A stretch of DNA of 58,895 nt from a virus. Its lineage: Duplodnaviria > Caudoviricetes. Positions 1 to 58,895 of this stretch are shown here, piece after piece. The stretch's first letter is position 1, and every line of letters starts with the position of its first letter. The position numbers and the translations under genes were made by a program. Under the pieces are notes generated by a model. The model did no database searches and was not told the DNA's origin. It saw only the letters and a program-made list of their open reading frames with translations. The stretch spans positions 1 through 58,895 of the IMG/VR virus record IMGVR_UViG_3300013006_000001. The stretch is one strand, 5' to 3'.

Positions 1-123
1 AGGTATGGCTACATGATGCTGGTCATCGGCAACAACAACAGTTGGGGCCGTGGGATCAGCGGCAAGGAGGCTTACGTCAACTGCGGAAAGCCAACTGAAT
101 GGATTGTGTATCAGGTCTACCCA
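1..123. repeat. Terminal direct repeat, left copy (circular assembly overlap)
   Basis: Identical to 58773-58895 (aggtatggctacatg...caggtctaccca). Confidence 0.97.
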
Positions 124-327
124 TTCGTGCATGTAGATGACATGGGCGGACTGACCTTGGAGTACAAGCACTTCCCGCTTGACAAGGAATGGCATTCGCT
201 TGACCAGACGATGAAGTTTGTCGGGAGAAGCAGTGGCACCAGCCACTACAACGACACCCTGAACGATGACCTGATTGCAGAACAACGCATAAGGATTACC
301 CAGAAAAGGAGGGCCAGTGATGGCTAA
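1..327 (+). CDS. Hypothetical protein, 3' part of a gene spanning the circular junction (starts at GTG 58674; ~141 aa)
   Basis: GTG at 58674 with AAGGAG SD reads in frame through the repeat into ORF 13..327. Confidence 0.8.
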   Translation, partial: RYGYMMLVIGNNNSWGRGISGKEAYVNCGKPTEWIVYQVYPFVHVDDMGGLTLEYKHFPLDKEWHSLDQTMKFVGRSSGTSHYNDTLNDDLIAEQRIRITQKRRASDG

Positions 328-823
328 GTTCAAGACCAAGGTGGTGACCGACGAGGCGCAGGTTCCTGCGTCCTTCTTCAAGCTGTCCACAAGGTACCAA
401 ACCCACAGCCGGGAACATTCCGCGCTTGTGCATGCGGTGCGGAGTGGGCATGTGCCAGCCTGCAAGCTGGTCAGAACGACCGGCGACTGGAAGACGGGCC
501 GATTGTTCCTGTGTGCTGCTTCCGCCGAGGCGTTCCTGCTGGAGCGGTTCGCACCCAAGCCAGTGCATCCGACCATGGATGTGTCTTCCGTTGAGGAACT
601 GGTTGCGACTGTGCCTGAGCCCGAAGACAATGGGATGACAGGCGAGCAGGCCATTGCCCTGACTGCCCGTTTGCGACACCTTGAGATTGCAATCCACGAC
701 CTGACTGCAGCGATGCAGCTTCAGACCGAGGCGTTGGCGAAGAGCCAGAAGAGCGAGTACGAGTACGGTTTCGTGGACCCTGCGGGAGTATGGCACGGCG
801 AACTCCCAGAAGGTAGTGCTTGA
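317..823 (+). CDS. Hypothetical protein
   Basis: 168-aa ORF, AAGGAGG SD upstream, overlaps previous stop. Confidence 0.75.
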   Translation: MMAKFKTKVVTDEAQVPASFFKLSTRYQTHSREHSALVHAVRSGHVPACKLVRTTGDWKTGRLFLCAASAEAFLLERFAPKPVHPTMDVSSVEELVATVPEPEDNGMTGEQAIALTARLRHLEIAIHDLTAAMQLQTEALAKSQKSEYEYGFVDPAGVWHGELPEGSA

Positions 824-848
824 CATCAAGTACGGTGTCGAGTAGGAT
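820..848 (+). promoter_or_regulatory. sigma70-type promoter
   Basis: TTGACA (820-825), 17 nt, TAGGAT (843-848), upstream of the DUF932 gene. Confidence 0.65.
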
Positions 849-878
849 TCGATGAACCCCAACCAAAGAGGTGATTGC

Positions 879-1613
879 ATGAGCAAAGGATTGATACTGC
901 ACGCGGGTGCAAAGCAGGCCGACTACGATGCGGTCTGTGAGGTGGTGACTCCCGTGGCAACGGACACATGGTGCCCGGTTCCACACGACCTGCTTATCCG
1001 GCAGGTAACCCAGACACTGAGCAGCACGGGCATCTCCGTTGTTGAGCAGTCGTTTGGCCTGAGCAAGGATGGCATGAAGATGTTTGGTGTGATGACCTTG
1101 GGTGGGGGCAGCGACTATGCCGCCACGCTGGGCATCCGCAACAGCCACGACAAGACCTTCCCGATTGGTCTTGCCTTGGGAGCAAGGGTGTTTGTGTGCG
1201 ACAACCTGTCGTTCAGCAGCGAGGTTGTGATCAAGACCAAGCACACACGGCATGTGCTCACTCGCATGTCCTCACTGGTCAGCACCGGTGTGGCCAAGCT
1301 GATTGACCGACGCCGCAGTCAGGACGAGCGGATTGCCCTCTACAAGGAGACGGAAGTGCGGGGCCTGCCCCACCTCCACGACCTTGTGCTCAGGACATAC
1401 CGCAGCAAGGCCATCCCGGCAGCAGCTATCCCGCTGATTCTTGATGAGGTGGAGAACCCTCATCACCCAGAGTTCAAGGAGCCCACACTGTGGAGCTACT
1501 TCAACTGCGTGACCGAAGTTCTCAAGGGTTTCGCAGACGTTCAGTCCCGGACGCAGCGGTTGCACGGTGTCGTTGACGCCGACTGCCCGTCCCTGCTTGC
1601 AGTCTCTGTCTAG
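879..1613 (+). CDS. DUF932 family phage/plasmid protein
   Basis: LGIRNSHDK...GARVFVCDNL...KHT and TLWSYFNCVTE motifs typical of DUF932; GAGGTG SD. Confidence 0.85.
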   Translation: MSKGLILHAGAKQADYDAVCEVVTPVATDTWCPVPHDLLIRQVTQTLSSTGISVVEQSFGLSKDGMKMFGVMTLGGGSDYAATLGIRNSHDKTFPIGLALGARVFVCDNLSFSSEVVIKTKHTRHVLTRMSSLVSTGVAKLIDRRRSQDERIALYKETEVRGLPHLHDLVLRTYRSKAIPAAAIPLILDEVENPHHPEFKEPTLWSYFNCVTEVLKGFADVQSRTQRLHGVVDADCPSLLAVSV

Positions 1614-1626
1614 AAAGGACAACCAG

Positions 1627-1869
1627 ATGATCAGCGCCAAAGAGTTTGCCATTGCATACCGCAATGCCATGGACAGTGGGTGGACCTACAAGGAACTGGC
1701 CGACCACCTTGGGATTGAAGTGCAGGCATTGCATGTCAAGATTCACGGGTATCGGAAGGAAGGCAAGAAGCTGCCGAAGCTGAAGTCTTCCGCCCGTTCC
1801 AACGGTGACCGTGAGCAGCGGACCAAGGAGTTCAATGACATCATCGCGGCCAAGAGGAGCTATCGTTGA
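1627..1869 (+). CDS. Small basic helix-turn-helix DNA-binding protein
   Basis: WTYKELADHLGIEVQALHVKI HTH-like segment; AAAGGA SD. Confidence 0.65.
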   Translation: MISAKEFAIAYRNAMDSGWTYKELADHLGIEVQALHVKIHGYRKEGKKLPKLKSSARSNGDREQRTKEFNDIIAAKRSYR

Positions 1870-2297
1870 GAACACACAACCCCGAAGAGGATGAGGGCCA
1901 GCCAGTTGACATGAGGTTGACTGACATTGACATCATCCAAGACCTGTTCTATTCCGATGCGATGGGCAAGCGGTTGAACTACCTAGTCAACGCACGCAAG
2001 TACGTTGCTGCGATGAGGGACCTACGCATCCTGTGCAGGTCTTCGTCCAGTGATCCGTTTGACATCGCGTCTGAGTGGAGAAGGCTGTGCGGAATCGTTG
2101 GCGATTCGTTCATGGCAGACCTGTTGTCCACCCCCTTGGAGTGGCAGCAACTGGTCTACCTGTGTGACGAGGTGGTCAAGCCGTGGCAGCACCACGACGA
2201 TTACGTTGTGGTCTGGATGCAGAAGGACGGCAAGGTTGTTGCCCGCCGTTCAGAGGATGGATTCTACAGTTTCACTGTCGAGAACAAGGAGTTTTGA
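1866..2297 (+). CDS. Hypothetical protein
   Basis: ORF coupled to previous stop, GAGGAG SD. Confidence 0.7.
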   Translation: MRTHNPEEDEGQPVDMRLTDIDIIQDLFYSDAMGKRLNYLVNARKYVAAMRDLRILCRSSSSDPFDIASEWRRLCGIVGDSFMADLLSTPLEWQQLVYLCDEVVKPWQHHDDYVVVWMQKDGKVVARRSEDGFYSFTVENKEF

Positions 2298-2298
2298 T

Positions 2299-2397
2299 AT
2301 GATTGGCCTCATCATGGCGGTGTCAGAGAGCGTTGACTTCTTGTTCTGTGCGGTGGCAGTAGGGATCATCTTGGTCCTGTCCTGTGTGACACGGTAG
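2299..2397 (+). CDS. Small membrane peptide (32 aa)
   Basis: AAGGAG SD; hydrophobic segment FLFCAVAVGIILVLSC. Confidence 0.5.
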   Translation: MIGLIMAVSESVDFLFCAVAVGIILVLSCVTR

Positions 2398-2596
2398 AGT
2401 TCGGCAGGCTATCGGGAATCTCGGTGGCCTGACCATGCGGCGCTTGCGGCGGGGTGTGCGGCTTTGGCTTTTTGTGCGGCACCCCGCCGCCGCTGCACCA
2501 TCATCCCGAAATCTGTTTCGGGATCATCACAAGAAACGCTGGAAAACAAGGTGTGACACATGCGGGGGACTTGCTGTGTAGTTGCGGGGTCGCCGA

Positions 2597-2637
2597 CGCT
2601 GCACCATTCCAGATTCAAGAAGGTGACACATGCCATT
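2597..2637 (+). repeat. 41-bp leader/RBS repeat, copy 1
   Basis: cgctgcaccattccagattcaagaaggtgacacatgccatt; 36/41 identical to 3670-3710. Confidence 0.9.
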
Positions 2638-3643
2638 CGATGATTTGACGACGCTGCCGAAGCCGGAAGACTGGCCGCCGCACATCCGCCCTCGTGAGGC
2701 TGGTGTTGAGCCAACCAAGACGCCGGTGGCGTGGGCCGTGGAGAGCCGGCGCGGGATTGAGGGCTTGTATATTTTGCAGTCGGTCGCGTGCGACAGGGCA
2801 ACTCATTGGGGCGAGGAATGCCGCGTTTTTCCACTTTACGCCGCACCTGTCGCGGTTCCGGCGGATCAACCGCCGAAGCCCTCCGGCGTTAACTTCGCCT
2901 TCGCGCTTGCTGCGGACGTTGTTCGATGTGTCGCCGAAATTGAGAAAGAGCGACACGACGCGGCGACGTGTTGCGGGGAGCGACAGGTGACGGCTAAACC
3001 CGTGGAAATCGACGGAGATAAGCCGGACGTTGGCGAGGGGTGGCGCTGGCTCAATAACGAGTGCCTGCGTCCGGGCGACATGGTGCTGATCCATCCAAGC
3101 CACGGCGACCCGCACGAAGAATGTTATTTCATGGAAATTGATGCCGAATTAATCGGAAGCACATCGGGGCCTTCCGGCAACTTCCGCCGCCGCGTGACGC
3201 CAGAGACAAAGGCGCCGCCGGACTCGCAAGAACAAAGGGATTCTGACGCTTGGCGGCGGCGGGCGTACAAGCTAGCGGACGAGAACACCGCGCTCCGCAG
3301 CGAGGTGGAGCGGCTGAAGAAAAGCGAGGCGGCCCTGCGGGCGGGGCTGGCAAACCTGCGAACAGGGCTAGCGGAGGCGAAGAACACAAACTTGGTGGAC
3401 TACATCGACGCCTTGCTTAGTGACGCATGGCGACAGCACGAAGAGATTGAGGAACTCCGCAGCGAGGTGGAGCGGCTGCGGCTGGTTGGCAGCGACTCGC
3501 AGATTCTCAAACGCGCCGCACAGTTGATGTGCGAACACGAACCGCATTTTCTATTCAGCATCAACTCAATGCTTGGCGTTGCCGACAAACTCGACGGCAA
3601 GAGCGTTGCTCTGGACGTTGAGCGGACGGTAGGTGGCTCATGA
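2630..3643 (+). CDS. Mosaic accessory protein with coiled-coil LRSEVERL repeats
   Basis: 337-aa ORF starting inside the leader repeat; two LRSEVERL segments. Confidence 0.75.
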   Translation: MPFDDLTTLPKPEDWPPHIRPREAGVEPTKTPVAWAVESRRGIEGLYILQSVACDRATHWGEECRVFPLYAAPVAVPADQPPKPSGVNFAFALAADVVRCVAEIEKERHDAATCCGERQVTAKPVEIDGDKPDVGEGWRWLNNECLRPGDMVLIHPSHGDPHEECYFMEIDAELIGSTSGPSGNFRRRVTPETKAPPDSQEQRDSDAWRRRAYKLADENTALRSEVERLKKSEAALRAGLANLRTGLAEAKNTNLVDYIDALLSDAWRQHEEIEELRSEVERLRLVGSDSQILKRAAQLMCEHEPHFLFSINSMLGVADKLDGKSVALDVERTVGGS

Positions 3644-3669
3644 GATCATCCGACATCGCCGCCCGCTGC

Positions 3670-3710
3670 CGCTGCACCATTCCAGATTACAGAAGGTGGA
3701 AAATGCCATT
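3670..3710 (+). repeat. 41-bp leader/RBS repeat, copy 2
   Basis: cgctgcaccattccagattacagaaggtggaaaatgccatt. Confidence 0.9.
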
Positions 3711-3721
3711 GGAGAATAATA

Positions 3722-4093
3722 ATGAGTAACCACGTTTGTGAAATAGATAAAACTTGTGCTTGTTCTATTGTCGGTCTGGAGCCTAATGAAAAATGTCCTA
3801 TGCATGGTGCTGGAGAATATCCTCCCCGATGTGCAGATTGCGGGAAATTTATCGCAAAAAGAGAAAACGCGGAGACGCGGGCGAGCAGTCGCCAGTACGT
3901 CAACGAAGACAACATGAAGCTGCGGGCAGAGAACGCCGCGCTTCGCAGCGAGGTGGAGCGGCTGCGGCTGCGACCGGATGAGGTGGAGGCTATTATCGTT
4001 GCGTCAATAGAAGCAAACGCGCTGGTTGTCCACGAAACAGCCCATTCGCAGTCGCTCCGCAATCTGTTGGCAAGGCATGGAGGTGGGCAGTGA
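3722..4093 (+). CDS. Cys-rich (zinc-binding) accessory protein with ALRSEVERL coiled coil
   Basis: CAC...CPMHG...CADCG N-terminus; third copy of the ALRSEVERL DNA repeat (3929-3970). Confidence 0.7.
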   Translation: MSNHVCEIDKTCACSIVGLEPNEKCPMHGAGEYPPRCADCGKFIAKRENAETRASSRQYVNEDNMKLRAENAALRSEVERLRLRPDEVEAIIVASIEANALVVHETAHSQSLRNLLARHGGGQ

Positions 4094-4302
4094 AGAGTCT
4101 ACTTAGAACTGCGTCGATAGGTCTTGGTGTCATAGGCATGGTTGGCTTGGGCTGGCCATTCATGTACGCCAAGGCGTTCACTGTGCCTCACGGGGACGCT
4201 GACGGCATCCTGTTCCTATACCTGTTCCTGTTTCCTTGGGCGCTGATCATGTTGATTGGCAGCGGGTTCCTGTGGTATCTCAGCAGAGAGGATGAGCAAT
4301 GA
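4090..4302 (+). CDS. Two-TM membrane protein
   Basis: Two hydrophobic helices; GGAGG SD; GTGA overlap. Confidence 0.7.
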   Translation: MKSLLRTASIGLGVIGMVGLGWPFMYAKAFTVPHGDADGILFLYLFLFPWALIMLIGSGFLWYLSREDEQ

Positions 4303-4592
4303 TGAATGACGTTGACTTGGCGCTGACCATCTGCACTGCAAGCAGGTGGTTGGATTGCAATGGGCTGGACAAAGAGGACGCCGACCACATCAAGCAGTCG
4401 CTGCGAGATGGTGCCGCTCGCCTGATTGAACTCTCTAGGAATGAGCGGGAGGTGACGGCACAGAGCGAGGCTCTGGCCACCATGCAAAAGCAGTTGCAAG
4501 AGATGTGGGATGCTGTCAAAATGCAGAACTTCTTTGAGAAGATTGACAAGCAGTTGGAAGTGTGGACATCTGATCAACCAGTGGAGGAATGA
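4299..4592 (+). CDS. Hypothetical coiled-coil protein
   Basis: ATGA-coupled ORF in operon. Confidence 0.7.
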   Translation: MMNDVDLALTICTASRWLDCNGLDKEDADHIKQSLRDGAARLIELSRNEREVTAQSEALATMQKQLQEMWDAVKMQNFFEKIDKQLEVWTSDQPVEE

Positions 4593-4936
4593 TGGCAGAA
4601 GAACGAGCGATTCACCCAGCCTCTCAGGAGTTCCTCAAGATTCTGGAGGACATCCGGTCACTGCACTTGGCCAAGTCCAAGGACTACGGCTCAGACACAG
4701 ACCCCTTCGCCAACATCCGCAACGGGGCAGAGTTCGTTGGTATCAGTCCATGGAGAGGGTGCATGGTCAGGGTGTGCGACAAGATTCAACGGCTCAAGAC
4801 CTACTGCCAAAAGGGCACGTTGGTGCATGAGTCTGTTGAGGACACGCTGATGGACCTCGCTTGCTATTCCATCCTGTGTTTGGTACTCCACCGTGAAGGA
4901 GAGAGTGATGCCCGACCAGATGCTGCCGCTCAGTGA
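4589..4936 (+). CDS. DUF1599 / nucleotide-modification-associated domain 1 protein
   Basis: KSKDYG...RVCDKIQRL...ESVEDTLMDLACYSI pattern. Confidence 0.75.
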   Translation: MMAEERAIHPASQEFLKILEDIRSLHLAKSKDYGSDTDPFANIRNGAEFVGISPWRGCMVRVCDKIQRLKTYCQKGTLVHESVEDTLMDLACYSILCLVLHREGESDARPDAAAQ

Positions 4937-5123
4937 GGATGACATAGCACACATGACTCACCGCATGAGGAAGTGTGGCAGTGCGAACTGCTGGACAGGA
5001 ACGAGCGGCACGCTTGCGAACGACGTTCGTCTGCTGCTGCAGGAAAGGGCAAGACTGTTGAACGAACTAGCAAAGAGGAGTGAAGATGACCAGAGCATTC
5101 GGGTACGGGAGGGTATCGACTAG
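4893..5123 (+). CDS. Hypothetical protein
   Basis: Short ORF bridging DUF1599 and recombinase; start may be 4908. Confidence 0.6.
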   Translation: MKERVMPDQMLPLSEDDIAHMTHRMRKCGSANCWTGTSGTLANDVRLLLQERARLLNELAKRSEDDQSIRVREGID

Positions 5124-5847
5124 CGAGCAAGGCAACTCCATCGACAATCAGGAACACCGGCTCACTGAGTACATCAAGAGCAAGGGATGGGAGCTTGGTG
5201 GCATCTACCTCGACGAGGCGGTGTCAGGCAAGAAGGTGGAGGTGGCCAACCGCAAGGCTGGCAAGAAGCTGTGGGACCAGCTACGGGCAGGGGACTGGGT
5301 GATCCTCACCCACCTTGACCGTGCGTTCAGGTCCTCCAAGGATGCACACAACACGCTCTCTGCGTGGATGAAGCTGGGCGTCAAGGTGTACTTCCTTGAC
5401 ATCGGCTGCGACCTCGACACCAGTGAGGGCAGGCTGCTGTTCGGTGTGCTTGCATCCTGTGCTGAGTATGAGAGCAACTGCATTGGCATGAGACAGAAGA
5501 ACATCTGGGCCTACATGCGGCGCAATGGCGTGGCCTATGGCAACGCCCGTCCCTTCGGCTGGATCAAGAAGGATAGGGTCTTGGTGCCGTGCAACAAGGA
5601 GCGTGAGGTTGGCGACTTGGTCGTTCAGCTACGCAAGAAGTTCATGAGTTGGGAGCAAACAGCACTGGCTGTCCTGCACGCTGGCCACCGCAGGCCGCAT
5701 GCAATCAGGGGCCATGGCTACTACAGCCCGTCAACACTGGTCAGTTTGCACCGCGCCGCTCAAGCTGGATACCCAAAGAAACCGCAAGCGTTTTGGCAAG
5801 CCGACGCGAACGCAAGGAAGCAATCCGCAAAGGCAGGTCATGCTTGA
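5080..5847 (+). CDS. Serine recombinase (resolvase/invertase family)
   Basis: YGRVST catalytic Ser motif, DEAVSG, LDRAFR, GRLLFGVLASCAEYE helix E; no large-integrase C-terminal domains seen. Confidence 0.92.
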   Translation: MKMTRAFGYGRVSTSEQGNSIDNQEHRLTEYIKSKGWELGGIYLDEAVSGKKVEVANRKAGKKLWDQLRAGDWVILTHLDRAFRSSKDAHNTLSAWMKLGVKVYFLDIGCDLDTSEGRLLFGVLASCAEYESNCIGMRQKNIWAYMRRNGVAYGNARPFGWIKKDRVLVPCNKEREVGDLVVQLRKKFMSWEQTALAVLHAGHRRPHAIRGHGYYSPSTLVSLHRAAQAGYPKKPQAFWQADANARKQSAKAGHA

Positions 5848-6274
5848 CGGCAATCGCCCTGATGGTGCAGCCATCTAGGAACCTGTCGCCAGCAATGGCC
5901 CTGTCGCATTCGGGCAGGGCCTCAATGGCAAGGCGTATGAAGTTGACCTCATCAAACTCAGGAAGCTGGTACTCAGCCTGCTCTATGCTGACCCTGACCC
6001 CGGGCACTCGCGTTGTCTTCTTGATGCTCTTGAGCATGGAGTTCAAGATGGCACGGGCGAAGTACGCCTTGGGGTAAGGCAGGCGGGCTGGGTCATAGGT
6101 GCGTGCTGCCTTGACCAGCGCGAGGTAGCCGTCACCTTCAAGGTCTTCGACGTACATGGACCGCTGCCAGCTAGGGCGTGACTGGACAAAGTACCTAGCC
6201 AGATTCCTGACTAGGTGCATCCACTCGTCAATTAAGGCGAGGTGTCGCTTTGATAGCTTTGATCTCTTGCTCAT
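5741..6274 (-). CDS. Phage-encoded sigma70-family sigma factor (regions 2 and 4)
   Basis: LVRNLARYF...EDLEGDGYLALVKAARTYDP (region 2); AIEALPECDRAI...TIRAIA (region 4 HTH). Confidence 0.85.
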   Translation of the reverse strand: MSKRSKLSKRHLALIDEWMHLVRNLARYFVQSRPSWQRSMYVEDLEGDGYLALVKAARTYDPARLPYPKAYFARAILNSMLKSIKKTTRVPGVRVSIEQAEYQLPEFDEVNFIRLAIEALPECDRAIAGDRFLDGCTIRAIAVKHDLPLRIASLRSRRLAKTLAVSLGIQLERRGAN

Positions 6275-6452
6275 GGTGGTCGAGACGAACCTCATGTTCC
6301 TTGAGTTCTGCCTTCAGTTCCTCCAGCATCCTTGGCAGCGACTGGATTGTGTCGGCAATCACAGCAACCTTGGCATGTATGGAGAAGGCCCAAGGCACAA
6401 TGGCTGCGCCGAGAGAGATCACCAGCAACCACACCTCTGTCTCTGGGCTCAT
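6228..6452 (-). CDS. Holin-like single-TM + coiled-coil protein
   Basis: WLLVISLGAAIVPWAFSI TM followed by LEELKAELKEHEVRLDHHE; in late cassette. Confidence 0.55.
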   Translation of the reverse strand: MSPETEVWLLVISLGAAIVPWAFSIHAKVAVIADTIQSLPRMLEELKAELKEHEVRLDHHEQEIKAIKATPRLN

Positions 6453-6679
6453 CAGAAATCTCCGTTCACCATGCTCAACAAAATTTTCCCAGCCACCTTG
6501 GCTATCTTCCCTGTTCTCATGTGGCCAAGGATTACGTCGATGACCTGTTGCTCTTGCCCTTCCGCAAAGCTGTACAAGTGGCAATGACCACCGTAGGTTG
6601 CGGAGATTCTCAGGATAGACTCTCCTGCGCCTGAGCTTTCATTTCGTTCCAGTCTGTTTTTTTCCGGTTCGTAAACCAT
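6452..6679 (-). CDS. Hypothetical protein
   Basis: Short ORF coupled to downstream gene; start uncertain. Confidence 0.5.
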   Translation of the reverse strand: MVYEPEKNRLERNESSGAGESILRISATYGGHCHLYSFAEGQEQQVIDVILGHMRTGKIAKVAGKILLSMVNGDF

Positions 6680-6933
6680 TTGACGAGCCACTGCGAGATG
6701 ATTGAGATGATGATGGGCAGGACAATCATGGTGAAGATGAAGCCACAACGCCTGTCTTCTTTCACCTTGTTGGCGATAGCTCTCCGGTATTCCTTGATGC
6801 GAACTTCACCTTCAGGGTAGACAGCAATGCCAGCCAGCGCAATTCGTTTTGCGTGGCGAGACATTTCGTCGGCTCTGGTTTGTTCGACGCACAGGTCAGC
6901 AATGCCACTGGCTGTCACTTCTTCTTCTTGCAT
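6610..6933 (-). CDS. Membrane protein
   Basis: FIFTMIVLPIIISIISQWLV TM segment. Confidence 0.65.
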   Translation of the reverse strand: MQEEEVTASGIADLCVEQTRADEMSRHAKRIALAGIAVYPEGEVRIKEYRRAIANKVKEDRRCGFIFTMIVLPIIISIISQWLVKWFTNRKKTDWNEMKAQAQESLS

Positions 6934-7130
6934 ACACAATCCTCTGGACAAATACAGAACGTCCTGTGCCCGTCTCCATGCACAATAAACCCTTTGCCTT
7001 TGCATTCAGCACAGCACTTGGCAGGGACCGGCTCAACTTTTTTTTCTACCATTGCATACGCAGAATATACTGCCACCTCACTGGGGAGGGGCCCCCGTAT
7101 ACCTGCAAAAAACATGAGAAGGTACATCAT
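6915..7130 (-). CDS. Small Cys-rich protein with DnaJ-like CxxCxGxG zinc finger
   Basis: CAECKGKG...CICPEDCVC; hydrophobic N-terminus. Confidence 0.65.
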   Translation of the reverse strand: MMYLLMFFAGIRGPLPSEVAVYSAYAMVEKKVEPVPAKCCAECKGKGFIVHGDGHRTFCICPEDCVCKKKK

Positions 7131-8023
7131 CGCTTCAGCATCCCGATGGTTCCAAGGTCTGGCAGCGTTGTCTGTGGGTAGCCCTGCACATCTGAGTAGG
7201 CCCAGCAGTCGCCGTTGTCCACGCAGATGGCAGCATCATCCGCACGGGAGATGATCATCCCGGGGACAGGGGCAGGGTAGTCAGACGGCCAGTCGTCTGG
7301 CTGGACATTCCACGCACCCCAAGACTGCATCAGGAAGATGACATCGAACGGCCAGAACTGGCGGGTGTAGTCGTAGCCGCCGATGTGCATGTCATGGCCC
7401 CACCCCTTAGATACTCTGGGGTGGTAGTTGCCCTTGGGGTTCTGCGACCACGCAGCCGTCTGGCCTGAGTGGACTCCATACCCGTTGTAGAGGGCATCGC
7501 ATAGGTCTTCCATCGTCTTGATCTGGGTGATGGTGCCGACCTTGTGCTCACTGCACAGTGCCTTGACTGCTGCCGGGGGGCCGCTGCCATTGCCCCACCG
7601 GTTGCCAATGGAGAAGTTGTACTTGCTCAGGTCTACGGCATCGTATTTCTTGCGGGCGAGGAAGCCTACGTCCCGAACGAACCGGGCAGCGCGGGCTGGG
7701 CTCATGCCCTCACCCCCTCCACGGGCTCCGTATGTGGGCTCTGTGGCCCCTCTGGCGAACCATTCCTCTGCAGACCGCCCTGACAGGATACCTGCCGCCC
7801 TAGCTGAATCCCGGGCGTTCCTGTCGCCATGGCTGGTGCAGTCCGGTCCTGTCTGCACCTCGCTGAAAGCCAGCGGGTCGAGCGCCAACTGGTACTGCCA
7901 GAGCATGGCGCGCTTGCCCTTGCCTGATCCCGGGGCACAGGAGAAATACTGGACGGGCTGGCTGGCGAGGAAGCTGTCCTTCTCTCGCTCGTCCGGCACG
8001 TAGCCTTGGAACATCTCACTCAC
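7127..8023 (-). CDS. Papain-like cysteine peptidase (C1 family)
   Basis: QTGPDCTSH (oxyanion Gln + catalytic Cys), WGHDM (His), MQSWG (NSWG-equivalent). Confidence 0.8.
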   Translation of the reverse strand: MSEMFQGYVPDEREKDSFLASQPVQYFSCAPGSGKGKRAMLWQYQLALDPLAFSEVQTGPDCTSHGDRNARDSARAAGILSGRSAEEWFARGATEPTYGARGGGEGMSPARAARFVRDVGFLARKKYDAVDLSKYNFSIGNRWGNGSGPPAAVKALCSEHKVGTITQIKTMEDLCDALYNGYGVHSGQTAAWSQNPKGNYHPRVSKGWGHDMHIGGYDYTRQFWPFDVIFLMQSWGAWNVQPDDWPSDYPAPVPGMIISRADDAAICVDNGDCWAYSDVQGYPQTTLPDLGTIGMLKR

Positions 8024-8429
8024 ATTGCACCTTCACTGCTAGGCAGTTGTCGTGCAGCTTGTCTGCTACTGTCGAGCCGTCTCCCAACTCTTTATTGAGT
8101 GGCAATGGCTCCAGCCCTACGCCCTCCAGCAGTAGGGTGTCGATGGCTTTGTCCAATCCGGGGTACTTCCCTACGATTGGCTTCTTCGCAAACGCCAGAT
8201 GCAGGGCCTGCTTGTTCATGAGCCGCCATGTCGGCGTGTCCTTGATCAGGTCGCCGCCGTCTCGCTGGGTGATGTCAGCCAACGCTCCGTAGTATGCGGC
8301 CAGATCACGCCGCTCTTCACGTGTGGCTCCACGCATCTTCTTGGATACTTCGCCGCTCTTGTCGCCGCTGGCTGGCACGAACGACAGAGCAAGCAGCATG
8401 GCACAGACTGCGAGCGGGATGTACTTCAT
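8016..8429 (-). CDS. Exported protein with signal peptide/anchor
   Basis: MKYIPLAVCAMLLALSFVPA signal-like N-terminus. Confidence 0.7.
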   Translation of the reverse strand: MKYIPLAVCAMLLALSFVPASGDKSGEVSKKMRGATREERRDLAAYYGALADITQRDGGDLIKDTPTWRLMNKQALHLAFAKKPIVGKYPGLDKAIDTLLLEGVGLEPLPLNKELGDGSTVADKLHDNCLAVKVQCE

Positions 8430-8650
8430 GGAGCCACCTGCAGCAGGGCATGCAGCAAGGCGTTGCATGCAGCAATGACTTCCTTGTCGGTTGATTCGTC
8501 CCTGATCCTCACGATGCTTTCAATGGCATCAAGGGACTTGGGCTTTGAGGATGGCCTACTGTTGTACATCGCAATCAGCTTTGGCCCGAGCGCCGTGGCA
8601 ATTCCAACGATGAGCAACAGGATGATGGCAAGGACTTGATATTGTGTCAT
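8426..8650 (-). CDS. Small membrane-anchored protein
   Basis: VLAIILLLIVGIATALG TM. Confidence 0.7.
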   Translation of the reverse strand: MTQYQVLAIILLLIVGIATALGPKLIAMYNSRPSSKPKSLDAIESIVRIRDESTDKEVIAACNALLHALLQVAP

Positions 8651-9582
8651 ACAACTTTCCCGCCGGGAATCCAGATGGTTACGCCAGCGACTTGTTCGAT
8701 GGCTTGGTAGTTCACAAGGCGATGGGGATCAATCAGTCCCCACCCATACAAGGAATCCCTTCCTGCGTCACCTGCATCCACGCAGGTCTGCGACAGGGCT
8801 TTGGCAATGGCATTCCTGTCCGCCTTCTCGTCGCCACGTAGCGAGGAGACGTACAACGCCAGCACCCCAGCCACGAATGGTGCCGCCATGGAGGTGCCAC
8901 TGAGCGTGGCATACCCACCGTCGAGCCAGCATGAGGTGATCTCCTCGCCGGGGGCAGCGACCAGAATCTCTTTGCCCCTGCTGGAGAACTCACAAGCCTT
9001 GCCGTGTTTGTCCACAGCACCGACACCAATCGTCTCCATGAACGCAGCGGGATAGAGGACAGGCCCGCCGTCGTTGCCAGCAGCACACACCACAATCACA
9101 CCCTTGTCATAGGCGTACTTGATTGCGGCATGCAGTCGGTCTTCAGGCTTGGCTGTGCCCAGAGACATGCAGCAGATGTGGGCACCTGCATCAGCAGCAA
9201 AGCACACGGCTTCCGCCACAGCCTTCTGTGATCCCATGCCTGAATGGCCAAGCACTTTGAGGGAGAGGAGCTTGGCATCAGGCGCAATGCCGTGCATCCC
9301 TCCGTTGGCAGCAATCACACCGGCAACGTGAGTGCCGTGCCCAACCGTGTCTACCTCCACTGAGTCGGAGGAGAAGTTCCGGCGGTCGAGGACTGCATGC
9401 TTCAGGTCTGGGTGAGGAGCGACACCTGAGTCCACAATCGCCACGGTCACACCCAGCCCCTTGGTGCGTGACCAAAGGGCCGGGATGCCGTATGACGAAA
9501 CACCCCAGTCGATTACGCCAGTGCCGCTCTTGGGCAGGACGGCAAGCTCGACTCGGTATGGTGGCAGATGTACAAAGCTCAC
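8647..9582 (-). CDS. Subtilisin-like serine protease (S8)
   Basis: Complete triad motifs IVDSGV, GHGTHVAG, SGTSMAAP; AAGN oxyanion; no evident signal peptide or long prodomain. Confidence 0.96.
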   Translation of the reverse strand: MSFVHLPPYRVELAVLPKSGTGVIDWGVSSYGIPALWSRTKGLGVTVAIVDSGVAPHPDLKHAVLDRRNFSSDSVEVDTVGHGTHVAGVIAANGGMHGIAPDAKLLSLKVLGHSGMGSQKAVAEAVCFAADAGAHICCMSLGTAKPEDRLHAAIKYAYDKGVIVVCAAGNDGGPVLYPAAFMETIGVGAVDKHGKACEFSSRGKEILVAAPGEEITSCWLDGGYATLSGTSMAAPFVAGVLALYVSSLRGDEKADRNAIAKALSQTCVDAGDAGRDSLYGWGLIDPHRLVNYQAIEQVAGVTIWIPGGKVV

Positions 9583-9947
9583 TTGTCGTTCGCACTCTGG
9601 AGGGCTTGCAGGATAGAGATGATCAGCGGCAGCACCACGTTGATGATCACCTGCCAGTCAAAGCCAAGCGCACCGCACTCAGCACCGACAGACAGCAGGT
9701 TAATGTCGCTGGCGTATGCGGCCACGCAGGAGTCTTCGTCCTCGTCGCCGTACATCAATGCGGCAACAGGGGCGAGCGAGTGCTTCGTCTCGTCCTGCAG
9801 AACCGGGAGAACGACACGGGCAATCTTGTCAAGGATGGCCCACTGCTCAATTAGAGGGAGCGTGTCCTTGTACGTCTTGGCGATGGCAACTACCTGCGTG
9901 AGTTGGTCGCGGTGAGCGAGCAACCACCTGACTACTGCGTAATTCAT
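9579..9947 (-). CDS. Hypothetical protein with C-terminal hydrophobic helix
   Basis: First gene after late motif; WQVIINVVLPLIISILQAL. Confidence 0.7.
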   Translation of the reverse strand: MNYAVVRWLLAHRDQLTQVVAIAKTYKDTLPLIEQWAILDKIARVVLPVLQDETKHSLAPVAALMYGDEDEDSCVAAYASDINLLSVGAECGALGFDWQVIINVVLPLIISILQALQSANDK

Positions 9948-9982
9948 GTCTTGGGCCCTAGGGTTTAATTGTCGATTCCTTA

Positions 9983-9997
9983 TACAATCTAATGTCC
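9983..9997 (-). promoter_or_regulatory. Putative phage late promoter
   Basis: GGACATT-AGATT-GTA on - strand, heading the protease cassette. Confidence 0.6.
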
Positions 9998-10016
9998 TCC
10001 GGGCGGAGGCGGCAAT

Positions 10017-10361
10017 TCACCATTCCTGCAACCGGCAAGCCACCTGAATCCTGCCCAACTCTGCCCAGAAAGTAGGGTGGTGGTGTGGGTCTGGGCTGCT
10101 ATGGTCGTTCAGACTGAACGTGCGGGCGTGCGCCCATTCCTCGCACAGGGTATCAAGCATGCCATCCATCGTCTGGCTTGACCTGATCCAGATGACCCCC
10201 CGGAACTCCTCGTCATCAAAGAAGAAGTAGCCCAAGGCTTCCGGCATTTTGTCAGCCGGTCGAAGGAGTATCCTGACCGGGAACAGGAGCGAGAAGTTCT
10301 TGGTTGCAAAGCGTCTGAACTTGCGGACAAGCTGCCGCTGCGACCGCAAATCGTGGGACAT
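10017..10361 (-). CDS. SprT/zincin-like metalloprotein (variant motif)
   Basis: DTLCEEWAHAR (HExxH-like) plus downstream HHHPTFW. Confidence 0.5.
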   Translation of the reverse strand: MSHDLRSQRQLVRKFRRFATKNFSLLFPVRILLRPADKMPEALGYFFFDDEEFRGVIWIRSSQTMDGMLDTLCEEWAHARTFSLNDHSSPDPHHHPTFWAELGRIQVACRLQEW

Positions 10362-10644
10362 CTGACAGCCTCATAACGACAACCCAAGGCTGGTTGTTCC
10401 GGCGGTGAAGGACCACCGGAACCTGATCCTCGGCATCTTCTATGGCCTGCTTCAGCCACACATATAGATTGCCCTTCTCGGTTCGCTTGACCTCCAGATG
10501 GACGCCCTCGCAGCCGTGGACAATGTCCGGGCTTTCGCCACCGCCAGAGAACTGCTGTCCCCTGCGGCTGGGAACACCCATGACGGCTGACCATTCCTTG
10601 GACCCCTCCAGTTCCCCGCGAACGCCTTTCTGCCGTGAGTTCAT
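10252..10644 (-). CDS. Hjc-type (PD-(D/E)xK) Holliday junction resolvase
   Basis: NSRQKGVRGELE...SPDIV...HLEVKR. Confidence 0.8.
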   Translation of the reverse strand: MNSRQKGVRGELEGSKEWSAVMGVPSRRGQQFSGGGESPDIVHGCEGVHLEVKRTEKGNLYVWLKQAIEDAEDQVPVVLHRRNNQPWVVVMRLSDVPRFAVAAAACPQVQTLCNQELLAPVPGQDTPSTG

Positions 10645-10904
10645 TTGACCACCTGCGCCATCTCGGATACTAGCTTGGCTCCTCTACCAGAGAAGTCTCT
10701 GCATTCAATCTCTTGCAGTGTAGGAAATTGCTCGAGGATATACTGACATAGCTTAGTGCCGGACATTCTGTTCATGGCCTTCTCGTTCTTTGCTATCCAA
10801 GTTCCTGCTACGTTCCAGAACGCGAAGTCTCTGGCGTCCCCAAGGGTAGGCCAGTAGACGTAGATGTTGTAGGTCGTTGTCTTCCAGTGTCCAGAGGAGT
10901 TCAT
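10641..10904 (-). CDS. Hypothetical protein
   Basis: ATGA-coupled ORF in operon. Confidence 0.7.
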   Translation of the reverse strand: MNSSGHWKTTTYNIYVYWPTLGDARDFAFWNVAGTWIAKNEKAMNRMSGTKLCQYILEQFPTLQEIECRDFSGRGAKLVSEMAQVVK

Positions 10905-11272
10905 TCGGGGGCCTCCGCTCTAAGTAGGGACTTGATCACATCGTTCACATGCCATGGTTTTTCTTTGGCGGCGCATTGTTCCAGCAGGTAGTGCGTCAGC
11001 GTTTCGCCAGTCTGTATGTCCTGCAAGTCACCGACCAGCCTGCCATATGAATCCCTCAGCCAGTCGGCATTGATGAAGTACAAGCCATCCGGTTCCTGAT
11101 GAAGCTCCACCCAGTCCAGCACCAGCGTCCTGCATGCCTTGGTGCATTCGATACCTTCGAGCACCATGTGCTGAGATACCTCTTGGCCGATGTGAGGCAG
11201 CACCACCCTGATCATCAACGTGTCAGAGCGAGTAACGCGGATGACTCTCACAGTCGGCGGATAGACCTGCAT
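10901..11272 (-). CDS. Staphylococcal nuclease (thermonuclease)-like protein, possibly degenerate
   Basis: VIRVTRSDTL (cf. VxDGDT), LEGIEC, DSYGRLVG (cf. DKYGR). Confidence 0.65.
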   Translation of the reverse strand: MQVYPPTVRVIRVTRSDTLMIRVVLPHIGQEVSQHMVLEGIECTKACRTLVLDWVELHQEPDGLYFINADWLRDSYGRLVGDLQDIQTGETLTHYLLEQCAAKEKPWHVNDVIKSLLRAEAPE

Positions 11273-11652
11273 GTGTTCTGCTTTCGTTCGTCTAGGTAAT
11301 ACTGATCCGGTGGTTCAGGATCATAGCCAAGGTGCTTCTTGTTTTTGAGCACAGCCAAATACGCAGGGTCATAGTTGTCTGGGTCTGAGTCCTGCTTGGC
11401 CCACAGCAGTGTACGTTTGTTGATGTCGGGCGTCAATGCGTACACCTTGCCAGAGTGGAATACGCCGTGGCATCTGTCACAGAGGAGAAGGTAGTTCCTC
11501 TTGTCGTTTCCCTTGGAGCGGGAGAATCCTCCCATCATGTGGTGGACTTCCAATTCCCTGCCATACGCCATCTGTGGCCACCAGCAGACAGCGCACTGCC
11601 TTTGTCCTACCAGCCACAGGTTAAGCTCGCTTTTTTCTTTTGGTGTTTGCAT
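11248..11652 (-). CDS. HNH-type nuclease-like zinc-binding protein
   Basis: CAVC...EVHHM...NYLLLCDRCHGVFH. Confidence 0.7.
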   Translation of the reverse strand: MQTPKEKSELNLWLVGQRQCAVCWWPQMAYGRELEVHHMMGGFSRSKGNDKRNYLLLCDRCHGVFHSGKVYALTPDINKRTLLWAKQDSDPDNYDPAYLAVLKNKKHLGYDPEPPDQYYLDERKQNTCRSIRRL

Positions 11653-11977
11653 TGTGTGGCTTGCACTTTGTCAGGATGTACTTCTTCAGCATGTCGGCAC
11701 GCTTGGGGCACTCTTTGATGTTGCCCACCGATAAGTTGCACTGGCGGCACAGCACGCCTCTAACAACTCCAGTTCTCTTGCAGTGATCTATGTTGCGTGC
11801 TGACGAACTCTTGAAGATGCTTCCGCAACACTGACATCGCGTCTTTGCCAGCAACGCTTTGAGTTCCGACTCAGTGACGTTGTATCTGGTGAGCCGCGAA
11901 CTGATAGAGAAACATGGGCTGCAGCGTCCCCTAGACAGACGCCGGGTCACCGCGTTGCACCTCTTGCAATACTTCAA
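11621..11977 (-). CDS. Endonuclease VII-like protein
   Basis: CQCCG...NIDHCKRTGVVRGVLCRQCN. Confidence 0.85.
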   Translation of the reverse strand: MKYCKRCNAVTRRLSRGRCSPCFSISSRLTRYNVTESELKALLAKTRCQCCGSIFKSSSARNIDHCKRTGVVRGVLCRQCNLSVGNIKECPKRADMLKKYILTKCKPHNANTKRKKRA

Positions 11978-12494
11978 GGTGCTGGCTCTCAGAGATGCAG
12001 CAGGACGGCAGTCCTTTCCGCAGGCTGTCGGGGGACATCACCAAGCGGGGGCCGTGGCCAAAGTCGCGGGACTCTCCAGACCTAATGTCCTGCTGGCTGC
12101 ACCAGCCAAACATCTTTCCCTTCATCTGAGCGGCGTCAAAGACAACGAGTGCATAGAAGTCCTTCCATATCTTTGGAGGATCATTCTCTATGAGAAGAGG
12201 TCCGTATGGATTGGTGCTTGTCTTCACATCCAGAGTCAAGCCGCCGCACAGGAAGTCGCAGCCGCCATCGCCTTCAGCAAGGAGGCGGGTGTCAACGTCC
12301 ATCCCTGACTCAAGGGCAAACACAAGCTCGCCAGCAAGGCCAATGAGGTGGGTGTTGTGCTTGCACCACAGTCTGGTGGAAACATAATCCTGCTTCTGTC
12401 CAGACCGGGCATCAGCAAGGGCAGCAAGGGCATCGTAGTCGCCCTTCAAATCCCACCAGCCATCACCCAAGTAAACGGAATTCTCACCCAGCAT
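11931..12494 (-). CDS. PD-(D/E)xK-fold hypothetical protein
   Basis: GLAGELVF...DGGCDF...LDVKT; GGAGG SD. Confidence 0.6.
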   Translation of the reverse strand: MLGENSVYLGDGWWDLKGDYDALAALADARSGQKQDYVSTRLWCKHNTHLIGLAGELVFALESGMDVDTRLLAEGDGGCDFLCGGLTLDVKTSTNPYGPLLIENDPPKIWKDFYALVVFDAAQMKGKMFGWCSQQDIRSGESRDFGHGPRLVMSPDSLRKGLPSCCISESQHLEVLQEVQRGDPASV

Positions 12495-12504
12495 GTGACC
12501 TCCA

Positions 12505-12852
12505 TGTCAGCACTGAATCTACCCACCAACACGCTGAGTGAGCAACCCGTTCAAGCGGTGGTGAGCGAGAGGCAAAGACTCCGCGCTGTGGCGGGAGTCG
12601 ATGCTGTTCAAGCGGTGGAGCCGCGTATCAGCAAAGCCAGTGCATTGTTGTTCACGGGGTCCACATGGTCACATCCTTTGCCCCGGCAGAGCGCCCCTCG
12701 GGTACGCCAAGGCTGGAGTCTTATGAGCATGCCTTGCTATCTCTGCAGGTGCCGCGTCGTGCGGCACAGGTGCCCCCTCTTGTCTCACCGCATCAGCGGC
12801 ACGTTGGCGGGGGGCCGAACTTCAGACCATTTGGCAACAGGGCCTATGTCGA
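12505..12852 (-). ncRNA. Candidate structured non-coding RNA or long 5' leader (~350 nt)
   Basis: No - strand ORF of 60 aa or more in an otherwise gene-dense operon; own promoter; hairpins at 12749-12767 and 12577-12599; 13-bp direct repeat. Confidence 0.45.
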
Positions 12853-12858
12853 ATCAGT

Positions 12859-12886
12859 AGCCTACAGCGCCCGCTGTGGCTGTCAA
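12859..12886 (-). promoter_or_regulatory. sigma70-type promoter
   Basis: TTGACA, 16 nt, TAGGCT; shares TTGACAGCC and the 16-nt spacer with the promoter at 17402-17429. Confidence 0.6.
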
Positions 12887-13158
12887 GGCCAGCTTGGATA
12901 GAACACCACGCCACGGTCAGGAGCACCCTTGACCTCAATGGCGTTGGCCCGCTTGAAGCCCTCTGCAATGGCCTGAGCGACCTTCATCTCATCGACGCCA
13001 TACCGGTCGCCCCAGTTGTCCTTGACGAACACAGCAAGCTCACGGCGGTCCTGCTCCGACGCAGGGCCTTCCTCCTCCCGGCTCATCCACACTCGGATGG
13101 ACAGGTCCGCAACTTCGACTGAAACAATGTTCTCGTAAATCTTCATGGCTCTCCCCAT
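12883..13158 (-). CDS. Hypothetical protein
   Basis: ORF in replication operon; start probably 13146. Confidence 0.7.
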   Translation of the reverse strand: MGRAMKIYENIVSVEVADLSIRVWMSREEEGPASEQDRRELAVFVKDNWGDRYGVDEMKVAQAIAEGFKRANAIEVKGAPDRGVVFYPSWP

Positions 13159-13253
13159 ACGTTGGTAATCTTCAGCTTCAACTGCTCAATCTCTTTCCTC
13201 AGGCGTTCGTTCTCTTTCTTCAACTGTTCAATCAAGGTTTCTTGGGTAGGCAT
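13143..13253 (-). CDS. 36-aa coiled-coil peptide (not in ORF track)
   Basis: MPTQETLIEQLKKENERLRKEIEQLKLKITNVWGEP; ATGA overlap with next gene. Confidence 0.6.
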   Translation of the reverse strand: MPTQETLIEQLKKENERLRKEIEQLKLKITNVWGEP

Positions 13254-13758
13254 ACTTTGGAATCGCAGCTTCTGGAGACAGGAGGTGTTTGAACTTCGGG
13301 ATGCCAGAACGTGGGCACACACCCAGCCCTTCCAGAACCTGCTTGTTGAACGACGCCATCTCCAAGATCACGCGAGGCGGTGGGTCTTCGTTGTAGAACC
13401 ATGGCCGGAACGATTCGTTCAGCGGCTCTGCTTCTCTCAGGCGATAGGCATTGGAGCGAACGTCCTTAGCCCACTGCCTGTCCTCTCCAAACATCTCAGC
13501 GATGTCTGCGTTTGTGAAGGACTTGTCATTCATCACAACCAAGGCACATCTCTCCTTGCTTGGTGGCCGCTTGCACCGCAGAAGGAACGCCTTGGTGGCA
13601 ATGATCATTTCAATGTCAAGGCCCTTCGACCTCGCCACCTTCCAGCGGGACTCCCGGTTGATGATCAGCCGCCGCCACATCTCTGGGGCCATAGCCAAAG
13701 CATGCCGCAAGCCAGCGGCGGGCTCGTCCAAACAGAGTAAGCCTTGCATCAGAGTCAT
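13228..13758 (-). CDS. Hypothetical protein, possible HTH
   Basis: FTNADIAEMFGEDRQWAKDV HTH-like segment; start uncertain. Confidence 0.6.
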   Translation of the reverse strand: MTLMQGLLCLDEPAAGLRHALAMAPEMWRRLIINRESRWKVARSKGLDIEMIIATKAFLLRCKRPPSKERCALVVMNDKSFTNADIAEMFGEDRQWAKDVRSNAYRLREAEPLNESFRPWFYNEDPPPRVILEMASFNKQVLEGLGVCPRSGIPKFKHLLSPEAAIPKYAYPRNLD

Positions 13759-13861
13759 CCTTGACTGGCTCCTTGGTAAAAGTGGTTGGGAACGCATGGT
13801 CTACCTCAAACTGTTGGAGGATGTCCGACAGCACATCATCGGTTAAGTAGTCTTTGGTCAT
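13616..13861 (-). CDS. Hypothetical protein
   Basis: Overlaps helicase stop and downstream gene; GAGGG SD. Confidence 0.45.
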   Translation of the reverse strand: MTKDYLTDDVLSDILQQFEVDHAFPTTFTKEPVKDDSDARLTLFGRARRWLAACFGYGPRDVAAADHQPGVPLEGGEVEGP

Positions 13862-14867
13862 AGCGACGAGCCCTCTCCTTGTTGAATAGTTGTTTCACCC
13901 AAGGGGTTTTGACCTTGTCGCACCCCCAGTTAATGTAGCAGTCTGGAAGCTCAGACATCTTCATGTGGGCGTAGGCACCCTTCAGCGGGTTGCGGTACGT
14001 CCCCACCTTGGACTTGCCATTCTCCAGATCAAACTCCCTTCCGACAACCCGTCCGCGAGCCTGACCTTCCATGAGCTTCCGGCGGGCCTCAATCTCCTTG
14101 GCCAGCCGCATCTTCTCAATCTCCATCTGGGCCATGGCATCAAGGTCTGCCTGTGTCAGGGGCTCCTTGGCCTGCGCCACGCCCTTCTTCACCGCCACCC
14201 GGATGTCCTCGTCTGCCGTGAGGAACATGTCCACTGAGGTGATGAGCCTGTGATCCAAGGTCGCGTCTGTGCAGTCCACAATCTTGAACCGCGTCTTGCC
14301 ACTGGCAGCGATGGCAGCGATGCGGGACTCAGCCGTTGACCCCGGGAAGTCTACAGTCCCGGGAAGGGGCCTTGTAGCCCTCCCGACGCACTGCAGCCAG
14401 AAGGACCTTGACCGCGTGGGACGCCCTAGGATCAGCGTCTGGGTGGGCGGATGGTCAAATCCTACCGCCACCACCTGACAGTTGACGAGGACCTGCGCCT
14501 CCCCCGACTTAAAGGAGTGCAGCGCAAGGTTGCGTTCCTCGTCTGGCATGGTGCCGTAGACGAACACAGCCTTGATGCCGTAGTTGTTGTTGAGATAATG
14601 GCAGACCCCCTTGGCCGACGCCACAGATGAACAGAACACCACGGTCTGCCCCTCCATCTCCTCCTTGGTGATCAGCGCAATCCGGTGCAGGTTGGCTTCC
14701 TTCTCCACGGCAGCGTTCAGTTGCTGCTGGTTGAAGTCACCGCCCGACATCCTGACGCCTGACAGGTCCAAGCCCTCGACCTTGGAGATAACGCACACCG
14801 GTGGCACAGACCACCCGTTGTCGATAGCCCACTGCATATCATGGTTAACCGTCGCAATCTCGTACAT
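13836..14867 (-). CDS. SF2 DEAD/DEAH-type helicase, C-terminal half (RecA2 domain)
   Basis: Motif IV VVFCSSV, V VGFDHP, VI QCVGRATR; GAGGAGGAGG SD before ATG 14867. Confidence 0.88.
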   Translation of the reverse strand: MYEIATVNHDMQWAIDNGWSVPPVCVISKVEGLDLSGVRMSGGDFNQQQLNAAVEKEANLHRIALITKEEMEGQTVVFCSSVASAKGVCHYLNNNYGIKAVFVYGTMPDEERNLALHSFKSGEAQVLVNCQVVAVGFDHPPTQTLILGRPTRSRSFWLQCVGRATRPLPGTVDFPGSTAESRIAAIAASGKTRFKIVDCTDATLDHRLITSVDMFLTADEDIRVAVKKGVAQAKEPLTQADLDAMAQMEIEKMRLAKEIEARRKLMEGQARGRVVGREFDLENGKSKVGTYRNPLKGAYAHMKMSELPDCYINWGCDKVKTPWVKQLFNKERARRYDQRLLNR

Positions 14868-15378
14868 CGTCGCCCTCCTCCTCTGTTGATCCAACCATTG
14901 CCCGACCGTCCATCCTGAACGGCGTGGCAGTAAACCCAGCCACCATGGCACCACGGTCCTGAAACCACTTCAGCATCCGCCTCACTGGCTCAGACATCAT
15001 CATGTGGGCCTCATCCACAATCACCAGCCTGATCTCCTCAAACCGCTCATACCTAGGCGAACCTCCCCGCCTAGACAGGAGCGTCTGCTTTGACGCCACC
15101 ACAATCTTCGCTGGCCACATCTCATCGGCAGAGTAGTCTGCCATCTCAATGTCGGCATCGCTGTCTGTGATGGCCTTGACCTTGTCGCAAGCCTGCCACA
15201 CCAGTTCCCGCAGCGGACAGATGATGAGCGTCCTGCCATCAATCTGGTCAGCCAGAGCAACGAACATGACCGTCTTGCCCGCACCCGTGAAGACGCCGTT
15301 CAAGACAGCCTTGCGCCCCTCGCGCATGGCTGCAAGATTGGCGTCCACAATCTCTTTCTGATAGTCACGTAGAATCAT
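14845..15378 (-). CDS. SF2 DEAD/DEAH-type helicase, N-terminal half (RecA1 domain)
   Basis: LRDYQ (Q), TGAGKT (Walker A), IVDEAH (II), TATP (III); stops shortly after motif III. Confidence 0.9.
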   Translation of the reverse strand: MILRDYQKEIVDANLAAMREGRKAVLNGVFTGAGKTVMFVALADQIDGRTLIICPLRELVWQACDKVKAITDSDADIEMADYSADEMWPAKIVVASKQTLLSRRGGSPRYERFEEIRLVIVDEAHMMMSEPVRRMLKWFQDRGAMVAGFTATPFRMDGRAMVGSTEEEGDDVRDCDG

Positions 15379-15392
15379 CTGAACCTCCTTTG

Positions 15393-15451
15393 AAAAAAGG
15401 CACCCGGGGAGGGCAGGGGAGGAGGAGGAAAACCCCACCCCCCCCGGGGCC
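15393..15451 (-). terminator. Intrinsic terminator-like hairpin after ssb
   Basis: Long GC stem (ggccccgggg...ccccgggtgcc) followed by U6 on - strand. Confidence 0.7.
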
Positions 15452-15465
15452 GCGCGCAATCCAAA

Positions 15466-15810
15466 CTATGCCCAGTCCGCTGCCATGTCTTCCTTCTTGG
15501 CAGTTGCACCCTGTGGCTTACCGCCAACGAGAGTGATGTTGTCAACACGAATCACAGTGGCCGTCCGCTTCTGGCCGTCCTTCTCCCACTCCTGATTGTC
15601 CAGCGTCCCCTCAACGAGGACCTGAGTGCCCTTGGCCAAGTAGGCAACGACCTTGCCACCCCGCCAATACTCGCAACTGAACCAGTGCGTCTTGTCCTTG
15701 AAGGGATCAGACACAGCCAGACGGAACTTGACCACTTCCTTCTCTCCGACCTTGCGAATCTCAGGGTCACTGCCCAGATTGCCCAAGGCCACGTAGCGTT
15801 GAAAACTCAT
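15466..15810 (-). CDS. ssb: Single-stranded DNA-binding protein
   Basis: GNLGSDPEIR, KFRLAV, YLAKGTQVLVEGTL, WEKDGQKR. Confidence 0.93.
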   Translation of the reverse strand: MSFQRYVALGNLGSDPEIRKVGEKEVVKFRLAVSDPFKDKTHWFSCEYWRGGKVVAYLAKGTQVLVEGTLDNQEWEKDGQKRTATVIRVDNITLVGGKPQGATAKKEDMAADWA

Positions 15811-16505
15811 TGCTTCTCCTCCCACTTGGTGACGAACTCCTCCTTGCACCGCTCATACACAGAGCGGGACACCGCCTTCTCCCTTGCTCGGAGTTCAACA
15901 ATGGCAAGGGCCTTCTTTGCTGCCGCTGCGTCAGGGGCCTCGGCAATCTTCTTCAACATGTTTGACAGGTACACAAGATCAGGAGCCACGCTCCTGACTG
16001 GCTCTTCGTGCCGCTGCGGCGCTGGGGCATAGTCCCCTACTTCGCCGTCGTTGTCAACCTCCCCCACCCAAGCACCGGTCAGAGACAGCAGAAGCTGTCG
16101 CTTGCCGTAGGTGATTGCAGAACCAAAAGCCTGCATGCCAGCAGGGATGGTTACCTGCTTGCCGCCGACGTTGCGGTTCTGGTCGTGCATGATCAGCGGG
16201 ACACTGCCGCAAATCCATTCCCCGCTGACATGGCGAAGGAACCCCATCAGAATCCACGCTCTGGTGCCGTCAGGCAGCATGGAGTAGCAGGGCTGGAACT
16301 GTGGCAGGGCAAACCCATTGGCCGTCAGCGGTCCAACCAGAGCCTCACAGCAGCCCTTGTACGTCGCGTACTTGCTGTTGAGGTGGCTGTTGGCAGTGTC
16401 GGTCGCAATGGTCGGGAAGACCTTCTGCGCCGCTGCCAGACCCTTGACCAACGCATTCGTCTCGGGCGATGTGGTCGCCCCAAAAAAATCATTGAACGTC
16501 TTCAT
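15807..16505 (-). CDS. erf: ERF-family single-strand annealing protein
   Basis: NSHLNSKYAT...HVSGEW...QAFGSAITYGKRQLL...DNDG. Confidence 0.85.
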   Translation of the reverse strand: MKTFNDFFGATTSPETNALVKGLAAAQKVFPTIATDTANSHLNSKYATYKGCCEALVGPLTANGFALPQFQPCYSMLPDGTRAWILMGFLRHVSGEWICGSVPLIMHDQNRNVGGKQVTIPAGMQAFGSAITYGKRQLLLSLTGAWVGEVDNDGEVGDYAPAPQRHEEPVRSVAPDLVYLSNMLKKIAEAPDAAAAKKALAIVELRAREKAVSRSVYERCKEEFVTKWEEKQ

Positions 16506-17343
16506 ATAGCTCCTCCTCCTTACGTACAAACCTCGGTACCTCCAACTCCTCTATCCCCTGATCCGCAGGGATATAGACGCCAGTTGCAATCCGCAACGCA
16601 GCGATGTCCATCGTATTTTTCATCCGCACTCCAGCGGCCTGCACTATGTCCTCTGGCAGGTAGAACACCCGTGTGCTGTACGGGGCCATGGTCTGGCAGA
16701 ACACGAACGGCATGCGGTGGTGAGGCAGTCCCATGGCCTTGGCACCCTCCACGTAGAGCCACTCTTGTTCTGCATAGCCGTAGTCCGTCATCGACCTCCA
16801 AAGTTGATTCCACTTGGACGAGGTGGTCTTCAGGTCCCACCAGCAGTATGGGGTGCAGCCGTCCGGCCTGACCTTGACCCTGTGCCTGCCAATCTGAAAG
16901 AACACGCTGACCTGATTCTCATTGGTGTCATCCACCAGCCTGCGGGCCTGCGGATGTTTCATCAGGTTTTCCAACATGGACTCAAGCTGGAACTGCGTCT
17001 CGTCGTTGCACACCATGCCCGTCTGAGACTCGCACCACTCGTCATATGCCTTGCCCCTGCGGTGTCCGTTTTTTGCCAGCACCGATGAGGGTGGAGACAC
17101 AATCATATCGGACATCTTCTTGCCCATGCAGACGCCTTCGACAATGCGGTCGAACATACTGCCGATTCGGATGGAGTTGGTGTATGGCACCAGAGAGTGG
17201 CCAAGGTCCATCCACTGCTGCGCTTCCCCTCCATGGGAAGCGGTAGCGTGGAGATAGGACCGGGAGAAGAAGTCGTTCCTTGACCGGTAATCGTCACCGC
17301 TCATCCCGATGGCCTTAAAGGGCAAATCCATGTCATCCTCCAT
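16489..17343 (-). CDS. RecE/ExoVIII-like PD-(D/E)xK exonuclease (DUF3799-like)
   Basis: FSRSYL, KVRPDG, WDLKTT, YGYAEQEWLY; adjacent to ERF/SSB. Confidence 0.8.
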   Translation of the reverse strand: MEDDMDLPFKAIGMSGDDYRSRNDFFSRSYLHATASHGGEAQQWMDLGHSLVPYTNSIRIGSMFDRIVEGVCMGKKMSDMIVSPPSSVLAKNGHRRGKAYDEWCESQTGMVCNDETQFQLESMLENLMKHPQARRLVDDTNENQVSVFFQIGRHRVKVRPDGCTPYCWWDLKTTSSKWNQLWRSMTDYGYAEQEWLYVEGAKAMGLPHHRMPFVFCQTMAPYSTRVFYLPEDIVQAAGVRMKNTMDIAALRIATGVYIPADQGIEELEVPRFVRKEEELYEDVQ

Positions 17344-17401
17344 GAAGACCTGAGCACCGTGAGGGGTAGTCCTTCACGCTCACTGCGCAGGTACGGCAGC
17401 T

Positions 17402-17429
17402 AGTTTAGCTGGAGGAATGGGGCTGTCAA
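17402..17429 (-). promoter_or_regulatory. sigma70-type promoter of recombination/replication operon
   Basis: TTGACA, 16 nt, TAAACT. Confidence 0.7.
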
Positions 17430-17453
17430 CCCCTGCCCAAAAGAATCTCAGAC

Positions 17454-20400
17454 CTAGCCAATGCCAAGGGCCTGAAACGGGTCCATCTCTGCCTTCTTCT
17501 TCTCGCGTGCCTTGCGAGCGGCCTCGGTCTGGATGATCTTGTAGAGGAGATACATCTTCTTCTGTGACTCTGGGAGATTAGGCAGGTCTTCCTTTGGCAC
17601 GGTAATGTTTTCGTAGGTCCTGACGCCGGGGGTTGAGGAGAGAAGAATGTTCAGGGCATCACGGGCAGCAAGCTGTTTGGTCCGTTCTTCGTCTACGTCC
17701 TGAAACTTCACACCTGTAAGTGCGTTCACTAGGAACTTGACTGCCCGTTCTTGTGGTGAGAGTCGCTGATCCGTGAGTTGGCGTGTCGTGCCAAGGACGC
17801 GGGAACCGCCGGGGAGGTTGACCAGAATCTGTTCTGCCGTCCGGCCCGGGGCGCCCATCGTCTGCTCCAGCATGGAGTAGAGGTCGGATAGCTGGCGACC
17901 AGAGTAGAACTGGCGATTGGTCAGGCTCTCAAGCGGCCCCTTAATCAGTGGATTGGTTTGCCCAAGGATGTTGAGCCCTGTCTTCTGCAGGCCGGACATC
18001 AGCTTTTCGTATGCCGTGTTGCCGATGCCGGGGGTTCCAAGGTTGATTGGACCCTCATATGGCAAATCCATGTTGGTTAGGAATCGCTGCAGAGGACTGT
18101 CTGCGCTCAGACCAACCAGAGGGAACCCTCCCGGGAGCGGGATGGAGGCAGACTGCCTGAGATAGTCAGGCGTGAACATGTCTTCCTTTGGTTCAGTGCC
18201 ACGGTTGGTTGCACGAATCGTTTGCCCCATACCTCCTGAAGGGTGGTTGATAACTTGATCTGCAATGTATGGGGTGATGCCCTTTGTGTACGAATAGAAT
18301 GGGAAAATTCTCTTGAGTACGTCTCGCTCTACATCGGTAAATGCTTCAGGCTTATAGTTCACCTGAGTCAAGTCTGCCAGCCTTCTTGCCTCGACTGGAG
18401 AATTGCCCTTGCGAATGGCTGCAAGGTAGGTGCCGTACCGATTGCCAGCGTCAGTGAACTCTGCTGCACGGTCGCCCGCCTCCAGCAGGGGATTGGTGTT
18501 GCCAGAACTTCCTCTGGTGGACATGAAGTCCCACAAGGCGCCGCCCCATGTGCGGTCTGGGTTGTACGCCATCTTGCTCATACTGGACCGCATCTTGCCA
18601 GCAGCGCCCGGAAACCCCTCAACCATGTTGGTCGATGAGGCACCACGCATGAGGTCATCAGATGCTGTGCTGCTTCCAAGACCTTGCCCGCCAGCGTCAA
18701 TCAGGAACTGGCGAACCCGCTCCTTGGGGTCCTTGATGCTGCCGTAGAACGTGTCTTCAAGCCGCTTGGCAAGGGATGGCGAAAACCACCCACCATCAAA
18801 GTAATTCCCTCTTCCAATCTGCGTCCCAATAGCCCAGTCAATGGGGTTGAACAGGCCCTTTGTGGCAGATGCAAACGAGCCAGAGTAGGCGTCTCTGGTG
18901 TAGCGTGCTGGCCACAGCAGCGCCAGCGTCTTGAAGCCCTTGGTGTAGGCGTCATAGGAACTCAGCAGTTCCTCAAAGCCGGGTGTCGGCCTGCCCGGGC
19001 TAATACGCGAGGCCCACTGATCAATGAAGGTCTTGTCAATGGACATCTCGTCTGGGTGCGTGCCGGTAGCCGCCGCCCATGCAGCAGAGAACTTGTCCTT
19101 GTCAAAACCCAGCTTCTCTCCAGCTTCCTGTGCGGAGTAGTTGACTCCACCCGGGACTGTGTCCACAGCCCGGAACTCAGCGGCCATTGGGCCACCCTTC
19201 TCCGGGTTGATCATGTTCATCAGGAACTCGGCGTTGGACTCCACGCGAGCGCGTGACTGACCATAACGCTTGATCTCATTGAAGATGTTCTGACCGAAGA
19301 TTGGCACGCCCTTCTGGGCATGCTGTGGGTCCATCTTGCGGACGAAGTCAGCCAGCTTAATGTAGTCTTTGGCCTTGCTTGCTTCGTGCTTGGCCGCAGC
19401 TTCATTGAATGTGTCAAGCCTGCTCTGGTCTGCGGCTTGCGTGTACTGCGTCCGCAGATTGTCAAGGTCGTCGGACAGCTTGTCTCGCTGCGCAAGCTGG
19501 GCGATTGCGTCATCAAGCTCCTTCTGCAACGCTGGCTGGGGAATCCCATTGGGGTCCCCGACCAAGAAGGTGTTCATATTGATCTTGTCTTGCAGTTGCT
19601 TCCTTGGAGGGAATCCGCGAAGCTGTTGCTCAATGCCTGCAATCTGCTTGGTCAGCGGGTGTCCCTTGGGCAGGTCCGCTGGAGTGGTCCAGTTCTGCGT
19701 GTCTGGATTGAACTCATCGTCCAGATGCGAGTAGACACCGCCACTGTTCCTCTGAATCTCAGGGAAATGCGTCCTGTGGTAATCGTCCAGAACCTGCCGC
19801 ACTTGGTCGTTTGGCGTGTTGCGAAGTAGCTCGGCAAGCTCCGGGTTGTCGGACATGCGGTTGAGAACGTATGTCCCGCCAAGAACGTCAAGCTCTCGCT
19901 TGCGGCCAACAGACGAGGCATCAGAAACCTCGGCAACTTGTGGCCCCCTGCGAAACTTGAGCCACTGTCGCACCTGACCAAGCCGACCCTCTTTGTTTGG
20001 CCCCGGCACCATCTCGTTGTCGAACCGTACCTGCTGGCGCGGGAAGAACTCGGTGCCTGCCTTTGACCAGTAGCTATCAAGCGGAAGACCAAGGCTCAGT
20101 GCGTTGGCTTTGGCTTCTTCTCTGAATCCCTGAAACCACTTGACAAGCTGGCCGTGTGGAGTTGTCTCATCCCTTGCAACCTTCATTGCGGCAGCAGTCT
20201 TCAGCCGTGACTGGACGGCACGGTCATAGGCTCGCTTGGCTGCGTCATAGTCAGGGGCGCCAAGAACCGGAGCGGGAGGAAGGTCCGGCAGCTTGTTCAG
20301 CACATCCAGACCTTCCATGATGTTCCGCATCACGCTGGTGTATTCGGGATCATTCGGCGTGAGTTGGACCGGAACGCCGTCAACGTCGATTGGCTTAGAC

Positions 20401-21359
20401 TGCAGGTCAGCGATTACAGCACCCTGCTGCTTGGCAAACTCCCTGTTGAAAGGAACCTCTCGCTGGCGGCGCAGGTTCTCTGCCTGTCGGGCACGCCATT
20501 GGTTCTCAACCGTTGTCTGCTTGGCAACGTCTGGGTTGAACCATCGCTGCGATGTTAGGTATGCAGGTCCAAGAACCGGTGCATACTTGGCACCCTCTCC
20601 AAGGTCATCGGCAAACTTGGCCAGAAAATCTCCAGCCTTCTCGCCGTAGAAGTCCGTCGCCCCAACGTCATAGCCCATGAACCCAAGCTGGTTGGTGCGG
20701 GTGATGGGGTCATCCATCAACTGATCAACGGTGCGTCCAGTTCGTTTGGTCACCTTCTCTGCGTTGAACAGGAAGTTCTTCTTGGCTTCCTCTCTGGCGA
20801 CATCATCTGTCATCGACTCAAGTAGGGAGCGAGTTGTGCTTTTGCGAAGATGCTCGCGGATGCCCTTGTTAGCGGCGTATGCGGCAACGTCTGCACCTTG
20901 CAGCAGGCCAGCCTTCTGGGCCAGCAGTCCAGCAGCAGTCTTCGCCCCCTTGCCCAGCAGAACGTTCAGTCCAAGCGAGGCGTAGGTTGTGGGGTCAAGC
21001 AAGACTTCTGCAGCCAGACCGCCGCCGAAGTTGCTCCACGTGTCCTCGTCACCAGCCAAGCCATAGCTACGGGCAAGCTCCCTCCCGCTGACGCGGTCAT
21101 CGGTGGTTTCGTACAGAGCCGACGCCGCCTTGCCTAGGCCACCATGCAAGCCACCGCGAACGATGGACCCCGGCGTATCCAGCAACCACCCAAGGCCAGC
21201 GATGCCAGACGAGCCAACCTCTGCCAGCTTCTTGAGCATGGAAGACTTTTCATCTTCCGGCAGAAGGTCCTCAAGCGTAACGTCCTCGCCACGGGCTTCT
21301 GCCTGTGCGCGTAGCAGCCCGTTTGGATCATAGAGATCATAAAGAGGTGAGCGTGCCAT
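17454..21359 (-). CDS. Large internal virion/ejection protein
   Basis: 1301 aa, last gene of late arm; GLAAEVLLDPTTY N-terminal and IFPFYSY C-terminal patterns seen in podovirus ejection proteins. Confidence 0.7.
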   Translation of the reverse strand: MARSPLYDLYDPNGLLRAQAEARGEDVTLEDLLPEDEKSSMLKKLAEVGSSGIAGLGWLLDTPGSIVRGGLHGGLGKAASALYETTDDRVSGRELARSYGLAGDEDTWSNFGGGLAAEVLLDPTTYASLGLNVLLGKGAKTAAGLLAQKAGLLQGADVAAYAANKGIREHLRKSTTRSLLESMTDDVAREEAKKNFLFNAEKVTKRTGRTVDQLMDDPITRTNQLGFMGYDVGATDFYGEKAGDFLAKFADDLGEGAKYAPVLGPAYLTSQRWFNPDVAKQTTVENQWRARQAENLRRQREVPFNREFAKQQGAVIADLQSKPIDVDGVPVQLTPNDPEYTSVMRNIMEGLDVLNKLPDLPPAPVLGAPDYDAAKRAYDRAVQSRLKTAAAMKVARDETTPHGQLVKWFQGFREEAKANALSLGLPLDSYWSKAGTEFFPRQQVRFDNEMVPGPNKEGRLGQVRQWLKFRRGPQVAEVSDASSVGRKRELDVLGGTYVLNRMSDNPELAELLRNTPNDQVRQVLDDYHRTHFPEIQRNSGGVYSHLDDEFNPDTQNWTTPADLPKGHPLTKQIAGIEQQLRGFPPRKQLQDKINMNTFLVGDPNGIPQPALQKELDDAIAQLAQRDKLSDDLDNLRTQYTQAADQSRLDTFNEAAAKHEASKAKDYIKLADFVRKMDPQHAQKGVPIFGQNIFNEIKRYGQSRARVESNAEFLMNMINPEKGGPMAAEFRAVDTVPGGVNYSAQEAGEKLGFDKDKFSAAWAAATGTHPDEMSIDKTFIDQWASRISPGRPTPGFEELLSSYDAYTKGFKTLALLWPARYTRDAYSGSFASATKGLFNPIDWAIGTQIGRGNYFDGGWFSPSLAKRLEDTFYGSIKDPKERVRQFLIDAGGQGLGSSTASDDLMRGASSTNMVEGFPGAAGKMRSSMSKMAYNPDRTWGGALWDFMSTRGSSGNTNPLLEAGDRAAEFTDAGNRYGTYLAAIRKGNSPVEARRLADLTQVNYKPEAFTDVERDVLKRIFPFYSYTKGITPYIADQVINHPSGGMGQTIRATNRGTEPKEDMFTPDYLRQSASIPLPGGFPLVGLSADSPLQRFLTNMDLPYEGPINLGTPGIGNTAYEKLMSGLQKTGLNILGQTNPLIKGPLESLTNRQFYSGRQLSDLYSMLEQTMGAPGRTAEQILVNLPGGSRVLGTTRQLTDQRLSPQERAVKFLVNALTGVKFQDVDEERTKQLAARDALNILLSSTPGVRTYENITVPKEDLPNLPESQKKMYLLYKIIQTEAARKAREKKKAEMDPFQALGIG

Positions 21360-21371
21360 ACAAACCCAACG

Positions 21372-23846
21372 TCACTTTGAAGGCGGCTCGGCGGGTGGCG
21401 CCTGAAACGGTTCTTGCGCAAACTTGTCTTGATACGCCTGAGAAACACGAATAGGTTCATCAAACAAGGAGTCGATAAGCTCATGAAACTCTGGGCCGTA
21501 AAGGTCCTTCAGCTTCTTCTTGCGAGAATTAAGAACAGCGGGAGTGTGTGGGTATGCGCTGTAGTCAACTAGCTTTGCCACCTTTCCATCAATCTCAGTG
21601 GCCTTTCTGTCATACCGTTCAGCCTTGTCCCTCTCCATGGCGGCAAGTTGCTGCTGTGCAATCAAAGCCTTCAGCGGATCAGGGTCATTCAGTCGCGCCT
21701 CTGCGGCGGCTTGAGCTTTTCCTGCTTCAGTCTGAGCGTCCAGTGGAGTCGTTGCGTTTGCGCGAGACAACCTAGTTGCTGCAACTACGTTCTGCCATTC
21801 TTTTGGCAGTGCGGTGAACATATTGGCTTCGTTCTTGCCCTTGTTGGAACCAGCAAGCATCATCTGGTTGGTGTACCGCTCGCGGCGCACAGCCTCAGAC
21901 TCTGCCTGATTGTTCTTGCGAATCCGATGCACAGGCTGCATGGCCTGATGGATTTCGGCGCGAGACATTGTTGCGGGGTTGAGCTTTAGCTGAACAACCC
22001 TCTCGTCAAACATTGCCTGCGCTTCTTGCTTTGTAACCCCAGACGCAGCGGCGACTCGGTCAATCAGACTGTCAAGACCCTTGCGGGCTCTCTCGTCCTC
22101 AAGCTGAGTGCGGTTCTCACGGTTCTTGATCTGAAGCGGAGTCAACGCCGGTGATGGAGAGCGCTGGTTGCTCTCTGCCATTGCAATTGAGTTGGGGAAT
22201 TCGTGAGTGCGGTCAGGTCCAAACTGACCTGCAGTTCCCGGCGCTGCACCAGTAGGAACCGCAGACATCACGCCGCCAAGGCGACCAAATCTTTCTCGCT
22301 CCCTGTCGCTGATTGCTCGTTCACCAGCCATCCGCTTATCCCAAGCAGCCTGCTCGTCAGCAGCCTTCTGTGCCTGCGCGGCAGTGACGTTGTCCATGCC
22401 ACGGCCAAACGACGATGCGGCCCGACTCTCACGGTCCAAGTCATGGCCATAGGCAGCAAGACGCTCTCTGGTTTCTTGAGCAACGCCAGCGTTGTACCGC
22501 AGCTTTCTTTCTTCCTCGGAGCCAGCCGCCACGCCGCTCTCCCCAGTGTAATCGTCACCGGGCTGTGGCCCCATGGCTGCTCGTTGACGTTCACGAAGCG
22601 TGTTGGGGGCGGCAGGGTCAGCCGTGAGTGGAGTCTGCTGCTGTGCAGGGCCTCTCGCTGGTGCCGCCCCGGGCTGCGGAACAGGAGCCCGACCACCTCG
22701 CGGCCATGGGCCGGGAGCATTTGGTCGCTTGGTCTGATTGCGTCCGCCGGGGTCGCGTGAGTGGAACCTTCCGCCGGGGCTGTTTGGATCAGGGAAGGAG
22801 TCTGCCTCAATGTATTCGCGGTGAGCGGACCAGTCCTCTGGCATGTCAGGAGCAAGGTTGAACGGCTGCAGAGGAATGCCACGGTCAGCATAGAACTTGA
22901 GCACCCAAGCCCTGTCCTGTTCTTTGATGGACTGCTTGTACTCGTTGCTGTCTTCTGGGTACACCAGCCGACCGCTTGCGTCCCGCATCGTGAGCACATC
23001 CTCCCAATATGGAAGGTCGCGCTGCGCGGGGGCAGCAGTGGGTGCTGGCGGCTTGGCGCCGGGAGGCATGAGGGGGCCTCGGCCACGGGCAGGTGTTGGC
23101 GCATCAATCTGCGCAGCCCATGCCGGTGGGCTCCACGCTGGGGCAGTGGCTTCAGTTGGCGTTTCTGGAGGAACAGGGAACGGCCATCCGCCGCCACCCG
23201 TTGGAGCGGTAGCTGTGCGAGGCTCTGGGGGCACAGGAGGAGCGGTTCGCACTGGCTGGACAGGAAGGTCGTTCTCAACCGCCATGGGTTGGGCAGCGCC
23301 TTGCAGGTTGTCTACGTAGTCGCTGAACTCACGCTGAATCCTTTTGATTCTCTGGCGTTCCTCCTTAGTCGAACCGTATGGAAACGGAGAGGCGATGTCT
23401 TTGATGCCCTTGCCGCGAGCGATGGTTCGTGTGTACTGGCTTTGCTTGTAGTCACCGCCATGCTGGCCTTCTGTCTGCCTGTTGTACTCAGCAACCTCTG
23501 GGTCTACCTCTTCGGCGGCGATGTTGTACGCGCGAACGGCAAGCGGACTGTCGGCGCCCGGAGCAGGCAGTCGCTTCACCTTGCCCATGACCTCATCATA
23601 GGTGGTTTCATTCTTTGGAGTAAGTCGCGTCCCGTCTGCGTACACAACCTCTTCGGGTCGTGTTCCACGAATGGCATACTCAGGCACGAATTGCGGTTCG
23701 TTCCGATAGTATTTGTAGTTTGTTTCTGGGTCTGGATTAGGCGTTCCATAAAGTGGATTGCCGTACTGATCTTCCTCGCCGTAGGCATACGGGAAAATCT
23801 GCTCAAGGGAGAGGACCTTGGTTGGAGTCTTCTTTTTCTTGGACAT
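21372..23846 (-). CDS. Pro/Ala-rich putative internal virion protein
   Basis: 824 aa, low-complexity centre, helical C-terminus, position in ejection module. Confidence 0.6.
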   Translation of the reverse strand: MSKKKKTPTKVLSLEQIFPYAYGEEDQYGNPLYGTPNPDPETNYKYYRNEPQFVPEYAIRGTRPEEVVYADGTRLTPKNETTYDEVMGKVKRLPAPGADSPLAVRAYNIAAEEVDPEVAEYNRQTEGQHGGDYKQSQYTRTIARGKGIKDIASPFPYGSTKEERQRIKRIQREFSDYVDNLQGAAQPMAVENDLPVQPVRTAPPVPPEPRTATAPTGGGGWPFPVPPETPTEATAPAWSPPAWAAQIDAPTPARGRGPLMPPGAKPPAPTAAPAQRDLPYWEDVLTMRDASGRLVYPEDSNEYKQSIKEQDRAWVLKFYADRGIPLQPFNLAPDMPEDWSAHREYIEADSFPDPNSPGGRFHSRDPGGRNQTKRPNAPGPWPRGGRAPVPQPGAAPARGPAQQQTPLTADPAAPNTLRERQRAAMGPQPGDDYTGESGVAAGSEEERKLRYNAGVAQETRERLAAYGHDLDRESRAASSFGRGMDNVTAAQAQKAADEQAAWDKRMAGERAISDRERERFGRLGGVMSAVPTGAAPGTAGQFGPDRTHEFPNSIAMAESNQRSPSPALTPLQIKNRENRTQLEDERARKGLDSLIDRVAAASGVTKQEAQAMFDERVVQLKLNPATMSRAEIHQAMQPVHRIRKNNQAESEAVRRERYTNQMMLAGSNKGKNEANMFTALPKEWQNVVAATRLSRANATTPLDAQTEAGKAQAAAEARLNDPDPLKALIAQQQLAAMERDKAERYDRKATEIDGKVAKLVDYSAYPHTPAVLNSRKKKLKDLYGPEFHELIDSLFDEPIRVSQAYQDKFAQEPFQAPPAEPPSK

Positions 23847-24559
23847 CAGTAGGAACCTCCTCGGATGATCTGCATTTCGTGTGCCCGTGGCATAGAGTCA
23901 GGGCGAGACAGTTCAATCGCCCTCCCTCTTGGAATGCCCTTCTGGATCAGCGACTTGACGAAATCCCGCTGCTGCGGACTCGTGTAGGTTACGCCATCAA
24001 TCGGGTCTTCTGTCGCCATAACCTGCGGGACTGGCCTCTGCATGTTGGAAAGGTCTGCGGTTGTCATTGGGGCGCGAGCGGTGGTTGGGGACATCATGTC
24101 TCCACCGACATACATGGCCCCGCCGCCACCAAGTGCTCCAAGAAGTCCCTTCGAAAGCGAGCCACCAACCTCGCCGCCGGTGTCCCTAATGCCAGCAAGA
24201 AGCTCTTCAAGGTGTTGGTCGCCAGCAAGACCTTCGGCTATCTCTGACTCACGAAGGCCCTGAGCCATACGTTCTTCGTCAATGAGCCTTGAGTTCATTG
24301 CTTGCTGGAACATCTCGCGTTTGCTAAGTGGCATGCGTGTTGCGCGAGCGGCGTCAGCAACCATGTTGACTTCCGGGTCACCGCTATACGCAGCGGAAGA
24401 ACTGGCAAGCTCCCGCTCAAGCTGCTGCGACGAGGCCGCGTTGGCAAGTCGCAGTCTGTCTTGCAGTGCTATGATGTCTCTTGGGTTCGCGCCAGACTGA
24501 ATCATCTGGCGGATCATATCACCCAAAGCGTCCGCTGCGTTTTCCGTTGGACCGGCCAT
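23846..24559 (-). CDS. Putative internal virion protein
   Basis: Helical, GLLGALGGGG segment, N-terminal GDMIRQMI motif. Confidence 0.6.
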   Translation of the reverse strand: MAGPTENAADALGDMIRQMIQSGANPRDIIALQDRLRLANAASSQQLERELASSSAAYSGDPEVNMVADAARATRMPLSKREMFQQAMNSRLIDEERMAQGLRESEIAEGLAGDQHLEELLAGIRDTGGEVGGSLSKGLLGALGGGGAMYVGGDMMSPTTARAPMTTADLSNMQRPVPQVMATEDPIDGVTYTSPQQRDFVKSLIQKGIPRGRAIELSRPDSMPRAHEMQIIRGGSY

Positions 24560-24839
24560 TCTTCACCTTTGGCTTGTTGTAGACTTCTTCGGACTCATGC
24601 TCAGGCGACTCTTCGCCCTCTTCTTCTTCGACCATGGGGACGTTAGCCTTGCCGTGCATCTCCTCATCCAAGTCAGCCAGTTCGTTCTTCTCTGGCTTCT
24701 CTTGCTTCTTGTCCTTGCCTGTCAGCTTCTGGAGGATTGACTCCTCGTCGCCGTCTTTGGTGGTCAGCAACTGCTTGACCAGCCTCTTGAGGGCGGCGTT
24801 TGTCAAGTCATCAAGGTCCAAAGACATCTTTTGATTCAC
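24519..24839 (-). CDS. Small highly charged protein
   Basis: Acidic/basic low-complexity ORF coupled by ATGA overlap. Confidence 0.65.
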   Translation of the reverse strand: MNQKMSLDLDDLTNAALKRLVKQLLTTKDGDEESILQKLTGKDKKQEKPEKNELADLDEEMHGKANVPMVEEEEGEESPEHESEEVYNKPKVKNGRSNGKRSGRFG

Positions 24840-25228
24840 TTCAGGAGTCCTCCGAGAAGTCCGATTGCAGTCTGCTGACGCTGTAGGTTGGCCATCTGCT
24901 GCTGGTATGCGTTCTGTGTATTGAGCCCGCCAAGTGCCTGTGCAAACTGACCTTGGGCCTGCTGGCCCTGTAGATCAATGCCCGAACTGAAGACATTGTT
25001 CTGCAACTGGTTGCCGTAGGCGTCGGCAATCCCCTGCGACATCTTGTTTGCAGAGTCGATTCCGGCTTGATTCATCTGGGCCCCGCCACGGGAGAATCCA
25101 GCACGGTCATACTGCTTGACGTTGAACCGTGGGTCCCCAGCCGCCATGGCATTGGAGTAGTCGTTGTTGAACGCCCGCTGAGTTCCAGAGAACTGCGGCA
25201 GTGATTGGTTGACGCCGACCTTGTTCAT
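24836..25228 (-). CDS. Small Q/N/G-rich ejection (pilot-like) protein
   Basis: Q/G/A composition, ends IGLLGGLLK. Confidence 0.6.
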   Translation of the reverse strand: MNKVGVNQSLPQFSGTQRAFNNDYSNAMAAGDPRFNVKQYDRAGFSRGGAQMNQAGIDSANKMSQGIADAYGNQLQNNVFSSGIDLQGQQAQGQFAQALGGLNTQNAYQQQMANLQRQQTAIGLLGGLLK

Positions 25229-25536
25229 CTGTAGAGGTTCCTGAGAAGGTCAGATAAGGCGCCGTACTGTGAATTCTCAATGTCAGACGCCTGCTTGCTG
25301 GCTGTGCTCATCTGGTTCAGTCCGCTGAGTGCCAGACCTTGCTGCGCCTGCATCTGCTGAAGCGCGTAGTTGGCGTTCGCCTTCTGGGAATTTACGTTGA
25401 ACTTGGCCTCGTTGTCCATGGACAACTGGCGCATCACATCGGCGTTCGCGCCGGGGAACTTGTAGGGCGATGTGGCCCGTGGCATCTCGGACTGGAACGG
25501 CTGGTTCTGCAGTCCTGTCTGGAAGTTGTAGTTCAT
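25225..25536 (-). CDS. Small Q/N-rich ejection (pilot-like) protein
   Basis: Composition and position. Confidence 0.6.
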   Translation of the reverse strand: MNYNFQTGLQNQPFQSEMPRATSPYKFPGANADVMRQLSMDNEAKFNVNSQKANANYALQQMQAQQGLALSGLNQMSTASKQASDIENSQYGALSDLLRNLYR

Positions 25537-25542
25537 GTTTGG

Positions 25543-26823
25543 CTAAAATCCCCGCGAGCCGTAGCCGGTCCTGTTGGCGCTGAAGAATGGATTGGCCACC
25601 ATCTGCTGCGAACCCGCTCCGCGCCCCATGGAGCCACCCTGAACTTGCCCGCCAGTGTAGGCCATCGTGCCGTCAGGGTTCCTGTAGCCAGCCGGAATCG
25701 AGTAGTTGCCAGCCGCGAGGTTTGCATACGCCTGCCCCATTGCATCAATGCCACCCATAGCACCACCGACAGAACCACGGTTCCACAGGTTGTTCAGGTC
25801 GCCACGGTTGGCGTTGAAGCCTGTGCCCATGTCGCCACGGTATGCACCAAGGTTGGCGTTTTGCATGCCGTAGCCTTGGTTAATGGAGTTTAGAATTGGG
25901 CTGTAATCGGCAGTCCTGTCGTTGGCGTAGAACTGATCCATGCCTTGCATGGAGGCGCCAAGGTTCTGGTTGCCAAGAGACTGCAGGCCACCAAGCGTCT
26001 GGCCAAGGAGCATGGACGGCTGGCCACGTGAGGAGTAATGCTGCGCATCCAGACGGTTCATCCCGCCGAGAGAGTTGGCGTCGATGCGATTGGCTGTGTC
26101 GTTGGAGCGGACTGCGTTGAACGAGTTGTCCAGACCAGCGAATGCGCGGGACGATAGGCCAGACAGGGCGCTTGGGTCATACCCTCCACCGCCGTATGAC
26201 GGGGCATAGGCTCCGTAACTGCCGCTGGCAATCGGGCTGCCGTCAGGACCGGTGGCTTGGAAGTTGGAGCCACCGTAGCCGCCACCCATGCCGCCCATTG
26301 CGCCTCCGATGGCGTTGGCCGCTGCCATGCCTGTGCCAGCCTTGACGTAGCTGTCACCTAGCCCAGCCAATGCTTGATTCCGGGAAGAGCCATACCCGGA
26401 CACAGCGGCTTGATTGGCCGCATTCATATCGCTCAGGGCCTTGCTGTACGCGGTCTGGTTGGAGGCCCAAGCACCCATGGCAGAGCCTGCAGCAGAGCCG
26501 TAGGCCCCAAGTGCAGCAGACCCCATGTTTCCAATAGAGCCCTGTCGAGCCGCCTCGGCCATTCCCTTGGCCGTATTGGCAGACCCCCGCTCGGAGGCAA
26601 TTGAACTGGCCAGACCGGAAAGAGCCCCTGCCTGCGAGCCGTAGGCGTTCGCGCCGGCATTCGCCAGCCCACCCAGCCCTTGGGCGTAACTGCCGTACCC
26701 ACCGGAGTAATTGGCCCCAAACCCCGGCAACTGTTGGTACAGAGTGCCGGTGTTTTGGATGCCAGCCACAGCCTGTGCGTTCTGCAAAGGACTGCCACCG
26801 ACCTGCTGAAACGTGATTCCCAT
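25543..26823 (-). CDS. Gly/Ala-rich DNA pilot/ejection protein
   Basis: 426 aa, G/A/S/N-rich; first gene after late motif. Confidence 0.65.
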   Translation of the reverse strand: MGITFQQVGGSPLQNAQAVAGIQNTGTLYQQLPGFGANYSGGYGSYAQGLGGLANAGANAYGSQAGALSGLASSIASERGSANTAKGMAEAARQGSIGNMGSAALGAYGSAAGSAMGAWASNQTAYSKALSDMNAANQAAVSGYGSSRNQALAGLGDSYVKAGTGMAAANAIGGAMGGMGGGYGGSNFQATGPDGSPIASGSYGAYAPSYGGGGYDPSALSGLSSRAFAGLDNSFNAVRSNDTANRIDANSLGGMNRLDAQHYSSRGQPSMLLGQTLGGLQSLGNQNLGASMQGMDQFYANDRTADYSPILNSINQGYGMQNANLGAYRGDMGTGFNANRGDLNNLWNRGSVGGAMGGIDAMGQAYANLAAGNYSIPAGYRNPDGTMAYTGGQVQGGSMGRGAGSQQMVANPFFSANRTGYGSRGF

Positions 26824-26829
26824 GGGTTT

Positions 26830-26847
26830 CTCCTACCTATCAGTGTC
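26830..26847 (-). promoter_or_regulatory. Putative late promoter fused to RBS
   Basis: GACACT-GATAG-GTAGGAG-6 nt-ATG. Confidence 0.6.
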
Positions 26848-28024
26848 AGTTATTGCGGGGGATCAAGATCATTTTGTTTCCGAACACCGGCTTCAAGTCG
26901 ATTCCGGCCAGAAAATTGCCACCCCCGCCAGACGCAGTGACATCCTGCAGCACAGATGCGTATGAGGTTTGCTTCTGGAGGGTTATGTTCCCCGTAACAC
27001 TGACGCCGGTTATGAGAGTGGCTGTGTCGGTCGTTGTGGTGGCAGTAGCCGAACCGCCAATCGTGACGCCAGTTGGCTGGTAGATGGTTGCCGTTGCCGT
27101 GGACGATGTGACTTGGCAGCTTACCGAATTGAATCCAACGGCTGTGATGTAGGTGATGACCGATGAAGTGGCGCTGACGCTGCCAGTCAGACCGCTGCCG
27201 GTCAGAACGACGTTGGTCAGGAAAGTCTTTTGTGAGGTCGTTGTTGAGACGCTCAGGCTGGCACCGCTGCCGGTGACATCAGTCAGGTACGCCAATTGAG
27301 ACTGCGTCTTGTCCAATTTTGGAGGTGGCAGCTTCTTCATCTTTGGATACGCGCCGCAAGACTCCCAGTATTTGAGCGGCACAGAGGGGTACCCTCTTCC
27401 TCCTCCTTGCTCTGGAGGTCCCAACCAAGGCATGTTGACTGGGAACGGAGGAGTTCCCGGACTTCCAACGTCGTTGAATGGGTCGCCTCCAATACCGCCG
27501 CCAACAGGGTATCCGTTGGGAGTAACTGAGAATGAAGAGCCGCCGTTCGCCATGGACGAGTTGACCCTGAACGGGATTCCATCGTCGCCAGTAATCATCG
27601 ACACACTGAGTTCGTTGGTCGTGATGTAGTTGGCGTTGACAGTGTCGAACTGACTGGGGCCACCTACGTTGAACGTCGGCCCGCCGTAGAAGTTGGACGC
27701 ATTGAAGTAACTGTCGGTCGGAAAGAAGAACTGGGAGCCGCTGTAGTTCACAGAGTTCCAGTCTCCCGCCTTGTAGCCCGGAATGTCTGTGAAGCCGCCG
27801 TTGCCAGCCTGACCAAGGATGTCCTTGAAAGCGGACGGGTCCCATGTTTTGCCGCCGTAGACGCCTCGGTTGTTGCCAGAGGAACCGGGCTGAATGTTGA
27901 CCTGACCTCGGTGTGTCAGAGGCTGGTTGCAATTCCCAAGAGACTGGGCCAACGCCTTGATTGCTGCTGGCGGCAGGACGTTGTTGAGGGCATCAACGAC
28001 TGCGGGAATTGACTGGGTAAACAT
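26846..28024 (-). CDS. Tail-associated structural protein
   Basis: G/S/T-rich beta-type C-terminus; follows nozzle. Confidence 0.55.
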   Translation of the reverse strand: MFTQSIPAVVDALNNVLPPAAIKALAQSLGNCNQPLTHRGQVNIQPGSSGNNRGVYGGKTWDPSAFKDILGQAGNGGFTDIPGYKAGDWNSVNYSGSQFFFPTDSYFNASNFYGGPTFNVGGPSQFDTVNANYITTNELSVSMITGDDGIPFRVNSSMANGGSSFSVTPNGYPVGGGIGGDPFNDVGSPGTPPFPVNMPWLGPPEQGGGRGYPSVPLKYWESCGAYPKMKKLPPPKLDKTQSQLAYLTDVTGSGASLSVSTTTSQKTFLTNVVLTGSGLTGSVSATSSVITYITAVGFNSVSCQVTSSTATATIYQPTGVTIGGSATATTTTDTATLITGVSVTGNITLQKQTSYASVLQDVTASGGGGNFLAGIDLKPVFGNKMILIPRNN

Positions 28025-30621
28025 CAGCTTCCTGCTCCATCGACCATGGCGTCATAGATGATGATCTGGTCGCTCGACTGTTCGCCAGAGATTTCCAGAG
28101 CAACGTGCCTGTCAGCGCCCGCCGAACGTGGGTCGAAATGCCCCGAATACTTTGCCATTGCCACGCCTGTTGCGTCACCTAGGGCAGACCTTGTTTTCTT
28201 TAGATTGATGAAGGAGCCATCGGTAGTGGCCTCAAATCCGGCCCCGCTGGCGTACTGAATGGCGTTGGCCCGTGGGGTCTGGGAATTGTTGTAGTGCAGC
28301 TTCGCCGCCAGTGTGGCATCGCTTGTCGTTGGGTCATAGACAATCTGGATGGCTCGGGATTGACTCTCTGGCTTGAGTGCAAGGTTTCCGGTACGCATCT
28401 TGTAGGACACGTTGGCCGACACATCAACCAGCCCGCTTGGCTTGGTGAAGTATCCGGCAGTCCCGAACAAGCTGTCACACTTTCCGCTGTTCCAGATGGA
28501 GACAGACGCCGTCATGCTGGTCGGGTACGTCTCCTCCCACCATGCCTTGGTGGTTGCGCAATAGCACAATGCCCTGATGATTCCCGTGTCTCCAGCCTTG
28601 GCGTAATGCAGGCGGATGATCTTTCTCAGGTAGTCGCAAGACACGTGGAACTCAGACCTGCGGGTGAGGTCGATGATTCCGTCACGCCAGTAGTTGTCCA
28701 CAGGAACAGACACTGGGTCTTCCTGCTGCCCGTCAAAGGCGTACAGGCCGATGCTGTCTGCGATGAAGGCAACGCCGTTGAGCATGGCGTGGCACCGCTG
28801 ATTCAGCATCCCGCGATAGCACGCCAGAAGCAGAGACGCATCAATCACCGGCTGCGCGACGTAAGACAGCTTGTAGGCGTGGGCGTTCTGGAAAATGAAG
28901 AGCGAAGACGCCATTGGGATGAGGCCCTGAATGGTGTCTGGCGTTCCTGTGTTCTGCTGCAGGATAAGTTCGTTCACCTCACTCACAGACTCTGGCTCGT
29001 CAATCTCTGAGTAGAACAGAGAGTTGTTCTTGTCTCCAGTCAGGTCAAAGGCGTACCAAGCCCTGTCCTGAAACATGCAGGCGATGCCAAAGTTCCCGGG
29101 TGGGACTTCAAACCGTCGTGCGTTCAATTGGCCGGACGGGAGAGTGACAGGCATCAGGCCAAAGCCGGTGCGGTCTGGGTCAACCAAGTCGGGGTCTTGA
29201 ATTGTGTCAACATACGATGCAGAAAAACTTGCTCTCTGAATCGTCGCAACGCGGTACAGAATGACAGACTGGTCGGACGATGTCCTCCACAACTCCATCG
29301 CCGTGACGCGGTCATCAAGAGTCCCGTGCGTGAAGTTCCAAGTCAGGGATGCGGAGGATTCGCCAGTGTCAATCTCCACAAGCTCTGAGATTGAAGACGG
29401 CACTGGTCCATTCTGGGACTCTGGGGTGCTGTCCAGATACCGGATGGCACACTGGTAAACGCCACGCATGTTGGACGAGATGATTGCCGACGCCTTGGCT
29501 GGCGTTGGATAGATGATTGCTTCTGGCACCGCTGTGTACAAACCACCTGCGTATACGGAGGTGCCCGTCACGTTGCCTGTTGAGTTGACGTAGGCGGTTG
29601 CTGCTGCTCCCCCGCTGTATGGATCAGAGCTTGCAGCACGAACGGAAACCAGCGGCTGTGTCTTGTACCCAGAACCAGAGCTTGAGACGGTGATGGAGTT
29701 GACGCGGTAGGACATCTTGACATCCAGAGTGACCCCAGCCATGCCGCTGATGTAGGCCGTCACTCCTGTTGTTGTCGCCCCTGTCCCGCCGGACAAAATC
29801 GAAACCGGACCAATCGTGTGGTCATCGTTGATGTAGACCGTCCCCATGGCATTGGTCAGGCCCTGAGCGGTTGAGAACGAGACGGTCATAAGGCTTCCGG
29901 CGCTGGTGCTGGCCGTATTGCTCGCCGTCCCTCGCCCAACAACCAGAACGTCTGAGACACTGCCGATGACGCCGACAGACAGGGACGCACCAGTGCCTTG
30001 CCCGCCAGTTACCTCGACGGTTGGAGCGGTCTGATAACCAGACCCCTTGTCCGCAACAGTGACGGCAGAAAGCTGGCCGTTCATAATCTTGGCTTGGGCT
30101 TTGGCTGGAACTGCGTAGCTTCCGCCAGACAGCGTGATTGTCGGAAGCTGCGAGAACCCGGAGCCCGGACTGATGACCTGAATCCCAGAGACGTAGTAGC
30201 TGGCTGACGTTGCAGCAGTAACCGCCGGTCCACGGGCTGGCGGAACAATCCCCACCGGAGTTGCCGACACAGACCCACCCGACCACCGGATTCCACGGCC
30301 CATACCGTCGAACCCGTACATGTCGTTGAACCGGCCCTTGATGAACGACATTGGGCGGATGGTCACTCCAGCAACAGCAGCGGTCGCAGCGGCACTGGTG
30401 CCTCCACCTCCGCTGATGGTAATTGTGGCGGCGGAATACCCTCGCCCGGGATTGACGATTGCCACTGACGCAACAGCCGTGCCAGCCATGATGGCGACAG
30501 CAGACGCACCGGTTCCGTTGCCGGTGATTGCAACCGTAGGCAGCCCCGTGTAGCCGGTTCCTCCAGTCACAAGGCCAACCTTGATGATTCCGCCGGTCGT
30601 TCTGGCTGCTAGCTGAGTCAT
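28024..30621 (-). CDS. Tail nozzle/DNA-stabilisation protein (P22 gp10/T7 gp12-like) with inserted GxGY repeat domains
   Basis: FQDRAWY...LFYSEIDEPES...GLYAFDG beta-propeller patterns; repeated GxGY...P.V.I.GG..GA.A units. Confidence 0.65.
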   Translation of the reverse strand: MTQLAARTTGGIIKVGLVTGGTGYTGLPTVAITGNGTGASAVAIMAGTAVASVAIVNPGRGYSAATITISGGGGTSAAATAAVAGVTIRPMSFIKGRFNDMYGFDGMGRGIRWSGGSVSATPVGIVPPARGPAVTAATSASYYVSGIQVISPGSGFSQLPTITLSGGSYAVPAKAQAKIMNGQLSAVTVADKGSGYQTAPTVEVTGGQGTGASLSVGVIGSVSDVLVVGRGTASNTASTSAGSLMTVSFSTAQGLTNAMGTVYINDDHTIGPVSILSGGTGATTTGVTAYISGMAGVTLDVKMSYRVNSITVSSSGSGYKTQPLVSVRAASSDPYSGGAAATAYVNSTGNVTGTSVYAGGLYTAVPEAIIYPTPAKASAIISSNMRGVYQCAIRYLDSTPESQNGPVPSSISELVEIDTGESSASLTWNFTHGTLDDRVTAMELWRTSSDQSVILYRVATIQRASFSASYVDTIQDPDLVDPDRTGFGLMPVTLPSGQLNARRFEVPPGNFGIACMFQDRAWYAFDLTGDKNNSLFYSEIDEPESVSEVNELILQQNTGTPDTIQGLIPMASSLFIFQNAHAYKLSYVAQPVIDASLLLACYRGMLNQRCHAMLNGVAFIADSIGLYAFDGQQEDPVSVPVDNYWRDGIIDLTRRSEFHVSCDYLRKIIRLHYAKAGDTGIIRALCYCATTKAWWEETYPTSMTASVSIWNSGKCDSLFGTAGYFTKPSGLVDVSANVSYKMRTGNLALKPESQSRAIQIVYDPTTSDATLAAKLHYNNSQTPRANAIQYASGAGFEATTDGSFINLKKTRSALGDATGVAMAKYSGHFDPRSAGADRHVALEISGEQSSDQIIIYDAMVDGAGS

Positions 30622-30878
30622 GTCGGCCCCTGAGCGATGTACACTTTTCCGTCTGCCGTCTGGTAGACGATTGAATCAGACGCAATTGGCCTAGCATAGC
30701 GGAACGCAGAGACAATAACGGACGTTGTGGCCGTCAGGTCTGAGAAGCCTGCTGTCGTGTTGCCAAGTCGGACGTTCAGTCTTCCGGGAGAGATGACCTG
30801 CATGTTGACCTGAGTCACTGCGGCCCCAACAGGCACCTCATAGGGAGAGGCATTTGTTACAAGCCCTGCCCATTTCAT
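30618..30878 (-). CDS. Small tail protein resembling a detached nozzle N-terminus
   Basis: MKWAGLVTNASPYEVP...VNM...GRLNVRLG; ATGA-coupled on both sides. Confidence 0.55.
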   Translation of the reverse strand: MKWAGLVTNASPYEVPVGAAVTQVNMQVISPGRLNVRLGNTTAGFSDLTATTSVIVSAFRYARPIASDSIVYQTADGKVYIAQGPT

Positions 30879-32011
30879 GGCGAACCTCCACTGAAGTTGT
30901 CGGCCATGAGCGGCGTCCTCCACCCCATGGCATCCCACACGATTGCGGAACCCGTCTGTGCCCTGATGACAGAGTCGTTCTCCATGGCAAGACGCAAGTC
31001 ACGCTGGTACAGAGCGTATGCCTGCTCGGGCTTGTTGCCACGAATCCGCGACAGCCAGTATTCGCTGGCACTCATCATGCAGTTCTGGATTCCGGGAGGA
31101 CAGTCGATTGGGTCAGTCACCATGTACTTGACGCTGCTGAAAGTCAGGGCGTCTTGAACCGTGAGTGTGGTGGCGTTTGTCACCGCCGTAATCAAAGTCT
31201 CGTAGACAAACGGGGACAGGCTGTCCTCTGATCCCGGAAGATCAGCCCCTCCAACGCGAAGCACAGAGCCCACCATTGCGGAAGAGAATGCTGTCCCGAC
31301 ACCAAGGACAGTGGTGCTGCCGGAAGCACTGATGGTGCCCTGTCGAGACGTAGCCTCATGCCCTGAGATTCTCAGGTTTTTGTTTGTGCGACGGTAGGTG
31401 AAGTCCAGTGTTGCCACGGTCGCCGGGTATCCAATGATCCTCACGGCATACAGGCCAGTGCCATCGTATGGCACAACGGTCCAGTAGGAGGGCGGGCCCT
31501 GAATGCTCTGGGCTCGCTCCATCTTCATCGCCTGATCAGGAGACACGTACATCAGAGGTGCCAGCCGGTCCTCGTTGACGGGCGGGTCCATGTTCCTGAA
31601 GTCTGACGGCAGTGGGTAGACCGTGCGGTACAGCGAAGCAGGCGTTGCCGTTGTCAGGTCCTTGGGGAAGTCCAGCACGCTGTCAAGGACGAGGGTGTTG
31701 TCGTTCGTTCTCGACCGGACCTTGCAGACGATGTTGTTGATCCGCATTTCTCTGTAGATAGAGTCTGCAGGAAACGGGTCGCCAGTTGTTCGCGTGACTG
31801 TCGATGTCGCCGCGTCATAGGACACAGAGCCAAACCAGTTGGCGGCGAACACGATTCGGCAGTGCGTGTTGTAGTATTGCCAGTCCCGCAGCCACACAAC
31901 CTCTCTTGTGGCCCGCCGGATGGCGGAACGAATGTCCTTCTGCTCGGCGTCTTGGGGACCGCCGAACGAAGAGGTGATGAGATATTCGACAACGTCAAAG
32001 TAGGTCAGCAT
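30875..32011 (-). CDS. Head-tail adaptor (tail tubular A-like) with Ig-like insertions
   Basis: Helical N-terminus, YPLPSDF, GPPSYW, GYPA, helical C-terminus; position before nozzle. Confidence 0.65.
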   Translation of the reverse strand: MLTYFDVVEYLITSSFGGPQDAEQKDIRSAIRRATREVVWLRDWQYYNTHCRIVFAANWFGSVSYDAATSTVTRTTGDPFPADSIYREMRINNIVCKVRSRTNDNTLVLDSVLDFPKDLTTATPASLYRTVYPLPSDFRNMDPPVNEDRLAPLMYVSPDQAMKMERAQSIQGPPSYWTVVPYDGTGLYAVRIIGYPATVATLDFTYRRTNKNLRISGHEATSRQGTISASGSTTVLGVGTAFSSAMVGSVLRVGGADLPGSEDSLSPFVYETLITAVTNATTLTVQDALTFSSVKYMVTDPIDCPPGIQNCMMSASEYWLSRIRGNKPEQAYALYQRDLRLAMENDSVIRAQTGSAIVWDAMGWRTPLMADNFSGGSP

Positions 32012-32279
32012 GCAACCATTCCCTCAAGTCTTCAATGCCGACGTAGCCAACTCTGGCACGAACGACCTTGCCGTTCCGATACAGGCGAAGTGCCGGTACC
32101 GGCTCCCACTCATCCGCCTCAATCACTTCCACACTGCCAACAACTCCTGACAGAACTTCGGGGTGCGCGGCCAAGTCATCCTTCAGACGGACGCACGCCA
32201 CGCAGTCTTCCCGTGACGAGATCACAAGGTCCATCTCACCAGAAAACGCCAAGCACGCCAGCAGAATCGACCAAGTCAT
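31995..32279 (-). CDS. Thioredoxin-like protein with signal-like N-terminus
   Basis: CVAC active-site motif; VPALRLYRNGKVV...VG cis-Pro segment. Confidence 0.7.
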   Translation of the reverse strand: MTWSILLACLAFSGEMDLVISSREDCVACVRLKDDLAAHPEVLSGVVGSVEVIEADEWEPVPALRLYRNGKVVRARVGYVGIEDLREWLHADLL

Positions 32280-32285
32280 GTGAGT

Positions 32286-32304
32286 CCTCCTGCATTAAGT
32301 GTCC
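32286..32304 (-). promoter_or_regulatory. Putative late promoter fused to RBS
   Basis: GGACACT-TAAT-GCAGGAGG-6 nt-ATG. Confidence 0.55.
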
Positions 32305-32373
32305 TGAATCAAAGCATAACGAAACATCGCTCTGCTCGGCAAGCCTTGCGGTATGTCTGTTAGTGTATCCGAG

Positions 32374-33141
32374 TTACCAGACTCTTGCCCAAGGAACTAC
32401 GTTGGTTTGGTCAAAGGATGACGCTGTTGACGGGATGTCTGAGTATCCGTCCTTCTTGCCGCTGCACTTGGGGGTGATGGCGAGAGCGAACGTGTTGGCG
32501 GCGCTGCCGATGAACTGCGGCGGTGTGGTCGCAACGAACAGGCACGCTATTCCATACCGAGAGCCTGCATTGAGCGTGTACGAGGACGCGAACGAGCGGG
32601 TGTACAGGGTGTTGGTGTCAGAGAACAGCGATGTGTCGTTAGCGGTTTGTGCAACCAAAGTCGCCGTAGTCTCGTCAAATGTGTACAGGCCGAACTTGGC
32701 GAGAGTGATTCCAGAACCGCCGGTGCCGCTCACCATGGATATCTGAGTTGCGGTGAAGGTGGTCAATGGCGAGAAGAATCCCCATGTAGCCTGCCCGGAC
32801 TGCGTCGGGACGTTGGTCATTGCCGCCGCACTGCGGTTGAACGTCTCGGCCATGTACGGCGTGATGTTCAGGTTGAGTGCAATCCCTGCCACTCTGGCGA
32901 TGGCGCTGGACAGCAGTGAGTCTGCGATTGTCCCGGTTGTCAGCAGGCTGGCGTCGGTGACCGCGTCCGCTGACAGGAAGTACGTCAGCGAGTTGTATGC
33001 TGTTGAACCGTCGCCAAACTTGCACCGACGAGAGTCTGTCTCATACCCGATGACGCCGTACCCAAGCACCGGGTTCGCAGCCGCCATCGCTGCCGCTGTG
33101 TTGCGGATATGCTCAAACGTAACTCGGGTTGCGAACTCCAT
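32374..33141 (-). CDS. Short tail fibre/spike (Mtd/hyaluronidase-type N-terminal domain)
   Basis: ANPVLGYGVIGYETD..KFGDG.TAYNSLTY; C-domain paralogous to the 614-aa fibre. Confidence 0.75.
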   Translation of the reverse strand: MEFATRVTFEHIRNTAAAMAAANPVLGYGVIGYETDSRRCKFGDGSTAYNSLTYFLSADAVTDASLLTTGTIADSLLSSAIARVAGIALNLNITPYMAETFNRSAAAMTNVPTQSGQATWGFFSPLTTFTATQISMVSGTGGSGITLAKFGLYTFDETTATLVAQTANDTSLFSDTNTLYTRSFASSYTLNAGSRYGIACLFVATTPPQFIGSAANTFALAITPKCSGKKDGYSDIPSTASSFDQTNVVPWARVW

Positions 33142-33498
33142 TCATAGCCCCGATGCTTCCAGAAACGCGGCGTCAACGGCAGCGGAGTCCATGCCGAAAC
33201 CAGCAGCCATTTGAGCCAACATGCTGCTAGAGCGATGGATAACTGGCTCATACTCCCACTCGATTTGCGTCTCTTCTCTGACGCTGTCTGGCAGGGCAGC
33301 TATGGCTGCGTCAACCTGCGCTAGCGTGATGCCGTGACGCACCAGCCACTTGCGTATTTGTGCAGCAGTCACTGAGTCCGGCGTGACCGGAGGCGAGTCA
33401 GGCGCAGACTGATTTGTTCCGCAGTAGTTGCCGTCATCGTCATATGCTTTCCACGTTTTCAGTCCGTCTACAATCCCGATGTATTCAGTGCGTCCCAT
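33142..33498 (-). CDS. Tail fibre assembly chaperone-like protein
   Basis: VTAAQIRKWL...IEWEY...VDAAFLEA, a pattern commonly found after fibre genes. Confidence 0.6.
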   Translation of the reverse strand: MGRTEYIGIVDGLKTWKAYDDDGNYCGTNQSAPDSPPVTPDSVTAAQIRKWLVRHGITLAQVDAAIAALPDSVREETQIEWEYEPVIHRSSSMLAQMAAGFGMDSAAVDAAFLEASGL

Positions 33499-35342
33499 TA
33501 TGTGAACCTTGCAAAAGGAAGCGTTCCATTGTTGACAAGAGTGCCGGTGGTGGCGCAGCTTGTCGGCAGGTCTGTCTGCGATAATACTTGACCGGACACG
33601 CGCGGGGTAATATTGGCCGATAGTCCTGTAGACTGAACTCTTGTGGTCATGTTACCCATTGTGGTTCCAGTGTTGAGAACAGCGACCCCGTACTTAGTCC
33701 CAGCCGTGAGGGTGTACGAGGTTGGGTAACCACCGGCGGAAGCAAGCACGCGACTGTACGCGGTATTAATTGCGGCGAAGTTCGCAGTGTTGCTGGCAGT
33801 GCGAGCAACGAGGGTGGCTGTCGTTCCGTCGAAAGTGTACAAGCCGAACCTAGACAACGTCAGACCAGAAGACGCGACGCTGCTGCTGTACATTGTAATC
33901 GTCGTTATCGTTTTTGTAACCAGCGGTGTGAAGAAAGTCATCCACATATTACCAGTTTGGAAAGTGGTGCTTCCAGACGCCAGCATGGACGGGAAAACTT
34001 CGACAGCGGTACCATCACCTCCCAGCCAATTGTCAAGATACGAGATTGTCGGTATGTTGGCACTCAGCCTTGCGTCGGCAAGGGTGCCAGTGAGGTCGGA
34101 CGCGAGCCCGCTCGTTGCGACAGTTGCCAGACCTGTCACTGCGGACGAAGCAATCGACGCAGCAGTTGTCAACACGCCCGATGTGGTGGTCACAACAATC
34201 TGGCCGGACGTTGAGCCGATTGCGCCTGCGTTTGTGATGTTGCCGTGAGTATGCGACAGCGTGGAACTTGGGGTGCGGCTGTCAGATAAACGTGTGTCAT
34301 TTCCTTTCACGACCTGACCGCTGGTGGCATCCCCTGCTGCCGCAACGTCAAGCGAGGACGAAGTACCAAGCGTCGGCTTTGAGGTGAGGTCGGCATACAG
34401 CCCGGATGTGGCAACCGTGGCAAGTGTTGGCGTGCCTGTGATGGAGGCATACGGCAGGCTGGTTACTGGGGCGGCAACACTGATGGTCCCGTCGCCTGCG
34501 ATTGTGGTGTTGGACCCCTGTTTGACCCCGCCCAAAACGCTCGACGTTGCAACCGGTAGTGTGTAGGCAGATGGCGTGCCTGTTAAATCGGAGTAACTCC
34601 CCGAAGTTGCAACCGTAGCCAGCGTGGGCGTGCCGGTGATGGAAGAGTATGGGAGGCTGGTGACCGGTGCCGCCACAGAGATTGTGCCGTCGCCGCCAAT
34701 GGTGACGTTGCTACCCTGCTTGACCCCTCCCAAAACGCTCGCCGTAGCCACCGGCAGGGTGTATTCGGACGGGATGGTGGGCTTTCCGGTAAGGTCGCTG
34801 TAGTTGTTGGAGGTCGCCACGGCCCCTAGGCCCGTAATCGTGCCCGCCGACTGGGTGCCGGTGTGATTGGACCTCTGTATGGCGTAAGCCTGCACAGCGG
34901 CGTCTGCGGTGCCCACAAACGCAGTTGTGGGTATCTGCTGGCTGATGTTCCCGGACGCAGGGCTGGGCACGGTCGGGGTGCCAGTGAAAGCTGGGGAATT
35001 TAGGGTGGCGAACGAGCCTAGGGCGGCTTTCCCGTCAAGCTCGGCACGAAGGCCGGTCACCTGAGCAACGGCCAACTGGACAGCATCGGACCCGCCGGTT
35101 CCATGAGATGAAGCATGCTGGGACGGGGCGAAGCTGGCTGGCTTGTTGAGCAGCGCAGCCCACTCAGTTGATCCGCTGAAGTAGGTCAGTGAGTTGTAGG
35201 CAGTGACGCCGTCGCCCAGCTTGGCCCGATAGGTGTCCGTCTCATAGGCGATGACGCCATACCCCACCACCGGATTGGCAGCAGTGAACCCCGCCGCCGT
35301 GTTGCGGATATGGTCGAACGCTACTTTTGTGGTGAAGCTCAT
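33498..35342 (-). CDS. Tail fibre protein
   Basis: Mtd-type N-domain, SPAFTGTPT, tandem YTLPVAT.SVLGGVKQG repeats, VATSG.Y.DL motifs. Confidence 0.85.
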   Translation of the reverse strand: MSFTTKVAFDHIRNTAAGFTAANPVVGYGVIAYETDTYRAKLGDGVTAYNSLTYFSGSTEWAALLNKPASFAPSQHASSHGTGGSDAVQLAVAQVTGLRAELDGKAALGSFATLNSPAFTGTPTVPSPASGNISQQIPTTAFVGTADAAVQAYAIQRSNHTGTQSAGTITGLGAVATSNNYSDLTGKPTIPSEYTLPVATASVLGGVKQGSNVTIGGDGTISVAAPVTSLPYSSITGTPTLATVATSGSYSDLTGTPSAYTLPVATSSVLGGVKQGSNTTIAGDGTISVAAPVTSLPYASITGTPTLATVATSGLYADLTSKPTLGTSSSLDVAAAGDATSGQVVKGNDTRLSDSRTPSSTLSHTHGNITNAGAIGSTSGQIVVTTTSGVLTTAASIASSAVTGLATVATSGLASDLTGTLADARLSANIPTISYLDNWLGGDGTAVEVFPSMLASGSTTFQTGNMWMTFFTPLVTKTITTITMYSSSVASSGLTLSRFGLYTFDGTTATLVARTASNTANFAAINTAYSRVLASAGGYPTSYTLTAGTKYGVAVLNTGTTMGNMTTRVQSTGLSANITPRVSGQVLSQTDLPTSCATTGTLVNNGTLPFARFT

Positions 35343-35572
35343 TGAATGGTCAGGATCAGTGGTGACACCGTCCCGCCTTCCGTCAGGCCAATCAAGTTCC
35401 CGTTACCCGCCCCCGACACAGCATAGTCCAGTTCCAGCCAACGCTTGACGCCATCGCCAATCTTGAAGAAGTGCAAGTCAGTGTCATATCCGGGTTCCCC
35501 CGGAAGCAAGATTGGGTTCTTGGTCCTCCACTCTTCGGTTGAGCCGCGACGTACCTCAATCTTTGCCATCAC
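35339..35572 (-). CDS. Stand-alone Mtd/hyaluronidase N-terminal domain protein
   Basis: RRGSTEEW..KNPILLPGEPGYDTD..KIGDG..W.EL.Y. Confidence 0.75.
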   Translation of the reverse strand: MMAKIEVRRGSTEEWRTKNPILLPGEPGYDTDLHFFKIGDGVKRWLELDYAVSGAGNGNLIGLTEGGTVSPLILTIQ

Positions 35573-36123
35573 ACACCCCGGTTCTTAGCCTTGTAGGAGT
35601 GCTTCTCAATCACCATGTGTCGAATCTCGCCCTTGGACAGATTCGGATGCAGCTTCTTGTACTTCTTGGCTTCCTCGCGGATAATGCTCTCGCTCATCTT
35701 CACCCGCTTGGGAGGAGCAACGCCGGGGTCATAGTTCACAGAACCACTGACCATCAGCCGTCGTTCCTTGGCCACGTTGAGGATGTCATCGTTCCCAGAC
35801 ACCCATGCACGCGGGTCCCGCCAGCCACGCTTGTCGGCAATCCCGCCGCAGTAGTATTTCCCCTCAATGGAAATCCCTGCCTGCCTTGCTTCCTTTGAGA
35901 TGTACCTAGCCTGATTGACCGGCATCTCATCCAACTGCTGATTGTTCATCCGCCCCTGCATGAAGGCACGGTCAGAACCCTTGGTTCCCGGAGGAGTCTG
36001 CAGGGCACACATCAAGGCCCAGCTTTCAGACTGACCGTCCCTGATCATGCGGCAGTAATGGTCCCTGATTTCCTTGGGAGCGCACTCAATCTCATCTGGC
36101 ATGTGGACGTAAGCAGTTGACAT
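35569..36123 (-). CDS. Hypothetical protein
   Basis: 184-aa ORF from MSTAYV; upstream extension overlaps previous gene. Confidence 0.7.
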   Translation of the reverse strand: MSTAYVHMPDEIECAPKEIRDHYCRMIRDGQSESWALMCALQTPPGTKGSDRAFMQGRMNNQQLDEMPVNQARYISKEARQAGISIEGKYYCGGIADKRGWRDPRAWVSGNDDILNVAKERRLMVSGSVNYDPGVAPPKRVKMSESIIREEAKKYKKLHPNLSKGEIRHMVIEKHSYKAKNRGV

Positions 36124-36140
36124 TCTGTAGCCCTTGTGGT

Positions 36141-36419
36141 TCAGCACTTCCACGCACGAAGTGACTTGTTGATCCGGCTGTCGGGGTCGTTTGCGGTTTT
36201 CTTGCTGGTCAGTTTCTTCTTCATTCCTTCCATGCGGGCACAGAACGAGTCTCGCCTCGCACCACCTTCTGGCTGCGGAGGTTTGAGGTTTGCACCATGG
36301 GCACGGTTGTAGGAGGCTCGCCCCTTGGCGTTGAGCCCACCTTCTTCGGCTTGGCCTTCCTTGCGGGTCCACGCACCACGGGACTTCACCAGCTTGCGAA
36401 TGTGGTCTGCACTATCCAT
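36141..36419 (-). CDS. Small basic virion-associated protein (DUF6321-like)
   Basis: WTRKEG...GGLNAKGR...RRDSFCARM...SLRAWKC. Confidence 0.7.
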   Translation of the reverse strand: MDSADHIRKLVKSRGAWTRKEGQAEEGGLNAKGRASYNRAHGANLKPPQPEGGARRDSFCARMEGMKKKLTSKKTANDPDSRINKSLRAWKC

Positions 36420-38445
36420 TTGGAGGTCCTTCCTGTGGTGGGCCAGATGGCGGGCCTTGTGGTGGTCCCGGCGGCGGGCCTCCTTGTGGAGGTGGTCCGG
36501 GAGGTGCCCCCGGGGGCGGTGGCGGTGGCGGCGGAATCATGTACTTGGCAACGTCTACCTGCAGGGCCTTGCCCCAGTCTGTCAGCAGAGCATTGAAGAG
36601 TTCCGGCTTTCCGGCCTGCATCATGCCAGTAGCGACCGGCATGATGATCTGCATGGCGTTCTGGATGTTCTCCACGCGGGTTGCCACGTTGGGCTTCCTC
36701 GCACTGCCAGCCTCAATGCGGTAGTCATACTCGCGGACAATCTGCTCGGGGTCTTGGTTCTGAACATGCAACTGCCAAGCCTGTGCCGCCATGGGACCCA
36801 TGAGGGGGGCGATGTCTTGGGGCTGGACGAACCACCTCGCCATCAACGCCTCTTTGCGGGCACACTCAGAAAGGGCATCCTCAAGGATGTTGGCGTAGTC
36901 ATCTGGCCGGACGGAGATTTGTTCCGCCTTCACGTTGGCTTCGGCAGCAGAGCGGAACTGGTTGCGTGTCATCCCGTACAGAAGCTCAGTCAGCCCGACA
37001 CGCCGGTCGAACATGGCCGTCACTTCGGAGATGATGTGCCACATGTCTTGGGTAACCCCGGGCATGTTGAACACAGCCATCACATCGTTGACAGACCGCC
37101 CAACAGCCTCGGAGATTTCCACAACGGAGAACCCGCTATCGTCCTGCTCCAGAATCTTGGACTTGAAGTTCTCGTCGGCAGACTTGGCCACGCCAACAAT
37201 CGTCTTGGCGCTGATGGCAATCTTGGTGGCAAGGAACGACATGGCCCAGTTGATGAACCGAAGCTCGCCAATCCCCGGCTTGATGAGCGACACGGGGTAG
37301 GAATACCCCGGCTTCCAGTGCAAGGCGTACAGGGTGAACGGCCAACTGCGTGGGTAAATCCAGAACGGCACAGGCCACTGAGCGTTCATAAACAAACGCT
37401 GCGGCACACCGCTCTCGTCCACCTCGTCCTCAAGGATGTCCCGTGGAATGTTGAGCGGGTAGTCGCAACCCTCTGCAACGACGATGTAGCAGTTCTGGCC
37501 GACTGAGTCGAAGTAGCCTTGGAACTCCTTGCTGGAGTCCTTGAGCCTGTCTCCAAACCCGGTCTTGGAGTAGATTTCCCAGTAGCAGATCAGGTCGTTG
37601 GTGGTGCCGTTCTTGCGTTTGTACTCGCCGCCTTCGCCTTCCTCAGAACGGGAAGCGTAGCTGGCGAGGTGGCCCTTCAGGTCCTCTCGCCTCAGACCGA
37701 ACTTCGCAGCGACCTCGTCAATCGGTTGGGTCCGCATGCGAGCCGCCCACCGGATGTCATGGTAATCGTCGGCATCTGGGTCCCAGAGGAGGTTGTCAAA
37801 CGAATCGTAGAATGACCCCGGGATTTTGACGGTGCTTCCCGGCGGCTCATACAGTTCGTGCCACCACACGCCGACACCCTTGATGAACGCCTCTTCCACG
37901 ACCTTGCGGCTGTGGGTCTTGGCGTCCAGTTCAGTGGGGGTGTAGTTGAGGTAGTATTCCATCAACGTGGAGATGATGCCACGCTTCTCTGTGAAGAACT
38001 GCTGCTGCATCATCATCTGCTGATACTGCATGGCCCCCGGGTCAGGCATCATCACCGGCTGACCATCTGGCCCGATGATAGGTCCGTTGGGCCCCATCGC
38101 CGGAATGGGAGGCTGTGGCATGATCCCCATCATCTGCGGACTGACTTCAGGGTACTGCCGTGGAGTCACTGTCCGAACAGGGTTGCGATGGTGGATCACT
38201 GCGGCGAACAGACGCACAGCCTCCCAGACGCGATTGACAACCATGCGGAACGGAGGGGGCGTGATTCCACGGTTGTACCCCCGGTCACCCCGGGCGTACT
38301 TGTTTTCCCACATGAACTCCGGGTCGCCGCAGAAGAACTGCATGGCTTCCCATGCGTCCTCTTGGAACGGCTTCTTGTGCTTCTTCGCCTGCCCAATAAG
38401 TTTGAGCCACGACGAAGCAATGGATTTCAGCGGGTTTGCGTCCAT
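36412..38445 (-). CDS. Portal protein
   Basis: 677 aa downstream of TerL; VNRVWE, WDPDA, RSAAEA patterns; Pro-rich C-tail. Confidence 0.82.
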   Translation of the reverse strand: MDANPLKSIASSWLKLIGQAKKHKKPFQEDAWEAMQFFCGDPEFMWENKYARGDRGYNRGITPPPFRMVVNRVWEAVRLFAAVIHHRNPVRTVTPRQYPEVSPQMMGIMPQPPIPAMGPNGPIIGPDGQPVMMPDPGAMQYQQMMMQQQFFTEKRGIISTLMEYYLNYTPTELDAKTHSRKVVEEAFIKGVGVWWHELYEPPGSTVKIPGSFYDSFDNLLWDPDADDYHDIRWAARMRTQPIDEVAAKFGLRREDLKGHLASYASRSEEGEGGEYKRKNGTTNDLICYWEIYSKTGFGDRLKDSSKEFQGYFDSVGQNCYIVVAEGCDYPLNIPRDILEDEVDESGVPQRLFMNAQWPVPFWIYPRSWPFTLYALHWKPGYSYPVSLIKPGIGELRFINWAMSFLATKIAISAKTIVGVAKSADENFKSKILEQDDSGFSVVEISEAVGRSVNDVMAVFNMPGVTQDMWHIISEVTAMFDRRVGLTELLYGMTRNQFRSAAEANVKAEQISVRPDDYANILEDALSECARKEALMARWFVQPQDIAPLMGPMAAQAWQLHVQNQDPEQIVREYDYRIEAGSARKPNVATRVENIQNAMQIIMPVATGMMQAGKPELFNALLTDWGKALQVDVAKYMIPPPPPPPPGAPPGPPPQGGPPPGPPQGPPSGPPQEGPPNG

Positions 38446-38450
38446 GGAAT

Positions 38451-38468
38451 CTCCTACATATCAATGCC
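38451..38468 (-). promoter_or_regulatory. Putative late promoter fused to RBS
   Basis: GGCATT-GATAT-GTAGGAG-5 nt-ATG. Confidence 0.6.
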
Positions 38469-38795
38469 CTAGCGACCCCGCCGAGCCTCAAGTTCAGCGA
38501 TTCTCTTGTCCATACTGGCCAGCTTCTCAGACAGGACAGCGTACTGGGAGGGCTTGACTTCCCATGTCCCGTACTGCTTCCACTCCGGGAATTCCAGCAG
38601 TCCCGGGTCGCCCTTGTGGTGGACCGAGAACTTCTCGTTGCCGCCGTAGCCCGGGGAGATCACCCACAGGATCAGGCTGCGTCCACCCACCTTCGACACC
38701 ATGCCGGGAACCGGCTCAGACCCACCGTGCTGAGTCCACAGAACCCAGTCACCGACCTCAACCTCTGGCATTTTGTAAACAACTGGCTCGCTCAT
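38469..38795 (-). CDS. Hypothetical protein (SH3-like N-terminus, coiled-coil end)
   Basis: VEVGDWVLW...; coupled to TerL. Confidence 0.7.
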   Translation of the reverse strand: MSEPVVYKMPEVEVGDWVLWTQHGGSEPVPGMVSKVGGRSLILWVISPGYGGNEKFSVHHKGDPGLLEFPEWKQYGTWEVKPSQYAVLSEKLASMDKRIAELEARRGR

Positions 38796-40522
38796 GTCTT
38801 TTTTCCTTGTGGTCCTAGGATGATGTGATTGCCGCCCTCACCACCCTGTCGCTTTCGTTTGTCTTCCAGATACTTCACCCACCACGGCTCCGGGCCGGGA
38901 GGGGCTTTCGGCGGTTCGTGATACTTCGGCTCTGCAGCACACAGGTACTCAAGCACCTGACAGGCATGGACCTCGCCCCGCGTCTGGGGTTCGTCAGTCA
39001 CATACACTTGGCCGTTGAGGCTCGTTGTCTTCTTTCGGTAGCGGCGAAGCTCCCGCATCAGGTTGGGGCAGGAGTCCTCCCAAAACTTCAACTTGGTTGT
39101 CCCGTCCCCCCGGATGTGCAGCATCTGCCGCACCATTGCCGTGCGGGCTGTGATATCGTCTGACCCGGGAGTAAACCCGTGGCCAGACCGGCGGGACTTG
39201 ATTTTCCGCTTGCGGAGTTCCTCGGTATACAACTCATGGGGTAGTCTACCAGAACCGATGTCTCTGAGGCGACCGCCATGGTAGTCAAGGATGAAGTCCC
39301 AGAAGATTTGGTTCTGTGCCTTCTTGGCAAACTCCTCACCGAAGATCAGTGCGTTGCAGTCCCGCAGATACATCTCATCATAGATCAGGATGAACTTCTC
39401 GTCGGGAGGCACAGCAGCAAAGAGGCATGCCATGACGGTGTGCCCGGGATCAATGCCAACGTAGCGAGTCCAGTCATCAGGAATCTTGGGAAGGTCGGCT
39501 CTGCGGACAACGTGGACGGAGGGATTGAACGTGGGGTACATGAGGGAAGACTCAGTTGTGAACTCCCCTTCCGCTCGCATCCTGACTTCGTCGGCCCCAA
39601 GCTCCGACCACCGCTCAATGTTCTTCTTTTTCTCTCCATCGTCAATGTGCCTGTTGTCGAGGAACCGCAGGGTGAACTTCTTGATGATGGCCTTGGGGTC
39701 ATTGGCTGCACGGTCGGCTCGCTCGCACAGGCCAAGCAAGGCGTCGTTCTTTGACCACGGCATGGCAGACCAGACGAACTTGCCCTTGCGGTCGGCAAGG
39801 CGAGCCTGCATTTCTCCGACATACCTCTCGTTATTGATGTCCTCGTCTATGTGTACCAAATCTGCCGGAAATCCCTGCGGTGGTTCACCCTCAGAGGAGA
39901 AGCAGAAGATACGCCAGCCGTTGACCAGTTCCACAGAGTTGAGGTACCCGGCGTTCTTCTGCACCCAAGAGATGTCCTTGATCATCCTTGGCGGAATCAG
40001 CGGAGGGGCTGGCTTGGCTTCAGCTTCCCTGTCGCCGTCTTCGTTGGGGCGGTAGGCTCGCCACCGGTTGGTGGTCTTGTCCCGGATGATCTTGAATGCC
40101 CCGGCACGAAACAGCATGGGGTACACGACCATGCCGATGTGGACCCAGTTTTTGCCGATGATGGCAAGGTTGCCGCCTTCAATGGGGTACTTGTGGTACG
40201 GGTCCTGCCCTGTCGCCGCGCGCGCATCCTCCACAAACGTGGACAGGGATTTCCCGGAGCGATTTCCCCCGACAACAATCCGCTCTGACACACCACACTT
40301 GTGGAACTCGTCCTGAAGCGCCATCGGCTCGTAGAGCTTCAGTGCCTCAATCCGACGTTCAGCTATCTCCGCTTGTATCTCCCGAAGATTGCTCAGAGCA
40401 TGCTGAGTCAGGTTGTCCAACGCATTCTTCGCGTCGGCTGGAGGCGGCGTATCGGAAGGACCCTTGCCGTTGTCCGGTGGTTCCGGTGGTGGGGGCGGGG
40501 GTATTGGGGGATGCTTCTTCAT
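38792..40522 (-). CDS. terL: Terminase large subunit
   Basis: Walker A GGNRSGKS, Walker B VHIDE, RNase H-like GIDPG. Confidence 0.93.
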   Translation of the reverse strand: MKKHPPIPPPPPPEPPDNGKGPSDTPPPADAKNALDNLTQHALSNLREIQAEIAERRIEALKLYEPMALQDEFHKCGVSERIVVGGNRSGKSLSTFVEDARAATGQDPYHKYPIEGGNLAIIGKNWVHIGMVVYPMLFRAGAFKIIRDKTTNRWRAYRPNEDGDREAEAKPAPPLIPPRMIKDISWVQKNAGYLNSVELVNGWRIFCFSSEGEPPQGFPADLVHIDEDINNERYVGEMQARLADRKGKFVWSAMPWSKNDALLGLCERADRAANDPKAIIKKFTLRFLDNRHIDDGEKKKNIERWSELGADEVRMRAEGEFTTESSLMYPTFNPSVHVVRRADLPKIPDDWTRYVGIDPGHTVMACLFAAVPPDEKFILIYDEMYLRDCNALIFGEEFAKKAQNQIFWDFILDYHGGRLRDIGSGRLPHELYTEELRKRKIKSRRSGHGFTPGSDDITARTAMVRQMLHIRGDGTTKLKFWEDSCPNLMRELRRYRKKTTSLNGQVYVTDEPQTRGEVHACQVLEYLCAAEPKYHEPPKAPPGPEPWWVKYLEDKRKRQGGEGGNHIILGPQGKKT

Positions 40523-40664
40523 GTTCGCCGCAACTCCAATCAGCTTTTACTTGTGGGAATTCCGCCAACGTGATCTGGCCCACCGGTGAGGGAGGGTACC
40601 GCCGACATTCCCCCAAGATTCCCGTCGAGGAGCGAAACCATCGGCAAGCCGCGCACTGGAACAT
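40359..40664 (-). CDS. Small Cys4 protein overlapping terS and terL
   Basis: CAACRWF...CRRYPP...FPQV..DWSCGEH motif of a recurrent small phage protein family. Confidence 0.55.
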   Translation of the reverse strand: MFQCAACRWFRSSTGILGECRRYPPSPVGQITLAEFPQVKADWSCGEHEEASPNTPAPTTGTTGQRQGSFRYAASSRREECVGQPDSACSEQSSGDTSGDS

Positions 40665-41157
40665 GCTCTACCCTTTCTGCGTTTACCACTACTGTTTCCA
40701 TCAGTCGCTTCTGTAGCTCCTGATCCAATTCATCTTCCGACCACAGGGTGAGCGGCTTCTTCGCCCCGCCCATCGCGGTGTTGGCTGAGACAAGCCTGAC
40801 CACCGTGTCGAGCATCTTCGTTCTGAAGGCCCCACCCTGCGGTGCATCAAAGAACTGCTTCATGTAGGCATTGGCAAAACCACGGGCCCCACCGAAATAC
40901 TCCATCAGGACTTCAAGAAGCTCTGAGGAGTGAGGGATGTTGGCCCCACCAATCTTGGCAGACGCAAGGAACAGGTCTACTGCACCCTTCTCAATCTGAT
41001 CCAGCTTGGCGTTGGTCTTCTTCTTCCGGCCCTTCTTCTCATGTGCATTGCGACAGCCCTTGCAGCGGGCGTGGAACCCGTCCTTTGATTTGTGGAAGTT
41101 CTCCTCTGTGAGGGGGAGACGCTTGCCGCAGTTCATGCAAGTGCGTTCGCTGGTCAT
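40540..41157 (-). CDS. terS: Terminase small subunit candidate with N-terminal zinc finger
   Basis: CMNC...CKGC; WSEDELDQEL tail; immediately upstream of TerL. Confidence 0.55.
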   Translation of the reverse strand: MTSERTCMNCGKRLPLTEENFHKSKDGFHARCKGCRNAHEKKGRKKKTNAKLDQIEKGAVDLFLASAKIGGANIPHSSELLEVLMEYFGGARGFANAYMKQFFDAPQGGAFRTKMLDTVVRLVSANTAMGGAKKPLTLWSEDELDQELQKRLMETVVVNAERVEHVPVRGLPMVSLLDGNLGGMSAVPSLTGGPDHVGGIPTSKS

Positions 41158-42056
41158 CGTCCTAGCAGCCCTGTGCCACACTGGCTGTTTATGAGGGCTG
41201 CAACTTCTGGAGAGGGCTTGAAGTCCACCAGCTTGACACGGGAGTCATAGCCGGTTTCCCAGCATGCCTTCAGCTTGGACGATACGTCCTTGGCTTCAAC
41301 GAAGATAGGCTTGCTGACACACTTGGGCTTCCAGTGTCCGGCCCATGCGTCCCAGTTGCAGTACACCGGGTTGTAGCCCAGCTTCTCCACTCCGACCAAG
41401 GACAGGTCGCGGGTCATGGTTACGTCCTCAGTGGACGCCTTCTCACAGCAGTATTTGTCCTTCCACTCATAGTAGAACCATGGGTGGTCGCCCTGCTCCT
41501 TGGGCTCTGTCAGATCAAACACTCGCATGTCATACATGATCAGGCCGGTCGGCAGGGCGGCACACGCCTGAATGCCAGCCATCGACGCGGCAGAGTGCCG
41601 GTCATACATCTCAAGGTTGAAGTCCGGGTTGGGGTGCTCGCTCTGCTGGTTGTTCCAGCGGAACACGTAGACGCACTCAGCCGGTGGTGGGCCACAGTAC
41701 GGGGCACCAACGCAGGCAGGGCCCTTGTGGTAGTGGTCCACAAGGAAGTCCAACGTGGACATGAAGAAAGGCTTGGCGCCCTCGGTCCCGGCGAGGATGT
41801 CCGGCTTCATGTCGGAATCCACCATCAGGAGGAAATCGACCTTGGCCTCGCGGGCAATCAGCACGGCCCTGTTGCGGGTCATGGTGATGGGCGTGTCGGA
41901 CAGGTTGAACACCCGGATGGTGTCGATACGCTTGTCCTTGGATGCCTCCACGACGAGAGGGATCATCCACTCGCGGATGTCTGGCACCTCAGAGGAGATG
42001 CCGCCATTGCCGCCGTAACTGAAAGTGCAAATCGCTACGTTAAACTTCTGTTCCAT
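41154..42056 (-). CDS. GT-A fold (family 2-like) glycosyltransferase
   Basis: TRNRAV, LLMVDSDM (DxD), PTGLIM, STEDV, WAGHWK. Confidence 0.75.
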   Translation of the reverse strand: MEQKFNVAICTFSYGGNGGISSEVPDIREWMIPLVVEASKDKRIDTIRVFNLSDTPITMTRNRAVLIAREAKVDFLLMVDSDMKPDILAGTEGAKPFFMSTLDFLVDHYHKGPACVGAPYCGPPPAECVYVFRWNNQQSEHPNPDFNLEMYDRHSAASMAGIQACAALPTGLIMYDMRVFDLTEPKEQGDHPWFYYEWKDKYCCEKASTEDVTMTRDLSLVGVEKLGYNPVYCNWDAWAGHWKPKCVSKPIFVEAKDVSSKLKACWETGYDSRVKLVDFKPSPEVAALINSQCGTGLLGR

Positions 42057-42100
42057 GGTTGCCTCGGGGGGGAAGTACCAATTCACCTAGAGCCTATCAA

Positions 42101-43204
42101 CTACTGCTGGAAAAGGCCAGACAACGGGTTCTGCCATCCGTTGCTCACCATGTCGCCAGCCTGCTGCCACATCTGCGGGATGTTGTACTGTGGTGCCTGC
42201 CCCCATGTCGGAGGCGGCGCACCTTGCCCAAGGTACGTCCCTTGGTTCGCCTGATACCCAGCAGTAGCGTCGTTGATGTTCTGGATGAAGGCGTCTCGCT
42301 GCCCGTAGTTAGGCTGGGAGGAGTAGCCGCCGTTCATGTTCCCGTACTGTGCGGTGAACGTGCTCTGCGGGACATTCTGGTTTCCAGAAAACGGAAAGGT
42401 TTGCTGGTTCTGTTGCTCCGAACCAGCGGAAAAAAGCCGGTTGTGTACCATGCCCGGAGAGCCCTTCGGCGGCGCGACTTTCCTCCTGCCGTCGGGGTCG
42501 TACTTGTCCGAATATGGCCCGTCATCAATCACAATCGGGAAATCCTCCATTTGTGATTTGCCCGGGTTAACTGTCGGCTGCTGACCTCCTCCGTACCGAC
42601 CGCTTTCGTTTTCTGGAATCACTGTCAGATTTCCGACATTGTATCTCTGATCTGGGAGGTTCATTTGTTGCTGCCCATAACTGCCGTATGGGCTCTGCTG
42701 CTGCCCGCCTCCCCAAGGACTGGCGTTGGTGCCGAATGGAGGCGATGGCATAAAGGAAGGCTGAGACTGCTGGCCTCCAAATCCACCGGTGCGAGGCACA
42801 GAATCAGCGTACTGTGCGTATGGATTGATGTTCCCCTGAAACGCCTGCTGCTGCGGCATTTGTTGCTGGTTGCCCTGTGGCTGTCCAGCGGTTCTCACCA
42901 CTGAGTTGAACCCCGTCTGTCCCGGGACGTATGCGTTTGTCGGGAGCTTTGACTTGGTTCCCTTTACCTTGTTGGTGAGTCCCTTGTCTGCTGCAGCAAC
43001 ACGGGCAGACTCGTACTGCTCCTGCTGTGCCTGCTGGTTGTACGCCTTGTTCATGGCGCTGATCTGCATGGCGTTCATCGGGGCCTTCTTGCCGCCTGCC
43101 TGCGGACTTCCGCCATTCCCCATCTCCGACCACCACTGCTGCGGGGTCTTGCCAGTTGTCGTTTTAGACAAATTGGATGGTGTAATTGACATTGAAGGCG
43201 GCAT
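42101..43204 (-). CDS. Q/G/N/P-rich low-complexity protein
   Basis: 367 aa, prion-like composition. Confidence 0.7.
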   Translation of the reverse strand: MPPSMSITPSNLSKTTTGKTPQQWWSEMGNGGSPQAGGKKAPMNAMQISAMNKAYNQQAQQEQYESARVAAADKGLTNKVKGTKSKLPTNAYVPGQTGFNSVVRTAGQPQGNQQQMPQQQAFQGNINPYAQYADSVPRTGGFGGQQSQPSFMPSPPFGTNASPWGGGQQQSPYGSYGQQQMNLPDQRYNVGNLTVIPENESGRYGGGQQPTVNPGKSQMEDFPIVIDDGPYSDKYDPDGRRKVAPPKGSPGMVHNRLFSAGSEQQNQQTFPFSGNQNVPQSTFTAQYGNMNGGYSSQPNYGQRDAFIQNINDATAGYQANQGTYLGQGAPPPTWGQAPQYNIPQMWQQAGDMVSNGWQNPLSGLFQQ

Positions 43205-43350
43205 TACTGAGGTCCTTGCTTCTGGGTGACTTGGTTTGTGCCGACACCGGTGCCGTTGATCATGCGCAGACGCTCGGCATCCTGTGCTGGAGGAGGAGTC
43301 CGCACTTGCTCAATCAGGCGTCGGATGTAGTCAAGGTTTTCAATGGCCAT
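43204..43350 (-). CDS. 48-aa peptide
   Basis: MAIENLDYIRRLIEQV...; TAATG coupling to next gene. Confidence 0.55.
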   Translation of the reverse strand: MAIENLDYIRRLIEQVRTPPPAQDAERLRMINGTGVGTNQVTQKQGPQ

Positions 43351-43357
43351 ATAGACG

Positions 43358-43389
43358 AAAAGCCTCTGGCCAGTTTCCCAGCCAGAGGC
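43358..43389 (-). terminator. Intrinsic terminator after capsid genes
   Basis: gcctctggctgg-GAAA-ctggccagaggc followed by TTTT. Confidence 0.8.
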
Positions 43390-43416
43390 CCCCCGAAAGC
43401 CCAACCAAGGGCTATG

Positions 43417-43698
43417 TCAAGAGCCGACAATCCCGTAGCTCTGAAGAGCGGTCTTCAGGCTGGCGAAATCCGTCACTGCAGCAGAGGTGGCCTGCGAGCG
43501 ACCGGCGACACCGAAGAAACTGATCACACTGGTGGTCACTCCACCCAGCACCAGCGTGCCCGTTCCGCCGTTGGGCGAAATCGTCACGGCTGTAGGACTG
43601 CCGGTGGTGTGACGCAAGACATTGTGAACTTCGTCAGCCAGCTTGTGGTTGGCCAGTCCGACAACGAGCTTGCAACGGTCAAAATCATCCGTGGCCAT
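43417..43698 (-). CDS. Small head-associated protein
   Basis: AAGGAG SD; ends LKTALQSYGIV; capsid operon. Confidence 0.6.
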   Translation of the reverse strand: MATDDFDRCKLVVGLANHKLADEVHNVLRHTTGSPTAVTISPNGGTGTLVLGGVTTSVISFFGVAGRSQATSAAVTDFASLKTALQSYGIVGS

Positions 43699-43700
43699 TC

Positions 43701-44309
43701 TTAGCTCCTTGACAGATTGATGTTCACAAGGCAGACGTTGGTGGTTGCCGCAACAGAAGCCACCGTGGACAGGGCACGACCAATCGCATTGCGATGCGAT
43801 GTGGTGTTGGTCACAGACACGGTCTGAGCAAAGCCACCCGTGGCAGCGTTGGTCGCACCACCGGCGGCGGCAGTCACACCAAACATGTCCGAATCAGCGC
43901 TGGATGCGAGTCCAGTGCCAAGGTGAACCTCAGTGGGACCTGCAACCGTAATCAGGAACACCTCGCCGTCAGCAACACCCGCTGGCGGGAGATACTCATC
44001 GGTCACGCCAGCGGGACCGTTCCCGTCAGTCGTGCGGATGTAGGCGTCAACCTCAGTGGTGCTGCCTGCCTTGAACGCGACCAGACGCTTCCCGTAGAGG
44101 GTAGTGCCAGACGAGTTCTTGACCGCGATGCACCGCTTCAGACCGTTGCTGCGGACAACGCCGGTAATCGGATTCACATCAGGGAACAGCTTTACAATGC
44201 CGACCACGTTGGTGCCGTAGCCAGCAGAGGGGCCATTCAGGGAGTCATTGGGAGTTGTCAGACCGAGAGTCTGGCCCAATGCAATCGGCGGATCATCGTA
44301 GAAACCCAT
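43701..44309 (-). CDS. Capsid decoration/cement protein
   Basis: Directly after MCP; AGVTDEYLP.AGV...F.ITV.GP, AIGRAL patterns. Confidence 0.65.
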   Translation of the reverse strand: MGFYDDPPIALGQTLGLTTPNDSLNGPSAGYGTNVVGIVKLFPDVNPITGVVRSNGLKRCIAVKNSSGTTLYGKRLVAFKAGSTTEVDAYIRTTDGNGPAGVTDEYLPPAGVADGEVFLITVAGPTEVHLGTGLASSADSDMFGVTAAAGGATNAATGGFAQTVSVTNTTSHRNAIGRALSTVASVAATTNVCLVNINLSRS

Positions 44310-44328
44310 TTGTTTGCTTCTTTCTTTC

Positions 44329-45444
44329 TTAGGCCAGAGCGGCGAGTTTGAAAAAGTTGCGAGGAGACTTGAACTTCAGATTCCCTAAGCAGGAAACCAC
44401 GTAGCGGAACTGTTGAGTGACCTCATCATAGAACGGTCCTTCAGAGTTCATCAACTGAGACTCCAAGCAGAGCAGTTCCATATTCCCGGTGGCCAAGCCG
44501 TAACCCGTATTGGCAGGGATAGAGTTTTCCCCCGAGATTTCGACGCCGTCCAACTCAAACACATCAGTGAAGCCGTAGCTACGCAGACCGTTGGTCCGAC
44601 TCACAATCACACGCTCCTTGGGGTCGAGCGAGTTCAGGAAGTCGATGAACAGACGGCGGTCCAGCAGAACGGTGTCAACCTGATCTTCCTGACTGTCGTT
44701 CCGGCGGGTCTGGTGAATCGCTTCACGCAGGGCCCGGGTGCAGTTCGTCAGCCACGTAGAACCACCGAAGTAGGTGGATGTGTAATTGACAATCACAGGA
44801 GAGAAGAAATCATACTCTGGGTCGGCAAAGCCGTTGGGCCAAATGCTGTTGGTACCCTGCGAACCACCGTAAGAACCCAGCACGGTAGAGATACCGGCGT
44901 AGGTGTCGCTCGGATAGCCGAAGGGATCAGCAGAATTTGCCGTCGAACGCTGGGCACCGTTGGTGATGTTCACCGTACCGGCATTGGCCATCATCGACTC
45001 AAGACCATGGAACCGGAGTTCGTTGCCGCTGGCATAACCATCGACCACCCACTCCCGGGCGAGGTACTGTTCCATGGAGGTCAGAAGGCGGGATGCCATC
45101 TTGCCTGCCACGTTCACAAGTGCCTGAGCACCACGGTTCTCCATCATCTCGCGCTTGTAAATCGCGTCCGTCACTTGGCTTCCACGCCATTCAAGTTCAA
45201 GTCTCTTCCAGAGATTCTGGCGAGCAAAACTACGTGGCGTCTCTCCGTTGTTCCCGCTTGGGGTATGATTCCTGTACTGGATTTCCCAGTCGAAACCACG
45301 CCCTGCCATGTTGGTCCGAACGCGGCCATTGCCTTCCAGAAGGCTATACAGCTTATACTTACGGAGCGACGCAATCTCCTCTTCCTTGAGGTGATTCACT
45401 ATGGTCGTAGCAATAGACCGTGCCCAATCAACATTTGATGCCAT
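44329..45444 (-). CDS. Major capsid protein
   Basis: 371 aa after scaffold; FHGLESM, GFTDVFELDGVEI, GNLKFKSPR patterns of HK97-fold podovirus coats. Confidence 0.85.
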   Translation of the reverse strand: MASNVDWARSIATTIVNHLKEEEIASLRKYKLYSLLEGNGRVRTNMAGRGFDWEIQYRNHTPSGNNGETPRSFARQNLWKRLELEWRGSQVTDAIYKREMMENRGAQALVNVAGKMASRLLTSMEQYLAREWVVDGYASGNELRFHGLESMMANAGTVNITNGAQRSTANSADPFGYPSDTYAGISTVLGSYGGSQGTNSIWPNGFADPEYDFFSPVIVNYTSTYFGGSTWLTNCTRALREAIHQTRRNDSQEDQVDTVLLDRRLFIDFLNSLDPKERVIVSRTNGLRSYGFTDVFELDGVEISGENSIPANTGYGLATGNMELLCLESQLMNSEGPFYDEVTQQFRYVVSCLGNLKFKSPRNFFKLAALA

Positions 45445-46478
45445 CAGAGAACTCCATCATTCTTGAGTTGACCGAGTAGACGGTCCTGAAAACTCTGCCG
45501 CCCGCGAGGTGCTTGCGGTTCAGTCGTACCTGCACTGCGGTTCGCCGTGCGGGTGGCCCGCTCGCGGAGGAACTGCATGTTCTGGGCTTCTACGCTGGGC
45601 GGCGCGGGAGGCGCCGATGCGTACTGAGGCTGGCTGGGATACTGCGGGGGGGCGTACTGCGGCTGCATGCTTTGCTGGTAGCGAGCCTGCAGGAGGTCGC
45701 GGTGCAGCATGCTAGTGGCGTACTTCCATCGTGCCTGCGAGCCATTGACACCGTTCTCGGCAGCTTCCCGGATGTAGTGCTGGATGGCAGACCCTTCCTG
45801 AGAAATCTGGCCGGGGGCGGTGTAGAGCCAGTCGGCGTTCTGCTGCTCAAGGTCCTTGACGTAGTTCTGCTCGGTGTACTGACCAAGCTGACCCTGCACA
45901 AGCTCTTGGGCCTTCTGCTGTGCAATCTGCTCAATGAAGGGCTTGAGCGTGTTTTCGGGGTCCGTCACGAACCGTCGAGCGAAGTCGGCGGTGTACGCTT
46001 GGTACTCCCGCAAGGACTGCTGTGCTTCAAACGGAGCTTCTGGAGAAATGATCTCTTTGCCGGTCGATGGATCACGAACGATGTAGCTCTTCCACGTGTC
46101 CTTGACGGCGGGCGGGTTCCACCACTTCGGAGTCTCTGCAGGCTTGGGCCGTGCGGCTTCAGCCTGAGCTTGTTTCCAAGCGAGATACTCACGTTCGTTG
46201 GTGAGGTATTCTTGAGTCTTGGGCAGCAGGGACTGGTACTGGTTGAGTTGCCGCTGGGTTTCCTGAAAGCCGGTGTGAGCCCGGTACAGGTTCTGGGCAA
46301 TCGACAGGTCATCCTGCCCTTGGAAGTCCGGCAGTGACCGGAACGCTTCGTAGGGGCTGTAGCTCTGCTGCGCCGGTGCGGAGTCATAGCTCTGGTTGGA
46401 ATAGGAAGTATCAGATGCGGGCGCAGTGTCTACCGACACATCTGCACCCGACACATCCTGAACGTCTTCGTCTGCCAT
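45444..46478 (-). CDS. Capsid scaffolding protein
   Basis: Acidic N-terminus, Q/A-rich coiled coil, directly upstream of MCP. Confidence 0.75.
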   Translation of the reverse strand: MADEDVQDVSGADVSVDTAPASDTSYSNQSYDSAPAQQSYSPYEAFRSLPDFQGQDDLSIAQNLYRAHTGFQETQRQLNQYQSLLPKTQEYLTNEREYLAWKQAQAEAARPKPAETPKWWNPPAVKDTWKSYIVRDPSTGKEIISPEAPFEAQQSLREYQAYTADFARRFVTDPENTLKPFIEQIAQQKAQELVQGQLGQYTEQNYVKDLEQQNADWLYTAPGQISQEGSAIQHYIREAAENGVNGSQARWKYATSMLHRDLLQARYQQSMQPQYAPPQYPSQPQYASAPPAPPSVEAQNMQFLRERATRTANRSAGTTEPQAPRGRQSFQDRLLGQLKNDGVL

Positions 46479-46502
46479 GTTCTTTCCTTTCGGGGGAGGT
46501 GA

Positions 46503-46519
46503 CTACTAGGAGACTGTCC
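46503..46519 (-). promoter_or_regulatory. Putative late promoter for scaffold-capsid operon
   Basis: GGACAGT-CTCCTA-GTAG. Confidence 0.5.
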
Positions 46520-46545
46520 CCTAGGCCCAAAAAGCGAACAAGATT

Positions 46546-47466
46546 TCACTCGTCTTGTTGCAATGCACCAGCACCAGCGGTCACCGGAGCGGCGATTCCG
46601 TACTTGCGGAGGATGCGGATTTGATCCTCTGTCCCGGGGAACATGACGTAGTTCCTTGACCCATAGCCACCAAACTGCCGTTGGTGCGGCGCGAGGAAGC
46701 GGGACATGCCGTCCCAGTACCGGACGCCCGGAACTCCGTTGTCAAAAAGAGCTTTTGAAACCTGTTGCTTTACCTTGTCCTTGTAGCCGACGTTGAACGC
46801 CGCATCGTCCGGTAGCCTGCGGAGGATGTCAGGAGTTCTCCCCATTGACTCATACAATCCTCGTCCAGTCCACTTGTCTGGAGATTCCATTACTGGAAAT
46901 CCAAATTTCTCGGCTACTCTACGAACGCTCTCGGGCTGACTGTTGAAGTCTGCGTCCCAGTCCAGAAGCGAGTCCTCTGGGTGGGCTATCTCAAGCTCGT
47001 ATCCAGTGCCAAGTTTCTTTATCGCCTCTTCTGTATCAAAGTTCGGGTCGTAATCGGCGTTCTTGGCCCGCTTTCCAATGGTGTGTTCTATAGCCTGTGC
47101 CGGATAATCAAACCCCATCCAGTCGTCATCATTCAGTGCAGTCAGGTAGTTTTTCTGTCTTGGATCAAAGCCTTGAAGGTTGTGAACAACATCCATCACA
47201 TCCTCTGGAAGAGCATCGTCCGGTAACACTCTCAGAAAGTCTTCTCGCAACTTTCTGTAGGACAGGTTGCGGCGGTAGTCAGCAGCGGTCTTCTCTTTTC
47301 CGGCGCTGTAGTGACCGTATGCGTAAGCCTGATTCTTTTCACCTGTCCCAATAAACTTGGGGTCGAGCTTATCGTAGTGGTACGGCAAAGGGCTGCCATG
47401 GAATGAGTTGATTGGTTTTCCAACCAGCCTCCTGATGCCATCGACCAGTTCTTCGTTTGTTGCCAT
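46546..47466 (-). CDS. Stand-alone polyvalent-protein domain (ART-PolyVal-like)
   Basis: FHGSP...KFIGTGEKNQAYAYGHY...GVPGVRYWDG...SRNYVMF. Confidence 0.65.
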   Translation of the reverse strand: MATNEELVDGIRRLVGKPINSFHGSPLPYHYDKLDPKFIGTGEKNQAYAYGHYSAGKEKTAADYRRNLSYRKLREDFLRVLPDDALPEDVMDVVHNLQGFDPRQKNYLTALNDDDWMGFDYPAQAIEHTIGKRAKNADYDPNFDTEEAIKKLGTGYELEIAHPEDSLLDWDADFNSQPESVRRVAEKFGFPVMESPDKWTGRGLYESMGRTPDILRRLPDDAAFNVGYKDKVKQQVSKALFDNGVPGVRYWDGMSRFLAPHQRQFGGYGSRNYVMFPGTEDQIRILRKYGIAAPVTAGAGALQQDE

Positions 47467-48089
47467 CACTTAGCCTGCGGTAAGAGTTCCCTAAGCGCCC
47501 TGAGAACTGCTTCGTTCTCTTCCTGTCCGGGGCGAACGTATGGCTTGTTCTGCCACAGCACAAGGTCGGGGCGAGTGCTCTGCCATCCGCCTGTGTCTGG
47601 GAGAATCTCGTCAAACAAACGCTCTGGCGTCAGATGCCTTGCGCGTACTTCACCGTAGGGATGAATTCCTACCGGATACAGTGCGCTTGGGTTTCTTCTG
47701 GCAAGCTCAAGCATTCTTCCTCTGCCCTCATGCCCCTCCACAGCCCATGCACCGGGCTTTTGCCGGACATACAGAATCGGATTGCCAATAGGCTCTCCAG
47801 CATCAATTGCCCGCCGCAGGTATTCGTCAGATTCTGGCCTGTCTCCAACATTTCTTCGGGGATTGACTCGCCTGAACTGAGATGGCTGCATGTATGCCTG
47901 AAAGCCACGGTAGTCAATGTTTGCCGAGTCGCCCGTTCCGCCCATGGTCAGACTTCTAGGGTCGAATGCAATTCCTGCGTGTCGCCTAGGAGTCGCCGCG
48001 CTGACAGAACCGATTCGTGCAATGAGTTCGTCAAGTGAGCTTCCGCCGACTGCGCCGATTGCGCGAACCATCTCTTCGTTTGTTGCCAT
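47466..48089 (-). CDS. ParB/Srx-like domain protein
   Basis: MQPSQF...AIDAGEPIGNPILYV...VEGHEGRGRM. Confidence 0.6.
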   Translation of the reverse strand: MATNEEMVRAIGAVGGSSLDELIARIGSVSAATPRRHAGIAFDPRSLTMGGTGDSANIDYRGFQAYMQPSQFRRVNPRRNVGDRPESDEYLRRAIDAGEPIGNPILYVRQKPGAWAVEGHEGRGRMLELARRNPSALYPVGIHPYGEVRARHLTPERLFDEILPDTGGWQSTRPDLVLWQNKPYVRPGQEENEAVLRALRELLPQAK

Positions 48090-48092
48090 TGA

Positions 48093-48761
48093 TCAGATTC
48101 CAAACGGCTTGATGTTGACGGTCGGGTATAGATACTTGTCCTTGGCGTCGATGTGCATGAACAAGATGTCGCACTGGATGGCGATGCACTCCAAGTAGTG
48201 GACCTCGCCAATCAGGACCGGCACGAAATTCATGTGCAGCATGTAGTCGAGGTAGTTGCCCATGTTGGGGGCACCGGCGTTGTAGGGCATCAGCGGGCAT
48301 TCGGTGTAGATAAGCTCAACAGTCTTGAGCGCCTCAACGGCCCCGTCGAGGATGTCAAGCTCTGCACCCTGACAGTCCAGCTTGATGAAGGTCGGAGGCG
48401 TCAGTCCCTCGCTCTCCACGACGAAGTCCAGCGTCCGGCACGACATCACCTTGGGGGCCACACCGTCATACCAGCGTGTGTTTTCTTTGAGATAGGAATC
48501 CCCTGTCAATGCCCTGCTGTAGAACTTGACCTCATCCACCCCCGGCGCACTCAGGCACACGATGGAGTGGCCAGTGTTGACGCCGTGCAACTCCTTGGCG
48601 TGCTCCTCGTTGGCCTCAAACATGTGGAACTTGCTGTCGGGCAGCACCTCCTTCATTTCCTGCGTCCAGTCTCCGCAGTAGGCTCCGATGTCATAGACCG
48701 ACGGGATTTCCATCCCGTTGTTGGTGAGGCCCTTGATGAACTGCTTCAGGGGGAGTGTCAT
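48093..48761 (-). CDS. FkbM-family SAM methyltransferase
   Basis: YDIGAYCG, FEAN, TLDF, FIKLDCQGAELDILDGA, QCDILF. Confidence 0.9.
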   Translation of the reverse strand: MTLPLKQFIKGLTNNGMEIPSVYDIGAYCGDWTQEMKEVLPDSKFHMFEANEEHAKELHGVNTGHSIVCLSAPGVDEVKFYSRALTGDSYLKENTRWYDGVAPKVMSCRTLDFVVESEGLTPPTFIKLDCQGAELDILDGAVEALKTVELIYTECPLMPYNAGAPNMGNYLDYMLHMNFVPVLIGEVHYLECIAIQCDILFMHIDAKDKYLYPTVNIKPFGI

Positions 48762-48765
48762 TTTT

Positions 48766-49554
48766 CTATTCCTCTTCTGGCTTTCCTGCTGCGTATACAA
48801 ATCCATGGATGCCTAGTTCAGGGAGGAACTCCTTGGCTGCGGCTGCTCCCTTGGCTCCCGGGCGGAAGACACCAGTGTATCCGGGAAATGGGTCAAGGAT
48901 GGCCCCTGACGCCACAGCGAACGGATGCCGCAGATAAGTGGGCATGCCGACCTTGCGTGCGTATTCCAGCCCGCCCATCGGTGAGCCATCGCCCTCATAG
49001 AACGAATCCGCCGTGCCCTCTCGCTTGCCAAGGACGGCTGAAACTGGCGCCGCCACCGTGGCAAGATGTCGCTGCAGGGATTCGTGCGAATCTGGGTAGG
49101 AGCCGGGGTCAATGGCGTCCGCTGCTGCGAGCGCACCGGTGTACGCCGTGCCGGGGAGGGCGTCAAAGTAGGTCAGGACGTTGCCGATTGGCATGCCCTT
49201 CTTGGCGTAAACATCAAACGGCTGGCGGTTGTATGGCGACCGGAGGTCCCGTCCCATGCTGGGGTCTTCTGCGTATGCCCGGACAGCACTGCCCAACCCC
49301 CTTGGCAGTAGGTCATAGTCGGCGTTGTTGCCGCTCCACTGCGTCTTGTTTCCATACGCCTTCTGAAGGCGGTTCAGCATCCAGTCGGCACGGTGCTGGT
49401 CAATGAGTTCTTGTCTGGTCTTGGGGGTAGACGTAAAAACGCCGGGGTGTTCCATGACAAGCTGAAGCGTGCTTCGCTCGGGAGGCATCTGTCGCTGTTG
49501 CTCTGCCAGCAGTTCGCGGATGTATCCTGCTGGATCATCAAGCGGTTCAGCCAT
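48766..49554 (-). CDS. Hypothetical (putative internal head) protein
   Basis: ORF in late operon; N-terminal GYIRELL motif. Confidence 0.65.
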   Translation of the reverse strand: MAEPLDDPAGYIRELLAEQQRQMPPERSTLQLVMEHPGVFTSTPKTRQELIDQHRADWMLNRLQKAYGNKTQWSGNNADYDLLPRGLGSAVRAYAEDPSMGRDLRSPYNRQPFDVYAKKGMPIGNVLTYFDALPGTAYTGALAAADAIDPGSYPDSHESLQRHLATVAAPVSAVLGKREGTADSFYEGDGSPMGGLEYARKVGMPTYLRHPFAVASGAILDPFPGYTGVFRPGAKGAAAAKEFLPELGIHGFVYAAGKPEEE

Positions 49555-50401
49555 AGGACGCCAGCCTTTCAATAAGCGGCTTGTTGTTGACAACCTTCGG
49601 CATCCGCTTCAGTATTTTCTTCTGCATCTGCCCCGGTAATCCAAGGTACAGCTTGACCGATGGCATCAAACTCCCTTGAGTGCCGTCTGCCCGCAGCCGC
49701 TCGTCTGGGTTGTCCGGGGAATTGGGGTCAATGTTCTTGTGGTTTTCCACATACCACATCAGCGCGTCTCTTGCCTGTTCAGGAGTCTCCACCAGAACAC
49801 CCTTGTGGTGGGCGTACATTCTCTTGATGACTGCCAGACGCACATCCACTTCGCTTGGGGACAACGCATAGTTCTCGTACCTGTCATTGGCGTACACGCC
49901 GTCAGGAGATGGAAGAAGCGGGGTGTCCTTTCCCGGCCTGCCTGTGGTTACGTGATGGCTTAGTTCGTGCTCCAATGTTTCTTGAGCACCTGCGTGCGGG
50001 TGCTCGCGGTAGTGGTCGGATATCTCAATGAATGGAGCCCTTCGCTCTGTGGCTCCATCTGTTAGCGGGTCATTGCCTTCAAAATTGAGATTGTCAGTCC
50101 CAATCCCCTGCCACGCATACGAACCATTGACGTTCTTGTCGTTCAAGTGCTCCGCGTACTTGATCCTGATTGGCTCGTCCAGTCTGGCAGGGTCCCACTC
50201 CTTAAACTCCGGGTCCGGGTCTGCCTTCATTGCAGCCTGAGCTTTATCGACTGCGTTCTGCAGACCGCCGACCTTCGTGTACCAACGTTTGATTTGGCTG
50301 CCCGGAGTCAGCACGTTCCCGGCTTGAGAACCATCAACGTCCCAAGTTCCGCCCTTGGGCGACTGAAGGAACCGGCGGATTGGTTCGCCCTCTGGGTCCA
50401 T
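49547..50401 (-). CDS. Zincin-like metallopeptidase-domain protein
   Basis: TLEHELSHH (HExxH) and YALSPSEVDVR third-ligand motif. Confidence 0.65.
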   Translation of the reverse strand: MDPEGEPIRRFLQSPKGGTWDVDGSQAGNVLTPGSQIKRWYTKVGGLQNAVDKAQAAMKADPDPEFKEWDPARLDEPIRIKYAEHLNDKNVNGSYAWQGIGTDNLNFEGNDPLTDGATERRAPFIEISDHYREHPHAGAQETLEHELSHHVTTGRPGKDTPLLPSPDGVYANDRYENYALSPSEVDVRLAVIKRMYAHHKGVLVETPEQARDALMWYVENHKNIDPNSPDNPDERLRADGTQGSLMPSVKLYLGLPGQMQKKILKRMPKVVNNKPLIERLASYG

Positions 50402-50817
50402 CAGTTGTACTCCCAAGTGTGGGTCTTAGGATTGAACGTCCGGCTGTAGCTGCCATCCGGCCCAACCTTTGGCTCGGCCCTCTTGGCGGCTTCTTTCTCG
50501 GCGTTCATCGCCGCCAGCCTGCGCATGAGCCCATCCTGCTTGAGCCGTTCCATTGCAATCTCATGCTGGTATGCGCGTTCGTCTTCAGCTTGTGATACGC
50601 GGCGCTTGTTCTCCTCTGCAAACGCCCTCTGGGTCATGTCAACCATGCCGCGAAGGTGCTCGCCCTGTTCTGCTGGGGTTGGCAGATGAGGGAGTGGCGA
50701 TTCGTACCCATCGTCATCTGGGTTGACGTAGCGTTTGGCGCGAGCCTTTGCCCTGTCCTCTGCCGTCATTCGCGGCCCGCCGGGGATCATCGCCTGTGGG
50801 TCTTGTGGGTCCGCCAT
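50401..50817 (-). CDS. Hypothetical coiled-coil protein
   Basis: AAGGAG SD; TGATG coupling. Confidence 0.7.
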   Translation of the reverse strand: MADPQDPQAMIPGGPRMTAEDRAKARAKRYVNPDDDGYESPLPHLPTPAEQGEHLRGMVDMTQRAFAEENKRRVSQAEDERAYQHEIAMERLKQDGLMRRLAAMNAEKEAAKRAEPKVGPDGSYSRTFNPKTHTWEYN

Positions 50818-50818
50818 G

Positions 50819-51067
50819 TCATTCTCCTTGATATTCTCTAGGGACGTACCTCGGGACGCGAGGGCTAACTTTCTTGTTGTAGTCCTCAAGACGCTTCATC
50901 AGCGCGTCCTTGGCGTCTCGCATCGGAAACTCGTCGGGCAGTGGCATTGGACGGCGCCTTCGCAGCACATCTTGACCCGGCTCTAACTGCGTATGTTCAA
51001 TCTCATGCTCCAGTGAACGCGGCTGTGCCTGCATTCTGGATTTCGTGTGCCTCGGGACGTTGGCCAT
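50819..51067 (-). CDS. Small basic protein
   Basis: AAGGAG SD; in operon. Confidence 0.65.
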   Translation of the reverse strand: MANVPRHTKSRMQAQPRSLEHEIEHTQLEPGQDVLRRRRPMPLPDEFPMRDAKDALMKRLEDYNKKVSPRVPRYVPREYQGE

Positions 51068-51068
51068 C

Positions 51069-51449
51069 TCATTCTCCTTGTGTGCGTGCCAGTACAGATT
51101 GAATGCTCTTCCTAGACCGATAGATGGACAGTTTGATCAGGGCAGTTGCCATAGTGGCAGAGAACGGCAGGCCCCTGATCTCGGCCTCATGCTGCAACCA
51201 GCCTGTGATTTCTTGGAGGTGTGCCTCACATTGGTCTGGGCCCCACTCATCCATGACGGCGGCATGTCGGTAGCACTTGCAGCCGGGGACAGGGCGGAAC
51301 CCCATCCACGCCAGTGCCTTCTTCAGATAGGTCCCGGCACCAGTGAAGGACTGGCAGGTAGCAAGGCAGATGCTGGACTGGGTGCGAATCTCCCGTGGGC
51401 ACCTTTTGCACCGGAGAACTTCCCCATCTCTCTCAAAGGAACACTGCAT
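51069..51449 (-). CDS. Cys-rich hypothetical protein
   Basis: C..CKRC..C..C...GCKC...MDEWGPDQC. Confidence 0.7.
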   Translation of the reverse strand: MQCSFERDGEVLRCKRCPREIRTQSSICLATCQSFTGAGTYLKKALAWMGFRPVPGCKCYRHAAVMDEWGPDQCEAHLQEITGWLQHEAEIRGLPFSATMATALIKLSIYRSRKSIQSVLARTQGE

Positions 51450-51452
51450 AAA

Positions 51453-52109
51453 TCACAGAGTCACTTCCAAGTAGCTGTCATCGTAGTACGAGAGACTCCC
51501 CGCAGAGCCGCCAACAAGCTCACCGCCCGTAATCGTGCCGCCAGTGACGTAATTCACCTGAAAGTTCCCGATGGCATAATCCTCTCCCGTGTTCAACTGG
51601 TAGGCCGTGGACGAGTTGTCGCACAGCCTGCGGATGTTGAGTTGAACGCCGGACGGGCTGAGGACATACGGGGTGTTCAGGCTTACTGACGGGTTCTGGA
51701 AGTTGAAGTAGACGATGTAGACGTTCTGACCAGAGACGGTGCCGATGTTCTTGTACCACCTGTAGTGAATGGTCCCGCCAGACGTGTAGCTCAAGTCAGC
51801 GCCGTTGGACATCGCGGCGCGGCAGTAGGCCACGGCGGTTCCGGTGCAGTCCAGAACAAGTCTTCCAGCAACCACGTTGCTAGCCCCGTCCCCAAACGCC
51901 TGAGTCCCCTCATACGTCAGGCAGACTGATCTGGGCATTCCGCCAATCGTCAGGCCAAGAGCCGTAACGGCCAGAGCACTCACTGCCGAATCGCCGGAAT
52001 CAAGCGTGCCGGGGGTCAAGGCCATCGACAGTGAAGATGGGTAGCTTTTGCCGACACAGGGCGCGTAGTCGGTGCAACACTGGTCGCCACCACAGCAGGC
52101 ACATGCCAT
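51453..52109 (-). CDS. Putative structural protein with Cys-cluster N-terminus
   Basis: MACACCGGDQCC; first gene of late arm. Confidence 0.7.
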   Translation of the reverse strand: MACACCGGDQCCTDYAPCVGKSYPSSLSMALTPGTLDSGDSAVSALAVTALGLTIGGMPRSVCLTYEGTQAFGDGASNVVAGRLVLDCTGTAVAYCRAAMSNGADLSYTSGGTIHYRWYKNIGTVSGQNVYIVYFNFQNPSVSLNTPYVLSPSGVQLNIRRLCDNSSTAYQLNTGEDYAIGNFQVNYVTGGTITGGELVGGSAGSLSYYDDSYLEVTL

Positions 52110-52116
52110 AAAAAGT

Positions 52117-52136
52117 CTCCTTACAGGCTAGTGTCC
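52117..52136 (-). promoter_or_regulatory. Putative late promoter fused to RBS
   Basis: GGACACT-AGCCT-GTAAGGAG-7 nt-ATG. Confidence 0.6.
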
Positions 52137-52511
52137 AGAGCCACCAGAATGCGATTTAACGGGCGTTTGGCTGGGGTGGTGTGAAGCGACATGTTCACCG
52201 CCAAGCGGGCCGTAGGGGGCGAATGCGACATATGGGGGCCAGTAGGGGTGAAAAGTCCCGGAGAGGGATTGACAATGTATGAGAGATTTTATGGGGGGGG
52301 TAGCCCTTGCTCAACCGCCACAAACCCCCCATTGTGACGGCTTTGCCAGTGATTCGACGTTCTAAGGGACCGATTCTACGCTGGTGGCACGCCTGCGGTT
52401 AGCCTTTCCGGGTTGCAAGCGGGCCGGATTCCAGCAGTTCGGCCCATGAAAGGGCCCGGGCGAACGGCTTGAACCGCTCGCCCGGGCTGGGAACCGTGCA
52501 TCAACCCCCCT

Positions 52512-53741
52512 CTACTTCGTCCAGTGCCAGAGATGCGTGGTGGTGTGGACGACCTCGGCCGGGTTCCACTGTCGGGGGGCGACGGCTCCGGCGACGCCTG
52601 CGACCGGGTGCGTGTCGGTGTCTCTGGCCATCGTGCCTACCCTGCTGCGTCCCTGGAGAAACCGTGCCAGTGGTGCGGGTCGGCTGTCACGGACCACGCA
52701 AGCCGGAAACGTGGTCGGTCTGCCGCGCCCTTCGACCATTACCCTCATCATGTGGTGCTGGCCGTTGTCGTCCGTGTACTGGCACTGCTCCATGTGGTAA
52801 TTGGGATACTGGCCAGCGCCCCCGGCAATGGAGACTGCGTCGGCAGGGACCGTGGGCAACCCCTCGGCCATTCCTCCTACCAGAGCCTCGGCAACCGTCT
52901 GGGGGTCGAGCGCGACGGTCTTCGGCCATGGGCGACCGGGGCCGTAATGCGTCCCCCGGATTGAACCCATGTCGGCCATCATCGCAACGGTTGCCGGGTT
53001 GATTCCCCCGGCCCAGTAAGACGATTTACCGGGCATAGGCTTCCGGTTGGCATTCCTGCCGTCGCCAGTGCCAGACAGCTCGGAGAACCGCCACCCGCAA
53101 CCCTTACACCGGCCCCGAAGACGCATTGCGGCGTCTGTCCATGTGAGAATGCCTGCTGCGGCATTCTCGGCCTGCGACCGGTCAAACAGGAGTTCGGTAG
53201 CATGGTCAACGCAGTCTTCAAGCATGATCCGCGCCTCGGCTGGGGTCCATTTCCCCCGGCCTGCTCCGGTATCCCAGATGAATGCCATTTTCAATCGTTC
53301 GCGAATGGCGACGGCCTGCGCTTCGGTCAGCGTGGTTGGGTTCCATCCTTCCCCGGTCGGCTGCTCCTGCTGTCCTGCTGCGGCCGATTCGCGGAAAGCT
53401 TTTGCGGCGTCCCTGAGTTCGGCCAGAGCCGCGCGGGCGTCGGCCATTCGACGTTCGGCGCGTTGCTTGGCAGCGGTATGCCGGAGTCGGTCGGCTCTGG
53501 CCGATTCGATGCGGTCGTTGGCCAGTTCGCTTTTGGCCATGGCCGATTCGTGTTGACGCAAGAGCCGCGCCCGTTTTTTCGGCTGCGTCGGCAAACAGTC
53601 TGCCGCAGCGATTTCGGACTTCCAAGCGGTCGCGACATTACGTGCGACGGCCGACATTGCGGCCTGCTCCCTTTCGGCTGCTTTGGCTGCTGCTGCTGCG
53701 TGGTGGTCGATGGATACTTGGATGGCGGCAAAACTGAGCAT
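52512..53741 (-). CDS. Hypothetical protein with Ala-rich coiled-coil N-terminus
   Basis: 409-aa ORF with own sigma70-type promoter and GAGGG SD. Confidence 0.7.
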   Translation of the reverse strand: MLSFAAIQVSIDHHAAAAAKAAEREQAAMSAVARNVATAWKSEIAAADCLPTQPKKRARLLRQHESAMAKSELANDRIESARADRLRHTAAKQRAERRMADARAALAELRDAAKAFRESAAAGQQEQPTGEGWNPTTLTEAQAVAIRERLKMAFIWDTGAGRGKWTPAEARIMLEDCVDHATELLFDRSQAENAAAGILTWTDAAMRLRGRCKGCGWRFSELSGTGDGRNANRKPMPGKSSYWAGGINPATVAMMADMGSIRGTHYGPGRPWPKTVALDPQTVAEALVGGMAEGLPTVPADAVSIAGGAGQYPNYHMEQCQYTDDNGQHHMMRVMVEGRGRPTTFPACVVRDSRPAPLARFLQGRSRVGTMARDTDTHPVAGVAGAVAPRQWNPAEVVHTTTHLWHWTK

Positions 53742-53794
53742 GGTAGATACCCTCGGGTGTGATCCGTTCGCGGAAGTCGCGACCGGCTTTCCAG

Positions 53795-53824
53795 AGTGTA
53801 CCAAAGCGTAGTTTGCCTTGTCAA
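53795..53824 (-). promoter_or_regulatory. sigma70-type promoter
   Basis: TTGACA, 18 nt, TACACT. Confidence 0.65.
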
Positions 53825-54357
53825 GCGGGGGCTAAAAGATTTTTCCCCGTAGTTTCCACTATGGTAGGAACTATACACTTTACCGGGGGAATTCGTAGAT
53901 TTTTCGGCTATATAGTAGGAACGCGCGCGAGGGAAAATCTTTTCCCCGGGGAAGGTTAACCTGTATAGTTCCCCCCATAGTGGCACAATTCGACCGCGTC
54001 CGGACAATCGTCCAAACGCGGTTCGGATTCGGTTCGGTTCGTCAACCCCCCCCGGGGGACGATGGCCGATTGTACACTACCCTTTCGGGTGGTGTACGCC
54101 AGTTCACTTCCCCTCTTCTGGGGGACAACTGGCATTCCGTACACTCCCCCATCGGGAGGGTCCCTACCTTCGGGTGGTGTACCCCCCCGGCTGGGGGATA
54201 TGGGGTGATCCTTGTGGGTCATCCGAAGCAGACGGGCAGCGCAGGCTGCTGGTGGCAGGGGAACAGCCGATAGGCCCTTCGACGCTTGGCTGTTTCTGAC
54301 AGGTGAGGTATGCCACCAGAGCCTGTGTCTCCCGAACCGTGCGATTAGGAGAAGCCA

Positions 54358-54648
54358 ATGGCGATGAATTTCGCGGTGGCTGCTCCATTCCGCAAGTTCA
54401 AGGACTTCGGTGAGTTCCAGTTGTCCGCAAATCTTGGCGAGATTGCCATCAAGCGGGCAGGTGGGTATTGCGAAGTTGTTTGGAGTGAGGAGACGGCTGG
54501 CAAAGGCCGTGAGTGCATCAAGAGAGTTTGGTGCCTCATCCTCGACCTTGTGGCGATGGAGCAGGACCCGGAGGAGTTTCGGTATGTGTGGGATGGCAGA
54601 GACATTGTTGCCATATCCCTGTACGGAAACCTTGAGTTTAGGTTGTGA
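54358..54648 (+). CDS. Hypothetical early protein
   Basis: AGGAG SD; first + strand gene. Confidence 0.65.
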   Translation: MAMNFAVAAPFRKFKDFGEFQLSANLGEIAIKRAGGYCEVVWSEETAGKGRECIKRVWCLILDLVAMEQDPEEFRYVWDGRDIVAISLYGNLEFRL

Positions 54649-54731
54649 GTGAGATTGTGTGAAGCCACCCAGTAGGCGAGAGTCTTCTGGGTGAGTTCGT
54701 GTGATCTTTTCCTTGAGATAAGGAGAATTCG

Positions 54732-54923
54732 ATGGGGACCAACCCCGCAGAAATGGCTCCCGTGGAGATGTCATCCATGGGGGCAGTGTGTGTGTGCATT
54801 GCATTCACTGTTGTGTGCATCACAATCGCCCTGCCTTTGCTGGCAATGGGCGGGCAGCAGGTCATAACCCTCCTTGAGAGGTATGACGAGTGGCAGTTCA
54901 CGAAGCGACACAACAATCCTTGA
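54732..54923 (+). CDS. Small membrane protein
   Basis: AAGGAG SD; hydrophobic Cys-containing helix. Confidence 0.55.
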   Translation: MGTNPAEMAPVEMSSMGAVCVCIAFTVVCITIALPLLAMGGQQVITLLERYDEWQFTKRHNNP

Positions 54924-54942
54924 GAGAAAGGAGAACGCTGAG

Positions 54943-55299
54943 GTGAGAGAGAAACTTGAGTTGGGCCCGGTTCCCTATGAGGAACCATGCCAGCAGCTAG
55001 GCCCCAACTACGATGCGGTGGCTGCGAAGCATGAGTGCAACCGCTACTGCAATCAGTTGGTCCGGCAGTTTGGCAAGCCGCCAGCGGGTGTGAGTGTCAG
55101 TGTCAGGGGATTCGCGCACGATTTCGGGACCTATTACGAGGCTTGCGTGCTGTTTGACCCTGACAGTGAGGAGCAGACTGAGTACGCCTACAAGCTGGAG
55201 TCAGACGGTCCCGCAAACTGGGATGAAACGGCACTGGCTGAGATCAAAGCAATCGACTCAAGGAGTGAGGTGTACGGCAAGGATGCCGAGCGGTTGTGA
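54943..55299 (+). CDS. Hypothetical protein
   Basis: GTG start with AAGGAG SD; LGPVP.EEPCQQLG...HDFGTYYE. Confidence 0.7.
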   Translation: MREKLELGPVPYEEPCQQLGPNYDAVAAKHECNRYCNQLVRQFGKPPAGVSVSVRGFAHDFGTYYEACVLFDPDSEEQTEYAYKLESDGPANWDETALAEIKAIDSRSEVYGKDAERL

Positions 55300-55364
55300 G
55301 AAACCGCCCACATGCTTCGGTGTGTGGGCGGATTCGTGCAACTTCTTAACCCTAGGAGGACGAT

Positions 55365-55754
55365 ATGAAAGCAGACATTGCCCAGAAGTGGGCTGCTGCT
55401 CTGTTGAGCGGCGAATACAAGCAGGGCCGCAGCGGCCTGAAGACTTTCGACGTTGCTGCAGATCACACCGTGACAACTCGCCACTGCTGCCTTGGAGTCC
55501 TCTGCGATATCTTCGCAAAGGAGACAGGCTGCGGCGGGTGGAACGCAGGCACGTTCGTGATCAGTTCAACTGAGAAGGACAGCGGCATCCCGCCAGAGGA
55601 AGTCCAGAGATGGGCTGGCATGAGGTTTCGGAACCCAAATGTACCGCTCTTGACCTTGACCGGAACTCAGACGCTGGCTGGTCTGAATGACTCAGGCAAT
55701 TACAGTTTCGAGGAGTTGGCAGAAATCATCCTTACCCAGCAGGAGAAGTTATGA
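55365..55754 (+). CDS. Conserved phage hypothetical protein, paralogue 1
   Basis: W..AL.SGEYKQG...CCLGVLCDI...LND...FEELA. Confidence 0.8.
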   Translation: MKADIAQKWAAALLSGEYKQGRSGLKTFDVAADHTVTTRHCCLGVLCDIFAKETGCGGWNAGTFVISSTEKDSGIPPEEVQRWAGMRFRNPNVPLLTLTGTQTLAGLNDSGNYSFEELAEIILTQQEKL

Positions 55755-56125
55755 GAGCAGCGATTGCAAAGGAGTGGGCCGACTCACTCCGCAGTGGTGA
55801 GTACAAGCAGGGCAAGCATGTCCTGCGGAGCGAAGGCAGCTTCTGTTGCTTGGGTGTGCTTTGTGACATCTACCGAACCAAAGCCTCAGGTGGCTGGAAT
55901 GGCATTCGATTCGTTGCTTTCGATGGGACCAGCAGCGAAATTGAACTGCCGCTGGCTGTGAGGACATGGGCTGGAATGCAGTCATCCAACCCGGTCAATC
56001 CTAAGCTGTTCCTTGAGGAGTCAAGGGGTCAGGGCCTTCCTGCCACCTTGTCCGACATGAACGACGAAGGTGCGACATTCGAGGAAATCGCTGATTTGAT
56101 TGACAGTTGCCACGAAACTTTCTAG
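55751..56125 (+). CDS. Conserved phage hypothetical protein, paralogue 2
   Basis: Same motifs as 55365..55754. Confidence 0.8.
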   Translation: MRAAIAKEWADSLRSGEYKQGKHVLRSEGSFCCLGVLCDIYRTKASGGWNGIRFVAFDGTSSEIELPLAVRTWAGMQSSNPVNPKLFLEESRGQGLPATLSDMNDEGATFEEIADLIDSCHETF

Positions 56126-56133
56126 GAGGGCCT

Positions 56134-56895
56134 ATGTGCCTAGCAGTGTATAAGCCCAAAGGTATAGTCCTACCATGGGACTACTACCAGAACGGCTGGG
56201 ACAACAACTCGCACGGTGCGGGTTTTGCTGTTGTCAATGACGGTACCCTTCTGGTCAGGAAGGGGTTCTTCAAGTTCGATGATTTCTGGCGGGAGTTTCA
56301 GCAGCATGAGCACAAGCAGGCAGTGATTCACTTCCGATATGCGACTCATGGTGCTCAGAATCATACCAACTGCCACCCCTTTGCGGTGAGTGACGGTTTG
56401 GTGATGGTTCACAATGGGATTCTGGACATTGCATGCAGCAATCCCAAGCTGTCCGACACGTGGCACTACGTCGATGAGGTGCTGACGCCGATGGCAAAGC
56501 GTGACCCTGACTTCTTCCTCCACAACGAGGTGGCATTCATGGGCGGTGCAGCCATCAGGGGCAGCAAGTTCATCTTCCTGCGTGCGGATGGCGAGTGGCG
56601 TATCTGGAACGAGGACGCAGGCGAGGAGTCGGATGGTGCTTGGTTCTCCAACACCACCTACAAGTCTGCCCGTGCAAAGTCTTACTGGTGGCACAAGAAG
56701 GATGAACCCATCGTCCTGTGCGATGAGCCAGATGGCGAGTCTGTCTACTACCAGTACCTAGACGGTGCCGAGAAGTGGCAGTACGAGGACCTCATCAAGG
56801 CTGGCTACACAATCAGTGAGATTGACGATTACATTGACACCGAGGGAACAGAAGTATTAGGCGAGCTTCTCGCCACAACCGAGGAGGAGATATGA
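56134..56895 (+). CDS. Class II (Ntn) glutamine amidotransferase
   Basis: Met-Cys start, NSHGAG, IHFRYATHG, NCHPF, HNGIL, SDT. Confidence 0.9.
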   Translation: MCLAVYKPKGIVLPWDYYQNGWDNNSHGAGFAVVNDGTLLVRKGFFKFDDFWREFQQHEHKQAVIHFRYATHGAQNHTNCHPFAVSDGLVMVHNGILDIACSNPKLSDTWHYVDEVLTPMAKRDPDFFLHNEVAFMGGAAIRGSKFIFLRADGEWRIWNEDAGEESDGAWFSNTTYKSARAKSYWWHKKDEPIVLCDEPDGESVYYQYLDGAEKWQYEDLIKAGYTISEIDDYIDTEGTEVLGELLATTEEEI

Positions 56896-58247
56896 ACACG
56901 ACCGAAGAGACTGTCGAGTGCCACGACGGCACAGTCCAGCCCACTGCGATGTGTGTGGAGATGGCCACCGGCGAGTGGGCGCCAGTCATCGACTGCCTGC
57001 GGGCACATGACGGCACATGGTTTCTTGATGGTGACGATGACTACATCCAGACCGGCAGTGAGGAGTGGGCACTCCGGGCAGACTGTGTCGAGTGCTACAG
57101 TGGAGACTGGAACCTGACAGTCAACTGCCTTGAGGACTGGGCCGGCAACTACTTCCTTGATGGCGACGATGACTACGTCGAGATCACAAGGGGTAGGCAT
57201 CGCCATGACTACGCCCACACAGATGATGTGGTCTACTACGAGGGCGGTTACATCCTCTCAGAGGACTGCACTTCCTGCGACGATTGCGGGGAGTCAATCC
57301 CAGACAACGACCTTGAGAGGGTGGAGAACGGCGGCCATGTGTGCCCGTCTTGTGTCAGCGACAACTACTACGGCTGCGACACCTGCGGTGACCTTGTCCA
57401 CAGCGACAACGTCCACAGCACCGATGACGGCACGTACTGCGAGGAGTGCTGCCCAGAACCAGAGGAGGCCGATAACGGCAACGCTGTGATCAAGAGCTAC
57501 TCAGACAAGTCTTCCATCAGCCTGCCGTCAGAGTCTAAGGACCTCCTGCAGTATGGCCTTGAGCTTGAGGTCGAAGGCCAGTCACACTGCAGCCGACTTG
57601 ACGCTGCCAACTGGGTGCGGACTCATCTCCCGGCCAGCTACGCAGTCTTCAAGGAGGACGGCTCACTCGGCAGCAAGGGCTTCGAGATTGTGACACGCTG
57701 GGATTCCGGCGAGGTTCACAAGCGTGAGTTCGACAAGATGCTGACCGACAGCCCGGGCAGGCATATCACAAGCTGGAGGTCTGGCGACTGCGGCATGCAC
57801 ATCCATGTACGCAAGAGGGCACTGACCGGCCTGCAGATTGGCAAGATGCTCTGCTTCATCAACAGCCCAGACAACCGCGAGTTTGTCGAGCGGGTTGCTG
57901 GCCGTGCAAGCAATGAATACAGCCTGCTCAAGCCAGACAAGAAGGTTGGCGACGGCGGCAAGCGTAGCGTGGACCGGCGTGAAGCACTCAATGTGACCAG
58001 TTTCTCTTGCGAGTTCCGCATCTTTCGCGGCACGCTCAAGCGAGAAAGCTGGCACAAGAATCTGGAATTTGTGCAGGCTCTCGTCGAGTTCTGCCAGCCC
58101 GCTGACCGTTCGATTCACGAAGCTGTGCGGTTCGACAAGTTTGTCGAGTGGGTTCAGCCACAGCACAAGAAGTACCCCAACCTCCATGCTTGGATGGTGG
58201 GCAAAGGTTACGCAGTCGCACCCAAGGAAGGAAGGAAGCCTGAATGA
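56892..58247 (+). CDS. Amidoligase (COOH-NH2 ligase) with acidic Cys-rich N-terminal repeats
   Basis: GLELEVE, KEDGSL, GFEIVT, CGMHIHV, EFRIFRGT; CxxC pairs and FLDGDDDY repeats. Confidence 0.88.
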   Translation: MNTTEETVECHDGTVQPTAMCVEMATGEWAPVIDCLRAHDGTWFLDGDDDYIQTGSEEWALRADCVECYSGDWNLTVNCLEDWAGNYFLDGDDDYVEITRGRHRHDYAHTDDVVYYEGGYILSEDCTSCDDCGESIPDNDLERVENGGHVCPSCVSDNYYGCDTCGDLVHSDNVHSTDDGTYCEECCPEPEEADNGNAVIKSYSDKSSISLPSESKDLLQYGLELEVEGQSHCSRLDAANWVRTHLPASYAVFKEDGSLGSKGFEIVTRWDSGEVHKREFDKMLTDSPGRHITSWRSGDCGMHIHVRKRALTGLQIGKMLCFINSPDNREFVERVAGRASNEYSLLKPDKKVGDGGKRSVDRREALNVTSFSCEFRIFRGTLKRESWHKNLEFVQALVEFCQPADRSIHEAVRFDKFVEWVQPQHKKYPNLHAWMVGKGYAVAPKEGRKPE

Positions 58248-58681
58248 AGATCAGAGTGCGGTTCCACTTAGGAAAGGGCAAGCACTTCCGCAAGTGGCAG
58301 ATCAAGGGCAAGGATTCTGAGGGCAAGTTGCTGAAGACCAGCTACTTCCCTCCAGAGGGCAGCACCATCGTGATGCACGGCTGCAAGCTGGTGGTCCGAG
58401 AACGTGCAGCCCAGAAGATTCATGCCGGCGCGAACAAGTCCGTGTGTGCATGGGTTGAGTGCGACGGCATCGCCGTCTCTACCCTGCGAGATGTACCCGG
58501 CAAGGTGGTGGGTGTGCTGTCCTTCAACCCAAGGAAGAACTCTCACTGGACGATGACAAGCAGTCAACATAAGTTGCTTGCTTGTGCGATTGAGAAGAAC
58601 CAGAGATTCGCTACGCTGGTCACCCTTGACCGGCAGATACTTGTGATTGCAACCCCAGAAAAGGAGATTGCCAGTGAGTAA
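58244..58681 (+). CDS. Hypothetical protein
   Basis: ATGA-coupled; FHLGKG..WQIK...NKSVCAW. Confidence 0.75.
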   Translation: MKIRVRFHLGKGKHFRKWQIKGKDSEGKLLKTSYFPPEGSTIVMHGCKLVVRERAAQKIHAGANKSVCAWVECDGIAVSTLRDVPGKVVGVLSFNPRKNSHWTMTSSQHKLLACAIEKNQRFATLVTLDRQILVIATPEKEIASE

Positions 58682-58895
58682 GGCAAAGAAGCCTCGACTG
58701 AAGAGGCTTGTTCCCGAGAAGCCTGACAGTCAGGTGCTGACAAAGGCAGAGTTGAACCTTCTGCGGCCCAGTAGGTATGGCTACATGATGCTGGTCATCG
58801 GCAACAACAACAGTTGGGGCCGTGGGATCAGCGGCAAGGAGGCTTACGTCAACTGCGGAAAGCCAACTGAATGGATTGTGTATCAGGTCTACCCA
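58674..58895 (+). CDS. 5' part of junction-spanning hypothetical protein
   Basis: GTG AGT AAG GCA...; continues in frame into 13..327. Confidence 0.8.
   Translation, partial: MSKAKKPRLKRLVPEKPDSQVLTKAELNLLRPSRYGYMMLVIGNNNSWGRGISGKEAYVNCGKPTEWIVYQVYP
58773..58895. repeat. Terminal direct repeat, right copy
   Basis: Identical to 1-123. Confidence 0.97.

Follow-up and report, generated by a model that had tools for sequence, protein, structure and literature searches.

A papain-fold peptidase module in a lake-water phage that may open the host cell

The genome of a lake-water phage (Duplodnaviria; Caudoviricetes, IMG/VR record IMGVR_UViG_3300013006_000001) encodes a gene module, centred on a predicted cysteine peptidase of the papain (C1) fold, that may open the host cell. 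We put the probability that this module is the phage's lysin at roughly one half. Its core would be a three-part extracytoplasmic cysteine-peptidase system, made up of SP150, the C1 peptidase and a CxxC zinc-ribbon protein and followed by small single-pass membrane proteins. All results of the analysis are computational. The window, that is the whole stretch of 58,895 nt, constitutes a complete virus record bounded by terminal repeats of 123 nt, so claims about the entire genome are fair at the sensitivity of HMM searches. The features of the region are:

9948..10016, minus strand: gap upstream of the operon, 69 nt, with a hairpin after the preceding gene and then an AT-rich stretch
9579..9947, minus strand: orfA, 122 aa, with a C-terminal hydrophobic helix at residues about 91-119
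8647..9582, minus strand: predicted S8 subtilase of the ISP type, 311 aa, PF00082 E 1.6e-53
8426..8650, minus strand: TM74, 74 aa, hydrophobic helix at the N-terminus, C-terminal half soluble; ATGA overlap on both sides
8016..8429, minus strand: SP150, 137 aa from the likely start Met at 8429 (longest ORF 8016-8468, 150 aa)
7127..8023, minus strand: predicted C1-fold cysteine peptidase, 298 aa; the gene callers' start is the Met at 8014
6915..7130, minus strand: CxxC protein, Cys-rich, 71 aa, with a CxxCxGxG...GDGHR...C zinc-ribbon-like motif
6610..6864, minus strand: TM131, 84 aa from the likely start Met at 6864 (longest ORF 6610-7005)
6228..6452, minus strand: 74-aa protein, likely start 6452 (longest ORF 6228-6584), with GGAG 8 nt before the ATG
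5741..6295, minus strand: phage sigma factor (Sigma70_r2), a neighbour outside the module proper that overlaps the end of the 74-aa gene

The ORFs of the region are real genes. On the minus strand from 9947 to 6228, orfA, the S8 subtilase, TM74, SP150, the C1 peptidase and the CxxC protein overlap start to stop: by GTGA at orfA/S8, by ATGA at S8/TM74, TM74/SP150 and C1/CxxC (at the C1 stop), and by 8 nt at SP150/C1. Two small genes for one-helix membrane proteins, TM131 and the 74-aa protein, complete the region after gaps of ~50 and ~157 nt, using the shorter starts. The tightly coupled operon proposed in the sequence-only reading is thereby borne out, with overlaps linking six genes and gaps before the last two. 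The late-promoter motif it placed ahead of the operon was not recovered: no repeated motif was detected, a 16-nt pattern from the 9948-10016 gap matched itself alone genome-wide at up to 3 mismatches, no motif common to this gap and the other 23 intergenic gaps was seen, and a sigma-70 promoter scan gave numbers at background. The gap is a possible promoter or terminator region. The neighbouring sigma factor matches PF04542 (E 7e-8) and phrog_234, “late sigma transcription factor” (E 1.3e-5), and holds the same position in 16 of 80 related loci, many of which are close relatives or duplicates, so that counts over them are not independent; orfA, which has no Pfam or PHROG match, has a homologue upstream of S8 in 34 of these 80.

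Structure models were made for two proteins, the C1 peptidase and SP150. The AF2 model of the 298-aa protein (pLDDT 88.5, pTM 0.89) has the helical L lobe and beta-barrel R lobe of the papain fold, by which the protein is a predicted papain-family (C1-fold) peptidase. At Z>=8, VIA matched it to 41 chains, the top ranks being taken by C1 enzymes: xylellain (3ois; Z 21.9, rmsd 2.7, 228 aligned residues), pro-Der p 1 (1xkg; Z 20.7), procathepsin B (Z 19.6) and Cwp84 (Z 16.7). Foldseek returned 239 PDB matches at E<=0.001; the matches listed are all C1 enzymes, including xylellain 3ois at E 1.6e-9. Gln57, Cys62, His210 and Trp235 are invariant across 29 aligned sequences, and Gln233 of the window protein stands where most relatives have Asn; it is from their order and spacing, together with the fold match, that the Gln, Cys, His and Asn positions are equated with those of papain. 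A stretch resembling N-S-W-G, as in the papain motif, is present in most relatives. The papain-like cysteine peptidase described earlier is confirmed by its fold and the invariant Gln57, Cys62 and His210, though it goes undetected by Pfam and PHROGs: it falls into no family of either and does not match PF00112 even at E<=1. PF00112 matches weakly in 7 of the 29 aligned relatives (best E 0.013), and its gathering score of 20.7 bits is exceeded by the relative in L109 (22.2) and approached by P0261 (20.2). The window's C1 protein has no signal peptide, and its N-terminus is short and pro-segment-like, with residues 1 to about 35 aligning where the pro-regions of zymogen structures end.

SP150, previously described as a signal-peptide protein, does have a hydrophobic N-terminal signal or anchor in its 150-aa ORF. 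Its AF2 model is helical (pLDDT 91.0), and a fold search gave no informative match (best Z 6.6). The SP150 family alignment matches the N-domain of P0158 (hhalign probability 85%, E 5.9e-6), and SP150 adjoins C1 even in loci without S8 (L007, L010, L012). These results suggest that SP150 is an exported or membrane-anchored helical protein and a partner of the C1 peptidase. The CxxCxGxG motif reported for the 71-aa ORF is present and also terminates P0158; the protein matches the C-terminus of P0184 in a pairwise comparison (BLASTP E 4e-8), and in L008 and L009 it is either fused to C1 or encoded after it. Judged from sequence, some distant relatives have an SP150-like part, the peptidase and a CxxC part fused in one chain behind an N-terminal membrane anchor. 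Thioredoxin-fold modules replace the CxxC protein in relatives.

Small Cys-rich and hydrophobic ORFs adjoining two peptidases might also suggest a cluster that makes or processes small secreted peptides (bacteriocin- or RiPP-like), in which the peptidases cleave leaders and the small ORFs encode precursors or immunity proteins. The wider papain-like fold also includes the C39-type leader peptidases (Z about 7-10) and L109 has a weak match to Peptidase_C39_2 (E 3e-4), but C39 domains fit the model much less well than C1 enzymes do (Z <=10 vs 21.9), and relatives fuse the small proteins to the peptidase as domains, unlike precursors. As the genome also contains no ABC transporter or modification enzyme, we regard such a role as very improbable.

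Relatives of the C1 peptidase number 693 cluster representatives at E<=1e-3, and at least 571 viral contigs carry one; a literature search returned no paper on this C1 family. In some of its members inteins are inserted exactly at the catalytic Cys and His, and inteins usually mark sites indispensable to a genome. The viral contig spread and the inteins at catalytic sites together suggest that the family is strongly conserved.

Several observations bear on where these enzymes act. An N-terminal hydrophobic anchor followed by ~200 aa and the C1 domain was seen in P0145, P0147, P0155, P0158, P0165, P0170 and P0184 (seven sequences inspected), a hydrophobic segment starts within the first 13 residues in 18 of 150 C1 representatives, and the prophage copies in L104, L107 and L109 carry N-terminal anchors. 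Two of the C1 representatives have an RR motif; an RRHFL-type signal opens P0149. P0261 consists of an anchor, C1 and a thioredoxin domain (PF00085, E 1.2e-7, above cut-off). A gene for a WCPYC thioredoxin-like protein with a signal peptide (PF13899, E 1.3e-7) lies two ORFs after C1 in L104, and a thioredoxin-like gene directly follows C1 in L084. Because of these fusions behind anchors, the Tat-like signal and the exported or fused thioredoxins, the family seems active outside the cytoplasm, and the C1 peptidase of the window probably works outside the inner membrane.

Anchored, Tat-type and thioredoxin-linked relatives give location, not substrate, and would also fit an exported envelope protease that is not for lysis and that strips or remodels host surface proteins, for receptor destruction, superinfection exclusion or easier release, with another enzyme opening the wall. 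In fold the enzyme comes nearest to true proteinases, among them Cwp84, which processes an S-layer protein, and the C1 copies located in prophages or their remnants within large Planctomycetota contigs (L011, L104, L106) would suit a gene expressed during lysogeny; the phage's own host is possibly a member of the Planctomycetota. However, most family members are signal-less, for which release through a holin is a better fit than steady secretion, C1 sits with small membrane proteins and in a pre-terminase slot, and no other lysin was found in five phage records, all of which makes this explanation unlikely.

The membrane-protein context was as first described in that orfA, TM74, TM131 and the 74-aa protein, the “about four” small TM proteins, each have one hydrophobic helix. 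BLAST, which undercounts small ORFs, found TM74 homologues in 17 of the 80 loci and TM131 homologues in 26. TM131, in which the hydrophobic helix lies close to the C-terminus and the tail is charged, weakly matches phrog_12206 (E 0.003) and Phage_holin_6_1 (E 0.15) and is a candidate holin or membrane component. The 74-aa protein has an N-terminal hydrophobic helix, a C-terminal coiled coil and a charged tail, a shape that would suit a spanin-like protein as well; it weakly matches phrog_1296, “holin” (E 6.7e-5), and the DUF7365 coiled coil (E 2.9e-4, below the Pfam cut-off). The suggestion that one of the membrane proteins is holin-like thus finds a counterpart in phrog_1296, a single weak match that is the only family-level holin support in the region.

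In 66 of 67 related loci, the ~1 kb downstream of C1 contains the start of one or more ORFs on the same strand that encode a hydrophobic helix. The corresponding fractions are 16% (n=58) and 22% (n=49) for two control stretches lying upstream, and a far-downstream control is also high, at 62% (n=63). S8 is missing from all distant C1 loci and found in the close clade only. In 12 distant loci the surroundings of C1, 137 ORFs in all, yielded no PHROG lysis family. A few small ORFs separate C1 from the large terminase downstream of it in L079, L087 and L104; in L007, C1 is two ORFs upstream of that gene. Counting against lysis are its other settings, in nucleotide metabolism (L090, L091) or the packaging module (L082), and the cellular copies outside prophages (L105, L108).

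The S8 gene encodes an intact subtilisin, as claimed: PF00082 (182 bits, residues 44-282) is its sole Pfam domain, and the triad Asp51/His82/Ser231 and Asn170 stand in their motifs (D-S-G, H-G-T-H and G-T-S-M-A for the triad). A signal peptide and an I9 prodomain are both absent, and the single hydrophobic segment is not N-terminal, lying around the catalytic Ser (227-248). The best solved relatives are the intracellular serine proteases (ISPs) 7y6m (E 4.2e-48), 7xr8 and 2wv7. The alignment with 7y6m begins at query residue 5 and pairs HLPPYRV with RLIPYEV, giving an N-terminal LPPY segment; LIPY/F-type motifs are inhibitory in ISPs. The product looks like an intracellular (ISP) type subtilase and appears cytoplasmic. 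It is 37-45% identical to phage S8 proteins of similar length, and replication genes surround its relatives in Moorella phage MTATph1 and Bacillus phage Tsamsa. A role of the subtilase as a lysis or envelope-degrading enzyme was judged unsupported, given the ISP type, clade restriction and replication-gene context. Clade-specific and co-translated with the module, it might trim the pro-segment of C1 or have cytoplasmic proteins as substrates.

The statement that there is no recognisable endolysin agrees with our searches. No peptidoglycan-hydrolase family was matched by any of 77 ORFs in Pfam and PHROG (E<=1e-3) or by any of 53 unannotated ORFs at E<=1, and six-frame scans with nine such families gave no match, the positive controls being silent for PF00182 and PF05838. 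CHAP and NlpC/P60 profiles had no match in the genome. The nine families are absent from 5 of 5 C1-carrying phage records (the window phage and four others), four of the five being estimated at least 90% complete. The genome's only “endolysin” PHROG match, at 46546-47469 (E 4.6e-4), was rejected as an ART-PolyVal-like protein.

Outside the region, just 15 of 60 ORFs have a Pfam or PHROG match (E<=1e-3), so a lysin of divergent fold, which HMM scans miss, could hide among the others. Were a cryptic canonical endolysin encoded elsewhere, the peptidases might serve phage-protein processing, host takeover or counter-defence, and the membrane proteins would be unrelated. This would suit an S8 enzyme of clearly intracellular type with relatives among the replication genes of MTATph1 and Tsamsa, and an operon that comes after recombination genes (RusA-like, HNH, endonuclease VII). 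We nevertheless doubt it: a cytoplasmic role of C1 clashes with the anchors, Tat-like signal and exported thioredoxins of its relatives, and the head module is >30 kb away, which makes a role in head maturation unlikely.

The idea of protease-based lysis is thus divided. The half that cast the C1 enzyme as an unusual lysis enzyme is strengthened by the export signals, anchors and thioredoxins of relatives, the downstream membrane-protein genes, the pre-terminase position and the lack of a canonical lysin in five records; the half that involved the subtilisin is not upheld, as this is an ISP type without signal or prodomain, absent from distant C1 loci and with relatives among replication genes.

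For lysis by the C1 module, we infer the role itself, the order of events, the parts played by SP150 and the CxxC protein, and the substrate. Late in infection, the signal-less C1 enzyme would accumulate in the cytoplasm, where its short N-terminal pro-like segment may hold it inactive. TM131, the 74-aa protein and perhaps TM74 and orfA would breach the inner membrane in the fashion of holins, and the enzyme would enter the periplasm, with SP150 already present there. It would then cut a load-bearing envelope component, either peptidoglycan, in its peptide portion, or structural proteins of the envelope, while the CxxC protein might maintain the catalytic thiol in its reduced state beyond the cytoplasm or reduce disulfides of the substrate.

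Compared with the papain family (MEROPS C1; bacterial xylellain 3ois, procathepsin B, pro-Der p 1), the window protein shares the two-lobed fold and the order of Gln, Cys, His and Trp. It differs in being about 11-16% identical, with no PF00112 match and with Gln233 for Asn, in having no signal peptide or long I29-type prodomain and a separate SP150 gene instead, and in being phage-encoded, with inteins in many relatives. The ISPs of Bacillus and relatives are the best solved relatives of the S8 protein and share the N-terminal LIPY-type segment, here LPPY. Large Bacillus and Moorella phages also encode compact S8 proteases; their genes in MTATph1 and Tsamsa lie among replication genes, whereas the one described here is translationally coupled to the C1 module. 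We know of no function for any phage ISP-like enzyme.

Holin-endolysin cassettes, including SAR and secreted types, resemble the module in the tight linkage of a predicted hydrolase gene to small membrane-protein genes and, in several relatives, in the location of the C1 gene just upstream of the terminase. The C1 family mixes signal-less with anchored or exported members, and endolysins likewise comprise signal-less and N-terminally anchored or exported members. In contrast to these cassettes, the C1 catalytic domain occurs in no known endolysin family and has no cell-wall-binding domain, C1 is accompanied by two accessory proteins, SP150 and CxxC (or thioredoxin), and no spanin-type lipoprotein came to notice, short of a systematic search.

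As described in PMC10318531, CHAP, NlpC/P60 and Amidase_5 are papain-like Cys-His hydrolases that phages use on wall peptides. The known papain-like peptidoglycan hydrolases are of this NlpC/P60, CHAP and Amidase_5 group and not of C1 (PMC10318531), which counts against the lysis reading; they form a superfamily cluster separate from C1. The pseudomurein endoisopeptidase PeiR (8z4h) is similar to the C1 model at Z 10.5, but C1 enzymes match the model about twice as strongly. Cwp84 of Clostridioides difficile (4ci7) has the C1 fold (Z 16.7, 226 aligned residues) and matures an S-layer protein. Unlike the window enzyme, Cwp84 is a secreted cellular protein with a maturation function and a lectin-like domain and is not phage-encoded, and it is a precedent only for envelope proteins as substrates of C1-family proteases.

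The 3′ end of the minus-strand gene block encodes what may be a lysis system: we put at roughly one in two the probability that an exported or membrane-anchored helical protein (SP150), a papain-fold cysteine peptidase (C1) and a small CxxC protein form a module that, with small membrane proteins, lyses the host, the C1-fold enzyme replacing a canonical endolysin. At 58,895 bp the record is a complete virus, bounded by direct terminal repeats of 123 nt; its G+C content is ~57%, and no tRNA genes were found in the window. The majority of its genes lie on the minus strand in a single long block, transcribed in the order head, terminase, portal, tail, SSB, helicase, endonuclease VII, HNH and RusA-like, which ends in an eight-gene operon followed by a sigma-factor gene. 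The genes of the operon are, in order of transcription:

9579-9947, minus strand, orfA, small protein with a C-terminal helix
8647-9582, minus strand, S8 subtilase
8426-8650, minus strand, TM74, small one-helix protein
8016-8429, minus strand, SP150, with a hydrophobic N-terminus
7127-8023, minus strand, 298-aa C1-fold protein
6915-7130, minus strand, 71-aa CxxCxGxG protein (CxxC)
6610-6864, minus strand, 84-aa one-helix protein (TM131)
6228-6452, minus strand, 74-aa protein, single helix plus coiled coil

The first six genes are coupled via GTGA/ATGA overlaps or an 8-nt overlap, and these overlaps, together with the gene content, bear out the anatomy that had been described for the operon from sequence alone. 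A "late-promoter motif" described upstream of it was not confirmed, as nothing similar recurs elsewhere in the genome; the 69-nt gap 5′ of the operon consists of a hairpin and an AT-rich stretch. Metatranscriptome contigs of 150-355 nt from four lake-water libraries (X3-X6) match, with at most one mismatch, parts of 6632-10907 as well as two pieces of the window near 12.7 and 13.8 kb; because the libraries may contain DNA and the runs were chosen using this stretch, the contigs demonstrate neither transcription nor timing, and uncovered parts carry no meaning.

Other parts of the genome show features of their own. A small serine recombinase gene (5080-5847, plus strand; Resolvase domain, E 1.1e-34) converges on the sigma-factor gene (5741-6295, minus strand), the two overlapping at their 3′ ends, and the pair is kept in many relatives. 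The plus-strand block across the genome ends (4589-4936 and 55751-58681) encodes a "nucleotide modification associated" protein (DUF1599), another that resembles class-II glutamine amidotransferases, and members of the phrog_16683 and L5 gp82 families, which hints at a DNA-modification module; in relatives, a DUF1599-like gene lies immediately upstream of orfA. The helicase gene (13836-15459, minus strand) is split into overlapping ORFs, ResIII/DEAD at 14845-15459 and Helicase_C at 13836-14954, and is undivided in two related loci, L004 (502 aa) and L005 (509 aa); a frameshift or an assembly error may have produced the split, or it may be genuine. The tail-fibre genes (32977-35343) contain internal repeats, a 185-nt unit at 34390 recurring at 34588 and a 166-nt unit at 32977 recurring at 35178, and a major tropism determinant N-terminal domain (Mtd_N) is encoded at 35339-35572.

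No ORF of the window matches a peptidoglycan-hydrolase family in Pfam or PHROG. Six-frame scans of the window and four other phage records carrying C1, four of the five estimated to be at least 90% complete, returned no Phage_lysozyme, SLT, Amidase_2, Peptidase_M15_4, CHAP, NLPC_P60 or Peptidase_M23 in any record, with positive controls detected; the equally empty scans for GH19 (PF00182) and GH108 (PF05838) carry no weight, because their controls were silent. The earlier statement that the genome has no recognisable endolysin therefore holds at the sensitivity of HMM searches, at which most ORFs are unannotated. That a cryptic lysin lies elsewhere among these ORFs, the proteases serving other work, we regard as unlikely.

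The sole "endolysin" match in PHROG, at 46546-47469 on the minus strand (phrog_873, E 4.6e-4), was rejected as a lysin on the basis of a Pfam ART-PolyVal match (E 0.08) and ESM Atlas neighbours from ART-PolyVal/polyvalent-protein clusters. This 307-aa protein, encoded in the head-gene region, resembles the ADP-ribosyltransferase domains of polyvalent proteins. It may be a virion protein, either internal or injected; L005 encodes a homologue in its replication region.

The candidate lysin itself belongs to a large unnamed family. Neither Pfam nor PHROG places the 298-aa protein in a family, even with hits up to E 1 admitted; tblastn found no match among 50,697 isolated-phage records, and a profile of the family matched PDB sequences only at chance level (E 1.2). 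Relatives of the protein comprise 262 clusters in one search and, in an exhaustive search at E ≤ 1e-3, 693 representatives; they occur on at least 571 viral contigs. A model built from 29 sequences (pLDDT 88.5, pTM 0.89) best matches xylellain (Z 21.9, 2.7 rmsd over 228 residues), followed by pro-Der p 1 (Z 20.7), procathepsin B1 (Z 19.6) and Cwp84 (Z 16.7); the pseudomurein peptidase PeiR scores Z 10.5 and C39 domains ~Z 7-10. No other fold matches as well as the papain-family enzymes, and we give hardly any credence to peptide processing by the module. Gln57, Cys62, His210 and Trp235 are invariant across the 29 sequences, and Gln233 occupies the Asn position in the window protein. Alignments start at residue 1 for zymogen structures and at ~19-37 for mature enzymes, so the first ~30 residues of the model look like a short pro-segment. 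The window protein falls below the Pfam threshold for PF00112 (C1), which 7 of the 29 relatives match weakly and one distant relative, L109, passes; we class it as a new, divergent subfamily of C1 fold.

The family also looks like a new and frequent host of inteins. Intein, Hint or LAGLIDADG domains are present in 15 of the 25 long relatives scanned (P0121, P0128, P0131, P0133, P0135, P0138, P0152, P0162, P0172, P0197, P0200, P0201, P0208, P0221 and P0255), some of which contain two inteins. Two insertion sites were seen: the junction of Asp61 with the catalytic Cys62, which becomes the +1 residue, and the position directly after the catalytic His.

Fusions tie the C1 enzyme to its neighbours. 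Inspection of seven long intein-free relatives revealed an N-terminal hydrophobic anchor, a ~200-aa domain and the C1 domain; hhalign shows homology of the N-domain with SP150 (probability 85%, E 5.9e-6), and two fused relatives terminate in the CxxCxGxG...GDGHR...C motif of the 71-aa protein (BLASTP E 4e-8). As SP150, C1 and CxxC are thus joined in one protein elsewhere, these sequences are strong evidence that the three would work together. SP150 as an I29-type prodomain or a peptidoglycan-binding domain was unsupported, the fold search returning generic helical bundles at best (Z 6.6).

Signs of where the family acts come from its relatives. A hydrophobic segment begins within the first 13 residues of 18 of 150 representatives, with an RR motif in 2, and the N-terminus of P0149 is a Tat-like signal; the remaining representatives, the window protein included, are without such a segment. 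P0261 consists of an anchor, C1 and Thioredoxin (PF00085, E 1.2e-7). In the Planctomycetota prophage L104, genes for an SP150-like protein with a signal peptide, an anchored C1 and, two ORFs beyond C1, a WCPYC thioredoxin-like protein, likewise with a signal peptide, sit just upstream of the terminase and portal genes; in L084, a signal-peptide thioredoxin-like gene immediately follows C1. These anchors, signals and thioredoxin-fold partners suggest action outside the cytoplasm, and the exported thiol-redox link would suit either a periplasmic thiol kept reduced or an attack on disulfide-rich substrates. A protease exported for some purpose other than lysis could bear the same marks, a reading that we hold to be improbable. 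On the side of the proposed lysis module, 66 of 67 loci have an ORF with a hydrophobic helix that starts no more than ~1 kb downstream of C1; such ORFs were found in 16% and 22% of upstream control stretches and in 62% of those far downstream.

Synteny of S8, C1 and membrane-protein genes in related phages, which had been proposed as a check, holds in part. In the close clade, where C1 is 52-66% identical, the order orfA, S8, TM74, SP150, C1, CxxC, TM131, 74-aa gene and sigma factor is conserved, followed by a convergent resolvase gene, but S8 is absent from every distant C1 locus, where SP150 + C1 or C1 + CxxC are retained. BLAST-based counts in 80 loci, which undercount small ORFs and include several duplicate loci, gave homologues of C1 in 72, S8 in 52, SP150 in 44, the resolvase in 41, orfA in 34, TM131 in 26, TM74 in 17, the sigma factor in 16, CxxC in 14 and the 74-aa gene in 5.

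The subtilase is intact (PF00082, E 1.6e-53; Asp51, His82 and Ser231 present), without a signal peptide or prodomain. Its closest solved relatives are intracellular serine proteases, which align from residue 5 and whose LIPY corresponds to its LPPY segment; by these features it is of the intracellular (ISP) type. Compact S8 genes like this one are present in 87 records of isolated phages, mostly Bacillus phages, and lie among replication genes in both isolated phages inspected. As the ISP-type subtilase illustrates, phages of very different hosts encode intracellular subtilisins. Given the intracellular type, the replication-gene context and the absence from distant loci, we do not accept the subtilisin as the envelope-degrading lysis enzyme it had been proposed to be. 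It might, by pure inference, trim the C1 pro-segment, for which the operon coupling leaves room.

Host assignment through isolated relatives failed: there is no close one, and the best terminase matches, to a Pelagibacter phage and an uncultured virus, are only 24-27% identical. The whole stretch is present in two lake-water DNA runs, possibly its source. Of 13 genome-collection loci with a C1 relative, Planctomycetota bins account for eight (from 7 bins), including two on contigs of 0.9 and 5.5 Mb. The genome-collection relatives that are closest, five in number, fall in bins of five different phyla, on contigs of 3.6-55 kb, three of them phage-sized, and may be mis-binned. In samples of 400 genomes per phylum, centre genome excluded, the family was found in 5 Planctomycetota genomes and in 0, 0 and 1 genomes of the phyla to which the Rubrivivax, Synechococcaceae and Chitinophagales bins belong, respectively. 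A prophage-like stretch on a Planctomycetota contig (L106, G392:C22:216500-233500) encodes a major capsid protein 31% identical to that of the window (E 1e-46) and, beside it, a scaffold-like protein; it also carries a serine recombinase gene and a C1 homologue, after which comes a signal-peptide protein of 132 aa. For the wider lineage a planctomycete host is likely, for the window phage itself only plausible. In a Thermoguttaceae bin (L011, 922-kb contig), a compact element has genes for a large serine recombinase, a 690-aa protein with a C-terminal capsid domain, a protein of 209 aa, C1, a protein of 150 aa and a cement protein, in that order, ahead of an IS66 transposase; it is a prophage remnant or else a small island that encodes a capsid.

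The sequence-only reading was largely right in its observation and half right in its interpretation: the C1 module as lysis enzyme, with peptidoglycan peptides or envelope proteins as its possible target, is the most likely reading, whereas the envelope role of the subtilisin falls away. A bolder version, which we consider doubtful, is that phages that have abandoned peptidoglycan-hydrolase endolysins lyse their hosts through a papain-family proteinase, an exported helical partner and a thiol-redox module that digest disulfide-rich structural envelope proteins instead of, or alongside, peptidoglycan. It is kept alive by the proteinase-like fold, the thioredoxin link and the possible planctomycete host, and would cover a large, widespread group of phages from lakes and other environments, some of which probably infect Planctomycetota. 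If true, proteolytic lysis of a protein-reinforced envelope would be a lysis principle undescribed for tailed phages.

If the C1 module is the lysin, phage lysis would gain a new catalytic class as well as a new multi-part design, in which an enzyme is joined by an exported partner and a redox helper, and the module would account for the host exit of a very common, uncultured phage group. The composition of the planctomycete envelope, a matter of dispute, would also become easier to address, since the substrate of the enzyme would reveal the load-bearing layer. No description of the C1 family or of a C1-type phage lysin was found in the abstracts searched, and known peptidoglycan-cutting papain-like enzymes are placed in the NlpC/P60-CHAP-Amidase group (PMC10318531).

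Among 137 ORFs around C1 in 12 distant loci, no PHROG lysis family was found, a scan that is uninformative because the neighbours mostly lack any PHROG match. The C1 gene occupies other genomic settings in L082, L090 and L091, and lies shortly upstream of the large terminase gene in L079, L087, L104 and L007. In lambdoid phages the slot upstream of the terminase is the site of the lysis genes, and the placement of C1 in these four loci resembles it.
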